A stretch of DNA of 64,000 nt from Candidatus Multivoradales bacterium (GCA_965248925.1 CBDFLE010000006.1:320001-384000), one strand, 5' to 3'. Numbered from the stretch's first letter, positions 1 through 64,000 are shown. A program made the numbers and translations. Notes: a model not told the origin generated them from the sequence alone.

Positions 1-1389
1 CTGCGCGAGACTGGCCTACGAGTGTGGGAAATCGGTGATCTGGTGGGCTACGACTCGATCGGCACCTTCAGCCGCGCCTTCGAGCGCTGCAATGGTCAAC
101 GCCCTGGAGCCTTCCGCAAAGAGCAGCAAGATTCTGCGATACAGCCAAGCCAGGCCGAGTTGGCTAGTCCGCAACTTCTCCAGCGTGCGATGGCCGGCAA
201 GCTCGACCCAGAGCGGGCGGAGGTTCTAATACGAGCCTTGCGTGGACTCTACCCAGCGCCGGAGCCCGACCCCACACCGAGCTTCCCGATGAGCAGCTCA
301 CTGTTGGAAGAAGGGCTAGCTGAAGCAGTGTGGAAGTCCCTCGCCGGTCTCCCACCTGAACAGCAACTCCAGGGGATCCGTCAAGTCCTATTCCCGACTC
401 CGGCCCTATTCCAGCTGTTGCTACAACAGAGTCGCGAAGAAGGACGGCGTGATCGACAGCGCGGCGTCGCGCTGGCCGAGCTTGCTCTTGAGAGTCTGCG
501 GTCGACGACTGACAGCCCAAACACCTCGCTGGAGATCTTGCTCCCCCGAGCCTGGGCTTGGCTGGGAAACGCCAGGCGTCTAGCGCTCGACTTTGATGGC
601 GCCGAGCGGGCCTTCACCGAAGCCGAGTCGGCCTGGGCCACCTGGGGGCAGGTAGATCGACCGGATATTGAAGGTGAGCTTTACGATCTAAAATCTGCCT
701 TACGGGCTTTCCAGCGGCGCCTGGACGAAGCGTTGACCCTCTCGAACCGGGCTGTCAAGCTGCTCAGCCAGACGAACAAACCGCTCCTCCTGGTACGCGC
801 ACTACTACATCGAGCGCATGTTCACGGCTATGCCGGCAAACCTCAGCACGCTCTACCCGACATCACCGAAGCACTGCGACATTTAGATGTAGAGCAGGAA
901 CCGTACATGGTGCTCTCAGCCTACACAACACTCGGAACCTATGGCCTCGACGCGGGGCTGATATCAGAAGCTGCGGCAATGCTTCCCGCGGCTCGTGAGC
1001 TATGCCAGCGAATCAATCATCGCTTGGCAGAAAATCAGCTCATCTGGATTGAAGCCCGTATGGAGCTGGCGGCCGGGCGCTGGCGACCGAGCGAGCGGCT
1101 TCTCGCGCTCGCTCGGTCAGGATTCCTTACCCAAGGAGAAACAGTACACGCTGCGCTTGTAAGTCTTGATCTTGCGATGCTATATGAGCATCATGGTCAG
1201 CCTGAACGGACTCTGTCCCTGGCTATGGAAACCATTCCCGTGTTCGAGCGATTACGGATCCACCGAGAAGCTGCCGCCGCATTGCGGCTGCTGCACCGCG
1301 CGGCACAGCAAGAGCGCCTCACTCGTTCCGTCTTGCAGCAGCTGCGCAGCTACTTAAGCTGTCTGCCTCCAACGCCGGATCCCGGTTAA
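1..1389 (+). CDS. AraC-type HTH regulator fused to a TPR-like helical repeat domain (5'-truncated by window edge)
   Basis: Frame open from base 1 (LRETGLRVWEIG...). IGDLVGYDSIGTFSRAFERCNGQRPGAFRK matches the AraC C-terminal HTH signature. The remainder is Ala/Leu-rich helical repeats (AWAWLGNARRLALDFDGAERAF, ALVSLDLAMLY). Confidence 0.8.
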   Translation: MRETGLRVWEIGDLVGYDSIGTFSRAFERCNGQRPGAFRKEQQDSAIQPSQAELASPQLLQRAMAGKLDPERAEVLIRALRGLYPAPEPDPTPSFPMSSSLLEEGLAEAVWKSLAGLPPEQQLQGIRQVLFPTPALFQLLLQQSREEGRRDRQRGVALAELALESLRSTTDSPNTSLEILLPRAWAWLGNARRLALDFDGAERAFTEAESAWATWGQVDRPDIEGELYDLKSALRAFQRRLDEALTLSNRAVKLLSQTNKPLLLVRALLHRAHVHGYAGKPQHALPDITEALRHLDVEQEPYMVLSAYTTLGTYGLDAGLISEAAAMLPAARELCQRINHRLAENQLIWIEARMELAAGRWRPSERLLALARSGFLTQGETVHAALVSLDLAMLYEHHGQPERTLSLAMETIPVFERLRIHREAAAALRLLHRAAQQERLTRSVLQQLRSYLSCLPPTPDPG

Positions 1390-1395
1390 GCATCT

Positions 1396-1503
1396 TCAAC
1401 CGTGGGGGTCTATTGCTGGGCCGAACTCCTGTGGATTGACTACTCGGCCGCTGCGTGGCCTCGCCAAGCTTGATCCCTGGGTCCGCGGTTCAGAATTCCT
1501 CAT
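1396..1503 (-). CDS. Small 35-aa peptide MRNSEPRTQGSSLARPRSGRVVNPQEFGPAIDPHG (alternative GTG start at 1656 gives 86 aa with a hydrophobic segment)
   Basis: ATG at 1503 has a strong AAGGAG Shine-Dalgarno just upstream on the minus strand. The stop lies 6 bp from the stop of the HTH-TPR gene. Confidence 0.5.
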   Translation of the reverse strand: MRNSEPRTQGSSLARPRSGRVVNPQEFGPAIDPHG

Positions 1504-1929
1504 CGCTCGCTCCTTTTCCAACAGGTTTCGCTGAAAACGTTGGAGGGAGCCTACAAGGGCAACAAGAAATATGAGCAAGAGTCTTGCCCAAAAGAGCGAT
1601 CCGACCAAAGAATCTGCCCAAGCATTCTGAACTAGTGGATTGGGCTCCCACCGCACTGCCCATTCAACGCCAACTCGAAGTGAAGAAAGAACGCTGCCCA
1701 GGCAAACTGCCTGGATTTAAGAACCTGGCTTGAAAACTACCCAGGCGCCACGCCTGTGCCCCAACACTCTCTAGATGGAAGACTTCCTTCAGCTGAGGCA
1801 ATCACTGGGGTCTCTTCATTCCGATTCTCCTCCCGTTGGCGGTTGAATTGGCACGGGTCCTCTCTCGCCACTTCGACTGCCAACTTCTTTTTCAGAAGAT
1901 GCCGCTGGCCCAGCAACGAGGAAGAACCG

Positions 1930-2376
1930 ATGACGCAGTTCAATCCTAAAATAGGCCACCTATCCGACCTGCTATACGCGGCGGAAGAGCAAGGTCAGAA
2001 GATCTCTAGTCTGGTCTGGTACCTGATCGGCCGCGATCCACTAACCGCACCGCTGCGCACCGATCTACTAGTTCTGGCAGCGGACGCTCAAATCAAGGTC
2101 GGCAGTCGTCATTGGAGCCTCTCGGCGCTGGTCCTCAATCAACAAGTCGATCACCTGCTGGCAGCGGACGGTCGCACCTGGAAAAGCTCCCACGATCTGC
2201 TCGACCCTTACCGCGAGCAAGGTGTCGACTACGTTGGCTTGATTGCCACGCTCGACGCGCGCATCGCCCGGTTTCGCGGCGACGGTCGCCGCATGCGTCA
2301 GATCCGCCGGCGACTGCTCAGCGAGGTCAACAAGAAATCTCAAGTATGGGCCACGAGATCTCCAGCGGCAGAATAA
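1930..2376 (+). CDS. Hypothetical protein (~148 aa)
   Basis: ATG at 1930 (MTQFNPKIGHL...) follows GAGGAAG. Globular-looking sequence; no family recognised. Confidence 0.55.
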   Translation: MTQFNPKIGHLSDLLYAAEEQGQKISSLVWYLIGRDPLTAPLRTDLLVLAADAQIKVGSRHWSLSALVLNQQVDHLLAADGRTWKSSHDLLDPYREQGVDYVGLIATLDARIARFRGDGRRMRQIRRRLLSEVNKKSQVWATRSPAAE

Positions 2377-2582
2377 TGAGCAACTATCATCACCAAAGTT
2401 TCTACGCCAACCGTAGCAAGCCAACGGCAGGTCTTCGCTGCACAAACCCGAAGCGCATGAAGGAACCAGCCGAGGCCGGCAGCTTAGAAATCCTCACACT
2501 TCAAGATCCCTAGCGCGGCGCAACGTGATAACGCAACTCGAACACAATTCCGGAATCCAGAACTCCTGACATACCCTTTTTC

Positions 2583-4976
2583 TCAAATGTCCGGTTGAGC
2601 CTCTCCGGAGGTGTTCCGAGGCCCTGGGAAGGCCAGGCTCCGGGGTGGCGCCTTCTTGATCGCGAACCGCATCCGTAGCTCGGTGCCGGGGAAGTGGGTG
2701 GCGGTAGCGTTGAGTTCTTCGCAGACGGCGGCGATCGCCGCCGTCTTGTGGGGAGAGCTGAGCGGGTCGATGGAAAGGAGCAGCACGGTGTCGGTAACCT
2801 CCATATCGCCGCCGGCCGCGAAAGCGCTTTGGATCAGGGTGCGTCCCTCCTGCTCGGTGCGGCGGTAGTGGGGTGATAGGAGCCGGAGAAGATCACCTTC
2901 GGCCTGGTAGGCGACCATCTTGAGAATATCGGTGAGGTGCTTGCGCTCGACGGACAGCTTGATGACATCCGCTTCGACGACCTCTTGGACGGGGACGCGG
3001 ACGGGGAGGGTCGCGCGCTGGTTCTCGAGTTCGGTGATCTGCTCTATCGCTGCCCGGACCCTGGCGGAGATGGCGGCGTTGGCGATCTTGAATCCGCGCA
3101 TCGTGCGCCGCCGATCCTCGCGGTTTTCAAGAGCAGCGATCCCGATGTGGGCCCGGAGCTGCTCGAGATGTGCGTGAGCTTTGCGCAGCTCTGCATTGAT
3201 CTTGCCGCGCTCGGGATTCGGCACATCGCGGGCAGCGTCCGCTGGCTCGGTGCCATAGTCCACCAGGGCATCGAGTGCGAATTCTTCGCGCAGGTATTTG
3301 AAGAAGTTCTCTTGCCTCCAACGATCGAACATGCGGTAGGCGACCTCGAGTGTGGAGAGGTCGCGGCGGGAGGTGATGATGGACGTCTGGTGGCCGTTGT
3401 CGCAGAGGCGGGTGACCTGGCGCAGGTACAGCCGCTTGCGCTTCTTCCTCGGGCCATACTCGAGGTAGATACGCTGATCGGCGAGGAGGTACTCGAGCTT
3501 CCGCCCGTGGATCGTGTCCTTGATCTGCCCGAACTTGCTCAACGGCACCGGACGAAAGGGGGCCTTTCGGTATGTGAGGATGTCGAACTTCTTGGCGATG
3601 AGCTTCGCAAACAGCTTCGGGCTCCAACCCCCACGGTCGAAGACGACGGTGACTCGCCGGTCTCCGAGTAGCTTTCGTACCTCTTCGAGAATGAGGGGAA
3701 GCATCGTCGCAAGCCCCTTGTTGGCCTCGGTGGGGACCACGAAGAGAGGCTCGCTCTCAGCATCGTTGACCCAGTAGTCGGTGGTGGCCGGCATCGCGAT
3801 CCGCATCCGCGCTACGTGTGTCTTGGGAATCTCTCGGCCACCGTGGTAGGCGCGCACATGCCCGTCCACGTAGAGGAAGCCCATGGCATGGCCCCTGGTG
3901 GCGACCCGGCGCTGAGCGAGGGCGCGACCGAGATCCGCGGCCAGGCCATGCGCGGCCAGCCGAGCGAGCTTGTTGCGCAAGGTTTTCACTTCCGGCGCTC
4001 GGTCGAGCCCGAGAAGCTGACCCAAATGCCGGGGTGAGCGCTCCTTGAGCCCTTCGGGTCGCTTGACCCGCAACAGTGCCATCAGCAGCAGGGTTACCAG
4101 AGTGGTGCGCAGCCCATAGAAGGCCGGCCCGATGCTGCCGTACAGCTCCTGCGCGATGGAGAGCACGCCGCTGTCCACCAGGGCGGGAATCGCCAGCAGA
4201 GCACCGGCGCCCGGTAGCTGGGTCGCCGCTCCGAAGATCGGCGCCGCATCATCGAGGAATCCCAGCCTCGCCAGCAGCCGATCGCTGGCGCGATCCGCTG
4301 GATCGAGGTCCAGCGAGAGGGGAACCTGATCTTGCTCGGACGCAGAAGCGGACAGTTTTGGGTCCGCAGCCGCTGGGTCACCGCCACCCTCAGCGTCGAG
4401 CGCAAGATCCGCAGTTTTCAGGGGGCCGTCGACCTGCTGCTCATCAGAGGCGGACAGTTTTGGGTCCGCACTCTCGAAGGGCATCGTCATCTGCACTACC
4501 GACCGCTCTTTCCAGCCCAGGCGCTTGGCGAGCTTGCGAACGGCCTTCTCATCGATGCCCAGCCGCCGGCCAATCTCGCGATTCGACACACCCTCGGCCT
4601 TCCAGCCGTTGACCGCGTCCAGGCGGCCCTGCGCTACCCGAGACTGACCCCGGGGAAAACCGCGCGGCCGGCCCAGAGCAGCCAGCCCACCTTCTTCGAA
4701 GCGGCGCTGATTCCGGCGCACAGTCCGCACATCACAAGCGAACGCAAGGGCCACCTCGCGTTGCTGTGCCCAGCCCAATTCAACGAGACTCACCATCGCG
4801 TGGGCCTCGCCTGTCCTGTCGCCGGCAGCGAAGTGAGCGAGCGGCATGCCGCTGACCACCACCACCCGATAGCCGCCCCTCTGCCGGAGGCGGCAGCGGT
4901 CGTTGATCACCACAACCCCATCGGGGACCCCGGCGTGGTCTGGGAACAGGACGGTGTGCTCGCTCGTCAGTGCCAT
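2583..4976 (-). CDS. DDE transposase, 797 aa, with two N-terminal HTH motifs
   Basis: HTH motifs QREVALAFACDVRTVRR and SNREIGRRLGIDEKAVRK. Catalytic-type motifs FLYVDGH, VVFDRGGW and RWRQENFFKY (IS4-superfamily-like). Confidence 0.88.
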   Translation of the reverse strand: MALTSEHTVLFPDHAGVPDGVVVINDRCRLRQRGGYRVVVVSGMPLAHFAAGDRTGEAHAMVSLVELGWAQQREVALAFACDVRTVRRNQRRFEEGGLAALGRPRGFPRGQSRVAQGRLDAVNGWKAEGVSNREIGRRLGIDEKAVRKLAKRLGWKERSVVQMTMPFESADPKLSASDEQQVDGPLKTADLALDAEGGGDPAAADPKLSASASEQDQVPLSLDLDPADRASDRLLARLGFLDDAAPIFGAATQLPGAGALLAIPALVDSGVLSIAQELYGSIGPAFYGLRTTLVTLLLMALLRVKRPEGLKERSPRHLGQLLGLDRAPEVKTLRNKLARLAAHGLAADLGRALAQRRVATRGHAMGFLYVDGHVRAYHGGREIPKTHVARMRIAMPATTDYWVNDAESEPLFVVPTEANKGLATMLPLILEEVRKLLGDRRVTVVFDRGGWSPKLFAKLIAKKFDILTYRKAPFRPVPLSKFGQIKDTIHGRKLEYLLADQRIYLEYGPRKKRKRLYLRQVTRLCDNGHQTSIITSRRDLSTLEVAYRMFDRWRQENFFKYLREEFALDALVDYGTEPADAARDVPNPERGKINAELRKAHAHLEQLRAHIGIAALENREDRRRTMRGFKIANAAISARVRAAIEQITELENQRATLPVRVPVQEVVEADVIKLSVERKHLTDILKMVAYQAEGDLLRLLSPHYRRTEQEGRTLIQSAFAAGGDMEVTDTVLLLSIDPLSSPHKTAAIAAVCEELNATATHFPGTELRMRFAIKKAPPRSLAFPGPRNTSGEAQPDI
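4348..4368. repeat. 21-bp palindromic repeat GCGGACAGTTTTGGGTCCGCA, copy 1 (in transposase CDS)
   Basis: Identical copies at 4348, 4450 and 5005; dyad GCGGAC-N8-GTCCGC. Confidence 0.9.
4450..4470. repeat. 21-bp palindromic repeat, copy 2 (in transposase CDS)
   Basis: Identical to the copies at 4348 and 5005; encodes ADPKLSA on the minus strand. Confidence 0.9.
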
Positions 4977-5004
4977 GCTCGATCATGCCTCGGCACCGAA
5001 AAAA

Positions 5005-5025
5005 GCGGACAGTTTTGGGTCCGCA
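5005..5025. repeat. 21-bp palindromic repeat, copy 3 (non-coding, upstream of transposase start; candidate operator)
   Basis: Identical copy lying between the right terminal IR and the transposase ATG at 4976. Confidence 0.85.
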
Positions 5026-5115
5026 CCACCTCTGAGGGGCGGTCCTGTGTTTTCAGAGGGTTAGGAGGGGTAGGTCAGGAGGTCTGGACTCCAACTCTCA
5101 GGAGGTTACAGTCAC

Positions 5116-5337
5116 ATGAAAAAAGTAGCTCTACTCGCAGTGCTTATGCTACTGTTCATTCCGACTCAGGGATTCGCCAGCCAATGTACGCCAAGTGGCG
5201 AGTGCCTAGACTTCATCGTCGTTGACGACATTATCGTGCCGGGCGGAGGTGGCCAAATCGTTTGCCACCAAGTCACCACCGTGTACTTCCTCTCGAACGG
5301 CACTACGGTGATCGTCACCGAGGTGACGTGCTACTGA
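5116..5337 (+). CDS. Small secreted protein, 73 aa, four Cys
   Basis: AGGAGG RBS; signal peptide MKKVALLAVLMLLFIPTQGFA; mature part Val/Ile/Thr-rich with 4 Cys. Confidence 0.75.
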   Translation: MKKVALLAVLMLLFIPTQGFASQCTPSGECLDFIVVDDIIVPGGGGQIVCHQVTTVYFLSNGTTVIVTEVTCY

Positions 5338-5451
5338 CCGCTATAGCGTTGACCTTGCAAATTAGATAGCATACCATTGCGCTGCGCCGTGCAATAGGTA
5401 TAACCCGTCACTTTGGAATTACGACTTTCGCAGTCTAGTCCAACGAAAACC

Positions 5452-6228
5452 ATGGCAACCCTGATAACATCGGCCAGACTCGGAAGCATTCTCGCTGTTA
5501 TTCTGGTGACGATGGCACCCATCGACGCCTTCGCCGGAAATGGCCCGACAGCCGCCAAGATGACCAAGATTGAGGGTTTCCTACAGCAGGGTGAATGGAA
5601 AAAAGCACGACGCGCCGTACACCGGCTAGAGCTGGACCTCATCGAATCAAGTGCAGAGCGAGAAGTGAGTGTGATCGCGGTAGGACACCTCGCCGCGCTG
5701 AAGGCAATCACCCTTGCCGGAACTGGCGAGAGCGCTGACGCGACTTGGATGTGGCACAGCGCGCAGAATCTATCACCTAGGGTCGGCAACTTCGACCTAT
5801 CTGTTTTCCCAGAGTCAGTCAGCAAGACCCTTAAAGGGCAGTTGCTGAGAACGCTGACGGAAGCCCTGGATTCATCCGACCTTGGGGAGTCCACCTCGGG
5901 TGGGGAGACGCGCGCAGACCTGCAATCTCAGGCTCTGTGTGCCATGATTCAACAGAAGAGAAAGGCCCCTCGTCAAGACAAAGAGGCTGCCCTTCTCATG
6001 GCCTCCATTGTGCAGCTTGGCATTGGAGGATCTCTGAATTTCTATGCCGAGGTACTGGCGGACGGTTCCCTATCACGGCCGGTCGTACGCGAGATGTTGG
6101 GCCCGCCTATTTTTTCCTATGTCGTTTTCAACACCTATTCCAGATGCCGATACAGCCCTGGGATGAGAGATGTCTCCGATAAATGGACACTTGTCTCTTT
6201 CAGCCTCGATCCACGTAAGGACATCTAG
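5452..6228 (+). CDS. Exported protein with helical N-domain and divergent TonB C-terminal-like domain
   Basis: Hydrophobic signal segment (ILAVILVTMAPIDAFA). C-terminus EVLADGSLSRPVV...FSYVVFNTYSRCRYSPG loosely follows the TonB_C pattern. Start uncertain (5413 or 5452). Confidence 0.5.
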   Translation: MATLITSARLGSILAVILVTMAPIDAFAGNGPTAAKMTKIEGFLQQGEWKKARRAVHRLELDLIESSAEREVSVIAVGHLAALKAITLAGTGESADATWMWHSAQNLSPRVGNFDLSVFPESVSKTLKGQLLRTLTEALDSSDLGESTSGGETRADLQSQALCAMIQQKRKAPRQDKEAALLMASIVQLGIGGSLNFYAEVLADGSLSRPVVREMLGPPIFSYVVFNTYSRCRYSPGMRDVSDKWTLVSFSLDPRKDI

Positions 6229-6433
6229 GATCTACCGGCAAATAGCTGGATCTGCCGTCATCAAGCTGCAATCGACAGGCTCAAGATGATCCATTTTCTC
6301 ACCCTCTTTCTCGGCCTGCTGACTGGCCCCCAGAATATCAGTATCGCCGTTTCCTCCCCTGACGTGGCGAGCGTCGAGCTCCGCCTCGACGGCGAGAGCT
6401 GTGGCATCGACTACGATGCACCATGGACCCTAG

Positions 6434-7930
6434 CAGCCCGTGGTGAAAGTCCCGATTACGGCCGTCTTGGCGATCTTCCCTGGTAGAATCTTTCCACCCG
6501 AGGGAGGTAGCGACCATGGCGATGGGCAGGCGAAGCAAACGAAGACAGCGGCAGCTCTGGGTGGAAACCCAGGCGCTGGCCAAGTCCCCAGGACATCCTT
6601 TCTACGAGCGTCTGTCCAAGATTCTCGACAAGCACGGTTTCGATCGCTTTATCGAGGAGCAGTGCGCGAGGTTTTACGCTACGAGGATGGGACGGCCTTC
6701 GCTGGCGCCCGCGGTGTATTTTCGGTTGCTGTTGATCGGCTTCTTCGAGGGTATCGACTCTGAGCGAGGTATCGCATGGCGGCTTGCGGATTCGATGACT
6801 CTGCGCGACTTTCTGGGCTTCGAACTCTCGGACCAGACCCCGGACCATTCGACGCTCTCTCGGACCCGTCGCCTGATCGATCTCGAGACCCATGAGGCGG
6901 TGTTTGCTTGGGCTTTGCAAGTACTGGCGAAGGCTGGCTTGCTCCGGGGAAAGACGCTGGGCATCGATGCGACGACCCTCGAGGCGAACGCGGCGATGCG
7001 CAGCATCGTGCGTCGAGACTCGGGCGAGAGCTACGAAGAGTTTCTCACGCGCCTGGCCGAGGCTTCGGGTGTGGAGACCCCGACGCGAGCGGATCTGGCG
7101 CGTTTTGACCGCCAAAGGAAGAACAAAAAGACGTCGAACGGCGACTGGAAGAACCCCCACGATCCCGACGCCAAAGTCACGCGAATGAAGGATGGGCGGA
7201 CGCATCTGGCGCACAAAGCCGAGCATGCGGTGGATATGGAGACGGGTGCGGTTGTGGCGGTGACGGTGCAACCTGCAGACCGAGGGGACACGTCGAGCCT
7301 AGAGCGGACGTTGGATGAAGTCGCTGCGGTGCTGGAAGATGTCGTTGAGGATTCGGAGGCTGGCGATCACTTGAGCGAGAAAGTCCGTTCAGAGCTGGTG
7401 GCTGACAAGGGCTATCACAGTAACGCGGTCATGAAGGCACAGCGTCAAGGGAAGATTCGAACCTATATTTCGGAACCGGATCGAGGCCGACGCAACTGGT
7501 GCGGCAAAGAGGCGGAGAAGCAAGCGGTGTATGCCAACCGTCGACGGATCAAGGGTCGTCGAGGCCGCGAGCTGTCGCGGCGTCGAGGAGAGAAAGTAGA
7601 ACGCACCTTTGCCCATTGCTACGAGACTGGCGGTATGAGAAGGACCCACCTTCGAGGTCACGACAACATCCGCAAAAGGTTGCTGATTCACATCGCGGGA
7701 TTCAATCTTGGGCTGCTGCTTCGTCAAATGTATGGAGCCGGCACTCCACGGGCCCTTCAGGGCTTTCTTTCGGCTCTCGAACAGGGCTTTCGCGCCGTAT
7801 ATAGCTTGCTGAGCTGGCTTCTGCCGCACGAGAGCGGATATTGGCCACTAAGATCTTCGATCAGACCACCTGCGCCGGCTGGCCTCAATTTAGGCCACAT
7901 TTTGTAGAAACGGACTTCTGCCACGGGCTG
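6434..7930 (+). mobile_element. IS1182/IS5-family insertion sequence, 1497 bp
   Basis: Terminal IRs CAGCCCGTGGTGAAAGTCC and GGACTTCTGCCACGGGCTG, flanked by duplicated CTAG (6430-6433 and 7931-7934). Confidence 0.92.
6516..7907 (+). CDS. IS1182/IS5-family DDE transposase
   Basis: DUF772-like N-terminus (GRPSLAP...IDSERGIAWR...PDHSTLSR); IDATTLEANA, VADKGY and VERTFA motifs; GGGAGG RBS. Confidence 0.92.
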   Translation: MAMGRRSKRRQRQLWVETQALAKSPGHPFYERLSKILDKHGFDRFIEEQCARFYATRMGRPSLAPAVYFRLLLIGFFEGIDSERGIAWRLADSMTLRDFLGFELSDQTPDHSTLSRTRRLIDLETHEAVFAWALQVLAKAGLLRGKTLGIDATTLEANAAMRSIVRRDSGESYEEFLTRLAEASGVETPTRADLARFDRQRKNKKTSNGDWKNPHDPDAKVTRMKDGRTHLAHKAEHAVDMETGAVVAVTVQPADRGDTSSLERTLDEVAAVLEDVVEDSEAGDHLSEKVRSELVADKGYHSNAVMKAQRQGKIRTYISEPDRGRRNWCGKEAEKQAVYANRRRIKGRRGRELSRRRGEKVERTFAHCYETGGMRRTHLRGHDNIRKRLLIHIAGFNLGLLLRQMYGAGTPRALQGFLSALEQGFRAVYSLLSWLLPHESGYWPLRSSIRPPAPAGLNLGHIL

Positions 7931-9216
7931 CTAGCCTGTGACTTGGGACCGGACTTGCTACCCCACGAGCTGCACGCGCTGGCCAGAAATTCCGACGGAG
8001 AATCAATCGCCGAAGCTCGCCAATTAGTGAATGTACCAGGTTCCTCGGCGGACGCTCGCTTCGTCTTGGCGAAAGGCACGCTCCAGAATCCGCAAACTGT
8101 GCGGCTCCTTTGGCAGGCGCGCTCGGGCGGCACCGAGCGAACCGCTACCGCCAGCCTAGACGGTCGGGTACTGAATATCGGCCCGGCAGGAGTCGTCGAG
8201 CTGCCCAGCCTCAAACATGGATCACCTCAGGTGCTGCACGCTGAGGTGGTATTCACAGACACCCTACGTGCCCAGGCGACGATGCTCCTGGGCTGCTGTT
8301 TTCACGAGAGTACAAGTAGCGAACTCACCGGCGTACCCTTGAGTTGGCGCAGAAGGCAGCAGCCGGTGATCGGCCAGCTGCAGAAGGTCCTGAGAGTCGG
8401 CGGACAGCCCATCAGAACCGTTGCCATCGAGCGGGAATTGGCAGAGATAGTAGTGGTGCGAGAAGGGTCGGAATGGAATCTTGAATCCCTGCTCGACCTC
8501 TACCACCAAATGCACCTACGGCGACGGGGTGATCTCTCCGGAGCGGATCTTCGGGGACTTCGGCTCGGCGATCACTTGCGAGTAGTCTTTGCCGAAGACG
8601 CACCTGATCTCGCGGCCCTAACGGACTTGCCGGTTTCCCAAGATGTTTCCGAGGGTGGTTCCCTCTCCATCCTGGAAGTGATCAGCAATAGATTCTTTCC
8701 AACACAAGACTTTCCGCAGGGCTCGCAGCGAATCGCCGACGCCGTGGCAATGGCCGGCATTGTAGCCGCAGGGTCAGGGCGCCCTCGGGCAGTGATTCTT
8801 ATCCGGTCAGGACGGATCGAGGATTCCAGCTCCCTCACTGCACATCAAGCTGCCGAGTATCTGCGCGCACTACGCGTCCCCCTGCTAGTCTGGCGACCTC
8901 TATCCAGCCGCGATGGAGACAGCGACCTAGAGTGGCCCGGTGAAACCGAGATCTATTCGCTTCCTGGATTTCTGGCAGCAACCAAGACTCTTCGTCGAAC
9001 GCTTGACCAGCAGCTCGTCGCCTGGGTCGAGGGAACCTATCTTCTGCGGCAGATCGAGATTGCTCCTGGGATGCGCAAGATCGACTTTCCGCAATAAGGC
9101 CGGCAGTGAGGCCAACGGTTGGTACTGTGTCGTTAGGCTTTCTCAGGCTATCCGCTCGCGCACCTTCATTGAAACGATGTTCATCGCCAGAACGGTAGGC
9201 GCGGTCAAGATCACAC

Positions 9217-10746
9217 CTACTCGCCGATCCGCTCAAAGGTATCGACACTGGTCGAGTAGACATAGAACGAGACTCGCGCTTCCTCGTCGCGGCCAAAGTA
9301 GATCATGCGCCGTCCTTCACTCTCGACGAACACATCGTCGCCTCTGGGGATGTATTGTTCGTCGCCAACTTGCAGCGTGCCGTCTACCGCCTTGACCGGC
9401 CGATGGACACCGCGGGGCCAGCCGCCTCGGGCGAGTTCTTGGGCCGAGCAGGAGTGGCAGAAGACGCCAAAATAATAGTCGCCAACGTAGTCGCTGAGAT
9501 CCTGCAGCGGGGCGATATTCGGCACCGAGAGGGCTGCGGCGGCCGATTCAGCCACCAGGCTGTCGATCACGGTGGCGAGCACCGCGCGGCCCAATCGCAC
9601 CTGACCACCGCCGGCTTCGCTGTTGCGATTGGTGACCATGAAAATGCCGAAATCGAACTCCGGAATGATCGTCATCGAAGCATTGAAGCCCAACATGCCG
9701 CCGCCATGTCCGACGGTTCTGACCCGCTGAGCGGCCGGCCCGCTTCCCGCCTTCGACTCCCGCAGGCCGTGAGTCTGACCCAAGAACTCGGGATGGGGGC
9801 GGAACTGCGGCGCCAGCACCGCGGCGGCGGTTGCGGGCTGGAAAAGGCGGCCATGCTCATTGCTGCCGCTGCCGGTCAGCGCTACCAGTAAACGACCCAT
9901 ATCAGCGACGGTCGCATCGATCGAGGAAGCGGGGGTGGTCACATAGATTTCGTAGGGCTGCGCCACGTACTCGCCGTTGACGAAACCGTAGCCCAGCGCC
10001 AGATCGTCTCGGTATTGTGGCTCGACTTCCACCGACGAACGGATCATTCCCAGGGGCTCAAACATCTCCTGCCGCATCGCCTGGTCGTAGGGCAATCCGG
10101 TGACGCGCTCGATGACCGCTCCCGCCAGGGTGGCGCCATAGGTGTCGTAGCGAAAATATTGACCGGCTGGAGTGACCCGCCGCAAGTTGTCTGCGCGCAG
10201 GAACTCCGTGATGCTGGGTCGGGCGGCCTGGCGTTCCGCCAACGGCCGGCCGAAGTCGCGTACCTGGCGTCCAATGCCGATCTGATCCAAACCGGCGGTG
10301 TGGGTCAGGAGATCCGCCAGCGTGATCGGGCGCTCTAGGCGCCGTGGATTGCTGATGCCGTCAAAGTAGCGAGCCACGTCGTCGGCCAGACCTACCCGCC
10401 CGTCGTCGGCCAGTCGAGTCAGGGTCAACAGGGTCAACGCTTTGGAGATCGATCCAATGCGAAAGACCGTCGTCTCCGGATCGACGGCCAGATCTTGCTC
10501 GATATTCGCCAGCCCATAGCCGCGCAGGAAGATCGACTTGCCGTCCTTGACCATCACCACCGCGGCACCCGGTAGGTGGTTCTCTGCCATGTACGAAAGG
10601 ATCGTCTCGTCGACGGCGGCGGTCAGATCAGAATAGGAGGCTGCGGCTTCCGGTACAGCCTGCGGCTGGCTGCTGGGGGCTTCGACCTTGGAACAGCCGA
10701 GAAGGACAGTGAGCAGTGCGGGCACAACGCCACGGTAGTTCAGCAT
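9217..10746 (-). CDS. Beta-lactamase-family (class C/D-peptidase-like) serine hydrolase, putative lipoprotein
   Basis: FRIGSISK (SxxK), LLTHTAG, FRYDT at the YxN position and VGHGGG motifs; lipobox-like LLGC after ATG 10746. Confidence 0.88.
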   Translation of the reverse strand: MLNYRGVVPALLTVLLGCSKVEAPSSQPQAVPEAAASYSDLTAAVDETILSYMAENHLPGAAVVMVKDGKSIFLRGYGLANIEQDLAVDPETTVFRIGSISKALTLLTLTRLADDGRVGLADDVARYFDGISNPRRLERPITLADLLTHTAGLDQIGIGRQVRDFGRPLAERQAARPSITEFLRADNLRRVTPAGQYFRYDTYGATLAGAVIERVTGLPYDQAMRQEMFEPLGMIRSSVEVEPQYRDDLALGYGFVNGEYVAQPYEIYVTTPASSIDATVADMGRLLVALTGSGSNEHGRLFQPATAAAVLAPQFRPHPEFLGQTHGLRESKAGSGPAAQRVRTVGHGGGMLGFNASMTIIPEFDFGIFMVTNRNSEAGGGQVRLGRAVLATVIDSLVAESAAAALSVPNIAPLQDLSDYVGDYYFGVFCHSCSAQELARGGWPRGVHRPVKAVDGTLQVGDEQYIPRGDDVFVESEGRRMIYFGRDEEARVSFYVYSTSVDTFERIGE

Positions 10747-10887
10747 TCCACCGAGAATAGCCGACTTGAGCTGAGAAGGGGACGCTCGAAGTTGGCGCCG
10801 GAGAATCACGGCCGCTGGCAGGAGGAGACGGGTTGCTGCGCCTTCAATTTCGTTCTAGGCTGTCTAGCCAGAAAGGAGCACGCCACC

Positions 10888-11136
10888 ATGCAGACCTGGC
10901 AGTTGCAACACGCCAAGAACCGATTCAGCGAAGTGGTCGATCAGGCCGTGGATCAGGGTCCTCAGATCATCACCCGGCGAGGAACCGACACCGTAGTCGT
11001 CTTATCAGTCGAGGACTACCGTAGATTGCGCAAACCGAAGACCAACTTGGTGCAGTTCTTCCGCGACTCTCCTTTGGCGGACGCCGAACTCGATCTCGAG
11101 CGCGACCGGGACACCCGGCGTGATATCGAGCTGTGA
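10888..11136 (+). CDS. Phd/YefM-family antitoxin
   Basis: MQTWQLQHAKNRFSEVVDQAVDQGPQIITRRG; AAGGAG RBS; stop overlaps the toxin start (GTGA). Confidence 0.9.
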   Translation: MQTWQLQHAKNRFSEVVDQAVDQGPQIITRRGTDTVVVLSVEDYRRLRKPKTNLVQFFRDSPLADAELDLERDRDTRRDIEL

Positions 11137-11552
11137 ACTACCTCCTCGACACTTGTATCGTCTCGGAACTGATCAAGAAGCTGCCGCAACCCTCTGTCGT
11201 TGATTGGATTCAGCAACAGGACGAAGAGCGGCTCTACCTGAGCGTCATCACCCTGGGTGAGATTCAGAAAGGAGTTAGTCAGCTCCTCGAGTCACATCGC
11301 AAGCGCGGTTTACAAGAGTGGCCCGATATTGACCTGCGACGGAGATTCAGCGATCGCCTCCTTGATGTCACTCCGCGAGTAGCGATGCTTTGGGGCCAGA
11401 TCCAAGGCGAAGGAAGTCGACTGGGCAGGACCCCACCCAGTGTCGACAGCCTCATCGCCGCGACGGCATTGACTTTCGATGCCGCGGTCGTGACCCGCAA
11501 CGAGGCCGACATGAAGGGAAGCGGGGTCAGGATCATCAACCCCTGGGCCTAA
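11133..11552 (+). CDS. vapC: VapC-family PIN-domain toxin
   Basis: YLLDTCIVSEL, LSVITLGEIQKG and DSLIAATAL...VVTRNEAD PIN motifs. Confidence 0.9.
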   Translation: MNYLLDTCIVSELIKKLPQPSVVDWIQQQDEERLYLSVITLGEIQKGVSQLLESHRKRGLQEWPDIDLRRRFSDRLLDVTPRVAMLWGQIQGEGSRLGRTPPSVDSLIAATALTFDAAVVTRNEADMKGSGVRIINPWA

Positions 11553-11633
11553 GATCCTCCCGAGCAACCCTGGAGACCTCTAGACTTTTCACTAGCATTA
11601 GCTGCGTTGTGAGCTAGCAGACTATCGTGCAAC

Positions 11634-11837
11634 TCAGCTCTCGGCTCGCGCCGCTCGCCAGCGGCCAATCGCCGAACAGAGCAGCATTCCTGAGGCAAAG
11701 CCACCGGCGATCAAGGTCGCCAGGTCGACCGCGCGAACATTGCCAGCCTCGACCAAAGACATCATCCGACTGATGGTCGGCAGCAGAAAGACGACGGCGA
11801 GAACAAAGAGAGGGGCTGCTTTTTTGGTCAGCTGCAT
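11634..11837 (-). CDS. Small two-TM membrane protein
   Basis: AAGGAG RBS; two hydrophobic segments; directly downstream of the TrmB gene. Confidence 0.6.
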   Translation of the reverse strand: MQLTKKAAPLFVLAVVFLLPTISRMMSLVEAGNVRAVDLATLIAGGFASGMLLCSAIGRWRAARAES

Positions 11838-11906
11838 GGGGGCTCCTTAGAGGGAACGGTTGGGAGAAAAACGGACGTTGGCCGAGCTGTGAGCTAGCGC
11901 ATTTGC

Positions 11907-12788
11907 TCACCGCTCGGCGGCTTGCGGATCGACGCCGAACCGCGAAAAGAGAAGCTGTTGCCCGGGTACCTGGGCATTGTGGAAGAAGAGCTGCCGATCG
12001 AGCAATGCATCAAGGCTGGCCGGAAATGCCTGTTGCTGACGCAATTCGTAAATTGCGTGCAGAGTGTGCTCCCGCAGCAGGCCCGCGTGCAAGATGCAAG
12101 AGATGTAAAGGCTGTCGGTCCAAACCGCTTGGTGAACGCCCAGCAAATCCTCGTGCAGCAGAGCCAACAGAGCCTCTTGACCGTCAACGATCACGTTGAG
12201 CTGCTGGCTATGCCAGAAACTCAAGATGGTCTCCCACTTGTGGGCCAAGGTAACAGCTGCACCCAGGATCTCGACCGGCGTGTAGGTCTGGACAAAAACC
12301 TCGACCCCGCGGTCGATCGCCCGCTGAATCGCCGGCCGGACTTGCTCGAGGGTCTTGGGAAAAGCATCAACGACGACGATCGACGACGCCCGATCAAGCA
12401 TCGCTATCGCTCTCTCGAACACCAGCGGTGCCGATTGCAGTGGGTAGATCCGCTCCCCACCTGGGGCCGGGGTGAGTTCAGCCAGCTCGACCGCGGCCTG
12501 CCGTTGGCGGCGCTTGAAGTGGCGCTCGAGCTGGCCGAGAAACTCCTCGGGTGCCGTTGCCCGGCACAGCCGAGGCTCGCCACTGTCGACGGTGACCGCC
12601 CCGCTGAGCAGCAGGCTCTCGATCGCCTTGTAGACATTGGCCGTTGCCTTGCCTAGAGCTTTGCCGATTCGGTAAGCCGTCACCGGCTGCCGCTGAGCGA
12701 GCAGCAGCAAATAGACCTCGGCTTCGAGACGGTTCAAGCCCAGAGCTTGCAGGGTGTCGCGGGGGTTGCGCGCTGTCGCATCATTCAT
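11907..12788 (-). CDS. TrmB-family transcriptional regulator
   Basis: LQALGLNRLEAEVYLLLL...TAYRIGKALGKATANVYKAIESL winged HTH, followed by a TrmB-like effector domain (LNVIVDGQEALL). Confidence 0.87.
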   Translation of the reverse strand: MNDATARNPRDTLQALGLNRLEAEVYLLLLAQRQPVTAYRIGKALGKATANVYKAIESLLLSGAVTVDSGEPRLCRATAPEEFLGQLERHFKRRQRQAAVELAELTPAPGGERIYPLQSAPLVFERAIAMLDRASSIVVVDAFPKTLEQVRPAIQRAIDRGVEVFVQTYTPVEILGAAVTLAHKWETILSFWHSQQLNVIVDGQEALLALLHEDLLGVHQAVWTDSLYISCILHAGLLREHTLHAIYELRQQQAFPASLDALLDRQLFFHNAQVPGQQLLFSRFGVDPQAAER

Positions 12789-12825
12789 AGTATGTAAACA
12801 TACTACTAAGTTGAAAAGGCGTCAA
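12788..12825 (-). promoter_or_regulatory. Putative sigma70 promoter with overlapping 18-bp palindromic operator for the TrmB gene
   Basis: Minus strand TTGACG-17 bp-TATGTT ending 8 nt before the ATG; dyad TAGTATGT-AA-ACATACTA at 12788-12805. Confidence 0.65.
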
Positions 12826-13077
12826 GCCATCACCGCGGGTGCATGAGCACTGTTCAAACACTCCGGGGCACCGACTGCCGACGAATACTAGGCAACCGCA
12901 AGTCAGGAATCGACGCCAGCCGGCGAACTCTCCAACTAGCCAGATCAGTGAATCTGCTCTCAGAATTTGGAAAAGCTAGTTGGGGTGCCGCCACGCCGAG
13001 CGAGCCCCGCTCGTGACTTGGACAAGCAGGGTCTGGACAAACACAGGGTTGGTCCAAACACAGTGTCTGCTTGTTCC

Positions 13078-13115
13078 GCCGAGGTGTCAGGCCCTGGCAC
13101 CTCGGCCTTTTTCTT
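13078..13115. terminator. Intrinsic terminator-like hairpin
   Basis: GCCGAGGTGTCAG-gcc-CTGGCACCTCGGC stem followed by CTTTTTCTT on the + strand; about 20 bp past the DinB stop on the - strand. Confidence 0.6.
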
Positions 13116-13128
13116 CGCTCGCCCTGGT

Positions 13129-13692
13129 TTAGTTCGAAGACTCGAGCCGCTCGAAGATCCGCCGTGCATGGTGGGCGCTGTGGTAGAGGGTGAAGTAGAG
13201 CATCTCCCGCACCGTCAATCGGCCGAGCAAGGGGTGCGGCAGACGGTAGCGATCGAGAGCGCGGTCGGGCCAAGCGGAGATCGCTTCCTGCAGCGCCTGG
13301 CCATTGGCTTGCCAAAGAGCCAAAACACGCTGCCGCCAAGCGCTGTCATCGAGGTCTCCCCGCCGGGCGCTCGGTGAAAAACGACCGGCACCGGCACCCT
13401 CGGCCAGCAACTGGTGGTAACTGCTTCGGACTTCCTCGAAACTGCGTGAGCCCGACCACGATATGCCACCGATTCCAATCAGCATTACCTTGGAGAAATT
13501 CATCGCCCGGGCTACCGGCCGCATCGATTTGTTCAAGTGGCGGAGGTGATCGCCAGGTGACCAATGCTCGCCTTGAGGCGCCAAGAAGATCTCTAGAGGC
13601 AGCTCTGCCAGCGCTTGGGCAATCTCGCCATGCAGCCGATCCAGGGCGGCAATCAGTTGCTCGCGGTCGCCAGGCGGGTTGATCTCAAACAT
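13129..13692 (-). CDS. DinB/YfiT-family protein
   Basis: WSPGDHLRHL and HPLLGRLTVREMLYFTLYHSAHH metal-binding His motifs; ATG at 13692. Confidence 0.85.
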   Translation of the reverse strand: MFEINPPGDREQLIAALDRLHGEIAQALAELPLEIFLAPQGEHWSPGDHLRHLNKSMRPVARAMNFSKVMLIGIGGISWSGSRSFEEVRSSYHQLLAEGAGAGRFSPSARRGDLDDSAWRQRVLALWQANGQALQEAISAWPDRALDRYRLPHPLLGRLTVREMLYFTLYHSAHHARRIFERLESSN

Positions 13693-13708
13693 GTCTAGGG
13701 TCGCCCCG

Positions 13709-14233
13709 CTAGCTGGGAAGGGTGGAGGCAATCGCCAGCGTATGAGGGAGCACTCGGCGATCCAGCCAGGCATTGACGACATGGGCCGCAGCCAACAGCA
13801 AGCCGCTGGCAGCCAGCAGAACTTCCGCTGGAATCGGCCAAGCCGCGGTATGGGAAGCATGGCCATAGTGCCCGAGAATCATCAAGGCCAAGGCACCACT
13901 GAGGAGCGCCATCGGCCGCCGCGAGCGATGCCTGAGATAGCCGCTGCGCAGACTGGTGCCGGCCAAAATCGCCGACGACAGCAACAGCATCCACTCCACT
14001 CCCTCACCTGTGAGGACGCTCAAGCCTGCCAGTGGCAACAGGCTCACCGCCAACGGCAACAAGGCGCAGTGAATGGCGCAGAGCATGGCGGTGAAAGCGC
14101 CGAGCAAGTCGAGGCGCGACAGCTTTGCCGGTGCCGCTAGCTCGCTGTTCGCCAGCTGACCGGACGTCAGTTCAGGGCTGGCTGGAGTGGGGCGCATCAT
14201 GATCTGGTTCATTCCCGTCATCGACACGGCCAC
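13709..14233 (-). CDS. MerC-domain membrane protein
   Basis: LDLLGAFTAMLCAIHCALLP (CxxHC), GYLRHR and four hydrophobic segments; start uncertain. Confidence 0.8.
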   Translation of the reverse strand: MAVSMTGMNQIMMRPTPASPELTSGQLANSELAAPAKLSRLDLLGAFTAMLCAIHCALLPLAVSLLPLAGLSVLTGEGVEWMLLLSSAILAGTSLRSGYLRHRSRRPMALLSGALALMILGHYGHASHTAAWPIPAEVLLAASGLLLAAAHVVNAWLDRRVLPHTLAIASTLPS

Positions 14234-14251
14234 TTGGGGCCGCAGAACAAG

Positions 14252-14271
14252 AATGATAATGCATTTTCATT
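14252..14271. promoter_or_regulatory. Fur/Zur-family-like operator
   Basis: AATGATAATGCATTTTCATT is a near-perfect dyad in an AT-rich patch just upstream of the MerC-domain gene. Confidence 0.55.
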
Positions 14272-14390
14272 AAAATGCAAAGTTGAAATATCGAGCGGGC
14301 TCATTGCCGGCCCGCTCGCCGCTCCGCCTAGCGGTGCTATTCTCGCGCCGCTAGGCCACACCGTGCTAAGCCACACTGTGCAGCCACACT

Positions 14391-16484
14391 GTGCCTGACA
14401 CTCCGAGCCCATCTTCCGTGAGGTGCCGATCCGTGACCATCCTCCGCCATCTGTCCCCCCTCCTGCCGTTGCTTCTACTCACTACTAGCGTCTTCGGTGA
14501 ACCGCCAGAGGACAGTCAGCTGTTGCAGCCGATCGACGTCTTCCATTTGGAGGTCGCGGCTGATCCGCGAATTTCACCCGCTGGCGGCCAGGTGGCCTAC
14601 ACCCGGCAGTCGATGGATGTGATGAGCGACCGTCGCCGGTCGAAGATTTGGTTGGTCAGCACCGATGACGACCGGCACCGACCGTTGACCAAGGGCGACA
14701 GCTCGAGCCCGCGCTGGTCCCCCGACGGCAAGCGCCTGGCCTACTTAGCACCCGGCGACCACGGTACCCAGATCAAGCTGCGCTACATGGACAGCGGCGA
14801 TAGCGCCCAGCTGACCCGGCTCACCGAGTCGCCGCGCGGCCTGGCTTTCTCCCCCGATGGACGCTCGATCGCTTTTGTGATGTACGTTGCTGATCCGCCA
14901 GAACCCTTCGTCAGCTTACCCAAGGCACCCGAGGGGAGCGAGTGGGCGCCACCGCCGATCTACATCGACGAACTGATCTACCGTACCGATGGTGCCGGCT
15001 ATCTGGAGCGGGGCTGGGATCAGATCTTCGTCCTGTCGACCGACGGTGGCACCCCGCGGCAGCTGACCTCGGCACCCCACGACCACGATCCACCCAGCTG
15101 GTCGGCCGACGGCAAGGCGCTCTACGTTGCCGCCAAGCGCCGCCCTGACGCCGACTACGATCCGCAGAACACCGAGGTCTACCGTATCGAGTTCGCCGAT
15201 GGCAAGGTCACCCAGCTGACCAGCCGCCAGGGGCCCGACGACGCTCCCATAGCCTCCCCGGATGGCCAGTGGATCGCCTACTTGGGATTCGACGATCGCC
15301 ACCTGGGCTACCAAATCACTCGGCTCTACGTGCTACCCGTCGGCGGTGGAGAACCGCGGCTGCTGACCGCCAAGCTTGATCGCGACGTGCGCCAACCGCG
15401 TTGGAGCGCCGACTCGAAATCGATTTACTTCGCCTATGAGGAACACGGCAACGGCAAGCTCGCCCGGCTCACCCTCGATGGCGGCGGGATCGAAACCCTG
15501 GCCAACAACCTCGGTGGCAACGGCCTCGGCCGACCCTACGGCGGCGGCTCGTTCTCGGTCGCCAACGATGGCCGCTTGGCCTACATGCTGAACCGCCCCG
15601 AGCGTCCCTCGGAAGTGGCCATCGCCGCCGCCGACGCGCCACAGCGCTCACTGACCGTTCTCAACGACGACCTGCTGGGGCACAAGAAACTCGGCCGGGT
15701 CGAGGAGATCTGGTACCAGTCCTCCTTCGACCAACGCCGCGTCCAGGGCTGGATCGTCCACCCGCCGGACTTCGATGAGAGCAAGAAGTATCCGCTGATC
15801 CTGGAAATCCACGGCGGCCCATTCGCCAACTACGGCGATCGCTTCGCCGCCGAGTTGCAGCTCTTCGCCGCCGCTGGCTACGTGGTGCTCTACACCAACC
15901 CCCGCGGCAGCACCAGTTACGGCCACGAATTCGGCAACCTGATCCACCACAACTACCCGAGCCAGGACTACGACGACCTGATGTCGGGAGTCGACGCGGT
16001 GATCGAGCGCGGCTATGTCGATGCAGACAATCTTTTTGTCACCGGCGGTTCCGGCGGCGGCGTGCTCACCGCCTGGGTAGTGGGCAAAACCCACCGCTTC
16101 AAGGCCGCGGTGTCGGCCAAGCCGGTGATCAATTGGTACAGCTTCGTGCTCACCGCCGACATGTCACCCTACTTCACTCAATATTGGTTCGCCGAGATGC
16201 CTTGGGACGACCCTGAGACCTACCTGAAGCGCTCGCCCCTGTCATTGGTCGGCAACGTGCAGACGCCGACCATGCTGCTCACCGGTGAGCAAGACTTCCG
16301 CACTCCGATCTCCGAATCCGAGCAATTCTACAAAGCACTCAAGCTGCGCCAGATCGACACCGCCCTGGTGCGCATCCCCGACGCTTCCCACGGCATCGCC
16401 ACCCGCCCCAGCCATCTGATGGCTAAAGTGATGTACGTGCTGGGATGGTTCGAGAAATACCGCACGGACAAGGCGGGTGACTAG
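14391..16484 (+). CDS. S9-family (acylaminoacyl/dipeptidyl) peptidase, exported
   Basis: Signal peptide; beta-propeller repeats (WSPDG, FSPDG); IHGGP, nucleophile TGGSGGG, GEQDFR and ASHGI catalytic motifs. True start may be the GTG near 14433. Confidence 0.92.
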   Translation: MPDTPSPSSVRCRSVTILRHLSPLLPLLLLTTSVFGEPPEDSQLLQPIDVFHLEVAADPRISPAGGQVAYTRQSMDVMSDRRRSKIWLVSTDDDRHRPLTKGDSSSPRWSPDGKRLAYLAPGDHGTQIKLRYMDSGDSAQLTRLTESPRGLAFSPDGRSIAFVMYVADPPEPFVSLPKAPEGSEWAPPPIYIDELIYRTDGAGYLERGWDQIFVLSTDGGTPRQLTSAPHDHDPPSWSADGKALYVAAKRRPDADYDPQNTEVYRIEFADGKVTQLTSRQGPDDAPIASPDGQWIAYLGFDDRHLGYQITRLYVLPVGGGEPRLLTAKLDRDVRQPRWSADSKSIYFAYEEHGNGKLARLTLDGGGIETLANNLGGNGLGRPYGGGSFSVANDGRLAYMLNRPERPSEVAIAAADAPQRSLTVLNDDLLGHKKLGRVEEIWYQSSFDQRRVQGWIVHPPDFDESKKYPLILEIHGGPFANYGDRFAAELQLFAAAGYVVLYTNPRGSTSYGHEFGNLIHHNYPSQDYDDLMSGVDAVIERGYVDADNLFVTGGSGGGVLTAWVVGKTHRFKAAVSAKPVINWYSFVLTADMSPYFTQYWFAEMPWDDPETYLKRSPLSLVGNVQTPTMLLTGEQDFRTPISESEQFYKALKLRQIDTALVRIPDASHGIATRPSHLMAKVMYVLGWFEKYRTDKAGD

Positions 16485-16495
16485 GAGGCATCACT

Positions 16496-16541
16496 CCGCC
16501 CCCAATTGGCGGCGCTGGCCGGGCTTGCGAAGTCTAGCCAG
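16496..16541. terminator. GC-rich hairpins between convergent genes
   Basis: CCGCC...GGCGG (16496-16512) and CTGGCCGGGCTT...AAGTCTAGCCAG (16515-16541); no clear U-tract. Confidence 0.3.
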
Positions 16542-16562
16542 ATCGCGGTAGACCGCCTCCTC

Positions 16563-18767
16563 CTATCTGCCCCACAGATCGAGCAAGCGGCTGTACTTGA
16601 TCACCAGTTGGCGCTGATTGACAAAATCACCGCGGCCGATCTCTTGGATGTCGTTATAGACCACGAAGAGACCAGTGTTGGCGGTCTCGCGCCAGCCAAA
16701 GCGGACATTGGACGACCATTGATCGAGTCTGGTGTTGTATTGCACCAGACTCTCGACAAATAGCTTGGGGGTGAAGGAGTAGGCCAGGCGCAAGCGTGAC
16801 AAATCGGTTTCGAAGTTGCCAAAGGGTAGGTTCACGTTGTCACGCCGCCAAACCACTTCACCGGTGAATTTCTCGGTCTTGCGGAAGCGCAAAGTCGAGA
16901 TCAACGATATTCGGTTGCCGTCGAAGAAATCTCCGGAGACAAACATCACTCGGTAGCTGACCGGCGCGGCCAGGTTGGTGTAGGCGACTATCTGGACCTC
17001 GGTACGGCGGTACTTGCCGGCAGGAACGATCACCCCAGGATGAATCTCGAAGGGATCCTTGACTCCATCCTCAATTATGTTGGCGCCGGTGTGTACCTCG
17101 TGTCCTTTCTTGAATTCCCAGTGACTTCCCAGGTGGAAGGTGCTGCTCTCCTTGAAACCGTCGAAATCCCAAAAACCCTGATAAAAGATGTGCGGCCGGA
17201 TCTCGTGCAGGCCGAGCCGGTTCTTCGGCCGGTGGCGGCTCAGGGCGAAGGCTTCTGGCCGGCGATATCCACGACGGGTGAGAAAACCAACCTGCGGATC
17301 AAACCCCTGACCGACCTCGGCGTAGCTCAGTTCCGTAACAACTTTCTTGGAATTCCACCGGCCATCGACAAAGAAGGCGTGGTCGTCCTGACTGACCCCC
17401 GGCGTATCGCTCTTGGCCACGAAACCCTTGATCTCGGATCGCGGCCCCACTCCCCAGCGACCATCGACCGCGAAGGTGCGGCCGTAGTCGTCATTGCCAG
17501 CCAGCGACCCCTTTGCCTCGCGACTGGTGATGAGCATGCCAAGGGAGGAGTTCTTACCCACATCGCGGCTCACGCGAGCGACCGCGAACTCGTTTTCTGG
17601 CACTCCGCTGGCGGTATCGTCGGTGACCATGTAGAGCAGACCCAGGTTGTTGCGCCCGGCTTTGCCAGACAAGCGCAGACCACCGCGGATAGGGATCTCC
17701 TCGCCACCCGAACCAAGGCCGATGCGGCGACTGAAGAACAACTCGACCTGGCCCGGGATCCCGACCCTGAACGCACCGGCATTCTCCAGGAAGAATGCGC
17801 GTTTTTCCGGAAAGAATAGATTGAAGCGATCGAGGTTGATCTGTTGCACATCGGCCTCGACCTGGGCGAAATCGGTGTTGATCGTCGCATCCAGGGTCAA
17901 ACTTGGGCTGATGCCGAACTTGAGGTCGATGCCAGCATCGAAGTCCTCGTCAGTGTCCCTGGAGCCACCTCGCCCCTTGACACTGCTCACCAAGGTATAA
18001 GGTACCGCCTGCAAGAATTGTTGCCGAGGCACCTCGATCCCCTCCAAGCGACCGGCTAGAGACACCCGGTCGAGGTCGAACTGGCGCGGCAACGGCGACC
18101 AAAATACCTTCTCTTTATGACGGCGAATGTTGCGCTGAAAGTTGATCCCCCAGGTCTGCGGATTGCCTTTGGGGAAGCGTAGGGTACGAAACGGAATGGC
18201 AAACTCGGCACTCCAGCCGCCATCGAAAATCTTGGCGGCGACCTGCCAGGCGCCGTCCCAATTGAGATTAAAACCACCCGTATTGCCGACGTTCACTTCT
18301 CCGTCGCGGGTCACCTGACCGTCGTATTCGAGGCCAGCGGGATTAGTACCGAAGATAAAGCCACTCTGCAAATCGCCGTAAGTGTCGAGCAACAGCTGGA
18401 AGCTGTCGGTATCGGCCAGCGACGAGTCGCGCCGGCTATCGGCGACGACGATGCCTTCCGGCTGTCGGTCATGGCAGACGACGCCGACATAGAAAGTCGT
18501 ATCATCGAACAGCACATAGACCTCGGTCTTCTCCGTCGCCGCCGCCCCTGCCACTGGCGTGGTCTGCACGAATCCGGTCGCCGGCTGGGCCGCCGACCAG
18601 GCAGGGTCAGTCAGCACCTCGCCATCCAGCGTCGGCGCGGCCAAGCTGCGCAGAGCCTTGATCACCGGTCGCGTTGCTTCTTGGGCGGTCAGGGAAGTTA
18701 CCAGGAGGCTCATGCTAACAACGCCACACAGCAGCCCCCAGGAATGCCGAGAGTATCTAGAATTCAT
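16563..18767 (-). CDS. CBM9-like/DUF5916 domain exported (probable outer-membrane) protein
   Basis: Signal peptide; PTLDGEV...WSAEFAIPFRTLRF...WGINFQRNIRR; LDATINTDFAQVEAD and LFFPEKRAFFLE motifs; AGGAG RBS; 41 bp downstream of the NRPS stop. Confidence 0.8.
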   Translation of the reverse strand: MNSRYSRHSWGLLCGVVSMSLLVTSLTAQEATRPVIKALRSLAAPTLDGEVLTDPAWSAAQPATGFVQTTPVAGAAATEKTEVYVLFDDTTFYVGVVCHDRQPEGIVVADSRRDSSLADTDSFQLLLDTYGDLQSGFIFGTNPAGLEYDGQVTRDGEVNVGNTGGFNLNWDGAWQVAAKIFDGGWSAEFAIPFRTLRFPKGNPQTWGINFQRNIRRHKEKVFWSPLPRQFDLDRVSLAGRLEGIEVPRQQFLQAVPYTLVSSVKGRGGSRDTDEDFDAGIDLKFGISPSLTLDATINTDFAQVEADVQQINLDRFNLFFPEKRAFFLENAGAFRVGIPGQVELFFSRRIGLGSGGEEIPIRGGLRLSGKAGRNNLGLLYMVTDDTASGVPENEFAVARVSRDVGKNSSLGMLITSREAKGSLAGNDDYGRTFAVDGRWGVGPRSEIKGFVAKSDTPGVSQDDHAFFVDGRWNSKKVVTELSYAEVGQGFDPQVGFLTRRGYRRPEAFALSRHRPKNRLGLHEIRPHIFYQGFWDFDGFKESSTFHLGSHWEFKKGHEVHTGANIIEDGVKDPFEIHPGVIVPAGKYRRTEVQIVAYTNLAAPVSYRVMFVSGDFFDGNRISLISTLRFRKTEKFTGEVVWRRDNVNLPFGNFETDLSRLRLAYSFTPKLFVESLVQYNTRLDQWSSNVRFGWRETANTGLFVVYNDIQEIGRGDFVNQRQLVIKYSRLLDLWGR

Positions 18768-18808
18768 TAACGGTCTCCTCTGTGAAAACCTTTCCTACCT
18801 GGAAGGCT

Positions 18809-21800
18809 TCATGGTGTAAATAAACGGTCCAAGATTTCGGCGAGCTGCGCTGCATGCTCGCCAAGCACGATCGATCTGTGGTCACCGTCGAGGGTGGTCA
18901 CCACCAACGGCCCGCCGATAACGCCCTTCCAGCCCAATTGCGCCGGTGGCCTCCCGTTACCCACCCGGAGACGGGCGCGCAGCAATTCGACTCGACCCCG
19001 GTACCGGGGAGGGCGATAACTTCGCGCCGCCCGTAAGTTGGCAAGTGCTACCCGATAGGGGCCCAGCAGACTCGCTCGATCACTTTCCAAACGGTTGGGG
19101 TCACGATCTTTGGCCAGCCGCCAGAGCTGGTCCAGAGGATCTCCAGAGCCATCCAATTGCAACTCGCCAAGGGGCAATCCGAGCTGCTCGGCCAGATGCT
19201 CCAACATCGACCCTTGCGGATCAGCGGACCGCCGCATCAGATTCGGTCGGTAGGTGTCAATCAGCACCAACTGACTGACTTTGCGCCGCCGCTGGCGCAA
19301 CAGCTCCGCCATTTCCAGGGCGATCAAGCCGCCCATCGACCAGCCAGCCAAGGCGTAGGGCCCCCGCGGCTGGATGGCCAAGATCGCCTCGAGATAAGTC
19401 GCCGCCATCTCTCGAACTTCCAGCAGCGGCTCGCACTCGCCGGTCAGACCGGCGCTCTGCAAGGCATAGACAGGCCGCTCAACCGTCAAGTGAGCCACCA
19501 GCTTGTCGTAAGCCAGAGCTAGCCCCTGGGCCTCGTGGACGAGGAAGATCGGCCGACCCCGACCGGTTTTGAGCGAGACCAGCGGCGTCGGCTTGTGCTC
19601 GCCGGAGAGGCGGAAAGAGCGGGCCAAGGCAGCCACCGTGCGATGCTTGAAAAGAGCCTGGATCGACAGCGAACGCCCGAGCCGTCGTTGGACCTCCGCG
19701 ACCCAACGAATGGCCAATAGGGAGTGCCCACCCAGGTCGAAAAAATCTCCGTCCCGGCTCAGCCCGCCGATGCCCAACAAGCGCTCGAAGATATTCGCCA
19801 GGGTCTGCTCCAAGGAACCTCGCGGCGCCTCGGCAGCGGGTTCGGTGGGGCGCAGTGATTGCACTTGGCGAGCGAGGCGCAGACGGTCGACCTTGCCATT
19901 GGCGGTCAGCGGGAACTCTTCGACCAGCCAGAACTTCGGCGGCACCATGTGAGCGGGCAGACGCTCGGCAAGGTAGGCGCGCAACTCTGTTTCCAACTGG
20001 TCGAGAGCCGTGGCTTGGACCCGTAAGTAGGCCACCAAGCGCGAGTCGCCAGCGACCTCTTCGACCTCCACCAACGCCTGGTGTACCTCCGGCCGAGCAC
20101 TGAGGACACTCTCGATTTCACCCACTTCAACCCGGAATCCTCGGATCTTGACCTGGCTGTCGAGCCGCCGCAGATAAGCCAGCTGACCGACCCTCGAAGA
20201 GACGGCCGAGCCGGGCTCCGGCGGCAACCAGCGGGCCAAGTCGCCGCTGCGGTACATCCGTGCCCCGCCACCCTCGACAAAGGGATCGGGGACGAACTTC
20301 GCGGCGGTCTGGCCGCTGCGCCGCAAATAGCCACGGGCTGGGCCGCGACCGGCGATGACCAACTCACCCGGCACTCCCAACGGCATCGGCAGCAGCTGTC
20401 GATCAAGGATGTAGATGCGCAAGTTGGCGATCGGCTCACCAATCGGTGGCGGCAGCTGGTCACCGGCCAACCAGCTGCTACTGTCCGCCGCGGCAGGCAG
20501 ATCGTGGGCGGTGACCACATGGGCCTCGGTCGGACCGTAGTGGTTGTGCAAAGTGCAGGACCGATGGGTGGAGAAAAACGCCGCCACATCCGGACTGATC
20601 TGTAGTGCTTCTCCAGCGGTGACAATTTGCCGCAGATCTCCCCCCTGACCTTGCCGCAGCAGGGTCCCCAACAGAGGGTCCAAAACCGAGAAGGGCAAGA
20701 AAAGACGCTCCACCCGCTGCTCGCCGATCCACCGCGCCAGAGCCTGCAAGTCCTGGCGGGTGCTCTGCTCCAGCAGCAGCAGCTCGCCACCGCAACTCAG
20801 GGTGACGAAAATCTCCTGAAAAGCGACGTCGAAGTTGAGCGAGGCAAACTGGGCGGTGCGCCAAGGCCGCGACAGCGAGGGGTGGCGCGCGTGCCAGTGC
20901 AACAAGTTGATCAGCGGTGCCTGCTGCATCACCACCCCTTTGGGGCGGCCGCTGGACCCCGAGGTGTAGAGCACATAGGCCGCCTGGTCAGCAGAGCAGA
21001 CCCACCGCGGCCGTCGGTGAGTCCCTTCCCCGGGCTGGTCGAGAGAGACGACGACCGGCCCACTCCCAGCCCGCTGCTCAAGCGGCAGCTCAGCGGCGGC
21101 TTGAGCACTGGCGAGAATCACTTCCAGGCCGGCATCCTCGAGCATGAAGGCCAGGCGATCAGCGGGATATTGAGGATCGAGGGGGAGATAGGCCGCACCA
21201 GCTTTGAGCACCGCCAGCACCGCGATGACCATCTGCGGTGAGCGCTCGACCGCCACCCCGATCAGGGTTTCCACTCCGACCCCGAGGCGGATCAGCTTGC
21301 CGGCCAAGCCGTTGGCCCGGCCATCGAGCTCGCCATAACTCAGCGTCGACTTGCGCCAGCGCAGGGCGACCCGATCCGGAGTGGCGGCAGCCTGCTCTTC
21401 GAACAGCCGCTGCACCCCCTCCCCAGCAGGGAATTCGCGGACCGTCTGATTGCAGACCTCAAGCACTTCGGCCCGCTCCCCGTCACTGAGCATCGGCAGC
21501 TCATCGGGCAAACTGGCCGGCGCCCGCAGCAGACCGCTCAGCAGGCGCAGCAGATGCTCCCCCAACCGCGCGACCATCGACCCTTCGCAGCGCCGCTGGT
21601 TCCAGGTCAGTCTGAATTGCAGCGTGGCGCCCATGCTGGCGCTGAGCAGCAGGGGATAGTGGGTCGGATCAGAGCCGGTGGTGGCGCCGAAAGTAAAGGG
21701 TAGAGAGCTCCCTTCAGCAGTCAAAGAAGCATCCACCGGATAATTCTCGAACACCATCAAGGTGTCGAAGAGAGGCACCCCACCGGGGAGAGAACTCTGC

Positions 21801-24800
21801 GCCTGAATCTCGTGTAGAGGCCAATATTGGCGGCCTTCACGGGCCAGCTGATGGTCGCGAAGCTGGTGCAAATGCCAGCCAAGGTCACGTCTCGGATCGA
21901 TGCGCAAACGCACCGGAACCGTATTAATAAACAGGCCGACCATGGTCTCCACACCGCTGATTTCGGCCGGCCGACCCGACACCGTGGTGCCGAACACCAC
22001 GTCGTCAGTGCTGCTGTAGCGAGCCAGCAAGAGGCCCCAAAGACCTTGGCAGACCAGATTGAAGGTCAGCCGTTGGCGGCGAACAAAACGCTCCAATTCC
22101 TCACCCTCGGCCGCTGGCAGGCTCAGCGTGAGAGTCTCCATGATCACCCCTGCGCCAACCTCCCCGGCCCCGCGCTCAGCATGCGCCGCCGGTAGCGGGG
22201 TGGGGGAGTCGAAGCCCAGCAAATAGTCCCGCCAGAACCGCTGATCGGCGCGGTGATCGCGGTTCTGGATCCAGCCGATGTAGTCGCGATAGGGCCTGAC
22301 CGGCGCCAGCTCTGCATTCCGGCCCTCCAACAGCGCCTGGTAGAGGGTCAAGATCTCCTGGAAGATCAGCGGCTTGGACCAACCATCCAACAGCAGATGA
22401 TGGTTGGTGAAGACCAAGACGTAGCGGCGCTGGGCCAGGCGGATCAAAGTCAAACGCAGCAGCGGCGCTCGCTCTAAGTCGATACCCCGAGCCCGATCGG
22501 CGGCCAGCCAGGCGGCCAATTCCTGCTCGTCCCGCGGCGCCTGATGCTCCGTCCCGTCGAGCAGAGTCCAGGGCAGGGGAACCTCGCCACTCACTGCTTG
22601 CAGGGGCTCTTGCTGGCCTCCCGCAATGATCGCCCCGCGCAGCGTGGCGTGGCGAGCGAAAACCTGCCGCCACGCCTGTTGCAGCATCGCCGGCTCGACC
22701 TCGCCCAACAGCTCGACACTCATCTGCACCAGATAAGCCGGACTAGAGCTTGCCAGCAGGCTGTGAAAAAACAAGCCCTGCTGCAGAGGGCTCAGCGGAA
22801 AGAGGTCCTCAAGTCCTGGTATCTGCTGCTCGATCTCCTCCAACCCGGCCTGACTGACCTCGGCCAGAGGGAAGTCGGCAGGGGTAAAGCCACCACTCTC
22901 CGGCAGCAGACAGTGGGCGATCAGCTGGCGCAAGGCAGCAGCAAAGCCCACGGCCAAACTTTGCATCGATGCCGGGTCAAAGCAGGGACCGTAGTAGAAA
23001 CTCATCTGCAGTCGCTCATCGATCACCATGCCGCTGATGTCGATCAAGTGCAACCGGCGACGCCGCGGATGCTGTTCTGGGCCGCGAGATTCCGCCGCTG
23101 GCCGCCACTCGCCGGCAGCGGTCTGAAAGCGCCCCAGGTAGTTGAACGACACCGCCGGTTGGGGCAGCTCCGCCAAAGCTGGCCCAGCCAGGGCGTGGAG
23201 GAACCGCAATGCGCCGTAGCCGAGACCCTTGTTGGGCACCGCCCGCAACTGCTCCTTGACCTTTTTGAGAGCCCGCCCGAGGTGGGTGGCACCCGCGTCA
23301 GCGGCACCCGCGTCAGCGTCCGCGTCAGCGTCCAGACGGAACGGAAAGACTGCCGTGAACCAACCACAAGTTGCCGCCAGATCCGGGCGCTCCCCCGCCA
23401 CCGCAAGCTCTTCCCGCCCATGCCCCTCCAGGCTGACCAGGAGATCGCCGCCCCGCCGCCCCGCCGCCCGCGCCCAACTGCCGAAGGCGCGAGCCAGGGC
23501 GCAGAGCAGCAGGTCGTTGATCTCAGTACGGTAGACCCTTGGCACTTCCGCCAGCAGCAGCCGCGTCTCCTCCGGCTCCAAAGACATGGTCACTCGCTGC
23601 GCCTGCGCCACCGTGCCAGCATCCGCCTTTACTCCGGCTGGCAAGAGCTCGAGCAGCCCCTCCGGCGACAACATCCGCTGCCAACTTTCGAGTTCTTGGC
23701 CCACCGACGCTTGCTCGGCGAAGCGTCGCAGGTGCAGCGCCCAGCCCTGATACGAAGTGGTCTTGAGCGGCCAGGCCGGCCGCCGGCCGGCGGCCAACGC
23801 CGCGTAAGCGGCTGGCAAGTCCTCGAGCAGGATCCGCCACGACACTCCGTCGACCGCCAAATGGTGAATCACCAACAACAGGCGAGCCGGTTGACCAGCA
23901 GCCCAACGGCAGAGAGCAGCACGCAGCAGAGGTGGCCGCGAGAGGTCAAAATCAGCCTGTACCTGCGCCGCCAGTCGGGCCAACTGCTGCTGCCGATCCC
24001 GCTCAGACAACCCCTGCAGGTCATAGACGGCGAGAACCTCAGAGGCGGGATCCACCTCGCCGTAGAACTGGTACCACCCGCCATCACGGTGCTCGAAGCG
24101 CAGTCGCAGAGCGTCGTGGTTCGAGACCAGCCCCCGCAGCGCACCAGCCAGGCAGGCAGTATCCAGAGTGGCGGGCACGACGAGCAGCACACTCTGGTTG
24201 TAATGCGAGTAGGGCCCCGGCTGAGTGAAGAAACGCTGCTGAATCGGCGTTAACTCCACCGCCCCCCGAGCCGGCCCTTGATCGATCTTGCGCCGGCCAT
24301 CATCGGTCGTGACCGGCCGCGCATGAGACGCCAGCAGGGCCACGGTCTGGTGCTGAAACAACTGCTGGGCGGTGACTACGAAACCTGCCTGACGGGCCCG
24401 TGACACCACTTGGATGGCGATGATGCTATCGCCGCCAATCTCGAAGAAATTGTCGTGAATCCCTACCGGCCGGCTATCATCACGACCCAACATCCGCCCC
24501 CAGATCTGGCACAGAGTGACCTCGGCGGGGGTGCACGGCGCGGCGTGGCCAGCCACCCCAGCGACGGCCAGCTCCGTCATGGAGTCGACCGCCGCTTGCT
24601 CGAGCAGGGCGCGGCGATCGACTTTGCCGCTGGCGGTCAGCGGCAGAGAGTCGAGGAAAATAGCCCGGCTGGGCAGCATGAACTCAGCCAGATCATCAGC
24701 CAAAAAGGCCCGCAATTCAGCGATTGGCCGCCTTGCTGTCACTGGCGTCAGGAAAGCGACCAACTGCCGTGAACGCCCCTGCTGGTGCAGCAGAACCAGC

Positions 24801-27800
24801 GCCCGATCGATCGTCGGATGCCGTTCGAGAGCGACCTCTATCTCCCCCAGCTCGATGCGATAGCCCCGCAGCTTGACCTGGAAGTCGATCCGGCCGAGGA
24901 AGTCGAGATCCCCATCCTCGCGCCAACGCACCAAATCACCGCTGCGATAGAGCCGGGCACCGCTTTCGGCAGCGGTGACAAAGGGGTCGGGAATAAACCG
25001 CTCGGCGCTCAGCCCCGGCCGACCGTGGTAGCCGCGAGCCACCCCGAGGCCACCGATTAACAGCTCGCCAGGAACCCCGACTGGGCACAGTTCGAGACCA
25101 CGACTCAGCACTCGCGCTCGGCAGCCGGCCAGCGGCCGGCCTAGGGGCAGATGGTCACCCCAAGCAGACTCGTCCTGGCTGCCAACCGGCGGATTCGCCG
25201 CCACCGCGAAGGTCAGCATGCCGACGGTGGCCTCGGTCGGCCCATAGTGGTTGAGCAGCCGCAAATCGGGCCGCAGAGCGCGCAGCTCTCGCACCCACGG
25301 GGAAGACGACGCTTCACCGCCGAGGATCAGCAGCCGCCGCGGCAAGATCCGCTCGGCCCGCTCGACACTGAGCAAGGCCCGCAAATGTGACGGCACCAGC
25401 TTGAGGCAATCCACCGGGTGGAGCTCCAGATAAGCGGCGAAGGCCTCCGGCTCGGCCAGGCGCTGCTCGGCGATGACATGCAGCCGTCCCCCCGAGATCA
25501 GAGCGCTCAGGGTCATGGTGATGCCGAGATCCACCGCCATCGTCGACACCAGCGCAAAGCAGGCCCCGGCCCCGAGTTCCATCCGCTCGCCGATCGCCCG
25601 CAGGTAGTTGTGGATCGCCCGCTGCGAGATCGTCACCCCTTTCGGCCGGCCGGTAGAGCCCGAGGTGTAGATCACATAGGCCGGATGGTCGGGAAGACTA
25701 AGCAGCGGCGGCGCACTACTTGGCTGCGCCGCCAAGTGCCGCTGTCGATCGAGGCAGATCAGCCGCTGCCCGGCGCCGGGTAGAAGCTCACGCAGGGCAC
25801 TGAGGGTGACCACCAGATCAGCCCCGGAGTCTTCCAACATGAAGCGCAAACGTGCCGCCGGGAAGTCCGCATCGAGGGGCAGGTAGGCACAGCCCGCCTC
25901 GAGGATGCCCAGGGTGGCGACAATCATCTCCAGACCACGCGGCATCAGCAGCGCCACCGGCCGTTCGCGAGTGACCCCCAGCTGTCGCAGTCGATGGGCC
26001 AACTGATAGGCCCGGCGAGCCAGTTCGGCATAGCTCAAGTGCTCGCCCTCGTAAACCACCGCCACTGCCTCACCCCGCTGCTCCACCGACTCGGCGAAGA
26101 GAGACTGCAAAAGGGCTGGCGCCGACCCGCGCCGGCTGCCACCCTCTCCTGCATGCAGCAACTGCGCCCGCTCGGCCGCTGCCAGTAGGGATAGATCGGC
26201 AACCCGCGCCGCCGGCTGGTCGGCGAAGCCACGCAGCAACTGGAGGTAGTGGCCGACCAGTCGTTCGATCATCGTCGGGGCGAATAGATCCGTGTTGTAG
26301 ACCAGACCACCGATCATCCCGCTGGCCGTTTCACCCATGTTCAGGGTGAGATCGAATTTGGCAACGGCGTGCGCTCGCCCCCAGGGGGTGACGGTGAGCC
26401 CCGGCAGCTCGACCTCCGTTTGCGGCGCGTTCTGCATCACGAACATCGCCTGGAACAAGGCCGAACGGCTAGTGTCGCGGGGCGGATTCAGCGCTTCGAC
26501 CAGCTTTTCGAAGGGCAGATCTTGGTGGGCGAAGGCACCAAGAGCGGTCTCCCTAGTCCTGGCGATGCGCTGCCCCACCGTGTCGTCGCCGACCCGCCGA
26601 TGGCGCAGCACCAGGGTGTTGACGAAGAAGCCAATCAGCGACTCGAGCTCGACAAAGCCGCGATTGGCCACCGGCGTCCCCAAGTTCACTTCCCGCACGC
26701 CGGCATAGCGCCCCAAAACCTCGGCGAAAACCGCCGACAGAAGCAGAAAAGGAGTGCTGCGAGTGTCTCGCGCCAATCGCTGTAAGGCCGCTGTCAACTC
26801 GGGATCGAGCTGGAAGTCGTGACGCGCGCCGCCGTGAGTACGCACCGCTGGCCGCGGCCCGATCGTCGGCAGATCGAGAGCTTGAGGCGCCCCCGCGAGC
26901 TGCTCCGACCAATAGTCCAACTGAGTTTGCAGAGCCTCGCCGCGCAGCCATTGGTGCTGCCAGATGGCGAAATCAGCATACTGAAGCGGCAGTCCGGCCA
27001 GCGGCGACTCGATTAACGCCTGCTCGGCTGGCGAGCTGAGCAATGCCGTATACAAGACTCGCAATTCACCGATCAAGAGGCTCATCGACCAACCGTCCGA
27101 GACGATGTGGTGCATGTTCACCAGCAGCAAGTGATCGCCCTCGGCGAGATGCAGCAGGGCAGCTCGGAAGAGCGGGCCGCATTCGAGATCGAAGAGCGAG
27201 AACGCGTCGCGGCGGCTCAGTCGCTCGGCCTCGGCCTGGGCATGGTCAGAGGCCAAGTGGGAAAGATCATGCAGCGGCAGGCTGAAAGGGCCTGGAGGAT
27301 CGATGATCTGTTGGGCCGCTCCATCTGTCTCCAGGAAGTGAGTGCGCAGGCTCTCGTGCCGGCGCACGATCTCGCCAAAAGTCGCGGCCAACGCCGCCAC
27401 CCGCAGCTCACCGCGCAGACGCAGCACACCGGGAACGTTGTAGGTCGCCGAGCCTCCCTCCAGCCGGTCGAGGATCCACAGCCGTTGCTGGGCAAATGAC
27501 AAAGGCAGCGGCCGCGAACGATCGGCCGGCCGCGGCGCGGCCAACGCGCCGCCCTGGTGCCGCAGAGTTAGCAGCAGCGCGGCCAGCTGGCGTACCGTCG
27601 GGCAGGCGAAAACCTGCCGCAGAGGCAGCTCGACGGCAAAGGTTTTGCGCACCGCGGCGGTCATCCGGGTCGCCGTCAGACTGTGGCCACCGAGGGCAAA
27701 GAAATCGGTCTCGACGCCTATTTCTTGCCCCTCCAGACCAAGAACTTCGGCCCAGATACCGCACAGCAGCTCCTCCTCGGTGGTTCGCGATAGCACCAAG

Positions 27801-30800
27801 GGGGCAGCGTCCCGAGCGACTTGCTGACTGAGCTGGGCGAGCACTGCGCGACGATCCACCTTGCCATTGGTGGTCAGCGGCAATTGATCGACAAAGACCA
27901 TCACCCGCGGCACCATGTAGTCAGGCAAACGCCGCCCCAGGAAATCGCTCAACTCGCTGACCGCGGGTCGCTCCGCCGCCGCCAGCAACGCCGCCAACAG
28001 CCGCGGGCCACTGGCCAAGGTCTCGATCACCACACAGGCATCACTGATTCGCTGATCGTCCAACAAGGCTGCCTCGATCTCTGCCAATTCGATCCTGAAG
28101 CCGCGGATCTTCACCTGCTGATCGATCCGGCCCCGAAATGCCAGATCGCCAGTGATCGACCAGGTCGCCAGATCACCCGTTCTATAGAGCCGCTCTCCGG
28201 GCTCCAGGGCGAAGGGATTGGGCACGAACTGCCGCGCGGTGAGCCCCGGGCGGCAGTGATAGCCCTGAGTCAGACTCTCCCCGGCCAGGCAGAGCTCCCC
28301 CGCCACCCGCGGTGGCAGCAGCCGCAAATTGCGATCCAACAAATAGACCCGCGTACCGTCGATCGGCCGGCCGATCGACGGTGGCCCGGTGCCAGTCGCC
28401 GATACTGTGCCAGCGGTCGCCACCACCGTGCTTTCGGTGGGTCCATAGGCATTGATCCAGCGAAACGGCAGCGCCTCGTCCGGCCGCCGCAGCAGTCGGT
28501 CGCCGCCGATCAACAGGTAGCGCAAGCTCTGTAGACGACTGAAACCCGCCGCCCGCGCCAGCGGTTCCACCAGCGGGGTGGGCAAGAAGACGGAGGTCAC
28601 CTGATGGCGAGCGAACAACCCCGGCAGCGAGTCCGGCCGCAGCAGATCGTCGCTCACCACCACCAAGGCGACGCCGGCACAGAGGTTGCTCCAGATCTCC
28701 CAGGTCGAAGCGTCAAAGGCCGGCCCGGCGATCAGCGTCGCTCGGGCCCCTGCTGCGACCGCAAAAGCGCGCTGGTGCCAGGCCACCAAACGGGCCAGAC
28801 CGTGGTGAGAAACCACCACCCCTTTGGGCCGACCGGTCGAGCCGGAGGTGTAGATCACATAAGCGTTGGCGCTGCTCGGCAGGCACCCATCGCCGCTACC
28901 CCGCTGCGTCCTCTGCGCCCTCTGCGCCCGCTCCCGCTCGATCTCAGGCCAAGCCCGATCGAGGAAGACCGGTAGCAGCGCCTCGGCTTCGTCCAGCACC
29001 GCAGCCGCCAGTCCGCCGCTGGTCAGCAGCACCTCGCAGCCGGCGTCTTGCAACATGAAGCGCAAGCGCTCCACCGGTGATTTTGGATCCAGCGGCACAT
29101 AGGCCGCCGCGGCTTTGACAATCCCCAGCAAGGCGATGATCAACTCGGTCGAACGCTCGAGGAGCACGGCGACACGGTCTCCGGGTGCTACCCCCAGGCC
29201 TTCCAGGTGGCGGGCCAGAAGGTCGCTACGCCGATCCAACTCGCCATAACTCAGCACCGCCCCGCCACAGACCACGGCAACAGCGTCCGGCCGGTGCTCG
29301 ACCTGCTGCCGGAAGAGGCCGTGGACCGGCAACGAGAAGCGCCACGGACTCGGCGGCGGATTGAAGTCCTCCAACACCTGGCGCCGCTCCGCCGCGCTCA
29401 GCATCGACAACTCATCGGGCAAACTGGCCGGCGCCCGCAGCAGACCGCTCAGCAGGCGCAGCAGATGCTCCCCCAACCGCGCGACCATCGACCCTTCGCA
29501 GCGCCGCTGGTTCCAGGTCAGTCTGAATTGCAGCGTGGCGCCCATGCTGGCGCTGAGCAGCAGGGGATAGTGGGTCGGATCAGAGCCGGTGGTGGCGCCG
29601 AAAGTAAAGGGTAGAGAGCTCCCTTCAGCAGTCAAAGAAGCATCCACCGGATAATTCTCGAACACCATCAAAGTGTCGAAGAGAGGCACCCCACCGGGGA
29701 GAGAACTCTGCGCCTGAATCTCGTGTAGAGGCCAATATTGGCGGCCTTCACGGGCCAGCTGATGGTCGCGAAGCTGGTGCAAATGCCAGCCAAGGTCACG
29801 TCTCGGATCGATGCGCAAACGCACCGGAACCGTATTAATAAACAGGCCGACCATGGTCTCGACACCGCTGATTTCGGCCGGCCGACCCGACACCGTGGTG
29901 CCGAACACCACGTCGTCGGTGCTGCTGTAGCGAGCCAGCAAGAGGCCCCAAAGACCTTGGCAGACCAGATTGAAGGTCAGCCGTTGGCGGCGAACAAAAC
30001 GCTCCAATTCCTCACCCTCGGCCGCTGGCAGGCTCAGCGTGAGAGTCTCCATGATCACCCCTGCGCCAACCTCCCCGGCCCCGCGCTCAGCATGCGCCGC
30101 CGGTAGCGGGGTGGGGGAGTCGAAGCCCAGCAAATAGTCCCGCCAGAACCGCTGATCGGCGCGGTGATCGCGGTTCTGGATCCAGCCGATGTAGTCGCGA
30201 TAGGGCCTGACCGGCGCCAGCTCTGCATTCCGGCCCTCCAACAGCGCCTGGTAGAGGGTCAAGATCTCCTGGAAGATCAGCGGCTTGGACCAACCATCCA
30301 ACAGCAGATGATGGTTGGTGAAGACCAAGACGTAGCGGCGCTGGGCCAGGCGGATCAAAGTCAAACGCAGCAGCGGCGCTCGCTCTAAATCGATACCCCG
30401 AGCCCGATCGGCGGCCAGCCAGGCGGCCAACTCCTGCTCGTCCCGCGGCGCCTGATGCTCCGTCCCGTCGAGCAGGGTCCAGGGCAGGGGAACCTCGCCA
30501 CTCACCGCTTGCAGGGGCTCTTGCTGGCCACCCGCGATGATCGCCCCGCGCAGCGTGGCGTGGCGAGCGAAAACCTGCCGCCACGCCTGTTGCAGCATCG
30601 CCGGCTCGACCTCGCCCAACAGCTCGACACTCATCTGCACCAGATAAGCCGGACTAGAACTTGCCAGCAGGCTGTGAAAAAGCAAGCCCTGCTGCAGCGG
30701 GCTCAGCGAAAAGAGATCCTCAAGTCCTGGTATCTGCTGCTCGATCTCCTCCAACCCGGCCTGACTGACCTCGGCCAGGGGGAAGTCGGCAGGGGTAAAG

Positions 30801-33800
30801 CCGCCACTCTCCGGCAACAGACAGTGGGCGATCAGCTGGCGCAAGGCAGCAGCAAAGCCCACGGCCAAACTTTGCATCGATGCCGGGTCAAAGCAGGGAC
30901 CGTAGTAGAAACTCATCTGCAGTCGCTCATCGATCACCATGCCGCTGATGTCGATCAAGTGCAACCGGCGACGCCGCGGATGCTGTTCTGGGCCGCGAGA
31001 TTCCGCCGCTGGCCGCCACTCGCCGGCAGCGGTCTGAAAGCGCCCCAGGTAGTTGAACGACACCGCCGGTTGGGGCAGCTCCGCCAAAGCCGGCCCAGCC
31101 TGGGCGTCGAAGAAACGCAATGCGCCGTAGCCGAGACCCTTGTTGGGCACCGACCGCAACTGCTCCTTGACCTTTTTGAGAGCCCGCCCGAGGTGGGTGG
31201 CACCCGCGTCAGCGGCACCCGCGTCAGCGTCCGCGTCAGCGTCCAGACGGAACGGAAAGACTGCCGTGAACCAACCACAAGTTGCCGCCAGATCCGGGCG
31301 CTCCCCCGCCACCGCAAGCTCTTCCCGCCCATGCCCCTCCAGGCTGACCAGGAGATCGCCGCCCCGCCGCCCCGCCGCCCGCGCCCAACTGCCGAAGGCG
31401 CGAGCCAGGGCGCAGAGCAGCAGGTCGTTGATCTCAGTACGGTAGACCCTTGGCACTTCCGCCAGCAGCAGCCGCGTCTCCTCCGGCTCCAAAGACATGG
31501 TCACTCGCTGCGCCTGCGCCACCGTGCCAGCATCCGCCTTTACTCCGGCTGGCAAGAGCTCGAGCAGCCCCTCCGGCGACAACATCCGCTGCCAACTTTC
31601 GAGTTCTTGGCCCACCGACGCTTGCTCGGCGAAGCGTCGCAGGTGCAGCGCCCAGCCCTGATACGAAGTGGTCTTGAGCGGCCAGGCCGGCCGCCGGCCG
31701 GCGGCCAACGCCGCGTAAGCGGCTGGCAAGTCCTCGAGCAGGATCCGCCACGACACTCCGTCGACCGCCAAATGGTGAATCACCAACAACAGGCGAGCCG
31801 GTTGACCAGCAGCCCAACGGCAGAGAGCAGCACGCAGCAGAGGTGGCCGCGAGAGGTCAAAATCAGCCTGTACCTGCGCCGCCAGTCGGGCCAACTGCTG
31901 CTGCCGATCCCGCTCAGACAACCCCTGCAGGTCATAGACGGCGAGAACCTCAGAGGCGGGATCCACCTCGCCGTAGAACTGGTACCACCCGCCATCACGG
32001 TGCTCGAAGCGCAGTCGCAGAGCGTCGTGGTTCGAGACCAGCCCCCGCAGCGCACCAGCCAGGCAGGCAGTATCCAGAGTGGCGGGCACGACGAGCAGCA
32101 CACTCTGGTTGTAATGCGAGTAGGGCCCCGGCTGAGTGAAGAAACGCTGCTGAATCGGCGTTAACTCCACCGCCCCCCGAGCCGGCCCTTGATCGATCTT
32201 GCGCCGGCCATCATCGGTCGTGACCGGCCGCGCATGAGACGCCAGCAGGGCCACGGTCTGGTGCTGAAACAACTGCTGGGCGGTGACTACGAAACCTGCC
32301 TGACGGGCCCGTGACACCACTTGGATGGCGATGATGCTATCGCCGCCAATCTCGAAGAAATTGTCGTGAATCCCTACCGGCCGGCTATCATCACGACCCA
32401 ACATCCGCCCCCAGATCTGGCACAGAGTGACCTCGGCGGGGGTGCACGGCGCGGCGTGGCCAGCCACCCCAGCGACGGCCAGCTCCGTCATGGAGTCGAC
32501 CGCCGCTTGCTCGAGCAGGGCGCGGCGATCGACTTTGCCGCTGGCGGTCAGCGGCAGAGAGTCGAGGAAAATAGCCCGGCTGGGCAGCATGAACTCAGCC
32601 AGATCATCAGCCAAAAAGGCCCGCAATTCAGCGATTGGCCGCCTTGCTGTCACTGGCGTCAGGAAAGCGACCAACTGCCGTGAACGCCCCTGCTGGTGCA
32701 GCAGAACCAGCGCCCGATCGATCGTCGGATGCCGTTCGAGAGCGACCTCTATCTCCCCCAGCTCGATGCGATAGCCCCGCAGCTTGACCTGGAAGTCGAT
32801 CCGGCCGAGGAAGTCGAGATCCCCATCCTCGCGCCAACGCACCAAATCACCGCTGCGATAGAGCCGGGCACCGCTTTCGGCAGCGGTGACAAAGGGGTCG
32901 GGAATAAACCGCTCGGCGCTCAGCCCCGGCCGACCGTGGTAGCCGCGAGCCACCCCGAGGCCACCGATTAACAGCTCGCCAGGAACCCCGACTGGGCACA
33001 GTTCGAGACCACGACTCAGCACTCGCGCTCGGCAGCCGGCCAGCGGCCGGCCTAGGGGCAGATGGTCACCCCAAGCAGACTCGTCCTGGCTGCCAACCGG
33101 CGGATTCGCCGCCACCGCGAAGGTCAGCATGCCGACGGTGGCCTCGGTCGGCCCATAGTGGTTGAGCAGCCGCAAATCGGGCCGCAGAGCGCGCAGCTCT
33201 CGCACCCACGGGGAAGACGACGCTTCACCGCCGAGGATCAGCAGCCGCCGCGGCAAGATCCGCTCGGCCCGCTCGACACTGAGCAAGGCCCGCAAATGTG
33301 ACGGCACCAGCTTGAGGCAATCCACCGGGTGGAGCTCCAGATAAGCGGCGAAGGCCTCCGGCTCGGCCAGGCGCTGCTCGGCGATGACATGCAGCCGTCC
33401 CCCCGAGATCAGAGCGCTCAGGGTCATGGTGATGCCGAGATCCACCGCCATCGTCGACACCAGCGCAAAGCAGGCCCCGGCCCCGAGTTCCATCCGCTCG
33501 CCGATCGCCCGCAGGTAGTTGTGGATCGCCCGCTGCGAGATCGTCACCCCTTTCGGCCGGCCGGTAGAGCCCGAGGTGTAGATCACATAGGCCGGATGGT
33601 CGGGAAGACTAAGCAGCGGCGGCGCACTACTTGGCTGCGCCGCCAAGTGCCGCTGTCGATCGAGGCAGATCAGCCGCTGCCCGGCGCCGGGTAGAAGCTC
33701 ACGCAGGGCACTGAGGGTGACCACCAGATCAGCCCCGGAGTCTTCCAACATGAAGCGCAAACGTGCCGCCGGGAAGTCCGCATCGAGGGGCAGGTAGGCA

Positions 33801-36800
33801 CAGCCCGCCTCGAGGATGCCCAGGGTGGCGACAATCATCTCCAGACCACGCGGCATCAGCAGCGCCACCGGCCGTTCGCGAGTGACCCCCAGCTGTCGCA
33901 GTCGATGGGCCAACTGATAGGCCCGGCGAGCCAGTTCGGCATAGCTCAAGTGCTCGCCCTCGTAAACCACCGCCACTGCCTCACCCCGCTGCTCCACCGA
34001 CTCGGCGAAGAGAGACTGCAAAAGGGCTGGCGCCGACCCGCGCCGGCTGCCACCCTCTCCTGCATGCAGCAACTGCGCCCGCTCGGCCGCTGCCAGTAGG
34101 GATAGATCGGCAACCCGCGCCGCCGGCTGGTCGGCGAAGCCACGCAGCAACTGGAGGTAGTGGCCGACCAGTCGTTCGATCATCGTCGGGGCGAATAGAT
34201 CCGTGTTGTAGACCAGACCACCGATCATCCCGCTGGCCGTTTCACCCATGTTCAGGGTGAGATCGAATTTGGCAACGGCGTGCGCTCGCCCCCAGGGGGT
34301 GACGGTGAGCCCCGGCAGCTCGACCTCCGTTTGCGGCGCGTTCTGCATCACGAACATCGCCTGGAACAAGGCCGAACGGCTAGTGTCGCGGGGCGGATTC
34401 AGCGCTTCGACCAGCTTTTCGAAGGGCAGATCTTGGTGGGCGAAGGCACCAAGAGCGGTCTCCCTAGTCCTGGCGATGCGCTGCCCCACCGTGTCGTCGC
34501 CGACCCGCCGATGGCGCAGCACCAGGGTGTTGACGAAGAAGCCAATCAGCGACTCGAGCTCGACAAAGCCGCGATTGGCCACCGGCGTCCCCAAGTTCAC
34601 TTCCCGCACGCCGGCATAGCGCCCCAAAACCTCGGCGAAAACCGCCGACAGAAGCAGAAAAGGAGTGCTGCGAGTGTCTCGCGCCAATCGCTGTAAGGCC
34701 GCTGTCAACTCGGGATCGAGCTGGAAGTCGTGACGCGCGCCGCCGTGAGTACGCACCGCTGGCCGCGGCCCGATCGTCGGCAGATCGAGAGCTTGAGGCG
34801 CCCCCGCGAGCTGCTCCGACCAATAGTCCAACTGAGTTTGCAGAGCCTCGCCGCGCAGCCATTGGTGCTGCCAGATGGCGAAATCAGCATACTGAAGCGG
34901 CAGTCCGGCCAGCGGCGACTCGATTAACGCCTGCTCGGCTGGCGAGCTGAGCAATGCCGTATACAAGACTCGCAATTCACCGATCAAGAGGCTCATCGAC
35001 CAACCGTCCGAGACGATGTGGTGCATGTTCACCAGCAGCAAGTGATCGCCCTCGGCGAGATGCAGCAGGGCAGCTCGGAAGAGCGGGCCGCATTCGAGAT
35101 CGAAGAGCGAGAACGCGTCGCGGCGGCTCAGTCGCTCGGCCTCGGCCTGGGCATGGTCAGAGGCCAAGTGGGAAAGATCATGCAGCGGCAGGCTGAAAGG
35201 GCCTGGAGGATCGATGATCTGTTGGGCCGCTCCATCTGTCTCCAGGAAGTGAGTGCGCAGGCTCTCGTGCCGGCGCACGATCTCGCCAAAAGTCGCGGCC
35301 AACGCCGCCACCCGCAGCTCACCGCGCAGACGCAGCACACCGGGAACGTTGTAGGTCGCCGAGCCTCCCTCCAGCCGGTCGAGGATCCACAGCCGTTGCT
35401 GGGCAAATGACAAAGGCAGCGGCCGCGAACGATCGGCCGGCCGCGGCGCGGCCAACGCGCCGCCCTGGTGCCGCAGAGTTAGCAGCAGCGCGGCCAGCTG
35501 GCGTACCGTCGGGCAGGCGAAAACCTGCCGCAGAGGCAGCTCGACGGCAAAGGTTTTGCGCACCGCGGCGGTCATCCGGGTCGCCGTCAGACTGTGGCCA
35601 CCGAGGGCAAAGAAATCGGTCTCGACGCCTATTTCTTGCCCCTCCAGACCAAGAACTTCGGCCCAGATACCGCACAGCAGCTCCTCCTCGGTGGTTCGCG
35701 ATAGCACCAAGGGGGCAGCGTCCCGAGCGACTTGCTGACTGAGCTGGGCGAGCACTGCGCGACGATCCACCTTGCCATTGGTGGTCAGCGGCAATTGATC
35801 GACAAAGACCATCACCCGCGGCACCATGTAGTCAGGCAAACGCCGCCCCAGGAAATCGCTCAACTCGCTGACCGCGGGTCGCTCCGCCGCCGCCAGCAAC
35901 GCCGCCAACAGCCGCGGGCCACTGGCCAAGGTCTCGATCACCACACAGGCATCACTGATTCGCTGATCGTCCAACAAGGCTGCCTCGATCTCTGCCAATT
36001 CGATCCTGAAGCCGCGGATCTTCACCTGCTGATCGATCCGGCCCCGAAATGCCAGATCGCCAGTGATCGACCAGGTCGCCAGATCACCCGTTCTATAGAG
36101 CCGCTCTCCGGGCTCCAGGGCGAAGGGATTGGGCACGAACTGCCGCGCGGTGAGCCCCGGGCGGCAGTGATAGCCCTGAGTCAGACTCTCCCCGGCCAGG
36201 CAGAGCTCCCCCGCCACCCGCGGTGGCAGCAGCCGCAAATTGCGATCCAACAAATAGACCCGCGTACCGTCGATCGGCCGGCCGATCGACGGTGGCCCGG
36301 TGCCAGTCGCCGATACTGTGCCAGCGGTCGCCACCACCGTGCTTTCGGTGGGTCCATAGGCATTGATCCAGCGAAACGGCAGCGCCTCGTCCGGCCGCCG
36401 CAGCAGTCGGTCGCCGCCGATCAACAGGTAGCGCAAGCTCTGTAGACGACTGAAACCCGCCGCCCGCGCCAGCGGTTCCACCAGCGGGGTGGGCAAGAAG
36501 ACGGAGGTCACCTGATGGCGAGCGAACAACCCCGGCAGCGAGTCCGGCCGCAGCAGATCGTCGCTCACCACCACCAAGGCGACGCCGGCACAGAGGTTGC
36601 TCCAGATCTCCCAGGTCGAAGCGTCAAAGGCCGGCCCGGCGATCAGCGTCGCTCGGGCCCCTGCTGCGACCGCAAAAGCGCGCTGGTGCCAGGCCACCAA
36701 ACGGGCCAGACCGTGGTGAGAAACCACCACCCCTTTGGGCCGACCGGTCGAGCCGGAGGTGTAGATCACATAAGCGTTGGCGCTGCTCGGCAGGCACCCA

Positions 36801-39800
36801 TCGCCGCTACCCCGCTGCGTCCTCTGCGCCCTCTGCGCCCGCTCCCGCTCGATCTCAGGCCAAGCCCGATCGAGGAAGACCGTTACCAGCGCCTCGGTTT
36901 CGTCCACCACCCCATCCGCCAGCCCGCCGCTGGTCAGCAGCACCGCGCAGCCAGCGTCCTGCAACATGTAGCGCAGGCGCTCCACCGGTGATTTCGGATC
37001 CAGCGGCACATAGGCCGCCGCGGCTTTGACAATCCCTAGCAAGGCGATGATCAACTCGGTCGAACGCTCGAGGAGCACGGCGACACGGTCTCCGGGTGCT
37101 ACCCCCAGGCCTTCCAGGTGGCGGGCCAGAAGGTCGCTACGCCGATCCAACTCGCCATAACTCAGCACCGCCCCGCCACAGACCACGGCAACAGCGTCCG
37201 GCCGGTGCTCGACCTGCTGCCGGAAGAGGCCGTGGACCGGCAACGAGAAGCGCCACGGACTCGGCGGCGGATTGAAGTCCTCCAACACCTGGCGCCGCTC
37301 CGCCGCGCTCAGCATCGACAACTCATCGGGCTTGCATTCCGGCGCCGCCACCAGCTCTTGCAACAGGGCCAGCAAATGCCTACCGAGCTGCTCGATAGCA
37401 GCAGCTGTGAAGTGCGATCCGCGCCACAGCAGCCGCAGTCCAACCGTCTCCCCAGCGTGTGCCACCAGGGTCAGGGGGTAGTGGGTCTCCTCCGCCGAGG
37501 TGGCGTCGATCAGCTGAAACGGCAGCTCGAAACCGGTCTCCGCCAGAGTGCCCTCGATCGGATAGTTCTCAAACACCATCAAGGTCTCGAACAGCGCGCC
37601 GCCCGCCGGCAGCGAGCCCTGGGCCTGAATCTCCTGCAGCGGGAAATACTGGAACTCCTCACGCGCCAGCTGATGCTGGCGCAGCTCGGCGAGATGCTCG
37701 AGCAGGCCGCGCTGTGGATCGATCCGCAGCCGCACCGGCAAAGTGTTGATGAACAGCCCAACCATGGTCTCCACGCCGTCGAGTTCGGCGGGGCGGCCCG
37801 AGACGGTGGCGCCGAAGAGCACATCAGCCTGGCCGCCGTAGCGGCTCAGCAACAGCGCCCAGGCCGCCTGGCAAAGCAGATTGGCGGTCAGCCGGTGGCG
37901 GCGGGCGCACCCTTGCAAAGCCTGGGTGGCGGCCGCTGAAAGTGCTGCCGACCAACATTCCACCGCCGCCGAGGAACGCTCCCCAGCGCCAGCCGCCTGC
38001 GACGCCGCGGGCAGCGCCGTAAGCTGCTCGAAGCCACGCAAATAGCCGTGCCAAAACGCCTCCGCCCGCGATCGGAAACCCTCAGCGCCGTGCCGCTGCT
38101 CGAGCCAGGCCAGATGCTCTCGGTAAGGCTTCACCGGCGGCAAATCAGGCCGTCGCCGCTGCTCTAGAGCCTCGTAGACTGCCATGAAGTCGCGCAGCAA
38201 TAAGGGCAGCGACCAGCCGTCCACCACCAGATGATGGAGACTCAGGACCATCGCCCAACGCTGCTCGCCGAGGCGAAGCAGGGCCAGCCGCAGCAGCGGT
38301 CCACGGCGCAGATCGAATCCCGCCGCCCGATCTCCAGCCAGCCATTCCTCCACCGTGGACGGCAACCCATCCAGCAGCTGCCAACCCATGACGCTGCGCG
38401 CGTGGACCGCTTGCAGTGGCCGGGCGCCGTCGCGGACCACCATCGTGCTGCGCAAGACGGCGTGCCGATCGAAGACCCGCTGCCAGGCCGCCCGCGCCCG
38501 CGCTGGCTCGACCTGGCCTTCGAGACCCAAGGCCCACTGGACGAAATATGCTGGCGACTCCGGCTCCAGGAGACACTGGAAAAGTAGCCCCTCTTGCAGC
38601 GGACTCAGCGGGTAGAGATCCTCCAGATCCGTAACCTGAGCCTCGATCTCGGCCACCGCGGCCTGATCGAGCCGCGCCAGCGGAAAGTCCGAGGGGGTGA
38701 AGCCGCCCGTCTCCGGCCGTAGGCAGTGGGCCACCAACTGGCGCAAGGCAGCCTCGTAGTTCGCCACCAAGGCCTGGCGGCTGCGCCGCGAGACGCTGGG
38801 CTCGAAGGAGAAATAGAAACACAGCCGACCGGCCAGCACCGCGCCGTTGATGTCGATGAAGTGATCGCGCGACTGCTCCGCGGCGACATCCGGGCCATGG
38901 GCTTCTTCGGCCAGCGGCCACATCGCCTGCCCGCCACCGAGGCGGCCCAAGTAGTTGAACGACACCTCGGGCGGCGGCAGCTCGGCCAGCCGCTGCGCCG
39001 CAGCAGAATCGAGGTAGCGCAGCAGGCCATAGCCCAGGCCCTTGTCGGGGAGGGCACGCAGCTGCTCTTTGACCGCCTTCAGCGCAGCTCCCAACTCAGT
39101 CGTCGCGGTACCGAGGCGGAGAGGATAAACCGCCGTGAACCAGCCCACGGTGGCCGAGACGTCCGGACTCTCGGTGCTCAGCTCGTGGCGGCCGTGACTT
39201 TCCAGATCAACCACCAAATCACCAGGGGCAAAGCCTTCAGCCTCGCTCCAGGCGGCAAAGGCTATGGCCAAAGCACAGAGCAGAACATCGTTGATCTCGG
39301 TGTGATACACATCGGGCACTTGCTGCAACAAGGACCGGGTCACCGCTTGGTCCAGAGCGAACTCGGCCGCCACCGCCTCCCCGAGCGTGCCCAGTTTCGG
39401 CAGCGGACCCCGCGGTCGCAGCTCCAGCCTGCCGGTGGCCACCAAGGCCTGGCGCCACCCCGGCAGTTGGGCAGCCAGCCGCGGGCCGCTGGCGATCTGC
39501 GACAGATGCCGCGACCAGGTCTGGAACGAGGCCGTCTTGGGAACCAGGGCCGGGGCTCGGCCGGCGTCCAAGTCGGCATAGATCTGAGCCAAGTCCTGCA
39601 GCAGAAGACCCCAGGAAACCACATCGACCACCAGGTGGTGAATGACGATCAACAAGCGGCTCGACTGCTCCGCGCCGCGACGAAACAGCGCCGCTCGCAG
39701 TAGCGGTGGGCGAGCGATGTCGAGACCGGCTTGCAACTCGGCCGCCAGCCGTGCCAATTCGGCTTGCCAAGCAGCACCGTTCGCCGCCAGATGGTGAACC

Positions 39801-42800
39801 GCCAACAGCCCATCACCCTGCTCGGCCTCAACATAGACCTGCCGCCACTCCCCTTCTTCGCTAGTGAACCGCAGCCGCAATGCGTCGTGATGCCGCAGCA
39901 AGACCGCGAAGGCTTCGGCAAGACAGGAAGCATCTACCGCCGCCGGCAAGCGCAGCAGCTGAGACTGATTGAAATGGTGGTAGTGCTGCGCTGGCCGCGA
40001 CAAGAACCAGCGCTGAATGGGAGTCAGAAGAACTTCGCCACGGACCGCCTCTTGAGAACCGGCGACGGCCGGGGAAGACTGCGTCTCGGCAGCCAGGCGG
40101 GCTAGAGTCTGATATTCGAACAGGTGGCGCGGCTTAATCTCGAGTCCTGCCCGCCGCGCCCGCGCAACCACTTGCAGGGCGATGATGCTGTCGCCACCAA
40201 CGGCAAAGAAATTGGCCTCGGCGCTGATCGGATCCGCCGCGTCTCGATGCAGGACATGAGCCCAGATCTCAGCCAAGAGGCGCTCGTTCTCACTCCGCGG
40301 CGCGACGTAGGCGTCCTCGGCCGGCGCTGCATGGAGGGCCTGTTCGAGAATCGACCGCCGATCGATCTTGCCATTGCGCGTCAGCGGTAACCGATCGAGG
40401 AATAGGTACTCGGCCGGGATCATGTAGTCCGGCAAGGTGGCCGCCAGGAAGCTGCGTAGCTGCTCCTCCAGGGGTGCTTCCAGCGGCGACGTCAGCGCCG
40501 CCACCAATCTCTTGCCAGCGGTCGAAGAGGCCACCACCACGGCGGCTTCAGCCACCGCCGGATGCCGCGCCAAAGCGACCTCAATCTCTCCCAATTCGAC
40601 CCGGAAGCCGCGAATCTTGACCTGCTGATCGACCCGACCGATGAAAACCAGGCTGCCCTCCGCCGACCAACAAGCCAGGTCGCCGGTCTTGTAGAGCCGC
40701 TCCCCAGGCTCTTGCGCCCACGGATTGGGAACGAATTGTCGAGCGGTGAGACCTGGCCGGTGGAAATAGCCCCGGGCCAGGCTGTGGCCGGCCAAACACA
40801 GCTCCCCGGCCACCCTCGGCGGCTGTGGCTGGAAGTTGCGGTCCAGTAGATAGACCTGAGTGCCAGCGATCGGACGACCGATCGAAGGTGCCTCGCTGCC
40901 AGCCGATGAGACCGTCCCAGAGGTCGCCACCACTGTATTTTCAGTCGGCCCATAGTTGTTGACCCAGCGGCATGGCAGTCCCTTCGGTGGCCGCTGCAGC
41001 AGCCGGTCACCACCGGTCAACAAGTACTGCAAGTGGCGCAGGCGGGGGAAATCCGTGGTCCGTGACAGAGGCTCGATCAGCGGCGTCGGCACGAAGCTGT
41101 GGCTGACGCGGTGGCGGTCGAAGAGTCCCGGCAGCAGGTCCGGCGCCAGCTGCGGTTCGCTCACCACCAGCAGCGCAGCGCCGGCCGCCAGGTAAGGCCA
41201 GATCTCCCAAGTCGATGCATCGAAGGCCGGCCCGGCGATCAACGTCGCGCTGGCGCTGTGACTCACCGCGAACGCTCGCAGATGCCAGGCCACCAGGCTG
41301 GCCAGGCCATGCTGCTCCACCACCACTCCCTTGGGTTTGCCGGTGGAGCCAGAGGTGTAAATGACGTAGGCAGCTGCGGTGCCCAAGGCCGTCGCGCCGC
41401 GGTGCCAGTCTGCAGCTAGCTCGGCGCTGGCACACTCGATCTGCGGCCACTCTCGATCGATCAAGACAGACTGCGGCAGGTCTTCCGAGCCGGCGACCAG
41501 ATCGGCCCGCGACGATAACCCGCTGCGGGTCAGCAGCACGACGCAATCCGCGTCGTCGAGCATGTAGCGCAAGCGTTCCGCGGGTGATTTCGGGTCGAGA
41601 GGCAAATAGGCCGCCCCAGCTTTGGCAATCCCCAACAGGGCAATGATCAGCTCGACAGAACGCTCGAAGAGCACCCCGACGTGGGCACCTGGAGCGACCC
41701 CCAGAGCGACCAGGTAGCGGGCCAACTGGTCGCTGCGCCGATCGAGTTCGCCGTAGCTCAGCAGGGCTCCGCCACCCACCACGGCAACCTTGTCTGGACG
41801 CCGCCTCGCTTGCTCTTGGAAGAGACGATGGGCCGGCAAGGCGAGGCGAGGTGAGGTTGGCGCGGGATTGAACTCCTCGAGCACCTGCCGTTCCTGCTCC
41901 GGGCTCAGCATCGACAGCTGGTGGGGCTGCTTCTCCGGCGCCTGCACCAACCCCCGCAGCAGGGTCGCCAGATGGCCGCCGAGCTGCTCGATGGCGGCAG
42001 CGGTAAAGCGCGAGCCCTGCCACTGCAAGCGCAGCATCAGGCTCTCCCCGACTTGTGCAATCAGGGTCAGGGGATAGTGCGTCGCCTCCTCTACTTTGGC
42101 CTCGGTGATCGCAAACGGCAGCTCCGCGCCAACCCGCGCCAGCGAACCGTCGATGGGGTAATTCTCGAACACCATCAAGGTCTCGAACAGGGCCACTCCA
42201 CCCGGCAGCGGACTCAGCGCCTGGATCTCCTGCAACGGCAGATACTGGTGCGCCTCGCGCTCCAGCTGATGGTCCCGCAGCTCGCCGAGGAGCTGTAACA
42301 AGCTACGCTGGGGATCGATGCGCAACCGCACCGGCAGGGTGTTGATGAATAGACCCACCATGGTCTCCACCCCGTCGAGTTCGGCCGGCCGGCCGGCCAC
42401 CGTGCCACCAAACAACACATCGCCGCGACTGCTGTAGCGACTCAGCAACAAAGCCCAAGCCGCTTGGCAGAGCAGATTCGGAGTCAAGCGATGGCGCCGG
42501 GCACAAGCCACCAAAGCCGCGGCCTCGGCTTCCGACCCACGGATCACATAGTCGTTCAGCCCCTCCTCTTGGCCGCTGGCGGCAAGGCCGGCGGGCAAGG
42601 GGGTGACTTGTTCGAAATCCTCCAGGTAATGGCGCCAGAAGTCAGCGCTCTCTACCTTGTTCGCCGCCCCACCGCGGGCTTCGGCCAGCCAGGCGATGTG
42701 ATCGCGATAGGGCCTCACCGGGGGCAACTCGGGCCGCCCACCCGCCGCCAAGGCGGCGTAAATTTGCAGGAGTTCGGTGAACAGAATCGGCAACGACCAA

Positions 42801-45800
42801 CCGTCCATCAGCACATGGTGGTTGCTCAGCACCATCAGGTGCCGGTCGGCGGCCCAGCGGATCAGCGCCAGGCGCAGCAGCGGCGGTTGTTGCAAGTCGA
42901 ATCCCCGAGCGCGATCCGCCGCCAGCCACTCCTGCAAGCGGCGACGCTGTTCCGGCGCCGACAGTGCGGACTCATCCAGCTCCCGCCAAGGCAGCTCTAG
43001 CCCTCCACAGACCACTTGCAAGGGAGAAGACTCCTCCCCCGCCACCAGGGCACAGCGCAGATTGTCGTGACGCTGCAACAAACACTGCCAAGCCGCCCGC
43101 AGATGCGCGGCGTTGAGCTCACCTTCGAGGGTCAGCACCAGCTGCACGAAATAGGCTCGATTTTCTGGTTCGTAGAGGCTCTGGAAGAGCAGGCCCTGCT
43201 GCAACGGGCTGAGCGGAAAAAGATCGGTCAGGGTTGGGTACTGCCGTTCCAGCAGCTCGAGTTCCGCCCTGCCGACCGTCGCCAGCGGGAAATCAGCCGG
43301 GGTGAAACCACCGCTACCAGGCTCGCGGCAACAGTCAATCAGTTCGCCCAGAGCGCGGCGGAATCCATCTCTCAATGACTCGATCGAAGCCTGATCGAAG
43401 TGCGGCGCGAAAGAAAAGTTGATTTCCAATCGCTCAGCAAAGACGCCGCCATTGATTTCGATCAGATGAGAGCGCTGGCGACGCGGATCTTCCTCCAACC
43501 CACGGTCCTCGTCAGCAAAATCCCAGTCCTCGCTCGACGAGTGAAACTGCCCTAGATAGTTGAACGAAATCAGCGGTTCAGGAAGGGCAGCCAGAACCCT
43601 TGCGGTGCGCGGATTGAGGTAGCGCAGCAAGCCGTAAGCGAATCCCCTGTCGGGCAGCTGGCGCAGCAGGTCTTTAACCCTCTTCAAAGCCGCGCCCGGA
43701 GTACTCGGCAACGCCGGGATGCGGAGCGGAAAAGCCGATGTAAACCAACCGATGGTGGCCGAGATGTCAGGACTGTCCCCGGTCTCCGCCGCCTGAATCT
43801 GCTCCCGACCGTGCCCTTCCAGGGTCAGCAACAGATCTCCACCTGCTGCGTCCTCAGGCTGCCGCCAACGGTAGATCGCGCGCCCCAAAGCGCTCAGCAA
43901 GGCATCGTTGATCTCGCTGTGAAAAGCCGCCGGCACCTCGGCCAGCAGGCTGCGGGTTTGCTGCCGACTGAGCTCAAAGCTAGTGCGTCCAGCCGCCGCC
44001 ACCGTGCCGATTTCGGCGTCGCGCCAGTCCATCGCCATCGCCAAGCAGCCCGCTGGCACCAGGGTTGTCCGCCAGAACTCCAGCTGCTCTTCCACCGCCG
44101 CACAGCTGGCCAGCTGCGAGAGATGGTGCGACCACTGCTGAAAACTCGCCGTCCTGACGACCCACGGCGGCGGTTGTCCAGCCGCCAACGCCGCGACTCG
44201 CGCCGGCAACTCATGCAACAACAAGCGCCAAGAAACGCCGTCCACCACCAGGTGATGGAGGATCAACAACAGCCGGGCCCGACGATCCGGCCCGAGATAG
44301 AACAAAGCCGCTCTGAGCAACGGTGCCTGCGCCAGGTCGAATCCCTGCTGCAGCTCGCCGCCGAGCCTCTCGATCTGCCGCTGCCACTCACCCTCGCGCC
44401 GGTCCGCGAGATCGTGGACGGTCACCAGCTCGACCTCTGGATCGATCTCGGCATAGACCTGATGCCACATCCCACCGAGGCCGCTACAGGTCAGACGCAG
44501 GGCGTCGTGATGCTCGACAAGCTGCTCGAGAGCAGTGCGTAAATGCGCTGCCTCTACCGCCGCCGGCAGTCGCAGCAGAACCGATTGATTGAAGTGATGA
44601 TGGGGACCCGGCTGTGAGAAGAACCAATGCTGGATCGGCACCAATGGCACCGCGCCGCGGCAGCGTTGCGGCGCTCCCCCGGCCTGCTGCTCGGCATTCT
44701 CCACTGGCACTTGGCCGACAGCGCCACTGTCCACCAGCAGGCGAATCGTCTGCTGGTCGAAGAGGTCACGGGGGGCCAACACCAAGCCCTTCTTGAGCGC
44801 CCGCGACACCACCTGGATAGCGACAATGCTGTCGCCACCAGCCTCGAAAAAATTCTCCTCCACCCCCACCGGCTGGTCCGCGTCGCGACCCAGAACTGCC
44901 GTCCAAATGCGGCTCAGCTCAGTTTCCGCCGCCGAACGCGGTGCCACGTAGCCAGCCGCTGGCGGTGCCGCTTCCTGCAATCCTGCCAACACCACCTGAC
45001 GATCGATCTTGCCGTTGGCGGTGACCGGCATGGGAGCGAAGAACCCGAAGGCCGCGGGGATCATGTGCTGCGGCAGAGTCTGGGCCAAGAAGGCGCGCAG
45101 GTCGGCCACCGCGGGAGGCTGATCCCGCACCCGCAAGGCCGCCACCAGCCGCTGGCGCGGGGCGCCCGCATCTAGCAACACCAAGGCTTCGACAATTTCC
45201 TGATGTTGCAGGAGTCGCGCTTCAATCTCTGGCAACTCAATGCGAAAGCCGCGGATTTTAACCTGATGGTCGATACGACCCAGGAAGCGCAGCCGGCCGG
45301 CCGCTGACCAACGCACCAGATCGCCGCTGCGGTAAAGGCGAGCACCGGCCTCGGTGGTCCAGGGATCGGGTACGAAACTCGCCGCGGTCAGCGCCGGCCG
45401 ACGCAGATAGCCGCGCGCCAGACTGTCGCCGCCAATCAACAACTCGCCCGCAGCCTCCAGCGGCAGCAGCCGCAGATAGCGGTCCACCACCCGCAAGCGA
45501 ATGTTAGCCGCCGGCCGGCCCAACTCCGGCGGCCCCTCAATCGTCGGCTCGATGGGGTCGCTCAAGGTCACGCAGACGGTGTTCTCGGTCGGCCCGTAGC
45601 CATTGCGTAACTGCCGGCCCGCCGCCCAGCACCGCGCCAGCTCGCCGGAGCAGGCCTCGCCGGCGACAACCATTGTTGAAACCGAACTCAGACTGCCCTC
45701 GGGCATCACCGCCAGGGCGGTGGGAATAAGACCGATCTGGGTGACGCGGCGTTGAGCACAGAAGCGCGCCAGATCCGCCCCCGGCAGCAGCTGCTGGCGC

Positions 45801-48800
45801 GGTGGCAACGCCAGGATCGCCGCCGAACACAGGGGCAGGAAAATCTCGAAAATCGAGGCGTCGAAATTGGCCGAGGCATACTGCAAGACCCGCTCGTCGC
45901 GCCGAGAGCCAAGGCGCGAGCGCTGCACCTGCAGAAGATTCCGCAATCCGCCGTGGCTAACCACCACCCCTTTGGGGGTGCCGGTCGAGCCCGAGGTGTA
46001 AATGATGTAGGCCGCTTGCTGCAATGGAGGATCCGCAGCTAGCCAGCCTCCAGACTGTTGCTCGCCGAGTTCTGGCGCAGCGGCATCGAGCAGCAGGCAT
46101 TGCAGGCCATCGACCTCTCCCAGGATGCGTTGCTCAATCGCCGCCGTGGTCAGCACCAGCCCACAGCCGCTATCCCGCAACATGAACTCCAACCGGTCGC
46201 GCGGATACTCCGGATCGAGGGGAAGATAGACCCCACCGCTCTTGAGAATCGCCAGCAGAGCCGTAATCCTGGCCGGAGAACGCTCTAGACAGACCCCTAT
46301 TACCACCTCCCCCCCACTCCCCCGGGCGACCAGCAGCCGCGCCAAGCAATCGGCTTGGCGGTCGAGTTCGCCATAGCTCAAGACTTGATCTTCGAACACC
46401 ACGGCGATGGCGTCGGGCCAGCGGCGAGCCTGCTCGGCAATCATCTGGTGCGCCCGCAGAGGGGTGGGCAGAGCCGCTTCGCTGTCGTTGAAATCGGCCA
46501 GCAGCTGCTGCCTTTCGCCACCGCTCAGCATCGGCAATTGGTCGAGGGGCAGCTGCGGTGAATCGACCAGACCGGCGAGCAAGCAGCGCAGGTGACCACC
46601 GAGACGAGCGACGGTCGCGGCCGAAAAGTGGGCCTCGCTCCAGGCCACTTTGAGCACCAGGGTCTGATCCAAGTAGGCGATCAGCGCCAGCGGATAGGGG
46701 GCAGCTTCAGCGGCCTCGAAGCGGCTCACCGTGAAAGGCAGCGCAGGCGCCGCCTGAGCCAGCGAAGTCGCCGCTGGGTAGTTCTCGAACACCACCAACG
46801 TGTCGAAGATGGCCTGTCCTCCGGGCACCGAGCTGAGGGCTTGAATGGCCTGCAGAGGAGCGTATTGGTAGGGCTCGCGTTCCACCTGCTGCCGCCACAG
46901 GTCAAGAGGCAGCTCAAGGGCGCTCGCGTACTCCTGCAGGCGAACCCGCACCGGCAGGGTGTTGATGAACAGACCGACCATCGATTCGATGCCGCTGAGT
47001 TCCGGCGGGCGCCCTGCCACGGTGCTGCCGAAGAGCACTTCGCGGCGGCCGCAGTAGCGCGACAAGAGCAGCGCCCAGGCGCTCTGGCAGAGCACATTGG
47101 CGGTCAAGTGATGCTGTCGAGCGAAGCTCTGCAAAGCCGCCGTGGCGCTGGCCGACAAGCGCACCAGGTGCTCCCGAACGCCATCTGCGGCACCCTCCGC
47201 CAACCTCGTGGCGGATTCCGCTTTGCTCGCTCTGGAAGGGTCTTCTGGCAACGCCGTAACCTCTTCAAAGTCCCCCAGGTAGGCACTCCAAAAGCTTGCG
47301 TCGCGACTCTGATCGCGGCTCACCAGCCAGGCGATATAGTCACGATATGGGCGCGGTGAAGGCAGCTCCCAGCGCTGGCCAGCCGACAGGGCTTGATAGC
47401 GTCCCCAAACCTCGCGCAACAGCACCGAGATCGACCAACCGTCGAGCAACGCATGGTGGTTGCTGACCACCAACTCGTAACGCGCCTCACCACTGCGGAT
47501 CAGGGCCACTCGCAACAGCGGCGCCCGCGCCGGGTCGAAGCCCGTTTGCCGATCGGCCGCCAACCAGCATTGGATTTCCTGCTCCAACCCGCCGGCCTCG
47601 TGGTCGGTCCAATCCAGCACCGTCCAGGGTAGTTCCAGGACTCCACATTCCACCTGCAACGGCTGCGGGCCATCGTCCAGCAGCATCGCGCAACGCAAAG
47701 CGGCATGGCTGGCGAGGATTTGCCGCCAGACCTCGTGCATCAGCTCCGGGATCACTTTCCCCTGCAAGGTGAGGCGCAGCTGCACCCCGTAAATCGAGCT
47801 GCTGGAGCCCGGCGAATCGCGGCGGTCGTAGTAGGTCTGGAAGAGCAAGCCGGCTTGCAGCGGACTCAGCGGGAAGACATCCGCCAGCGCCGGCAAGCGC
47901 TGCTCGATCTCGTCCAAGCGTTCCTGGCTGAGCTCCACCAGCGGGAAATCCGAGGGGGTGTGGCCACCGCCGCCGGACTGCCGACACTCCTCGATCAGCT
48001 GCTGCAACGCGGTGGTATAAGCCGCCGCCAATGCTTCGATCTCAGCCGCGGAAAAGCAAGGGCTGTAGGTGAAAGTGAACCGCAGCCGGCCTTCGACGAT
48101 CGCTCCATTGAGATCGATCAAGTGCGAGCGCCGACGCCGGGGATCATGCTGCTGACCGCGATGAGCCTGTTGGTCGAGCTCCCAGGAGCCGCCCAAAGAA
48201 GTGAACTGGCCGAGATAATTGAACGACACCAGCGGTTCGGGCAACGCCGCCAGAGTGCCCGCGGTGGTGGGATTGAGGTAGCGCAACAAGCCATAGCCGA
48301 GACCCTTGTGGCGGATCGCCCGCAGCTCCTCCTTGACCCGCTTGAGAGCGGCGCCTGGAGCTTCCGGATCGGTGCTGATGCGGATCGGGAAAGCGGCGGT
48401 GAACCAACCGACGGTGCGCGCGATATCAAGCGCCGTCAGCCCGCTGGCGGTCGCCAAGTCTTCGCGGCCGTGCCCCTCCAAGGTCAGCAGCAAATCACCC
48501 TTGGCGGGCAAACCTCGCTGACTGCACCAGGTGGCGAAAGCCCTGCCCAGGGCGCTCAGCAGGGCGTCGTTGATCTCACTGCGGTAGGCGCTGGCGACTT
48601 CCGTCAACAGAGCCTCGGTCGCTGGTCGGTCGAGCGAGATCTCGACCGAGTCCGCCGCCCCAACCCGACCTAGCTCGGCCCGCGAGTCGCCCCTCAAGAT
48701 GGACAATAAGGCAGCGGGAGCTTGTATCGCCTGCCAGGTAGTTAACTCTTGCTGGATCAGCTCAGTTTCCGCCACCGCGACCAGGTGATTGGCCCAGTTT

Positions 48801-51800
48801 TGGTAGGAGTCTCCTGTCACCACCGGCGAAGGGCTGCGCCGCTGCCGAAGATCGTGGTAGAAGCGTGGTAGTTCCGTCAGCAACAGACGCCAAGAGACTC
48901 CGTCCACCACCAGGTGATGCACCACCAGCAGCAGACGAGCGGGCCGCGCCGAGCCCAGCAGACACAGGGCCGCGCGCAGCAACGGCGGACGGGAAAGATC
49001 CAGACTGCCCTGGGTTTGGGCATCGAAAAGCTCGAACTCCCGCCGCCAGCGCGGATCCTTCGCCGCCGTCAGCCGTGATAAATCACAAACCGTCAACAAC
49101 CGGGTCGCCGGATCCACCGTGCCGTAAGTCTGCCGCCAACCCCCGCCAAGGTTGAAGAAACGCAACCTGAGAGCATCATGAGCCGCGACCCACTGCCACA
49201 GCGCAGCCGCCAAACAGTCCCCATCCAGGGTGGCGGGCACCGCCAGCGAGACCGATTGATTAAAATGATCATAAGGACCCGGCTGAGCAAAGAAAGCACT
49301 TTGAATCGGCGTCAGGGGAACTGCGCCGTAGGGGATTTCGCGCTCTTTTGCGATCACCGGTGCAGCTTGCTCAGCTGCGCCCAAACGCGGTAGATGCGCC
49401 GCCAGCCCGGCGATGGTCTGGTGGCGGAAAATATCCTGACTGGACACTTGCAGGCCGGCCTCGATTGCCCTCGAGGCTGCTTGTAAAACCAGAATGCTGT
49501 CGCCACCGGACTGGAAGAAATTCTCCTCGACGCCCAAGGGGTGCTCCGCATCGCGGCCCAACAGGGACGACCAAATGTGGCATAGAGTGCGCTCCGCGGC
49601 ATTGCGCGGGCCGCGAGATGATACTGCCTTTGAAACCGTTTCGATGATCTGGCACAGCACCGCCCGGCGGTCCACCTTGCCGTTGCTCAAGGTCGGCAGC
49701 GGCTGTTCGACGATGGCCAGAATCGACGGCATCATAAAGTCGGGCAGCGTGGCCCCGAGGAAGCTGAGCAACTCGGCTTCGGTGACGGTCTCCGCCAACG
49801 TTCTGACGGCAGCCACCAGCCGCTGTCCCCCCTCCCTCTCCTGCGCCAGAACGCAAGCCTCCAGTACTTCCGAGTGGCTCAGCAGCCGAGCTTCGATCTC
49901 TCCCACTTCGATGCGAAAACCACGGATCTTCACCTGCTGATCGAGCCGCCCCGAGAGCTTGATGTCCCCGCTCGGCAGAAACCGCGCCAAGTCGCCAGTG
50001 AGATACAAACGCCCGCCAATGTGCGTCCCATGAGGATCGGGCACAAATCGCTCAGCGGTTTGCCTTGGCCGCTGCACATAGCCGCGAGCCAAACCCGCTC
50101 CCGCCAGCACCAACTCCCCCACCGCCTCCTGCGGCACCGGTTGCAACCTGCGATCGAGCAGCAGGGCTCGGGTCTGGTCGATCGGCCGGCCGATGGTCTG
50201 CGGACCGCCCACCCGGCGCAAAGTGGCTGTCGAGTAGGTCGTGTCCTCACTGGGTCCATAGAGGTCGTGAACCTGCTGCACCGAGGGCAAGGCGTGCAGG
50301 GAGTCGACGAGCTCTGGGGTCAGCGGCTCCCCCGCCAAGTTGAACACCAGAACGTTGGCGGGCACGCTGCTCGCGCGCACCATTTCCGCCGCCGCGGACG
50401 GCACCGTGTTGATCAAGGTCACCCGCTGGCGCCCGGCGAGGTCGGCCACCGCCAGTGCATCGTCCGCCAGCAGCAGGGTGCCACCGACCGACAAGGGTAG
50501 AAAGATCTCGAAAACCGAAAGATCGAAGCACACCGAGGTCGCCGCCAACACCCCTGCCAGGCTGGCTGGCGAGTAAACGGTGACAGCCCAGTCCAGCAAG
50601 GCGGCGACCGAACTCTGGCGAACACCCACCGCCTTGGGCCGGCCGGTAGAGCCCGAGGTGTAGATAAGAAACGCCAACTGCTGGGGATCGATGGGAGCAG
50701 CAGCAGGATCAGCCGCAGGATCAGTCTTCAGATCCTCCCAGAAAACCATTTCCCGCCCACGCTGGGCAGCCGCCGCGGCCAGGCCATCGACCGCCAGGCC
50801 GCGGCGGGTGACCAGCGCCGAGACCGCGGCATCGGCCAGCATGAAAGACAGCCGCTCTTGGGGATAGACCGGATCCAACGGCACATAGGCGGCACCGGAC
50901 TTGAGAATGCCCAGCAGGCTGGCGATCAACTCCGGACGACGGTCGAGCAAGACCGCCACCCGCTGCTCCTGGCCGATACCACGCCCCAGCAAGCGGCTGG
51001 CCAGCAGATCGGCCTGGCTGCTGAGTTCGGCATAGGTCAACTCCTGTTCGCCCCAAACCAAGGCAACGGCTCCAGGCGTGCGCCGCACCTGCGCCGCGAA
51101 GCGATCGTAGATGCCGACCAAGGGGCGCCGAGAGTCTTCACCGCGGGCGGTATCGTTCCAGCCGTGCAAGACCTGGAACCTCTCCGCCGCGGGCAGCGAA
51201 CTGAGTTCGCTCAGCTGCTGGTCAGGATGGGCGACGAAACCATCCAGCAAGATCCCCCAATGTCTCACCAGGCGTTGGATCAGCGGCGGATCGAAGAGGT
51301 CGCGGTTGTATTCCAGCCCGGCCGCGTAACCACTATCAGCCTCCATCAGGTAGAGGGTGAGGTCGAATTTGGCAACCTCGTAGCGCTGCGCCAGCTCAAC
51401 CACCGTCAGACCCTTCAAGCGCAGGGGCGGCGCCGGAGTGTTCTGCAGCGAAAGCATCACTTGGAAGAGGGGGGAGCGGCTGGGGTCGCGCCCTGGGTTG
51501 AGTGCTTCCACCAGGCGCTCGAAGGGTAGATCCTGATGGGCGAAAGCAGCCAGGGCAGTGTGGCGCAGAGCGATGATGCGTTGCCGCGCGGTGTCGCCAG
51601 CGGACAAGACATTGCGCAACACCAGAGTGTTGACGAACAGCCCGATCAGCGGCTCGAGTTCGGTGAAGCCGCGATTGGCCACCGGAATACCCACGGCAAC
51701 TTCGGCAGCACCACTGAAGCGCCCCAGCAACTCTGCAAAAACCGCTTCCAGCACGAGAAAAGGCGTGCCTCCAGCTGCTTTCGCCAATTGCCGGACCCCA

Positions 51801-54800
51801 GCGCTGCGCGCCGCGCTCAGGCTAAATCTCTCCAGCCCACCGCGAAACGTCTGCACCGCGGGCCGGGGTCGCGAAAACGGCAAATCGAGAGCTTCGGGGG
51901 CCCCGGCAAGCTGCCGAGTCCAATACTCCAGCTGCCGCGCCAAGGCCGCGCCCGCCAGCTGCCGCCGCTGCCACAGGGCATAGTCCGCATAGTGCAGCGG
52001 CAGCGGCTGAAGGGTGGCCGGCGAAGCCTCCACCGGGGCGTCAGCCGGATAGTCGCGAGCACAGAAAAGCCGATAGAAGGCGCCTAATTCCTGATTCAAG
52101 ACCCCCAGCGACCAGCCGTCCGCCACCCCATGGTGCAGATTCAGCGCCAGCACGTGGGCGTCGTCTCGCAGGCGCACCAAGCAGGCGCGAAAGAGGGGTC
52201 CCCGTTGCAAGTCAAATGGCGTGGCGGTATCGCCAGCCACCAGCGCCACCGCCTGCGCCTCGGCGATGGCCGCAGATAGCCATGAGAGATCGACCACCGG
52301 CAAGCGACAATCAGCCGCCCCGATCACCTGGCGAACCTCACCCACCAGTTGTTGACCGGTCTCGGCCGCGGCCTCGGCAGTGCCCATTTCGCTCGGCTTC
52401 GCCAGCGCAAAATAAGTCCGCAGGCTCTCGTGACGAGCCACCAGGGCGCCCAGGGCCTGGGCCAACGCGGAGACCTTCAGATTCCCATCGAGACGCCAGG
52501 CGGTAGGCAGGTTGTAGGTGGCGGAGGGACCTTCCAGACGATCCAAGACCCACAGCCTCTGCTGGGCAAAGGACAGCGGTAGCAGAGTCGGTCGCGAAGC
52601 TGCTGTCGGTGGCGAAAGGGCCACCCCCCGGCCTTGCAAAATCGGCATTCGGGCGGCCAGCGCCCGCACCGTCGGGTGGCCGAAAACCTCCCGCAGAGGC
52701 AGCTCGACAGCGAAGGTTTGGCGCACCAGAGCGGCCAGACGAGTCGCCGTCAGACTGTGCCCTCCGAGCTCAAAGAAGTGGCTCTCGCGGCCGATGTTGG
52801 CCACCTCCAGGTCCAGGACTTCAGCCCAGATACCGCAGAGCAGCTCCTCTTGCGGAGTCCGCGGCGCGATCCTCTCCACCGCTCCAGAACTCTTCACCGC
52901 CACCGCCCGCTGTTGCAATAGCCGGCGATGCAACTTGCCGCTGGTGGTGAGCGGCAAGCGATTGAGCAAGGCGATCGCCGCAGGCACCATGAAAGGTACC
53001 AGCCGATTCGCCAGCACCTCCCGCAAGGCACTCACCAAGGGCTGATCATCGACCTCACAGAGCTCTCCGCCTGAGCCCTCGCTGGCGGCGGGCACCACGA
53101 ACGCGATCAACCGGCGGTCACCGGAAGGCAGCTCCGCCACCACCACCGCCGCTTCCCGCACCGTCGCCTGGGCCTCGAGCAAGACCTCGATCTCCGCCGG
53201 CTCGATGCGGTAGCCCCGCACCTTGACTTGGCGGTCGCAGCGGCCCAGGAACGCGATCTGCCGGGCGCCGTCATAGCGGGCCAAGTCGCCGGTCGAGTAG
53301 AGCCTCTCACCGCCCCCTTCGGCGAAGGGATCGGGCACCAAGCGGGCGGCGGTCAGCCGGGGCCGCCGCCAATAGCAGCGGGCCAGGTTGGCGCCGGCGA
53401 TGTAAAGCTTCCCCGGCACGCCGATCGGCAGCAGGCCCAAACCCCGACCCAGCAGGAAAATCCGAGTCCTGGTGATGGGCTCGCCGATCGGCGGCCTGAG
53501 CGGCCACTGCGCGACCGCCGTCGGCAGAGCGAAAGAAGTGACTACATGAGCTTCGGTCGGCCCATATTGGTTGTGGAAGGAACACCCGGGAAGGGTGGCA
53601 AAAAAGGCTCGTAGCTGGCTGGTGGTCTGCGGCTGCTCACCCGCCGTGTAGACCTCGCGCAGAGCACCAGGTGCCAGAGCCCCACCTGCCGGCCCGCCAT
53701 CCTCGGCCGCCACCGCCAGCGCTTGCAAGCCGACGAAGGGCTGGTGCATGCGCTGAATGCGCTGCCGCTGCACAAGAACCAACAGAGCGGGGGCGTCGCG
53801 CCGCAGATCCTCCTCCACCAAAACAACTTCGCCGCCGCTGCACCAGGTCTCGAACAGCTCTTGCACCGACACGTCGAAGCTCAAGGGCGCCAGCTGAAGG
53901 GTGCGCAGCCGCTGCTCAAAAGTCCCCAAGCCGGTCTGCCAGCGGATCAAATTGGCGATCGCCCCCCGGCTCATAGCCACCCCCTTGGGGGCACCGGTCG
54001 AACCCGAGGTATAGAGCAGGAAGAGGAGGTTCTCAGCGCTGGCGGTCTCAGCGAGAGGTTCAACCTGTTCAGCCAGGACCCCGGTGGTGGCCGCGAGCGC
54101 CGCGATGGAGATCCCCCGATCACCCCAGGAGAGGGCCAGCTCTGGCCCCGGCTGGGCGTCAGCTGCACCAGCCCCCGGCTCGTCGCACAGCACCAACGCT
54201 GGCGCCGCGTCGTCCACCATGCAGCGCAAACGCTCCAGCGGGTAGGCCGGATCGAGAGGCAACCAGGCGCCGCCGGCTTTGAGCACCGCCAATACCGCTT
54301 CCGCCATGGCCAGCGACCGGCGTAGGCAAATGCCGACCACCACATCAGGGCCAACGCCCCTAGCCCTCAAACCGCGGGCCAGGCGGTCACTGCGCCGATC
54401 GAGCGCCCGATAGGTCAAAACTTGGTCGCCAAAACGCAGCGCCGGGGCCTCGGAAAAGGCCTCCACGGCAGTGGCAAAGGCAGCTTGCAGACTGATGGTA
54501 GGACCGTCGATGGCTGTGTTGTTGAAGTCACTCAACAGCTGCCGGCGTTCCGTCTCAGGCAGCCAGGGAAGGTCGAGAACTCCCTGCTCCAAGCCGGCGG
54601 AGAAACCTTGCAACAGAACCACGTACTGCGCTGCCAAGCGGCGGATCCGCTGGCGCTCAAAAAGAGTCGGGTCGTACTTGAAGACCAGAGTCAGCCGCTC
54701 CTGGAGTTCCAGCACCTCCAGGCTGAGCTCGATCTCACCCACTTGATGAACACCGCCTATCGGTTCGAGGGCGAGGCTCTGATTCTGCCGCCCGGGACCG

Positions 54801-57800
54801 TACTCCAGATCTTGCCGAGAACGCAGGTTCTGCCAGATGAAGCTGGCTTGAAAGAGCGGCGAACGATCGGCCGCGGAGGGAATTTGCAAGGCTTGAACCA
54901 GGTTCGGCAAGGGCAGATCGGCGTGCTTTAGCAGACCGAAAACCGCCTGCTGAACCGCCGCCAAGAAGCTCTCCAAGGGTGGATTGCCAGCCATCTCGAG
55001 ACGCAGCGGCAGCAGGTTGACGAAATAGCCCACCACCCCGTCACAGAAACCCTCCGGCCGTCCCGTGACCGCCGTGCCTATCACCACCTCCCCTTGCCGC
55101 GCGTGGTGCGCCAGCAACAGGCCAAAGGCACCCAGGCCAAGACCGAAGGGACTCGTCCGACAACGCCGGGAAAGCTGGCGCAAGGAGGCCACCAGATCCT
55201 CCTGCAACTCCACCTCGAAATAGTCGCCGGTGAAACTCCGCACCGCTGGCCGCGGAAAGTCGAGCGCCAGGTCCAGCCCTCGCGGCGCTCCCACCAGCTG
55301 CTGGCGCCAGTAGCCGAGCAAGGACTCACCGACCGGCGAGGCGAGCATCTCCCGCTGCCAGACCTGAAAAGCGGCGAAACTCCGTCCCAGCGCCGGCAGC
55401 TCGGGTCGCCGAGCGGCCGTCAAGGCGCTATAGACCGCGAGCAACTCGTCGATCAACACTTCGTACGACGCCCCGTCGAAGACCAGGTGATGAATATTTA
55501 GCAGCAGAATCGGCCGCCGCGGACCACGGCTGAAGAAGAAAACCCGCAGCAGCGGTCCTTCTTCGAGATCAAAGGGACGGCGGGTGGTGGCGAGCAAATG
55601 CTCCACCACGCCTTCCTCCTCGAGCTGCGAGAGGTCCACTTGCTGGAACTGCACGGACCGCTCCCTCAGCACTATTTGGCGGGGCTCGCCTTCGATCTCC
55701 CGAAAGACCGTGCGCAACGCCGGATGGCGATCCTGAAGCAGTTGGAAGCTGCGTCGCAACAGCGCCAGATCCACCTGCCGATCGAGGCGGAAGGCGAAGG
55801 GAATGTTGTAAGCATAGGTCTGCGCGGCTAGGCGGCAAACGAACCAGATGCCGTGCTGCGCCGTGGTCAGCGGCAACGAAGACTTGGCTAGCGCGGCCCT
55901 GGCCAAGCTTCGGTCGGCGGCGGAGGAGACACTAACCGCGGCCTGTCGGCGAGGGCGGTAGAGGCTCTGCGCCTCGCCGCCAAAGCCCTTGCCGCGCTGA
56001 TCGAGACACAGATCCGGAGGCTCAGGCCCGGCCGCCAAAGCCTCGACAATGGCTTCGGCCATGGCATCAGCCTGCGCTCGCGAGGTGCCCAGAGGAACCG
56101 CCAAGCGCACCAGGTCATTGAGCGCGCTACTTTGCTGCAAGCCGGCCAGATGGCCGCCGCCCCGAATGCCGGTTTCGAGGTAGAGCCAAGCCAGGAAGGA
56201 AGGCACCGGCAGCTCCAGCTGGCGAAAGCCCTCCACAGCTCGCGGCCGCAGCAGGACACAATGAGTACCGGCTGGCGTGACCACCGCCACTCCGGCCGCG
56301 CTCAGACCCCGCACCATCGTCCGCACCGCCGCCAGGCGCTGCCGACCACGCTGCAAGATAGCTGGCCGATCGGCCAACGCCGCGGCCAATAACCGGCGTT
56401 GCGAGCGGTCGAGATCAAAACCCCGCTGCTCGGCCTCTTGCTCCATCCGCCGCTGCAGAGCGGCCTCTCGACAACAGACCACGCCGCCAAAGTTGATCGC
56501 GAAGTCCTTGGCCAGACTGGCGGTCAGGAAGTCGGCGGTGGCGCAGATCCGCCGCAAGGTAACGACGGCAGCAGAGTCGTTACCGGCAGAGTCGTCGCCA
56601 GCGCCGGCATCGTCCGCCGCCGACCTGCTCCGCTGCTCAATCAGCAGCACATTCTCCAGCATCCGAGTAGCATCGATCAGCAGCGGCACCCCGGCTCGGC
56701 CCAGGGCCTGCTTGGCCGCCAGCAGATCGTCTAAATCAACCGGATAGCCACCGGCACCGTTGCTGCTCAGTTCCAGACAAGCCAGCACCGGCCGGTGCCG
56801 GGCCAGATACTCATCTAGAGCCTGCGGATCGAAGCCACCGCGAAAGAGCACCGTCGACGAGAGCTTGAATATTTCCGCATGGGGCACCTCTTGCCCGATC
56901 AAGCCATGCTCGATCTGCCACTTCAGCTGGGTCGGAAAGAGCAGGTTCTGCACCACCTCGCCGCCCCCCTCCTCCGCCCACGAACGCCAAAAGACCTCTT
57001 CAGCCGCTCGCCCAGAAACCGTTAACAAAGTGTGCTCGAAGGGGAAAAACTGCCGCAACAGAGCCTCTAGATCCGGATCGGCGGCGGGGCGGGTGAGCAA
57101 CTCACCCATCCGTGAACGTATGTCCGGCGTATCTAGTTGAGCCCAGGAGTCCGTCTTCAGATCGGCCGCCACGGCCAGACTGTCGAGCAGCAGGGGATTG
57201 AATCCGTGGCGCCGCAATTGGGCCAGCCTCTGAGTCCGCGATGCTGCCGCGGTGAGGGCCTCGGCCACCGGCGTTTCTTCCTCGGCCGTGGGCTCTGGGC
57301 GGTTCTCTTCCACCACCGCCGCAACTTCGGGGTTGGCCAACATCATCAGCGAATCGACGATGCGGTCGGCGGCGCTGTCGAGAGGCCGGCAGAGGTAGAG
57401 CTGGGTGTTCTCGGGATGGAACTTGTTCTTGAACTGCAAGTTGCCGGCACCATCGAAGACACCCCGCTGGCGCAGCTCGCCGAGCACCTCTTCACCTTGT
57501 GGATCCGTCTCTTCGGCGCCCTCCAGCCGGGCGCCGAAGGTGCCCCCCAGGCTGTAGGCCTGCCAACCCTCTGCCGCCAAGGTTCGCAGAATGTGGGTGA
57601 TTCCGAACTCCAATCCCCCCAGAGGCATCTCGCGGCCATAGAACTCAAGGTCCATCAAGTACCCCCGCCCATTCGCCAGGGCGGTGATGACAATCACGTT
57701 AGCGAGGCGGTCGCCGAGCCAGGTGAGGAAGATCCGGTGACCCACCGCCAGGCGGCCAGCCGCCAGCTCGGCCCGCACTGAGCGGATGTAGGGATTGACC

Positions 57801-60800
57801 ATGCTCTTGCTGTCGCACCAGGCATCCACCAACTCGACGATGGCGCCATCGGTGGCGGCTTCGGCGCCCGAGCGGTACTCCTCGGTCCGCGCGCTGGCAT
57901 CACGGCCGAAGCGCCGCACCAGATAGCGCAGCCGGCCCATGACCCGGCCCTTCAAGCTGAAGTCGGCGAGGCTGGGCAAGCGCTGCATGACACCAAAGGG
58001 CAGGGCTCCCAAGGCCCGGCCACCAGCCTGGCGCAGCGGCACCTCCAACACCAGGTGGGGAGTCAAGCCGCGGCCCGCGCAGTAGGCGTAGAGTTCGTCC
58101 GCCAGCTCTTGTAGGGCAGCCGCCGCGCCGACGAAACAGAAAGCGAAGAGCAGCTGATCGCTGTGGTTGAAATAGAACAGCCCGCTACTCCCGGAGCCGA
58201 GGAAGACCCACGGCGCGATGTCTCGCCGAGCCAGGGCCGCGGTCTCCCAGGAGTGCTCTTGCAGCAAGGCCGCCACCGCCGCTTGGGCCGCGGGGTCTGC
58301 ACTCAGTTCCTTCTCGCGCAGCACGGTCCATCGCGGTGGGCCGGCGATCATCGCCGCGGGCGGCTCTGGAGCGGGCGGCGCCAAGGTTGCGGTGGGCGCC
58401 GCCACCGCGGACGTAGCCGCCGCCGGGAACTTCTCAGACCACACCTGAGGGTAATCCTGCACCAACCTGCTGCTCAGCTGACACAGGGTGTCGGCCTCGA
58501 AGAGCAGGGTTTGGGGCAAGGGTCCGGTGTCCTTCTCCAGGGTCTTGAGCAAGCGCAGATTGAGGAAGGAATCCACCCCGTAGTCGGCAAAGGGCTGCTC
58601 GAGATCGAGCTCTTCGGCGCTGGCGCGGAGAGCCTTGGCGAAGGTCTTAACCAGAAATGCCTCGACTTGGGCTTCGAGATCTGGTGCCGCAAGTGAGGGG
58701 GCTGACGGAACTGCCTTGGCAGCCGCGGGGTGCCGCGCCGCGTCACCGTTGAGCGCCGCCTCGATCTTCGCCCCATCCCCAGGTGCCACCACCAGGTTGC
58801 CGGCCGCCGAACCCAGAGCTACCGCCAGCGCGGCCAATCCAGCGCTGGTGGCGAGCGGAGTAACGCCGGTGGTTGCTTCAAAATAGGCAATCTGCCGCGG
58901 CGTCAGGGACATTCCCCCGGCAGACCACAGGGGCCAGTTAATCGCCACGCTGATCCCCTGGCGTTCACCGCGCCGCCGCAAGGTCTCGCGCTGATGAGCA
59001 AAGCCGTCCATGAAGCCGTTGCCGAAGGCGTAGCCCGTCTGACCCGGATTGCCCAGCACCGACGACAACGACGAGAACATGCAGAAGCAAGCCAGGGGCT
59101 GCTCACCAGTGACCTCGTCCAACACCGTGGTACCCCGCACCTTAGGCTGGGCCACCGCCACTAGTTGGGCCGCCGACTGATCGGCGAAGAGACCGTCGTC
59201 GAGCACCCCAGCAGCATGGAAGACTCCATCGAGCTGCCCCAAGAGGGTTTTCATCTCGGCCATCACCGCCACCATCTGCTCTCTATTCGAGACCTCAGCT
59301 TGGCGGTAAAAGACCCGGTTCCGCGAGCCGGCCAAGGCCGCCAGATGAGCGTCGATCGCCGGCGTGCGGGGGGAGCGTCCTAGTAGCAGCAGGTTGGCGT
59401 CGAGGGTGGTGACCAGGTGGCGCGCCAAGATCAGACCCAGGCCGCCGGCACCGCCGGTGATCAGGTAATTGCCGCGCCGGGGCAGCTCGAGCGTCGCCGC
59501 CGGTGGTGGCGCCCAGGGAATTAGTCGCCGCAGCAGGCACTGCTCCCCCTCCAGGCGCAAGTGCCGGCAGCCCGGCTGAGCAGCTAAGACCACGGCCGGC
59601 AAATCCGCCGCCGCCAACGGCTGCGGGGTCTCGACCAGGGTGAAGGACAGCCGCCGATCTTCAGCCGCCAAAGTCCTCAGAAAAGCCGCCCAGGCCATCA
59701 ACCAGGGCGAGTTTTCCAGTTCGCGATTGGGCGCCAGATAGAGCACTGGTTTGGGATCTGGCTCTGCTTGCAAAGCTCGCAGTCGGGGCAACCATTGCGC
59801 AAGGTCGAGGGCGCCGGCCGCCAAAGGCAAGACTTCGACCGCTACGTTGGTTTCAAGCGCCGTCCTGCGAACCGCAGGGGCCGCGGTCAGCGGAGTCCAA
59901 ACAGGCTGGAAAAAATGCACCGTGGCCGGACTCTGCCCAGCCTCCTCGGCGATCGCCGGCGGTGATTTGAGCAGCGGAAGACCACCGGAGCCGGCAGTGG
60001 ACGGCCCCGACGAGGGAGTCTCGAGCATCCGCACCGCCAGCTGGTCAAAGCGCGCCAGCGGCTGGCCGTCGTCGTCGGTGATCACCACGTCGAAGCACGT
60101 CGTAGTGCCGCCAGCGCCGCCATTGCCGCCATCGACCCGGCTGACGACGGCGTAACAAGCTCGTGGCAGAGCCACTAAGGGCTGCCAGCGCTGCAACGAG
60201 AAAGGCACCGGAATGCCACCGGTATCGCCCATCAAGCCGACCACCGCCTGCAACGCCCCATCGAGCAAGCTGGGGTGAAAGGCAAAGTTCTCTCGCTCGG
60301 CCGACAGCGGTAGCTCGAGCCGCGCCAGCGCCTCTCGACCGTTGCCCTGCCAGACTTGGATCGGACGACAGGCCGGACCATAGTGCAAACCCCGCACCGC
60401 CAGGCGCCGATACCAGGTGTCCCCATCCAGGGTCTCGTGGCAGCGTTGCCGCAGCTCGCCGAGAGCCAGAGGTGCCGAGCTGACCACTGTCCCGCGGTGG
60501 ACCTGCCCTTGCGCCAAAACCGTCGGCTCGCCCACTCCATTGCTGGACAGAGACCAGGCGGCCCCTGGGCGTTGGGCGGTGGAGTCCGCGGCTGCCGAGA
60601 AGGCCAGCAACAGCTTCTCCGGCCCACCGCTGAAGACCAGCGGCCGCTGCCAGGTGATGGCGCTCAACTCGATCGCAGCCGTGCTCGCCACCACGCCCGC
60701 CACGCTTTTCGCGGTGCCAGCGACCTCCACGGCTGCGTGGCTGGACAGCGCCGCGGCGCGTGCCATCTCCAAACAGGCCACTCCGGGCAGCAGGGCGCGG

Positions 60801-63800
60801 CCGGCGATCAGGTGGTCGGCGACATAGGACTCATCGCCGCGCAGCACTTTGACGAAGTTGGCCCGCTGCAACGACAGCCCATCGATCAGCGGATGGGCGG
60901 CAAGGCACGTCTCTCGCCGGGTGGTGAGCTCAGGGGTGGAGTCCTTGCCGACTGAGCGTTGATCGGGCACCCAGAAACGGCGGCGGTCGAAGGGGTAAGT
61001 GGCCAATGGCAAGCGCCCCGGTGGCCGACCCTCGTAGAGTTCCCGCCAAGCGATCTCGGCACCAGCTACCCAGGCGGTCGCCAGCGTGGCGAGATCTTTG
61101 TCGACCAAGGCGCGAGAAAGCTCTGCCGCTGACCCCAACCCGACCTGCGGCTCTTTGAGCTTGGCGGCGGTGCCGACCCAGGTCGCTGCCGGGGTCTGGC
61201 CAGCGGCGAAGGCGCGGAGTTTCAGCACCAACTCGCCAAGCCCCTCAGCGGCGATGGCCAGGCGCTGACCGTAAGCCTCGCGCCCTACTTGCAAGGTGAA
61301 GGCAACCTGGCGTGGATCCTGCGACGGGCCGGAGGAGGTGGTGGCCAGCTCTAGCAGGGTGGTGACTTGGCTCGGCCACGGCGGCTCGCCGGCCGCGGCT
61401 GGCGGCAGACGCTGGCGGAGAAGCTCCAGCTCCGCGACACCGAATCCCAGGTCGGCCAACGGCTCCCCAGGATCTACATCGAGCGGATCCAGGCCAAGAA
61501 TCTCAGCCGCCAAGCGAACCACCGGTACCAGAGCCAGCTCTTCGTCATCTGCCGAGGTCGGAGTCTGCAACCGATCGGCCAGCGCGGTGGCATAGCGCCG
61601 CAGCACCGACTCGGTTTTTGCCGCCAGCACGTAGAGCCGACGCTGAGATGGCAGGTCGCTGATCTCGTTCTCGCGGGCCGGCGCTCGATACTCTTCCACC
61701 ACCACATGGCCGTTGACCCCGCCCATGCCGAAGGAACTCACCCCGGCACGCCGCGGTAGCGGCTCACCGGCGTCATCCAGCAAGGCCGTCCAGGGCTGGG
61801 TGTGGCGCACGATCTGCAGCGGCGTGCCCTGCAATTTGATGTAGGGATTAACCTTCTCGATGTTGATCGAAGCTGGCAGCGTGCGATGCTGCATCGCTAA
61901 AACGACCTTGAGCAGGCCGGCGATGCCAGAAGCCCGCTCGAGATGGCCGATGTTGCTCTTCACCGAACCAATCCAACAATGGGCCTCGGTGGGCAGCTCC
62001 CGGCCCTGCTCGGCATAGAGTCTTTGGAAGGCTTGGCGCAGGCCGCTGAGTTCAATCGGGTCGCCCAACGCAGTGCCGGTGCCGTGGGCTTCGATGTAGG
62101 AGATGGTCGCCGGATCGAGGCCGCTTTGCCGCCACGCCTTGACCAGCAGATCGGCTTGGGCATTGGGGTTGGGAGCGGTCATCGAGGCCGCCCGGCCACC
62201 GTGGTTGACGGCGCTGCCGCGGATCAAGCCATAGATGAAGTCACCGTCCGCTTCGGCGGCGCTCAGGGGCTTTAGTAGCACCGCACCGGAACCTTCACCG
62301 CGAGTGTAGCCGTCGGCGCGATGGTCGAAGGTCTTGCAGCGACCGTCAGGAGCCAGCATCGCCGACTTGGAAATGGCGATGTGATCCCGCGGGCTACAGT
62401 TGAGATTGATACCGCCAGCGATCGCCAGCGGGCAATGGCCGAGTCTGATCGCCTCGACCGCGTTGTGCACCGCCACCAAGGCACTGGAGCAGGCGGTGTC
62501 GACCGGCTCACTGGGACCGTGAATGTCGAGCAGGTAAGAGATCCGGTTGGTCAGGATGGAGTGGAACGAGCCGGTGAGGGTGTAAGCCTCCAGGTCGACC
62601 TCGTAGTCCCGGTAGATTTCCTTGTAGTCGTAATTCCCCACCCCGACAAAGATGCCGGTGTCGCTGCCGGCCAGGTCCGAAGGCTTGTAGCCGGCGTCTT
62701 CGAGAGTCTGCCAGACGGTTTCCAGGAAGACCCGCTGCTGCGGATCCATCAACTCCGCTTCGCGCGGCGAGATGCCGAAGAAAGCGGCGTCGAAAGTATC
62801 GATCTCGGGGACAAAGCCGCCGTACTTGGCGTCGGTGCGGTTGCCCTCTTCGAGCGGATCGCCAAACACCGCCCGCCAGTCCCAGCGATCCGGCGGCACC
62901 TCGGTAATCAGATCCTTCTCCTCCACCAAGTGGCGCCAGAAAATCTCCAGGTCGGCACTCTGCGGCATGATGCCGGCGATGCCGATGATGGCGATGGGTT
63001 GGTCAGAGAGACTCCCGGCGCTCGCTGACTGAGGAGGTGGCTCGGGCGGCGGAGCCGCCAGTTTGGCTACCACCGAGGGCGCCCAAGGCAACGCCGGAGA
63101 GGCCACGGCCGCGGCCGGCGCGGCGCTGGCGATGGGTTGGGCGACGGCTGGCGCGGCGGCGCCAAAATAGGCGCCGATCTGCGGCTGATGTTGGGCGAAA
63201 ATATGACCGGACAAGCCTGCCAAGGTGGGAAACTCGAAGAAGATGACCGGCGTGAGGTCGAGATCAAATTGGCGATTGAGCTCGTCGGTGAACTCAGTGA
63301 AGGTCAGCGAGTCGAAGCCGAAGTCGCTCATGTCGGCATCGTCATCACGCTCCGTACTGCCCACCGAGAGAGTTTCAGCGAGCTTCTTCCACATCTCTTC
63401 GCGCAATTGGCCGAGTAGGGTGTCCGCGTCGAGATCCGCCGCTGGCCCGGCGGGCCGCGGTAACGCCGGCGGGGTGCTTGGCGCTTCGCGAGTAGCCAGC
63501 ACCGGCGGCGGCGCCAGCGCCTGCTCTGGCTTGTCGACCACTACCTGCGGTCGCCGAACCGGGCCGAAGACCTGGTGGATCTTCGCCGTCTCACCTTCGA
63601 CCAGCGCAAAATGTGCCCGCCCCGGCGCCAGACTGCCGTCCAACACCCCTTCTAGCACCCGCATCCCAGCTTCGCTGCTCAGCGGTTTCATTCCCCAGGT
63701 CCGCAGCAGGTGCTTCTCGACCCGCGGATCTACGGTCATCCCCCCTTGCCGCCAAAGCGGCCAGCCGATGGCCACGGTGCGGCCCCGCCGACGACCCGCC

Positions 63801-64000: not shown

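What the first reader, a model, noticed from the sequence alone, without database searches (positions are those of the whole stretch)
55950..58330. Leinamycin-type DUF-SH-like sulfur-incorporating didomain at a PKS-to-NRPS junction
Seen: between the last ACP and the first C domain lie a DUF2156/MprF-like domain and a complete tryptophanase-fold PLP domain (DLKTDSW, GRAAE, DATRMLEN, SLAKD). The preceding module has an intact DH and a B-type KR, predicting an E-enoyl-ACP Michael acceptor. Known: in leinamycin (LnmJ) and guangnanmycin (GnmT) PKSs a DUF-SH didomain installs sulfur at the beta-carbon; DUF is proposed to add (thio)cysteine and the PLP-dependent SH lyase cleaves the C-S bond, near the end of actinobacterial assembly lines. 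Inference: here the same chemistry would occur mid-line, and the beta-thio/persulfide acyl chain would be extended by nine amino acids, an architecture I do not know to be described. Alternative: tRNA-dependent aminoacyl transfer plus a different PLP reaction.
Basis: partly seen in the sequence, partly recalled or inferred. Interest (0 to 1): 0.92.

Follow-up and report, generated by a model that had tools for sequence, protein, structure and literature searches.

The report
Sulfur-adding didomain at PKS–NRPS junction
A giant antibiotic-type assembly-line enzyme of a soil-type acidobacterium carries, twice, the two-part module that in leinamycin-family pathways puts sulfur onto a growing chain; one copy sits just before the peptide-making half, a rare but not unique arrangement that marks a good lead for a new sulfur-rich lipopeptide.

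Summary
Window 55946-58255 (minus strand) encodes a DUF2156-fold domain and a PLP beta-lyase domain between an ACP and a condensation domain. The lyase's best solved relative, by sequence and by fold, is the guangnanmycin thiocysteine lyase (SH) domain, ahead of tyrosine phenol-lyase. It keeps all 60 family-conserved residues.

The gene runs off the window. It is one 19,437-aa trans-AT PKS-NRPS with a second DUF-SH upstream, nine NRPS modules and a TE. RpoB places the host in Acidobacteriota.

The novelty claim holds only in part:
- Mid-line DUF-SH outside actinobacteria is already published (PMC3870968, PMC8479088).
- It is the majority form in databases: 169 of 210 didomains and 75 of 80 loci are followed by a KS.
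- SH followed by C is rare: 4 of 210 and 3 of 80.
- The twin-didomain line recurs in 4 of 40 related genomes.
- I found no paper describing the junction.

Most likely function: conjugate addition of (thio)cysteine to the enoyl-ACP, then C-S cleavage. That would give an acyl-nonapeptide bearing two beta-SH/SSH groups. This is inferred, not shown. New variant of a known kind; interest moderate.

The parts
18809..64000 (-). Window part of one 19,437-aa trans-AT PKS-NRPS gene. The stop is at 18809-18811. The gene continues upstream to G000:C6:397122.
   Evidence: ORF list. Extension in the genome and translation. Domain map.
61733..63001 (-). KS of PKS module 4, with the DTACSS, EAHGTG and KSNIGH motifs.
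   Evidence: Pfam ketoacyl-synt 3.4e-87. Motifs. A RhiE-like linker follows and there is no AT domain, so the line is trans-AT.
60014..60871 (-). DH of module 4 with HLIAGRALLP, YGP and DGALQ.
   Evidence: Pfam PKS_DH_N and PS-DH. Motifs.
58922..59473 (-). KR of module 4 with the LDD motif (B-type by the recalled rule) and the catalytic Tyr.
   Evidence: Pfam KR 1.1e-69. Sequence.
58493..58705 (-). ACP of module 4 (GVDSF), the carrier that would present the chain to DUF and SH.
   Evidence: Pfam PP-binding and ACP_SdgA_C. phmmer map. Motif.
57368..58255 (-). DUF domain (Pfam DUF2156 / LPG_synthase_C, tandem-GNAT fold).
   Evidence: Pfam 47.7 bits. PDB sequence hits LpiA/MprF 1.2e-05, sharing D..E, EG and FKxKFxP. 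AlphaFold model pLDDT 90.1. Foldseek top hits MprF, A-PGS and L-PGS at E 1e-17 to 1e-15, TM 0.62-0.70. 29 of 29 family-conserved DUF columns kept.
57251..57367 (-). Linker between DUF and SH.
   Evidence: The pLDDT<50 stretch (model residues 348-363) and its flanks cover this span. pTM 0.58 shows no fixed orientation between the two domains.
55946..57250 (-). SH domain (PLP-dependent C-S lyase of the thiocysteine-lyase family).
   Evidence: PDB 9cen 8.8e-48. Foldseek 9cen E 1.9e-33, TM 0.85-0.87. 31 of 31 family-conserved SH columns kept.
56507..56509 (-). Codon of the predicted PLP Schiff-base lysine (SLAKD; residue 6872 of the whole protein).
   Evidence: Invariant in 86 of 86 didomains. Aligned to the second Lys of SGKKD in tyrosine phenol-lyase.
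54533..55879 (-). First condensation domain (HHLVFDG), directly after SH: the PKS-to-NRPS hand-over.
   Evidence: Pfam Condensation 1.6e-90. Motif.
18824..54433 (-). Nine NRPS modules (nine A and nine PCP domains), five E-like domains and a terminal TE.
   Evidence: Pfam. phmmer map. HHxxxDG and E-type HHLVVDGVSW motifs.
16563..18767 (-). DUF5916 + CBM9 protein directly downstream; possibly part of the cluster.
   Evidence: Pfam. The same family follows the PKS in related locus L009.

Best explanation
Window 55946-58255 encodes a functional, non-leinamycin-type (mid-line) DUF-SH didomain. It belongs to a 19,437-aa trans-AT PKS-NRPS of an acidobacterium.

Proposed course of events:
1. Module 4 (KS-DH-KR-ACP) makes an alpha,beta-enoyl-ACP.
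2. The tandem-GNAT DUF domain binds the pantetheine-tethered enoyl thioester. It catalyses conjugate addition of the sulfur of free L-thiocysteine (or L-cysteine) to the beta-carbon.
3. The PLP-dependent SH domain forms an external aldimine with the cysteinyl part and cleaves its C-S bond by beta-elimination.
4. This leaves -SSH (or -SH) on the chain and releases aminoacrylate, which breaks down to pyruvate and ammonia.
5. The sulfurated acyl-ACP is then taken by the first C domain, not by a KS or TE, and is extended by nine amino acids. A TE releases the product.

An equivalent didomain two modules earlier, outside the window, does the same. The acyl part would therefore carry sulfur at C3 and C7.

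Shown here: the homology, the fold, the conserved residues, the domain order, and conservation of the whole line in relatives.
Inferred from the literature on LnmJ, GnmT and WsmR: the SH chemistry.
Proposed but never demonstrated for any member: the role of DUF.
For: - SH is closest to GnmT-SH (9cen) by sequence (8.8e-48 against 1.5e-27 for tyrosine phenol-lyase) and by fold (TM 0.85-0.87).
- The window copy carries the consensus residue in 60 of 60 columns conserved in at least 93% of 86 didomains. These include the PLP Lys, the Asp and Arg of DATR, the Asn of NGAGG and the Arg of RLAVP.
- The general-acid Tyr71 of tyrosine phenol-lyase is not conserved (alignment). PMC3870968 reports the same for PKS-embedded lyases.
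- LnmJ-, GnmT- and WsmR-SH cleave thiocysteine adducts 50- to 106-fold better than cysteine adducts (PMC8479088, passages).
- Module context: the DH is intact and the KR carries LDD.
- Among didomains with an upstream KS in the same protein, 17 of 21 mid-line ones have a DH in the module. None of 23 TE-tailed (LNM-like) ones do.
- KS domains that follow SH cluster. The KS after this protein's first didomain lies in a starred set of 43 rows, 42 of them post-SH KSs. The KS of module 4 lies elsewhere. This fits a chemically distinct intermediate.
- The line is conserved. The same architecture occurs in G035, and SH-C in G004 and G017. Copy-1 and copy-2 didomains form separate 100* clades. That points to purifying selection rather than a relic.
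- The C domain has HHLVFDG.
Against: - No experiment exists on this or any mid-line DUF-SH, and no product of a non-LNM DUF-SH cluster turned up in my searches.
- Identity to the characterised type is only about 32-40%.
- The DUF's role is only 'proposed' in the literature (PMC8479088, PMC7618002).
- The DUF's nearest folds are aminoacyl-tRNA-dependent transferases: MprF/aaPGS, FemX, Sba18/Sbb17.
- 4 of 21 mid-line modules show a KR but no detectable DH, so an enoyl acceptor is not universal.
- The KS clustering could reflect co-inheritance of modules rather than substrate selection.
- No persulfide methyltransferase or other sulfur-tailoring gene was seen beside the gene.
- Deep nodes of the didomain tree are weak, with support of 39.
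Confidence: 0.7

Rival explanations
1. Same didomain and same overall logic, but the donor is L-cysteine. The group installed is then a plain beta-thiol, not a hydropersulfide. The thiol may be used further, for example in a disulfide or thioether.
For: LnmJ-SH was first described as a cysteine lyase, and all three tested SH domains do cleave cysteine adducts (PMC8479088, passages). No persulfide-capping methyltransferase lies beside the gene. A free persulfide is described as intrinsically unstable (PMC8479088).
Against: The three SH domains tested prefer the thiocysteine adduct 50- to 106-fold (PMC8479088). The genome has several Cys/Met-metabolism PLP enzymes of the family that includes cystathionine gamma-lyase, the proposed thiocysteine source. 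That family is found in 14 of 14 control genomes, so this is weak evidence.
Confidence: 0.25
2. The DUF is an aminoacyl-tRNA-dependent transferase, like its structural relatives. It would move a cysteinyl or other aminoacyl group from tRNA onto the chain, and the PLP domain would then carry out a different reaction on that residue.
For: - Foldseek's best matches to the DUF model are MprF, A-PGS and L-PGS, then FemX and the aminoacyl-tRNA-dependent peptide synthases Sba18/Sbb17.
- The FKxKFxP, D..E and EG motifs are shared with LpiA/MprF.
- A conserved basic helix (consensus MRRLRYxVxKF) resembles the feature said to bind the tRNA acceptor stem in this superfamily (PMC6103681, passage). The correspondence between the two helices was not tested.
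Against: - An aminoacyl transfer would esterify or amidate the alpha-carboxylate.
- The SH domain keeps the Arg (RLAVP) that matches an Arg of the GnmT SH domain in the alignment and is invariant in 86 of 86 didomains. That it corresponds to the carboxylate-binding Arg of tyrosine phenol-lyase is read from motif likeness and PMC3870968, not from an alignment column.
- The tested SH domains act on adducts linked through sulfur (PMC8479088).
- A basic helix serves equally well for docking an acidic ACP.
- The residue aligned with the Arg of the DLMR motif of LpiA is Phe in the DUF.
Confidence: 0.08
3. The junction didomain is an inactive or skipped relic, and the chain passes unmodified from the ACP to the C domain.
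For: None specific. Silent domains do occur in large synthases (general knowledge).
Against: 60 of 60 conserved residues are kept. The models are confident. Orthologous copies are kept at 55-63% identity in four related genomes and form their own clade.
Confidence: 0.04

Closest known systems
DUF-SH didomains of LnmJ (leinamycin), GnmT (guangnanmycin) and WsmR (weishanmycin)
   Same: - Same two domains in the same order after an ACP in a trans-AT PKS.
- The best solved relative of the SH half is GnmT-SH.
- Both DUFs are Pfam DUF2156 (PMC3870968 Table 2).
- Same conserved residues.
   Different: - LNM-type modules are terminal: KS-ACP-ACP-DUF-SH-TE with a beta-branch acceptor (PMC7618002).
- They have no DH or KR: 23 of 23 here.
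- They form their own clade (100*).
- This copy follows KS-DH-KR with one ACP, feeds a C domain, lies outside that clade and sits in an acidobacterium.
Non-LNM, mid-line DUF-SH modules known only from genome mining: Kordia algicida A9ECY5 and Lysobacter sp. ATCC 53042 F8TUA6 in PMC3870968, and the three extra families of PMC8479088
   Same: Single ACP, no TE, placed within the line. Both copies of this protein fall among these in the trees. This form is widespread in Pseudomonadota, Bacteroidota and Acidobacteriota.
   Different: Nearly all of them hand over to a KS: 169 of 210 didomains and 75 of 80 loci. Here the second copy hands over to an NRPS C domain, and one polypeptide holds two didomains. 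No product is known for either kind.
C-terminal synthase domain of MprF / aminoacyl-phosphatidylglycerol synthases (DUF2156)
   Same: Tandem-GNAT fold, TM 0.62-0.70. Shared FKxKFxP, D..E and EG motifs.
   Different: 15-18% identity. There is no membrane flippase domain and no lipid context, because the domain is embedded in a PKS. Use of aminoacyl-tRNA is untested and, for this chemistry, unlikely.
Tyrosine phenol-lyase and tryptophanase
   Same: Fold and PLP-binding residues.
   Different: 22-24% identity. The Tyr71 position is not Tyr. The domain is embedded in the synthase. The genome has a separate 494-aa stand-alone homologue with 32% identity to SH.

Membership tests
SH (thiocysteine/cysteine lyase) domains of PKSs | Closer to a characterised SH domain than to free beta-eliminating lyases | tested here: met
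   9cen (GnmT SH) E 8.8e-48 against tyrosine phenol-lyase 1.5e-27 and tryptophanase 8e-16. Foldseek TM 0.85-0.87 at 32% identity against about 0.8 at 22-24%.
SH (thiocysteine/cysteine lyase) domains of PKSs | PLP lysine and the PLP- and carboxylate-binding residues present; the general-acid Tyr of tyrosine phenol-lyase absent | tested here: met
   K6872, D6817, R6820, N6788 and R7006 are each invariant in 86 of 86 didomains and present here. Thr, not Tyr, aligns with Tyr71. PMC3870968 reports this loss for embedded lyases.
SH (thiocysteine/cysteine lyase) domains of PKSs | C-S bond cleavage of an S-linked (thio)cysteine adduct | not testable with these tools
   Enzyme assay needed. Shown only for LnmJ, GnmT and WsmR (PMC8479088).
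DUF-SH didomain | A DUF2156-type domain immediately before SH, after an ACP, in an AT-less PKS | tested here: met
   Order ACP-DUF-SH. No AT domain in the protein and a trans-AT gene next door.
Leinamycin-type (LNM) biosynthetic line | Terminal module KS-ACP-ACP-DUF-SH-TE with a beta-branching acceptor; eight-module NRPS/PKS | tested here: not met
   Here the order is KS-DH-KR-ACP-DUF-SH-C. The copy lies outside the TE-tailed clade (100*). No HMGS cassette was looked for beyond the flanking genes.
DUF2156 / aaPGS synthase-domain superfamily | Pfam PF09924 above the gathering score, and a tandem-GNAT fold | tested here: met
   47.7 bits against 27.5. Model pLDDT 90.1. Top Foldseek hits MprF, A-PGS and L-PGS.
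DUF2156 / aaPGS synthase-domain superfamily | Aminoacyl-tRNA as donor and a lipid as acceptor | not testable with these tools
   No flippase or membrane domain is attached. tRNA dependence needs an assay.
trans-AT PKS-NRPS hybrid | KS domains without cis AT, a discrete AT gene, and C-A-PCP modules plus a TE in the same line | tested here: met
   RhiE-like KS linkers and no Acyl_transf_1 in the megasynthase. Divergent 795-aa AT gene at L001:13369-15756. Nine A domains and a TE.

The most novel reading that the evidence does not exclude
The two didomains place hydropersulfide groups four carbons apart (C3 and C7) on a short unsaturated acyl chain. These close on each other into a cyclic di- to tetrasulfide. 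The result would be a redox-active polysulfide 'warhead' on a D-amino-acid-rich nonapeptide: a new class of sulfur lipopeptide, from Acidobacteriota, and the first product assigned to any non-leinamycin DUF-SH line. A bolder side reading is that the MprF-like DUF draws its sulfur donor from Cys-tRNA.
Probability: 0.2. Interest if true: 0.75.

Novelty: new variant of a known kind. Interest (0 to 1): 0.5.

Why it matters
DUF-SH is the only known assembly-line device that writes sulfur, as -SSH, directly onto a polyketide carbon. All chemistry known for it comes from three actinobacterial leinamycin-type pathways.

The public data show that mid-line versions far outnumber those. Yet I found no paper that assigns a product to one, and the DUF's reaction has never been demonstrated.

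This locus offers a compact test case:
- It is one gene plus a trans-AT.
- It is conserved in several related genomes.
- Sulfur incorporation would happen twice.
- The sulfurated chain must be accepted by an NRPS condensation domain.

If it works as proposed, DUF-SH is portable across PKS-to-NRPS boundaries, which matters for engineering thiolated peptides. It would also point to a sulfur-rich lipopeptide from a phylum with very few characterised natural products.

Tried and rejected
- **Single-sequence scan.** A scan of genome contigs with the didomain alone found 247 pattern matches and no relative. It was repeated with alignment A1, which worked.
- **PDB entry 9CEN.** A literature search for '9CEN' returned only cytogenetics papers. 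The entry's identity came from the Foldseek title instead.
- **aaPGS catalytic residues.** I tried to map them onto the DUF. The search found one review, and its passages give no residue numbers. I make no residue-level claim beyond shared motifs.
- **Recent internal duplication of the didomain: rejected.** The two copies are 40% identical and sit in different clades.
- **Recruitment of the host's own tryptophanase-like gene: rejected.** The stand-alone 494-aa homologue is only 32% identical, and SH is nearer to GnmT-SH.
- **A-domain specificity.** I read partial codes by eye from an alignment, using recalled anchor motifs and recalled codes. A9 is roughly Pro-like, A4 Leu-like, and A6 and A8 Asp-like. 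Position 278 could not be placed, so these are hints only.
- **Giant ORF and tandem repeat.** I did not lay reads, so the integrity of the 19,437-aa ORF and of the 7.9-kb tandem repeat is not checked against raw data.
- **Closed sources.** Supplements are closed, so Supplementary Figs 4-5 of PMC8479088, which draw the architectures of the 109 clusters, may already show an SH-C junction. My statement that I found none rests on searches and on passages, not whole texts.
- **Overlap of collections.** The named loci and the unnamed relatives come from overlapping collections. Two rows were identical to rows already present and were dropped before the tree. SH-C cases in the two sets are therefore not independent.
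- **Biased samples.** The 210-didomain count pools the top 150 with the length-restricted top 120 and the cluster members. The trees used 86 of those 210 and 40 chosen rows.

Full report
**What is there**

The finding lies on the minus strand, inside an ORF that fills window 18809-64000 and runs off its upper end. In the genome (window = G000:C6:320001-384000) the frame stays open for 19,437 codons, from an ATG at C6:397122.

I mapped the domains with Pfam on four overlapping pieces and with phmmer using the protein's own domains as queries. The order is:

KS-ACP-KS-DH-KR-ACP-DUF-SH-KS-DH-KR-ACP-KS-DH-KR-ACP-DUF-SH-C-A-PCP-(eight more C-A-PCP modules, five with an extra E-like domain)-TE.

- There is no AT domain in the protein.
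- A divergent 795-aa gene with two AT regions lies directly upstream (L001:13369-15756). This is therefore a trans-AT PKS-NRPS.
The first (residues about 2365-3122) lies outside the window.

**Checking the observation**

In the window, DUF is 57368-58255 and SH is 55946-57250.

| Pfam family | Bits | Cut-off |
|---|---|---|
| LPG_synthase_C / DUF2156 | 47.7 | 27.5 |
| Beta_elim_lyase | 77.6 | 27 |

An ACP lies before the didomain and a Condensation domain (E 1.6e-90) after it.

The preceding module has these features:
- DH motifs HLIAGRALLP, YGP and DGALQ.
- A KR with LDD and the catalytic Tyr.
- An ACP with GVDSF.

The meaning attached to these motifs is recalled textbook knowledge.

**What the two domains are**

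*SH half.* Its best match among all PDB sequences is 9cen (E 8.8e-48). Tyrosine phenol-lyases follow at 1.5e-27 and tryptophanases at 8e-16. An AlphaFold model of the didomain has pLDDT 88.3 and pTM 0.58, with a disordered linker at model residues 348-363. Foldseek again puts 9cen first. That entry is titled 'thiocysteine lyase (SH) domain from guangnanmycin A biosynthetic pathway' (TM 0.85-0.87, 32% identity). Tyrosine phenol-lyases follow at TM about 0.8 and 22-24% identity.

*DUF half.* Modelled alone, it has pLDDT 90.1 and pTM 0.87. Its best structural matches are:
- the DUF2156 synthase domains of MprF, A-PGS and L-PGS (E 1e-17 to 1e-15, TM 0.62-0.70);
- then FemX;
- then the aminoacyl-tRNA-dependent peptide synthases Sba18/Sbb17;
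- then acetyl-CoA-using tandem GNATs.

At sequence level it shares D..E, EG and FKxKFxP with LpiA/MprF.

*Conservation.* In an alignment of 86 didomains, 60 columns are at least 93% conserved. The window copy has the consensus residue in all 60, and the upstream copy in 58. These include the PLP lysine (window 56507-56509), the Asp and Arg of DATR, the Asn of NGAGG and the Arg of RLAVP. The position of Tyr71 in tyrosine phenol-lyase is Thr. PMC3870968 describes the same loss for PKS-embedded lyases (passages read).

**Relatives and context**

*Scale.* A HMMER search of 1.84 billion representatives found 630 proteins at E<=1e-3 and 213 at E<=1e-30.

*What follows the didomain.* I annotated all fetched proteins with the window's own domains and found 210 near-complete didomains:

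| Next element after SH | Count (of 210) |
|---|---|
| KS | 169 |
| About 300-aa tail (TE-like, LNM architecture) | 32 |
| Protein ends or is cut | 5 |
| C domain | 4 (this one, P0002, P0006, P0008) |

The sample is biased towards close and mid-length proteins.

*Taxa.*
- The TE-tailed proteins that carry names are from Streptomyces, Actinoplanes and Micromonosporaceae, plus one Endozoicomonas.
- Named mid-line ones include Massilia, Pseudoduganella, Lysobacter, Chitiniphilus, Tahibacter, Steroidobacter, Paraburkholderia and Thermoanaerobaculia MAGs.

*Species genomes.* A scan of one genome per species found 267 relatives. Of the best 80 loci, 75 continue with a KS, 3 with a C domain (L006-L008, the closest at 52-55% identity) and 2 with neither.

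*Host.* RpoB of this genome is 82-86% identical to its nearest database relatives; those that carry a name are Acidobacteriota and Thermoanaerobaculia MAG proteins. The host is not an actinobacterium.

**Trees**

- FastTree on 86 didomains puts all 30 TE-tailed rows on one side of a 100* branch and all 56 mid-line rows on the other. The window copy pairs with P0002 (100*) and the upstream copy with P0014 (98*).
- Among 40 relatives of this genome, four (G004, G014, G017, G035) have a full didomain at 55-63% identity.
- G035 has the same twin architecture in a 17,277-aa frame. G004 and G017 show KR-ACP-DUF-SH-C. In G014 the PKS stops right after SH.
- IQ-TREE (quick, LG+G4, 40 rows) gives a 100* clade of the four copy-1 didomains, a 100* clade of the five copy-2 didomains plus P0002, and a 100* clade of eight LNM-type rows. 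The deep nodes are weak, with support of 39.

The twin arrangement is therefore older than these genomes and has been kept. Whether the LNM type is sister to, or nested within, the mid-line forms is unresolved.

**Mechanism**

The literature I could read establishes four things:
- LnmJ-, GnmT- and WsmR-SH are PLP-dependent lyases that prefer thiocysteine adducts 50- to 106-fold and leave -SSH on the chain.
- Thiocysteine can come from cystine through cystathionine gamma-lyase.
- The DUF is only hypothesised to make the adduct (PMC8479088, passages; PMC7618002, passages).
- Non-LNM DUF-SH modules have one ACP and no TE (PMC7618002).

Three results here fit conjugate addition to an enoyl-ACP:
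- Both didomains of this protein follow KS-DH-KR-ACP with intact DH motifs.
- Of 21 mid-line didomains with an upstream KS in the same protein, 17 have a DH in the module. None of 23 LNM-like ones do; those use a beta-branch instead.
- KS domains that follow SH cluster tightly. The KS after copy 1 lies in a starred set of 43 rows, 42 of them post-SH. The KS of module 4 lies in a different set.

In trans-AT PKSs, KS clades track the incoming substrate (recalled). Co-inheritance of modules would give the same picture, so this last point is supportive only.

For the window copy, the acceptor of the modified chain is a C domain with an intact HHLVFDG.

I therefore favour a working didomain that installs -SSH or -SH at the beta-carbon before peptide extension (0.7). 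The rivals are a plain thiol from cysteine (a variant), tRNA-dependent transfer by the MprF-like DUF (0.08) and an inactive relic (0.04).

**Novelty**

PMC3870968 (2013, Table 2) already lists:
- LnmJ as ...CP-CP-DUF2156-PLP-hydrolase;
- mid-line CP-DUF2156-PLP-KS in Kordia algicida and Lysobacter sp. ATCC 53042.

PMC8479088 (2021) reports 109 DUF-SH clusters in four groups, three of them non-LNM, with variable architectures.

What I did not find in print (searches; 'DUF-SH' occurs in seven papers of the library):
- an SH-to-C hand-over;
- two didomains in one line;
- any product of a non-LNM line.

The arrangement is rare but not unique in public data. I rate it a new variant of a known kind, and a good genome-mining lead rather than a surprise.

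Noticed in passing
L001:3718-6105 (= G000:C6:387718-390105), outside the window: A second DUF-SH didomain in the same polypeptide. It is 40% identical to the window copy, follows KS-DH-KR-ACP and is followed by a KS. The line would therefore incorporate sulfur twice.
   Followed up: yes
window about 21300-29200 and about 29200-37100: A tandem duplication of 7,911 nt, covering two NRPS modules plus an E-like domain. About 5 kb is 100% identical and the edges are 90-99% identical. It is either a very recent module duplication or an assembly risk.
   Followed up: partly
L001, residues about 190-200 of the megasynthase (first KS, residues 30-428): The first KS has DAAHASS where the others have DTACSS, so His replaces the active-site Cys. 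An ACP follows it. This may be an unusual non-condensing, loading-type KS.
   Followed up: no
window 16563-18767 (-) and L009:3222-5696: A DUF5916 + CBM9 protein follows the megasynthase here. The same family follows the PKS in a related acidobacterial locus, where a trans-AT comes next. It is a possibly conserved cluster member of unknown role.
   Followed up: partly
L009:2-3277 (same architecture in L089): In one relative the PKS reading frame stops right after the SH domain, with no C, KS or TE. It is unclear how the chain is released. Self-release through the new sulfur group is conceivable.
   Followed up: no
window 2583-4976 (-) and 6516-7907 (+): Two transposase genes (Transposase_29; DUF772/DDE_Tnp_1) lie about 11-16 kb beyond the 3' end of the megasynthase gene, beside a beta-lactamase-fold protein (9217-10809) and a TrmB-type regulator (11907-12788).
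   Followed up: no
window about 39620-39640 (-): One of the five E-like domains has HHLVVDV instead of HHxxxDG (Gly to Val in the motif).
   Followed up: no
proteins P0129, P0134, P0135, P0139, P0146: These PKS proteins have a DUF2156-like domain between KS and DH or KR and no SH domain (E about 1e-51 to 1e-59 to the DUF half). This is a different use of the same fold.
   Followed up: no
G000:C6:4753120-4754349 (+): A stand-alone 494-aa beta-eliminating-lyase homologue, 32% identical to the SH half. Similar stand-alone genes account for most of the weak matches in related genomes.
   Followed up: no
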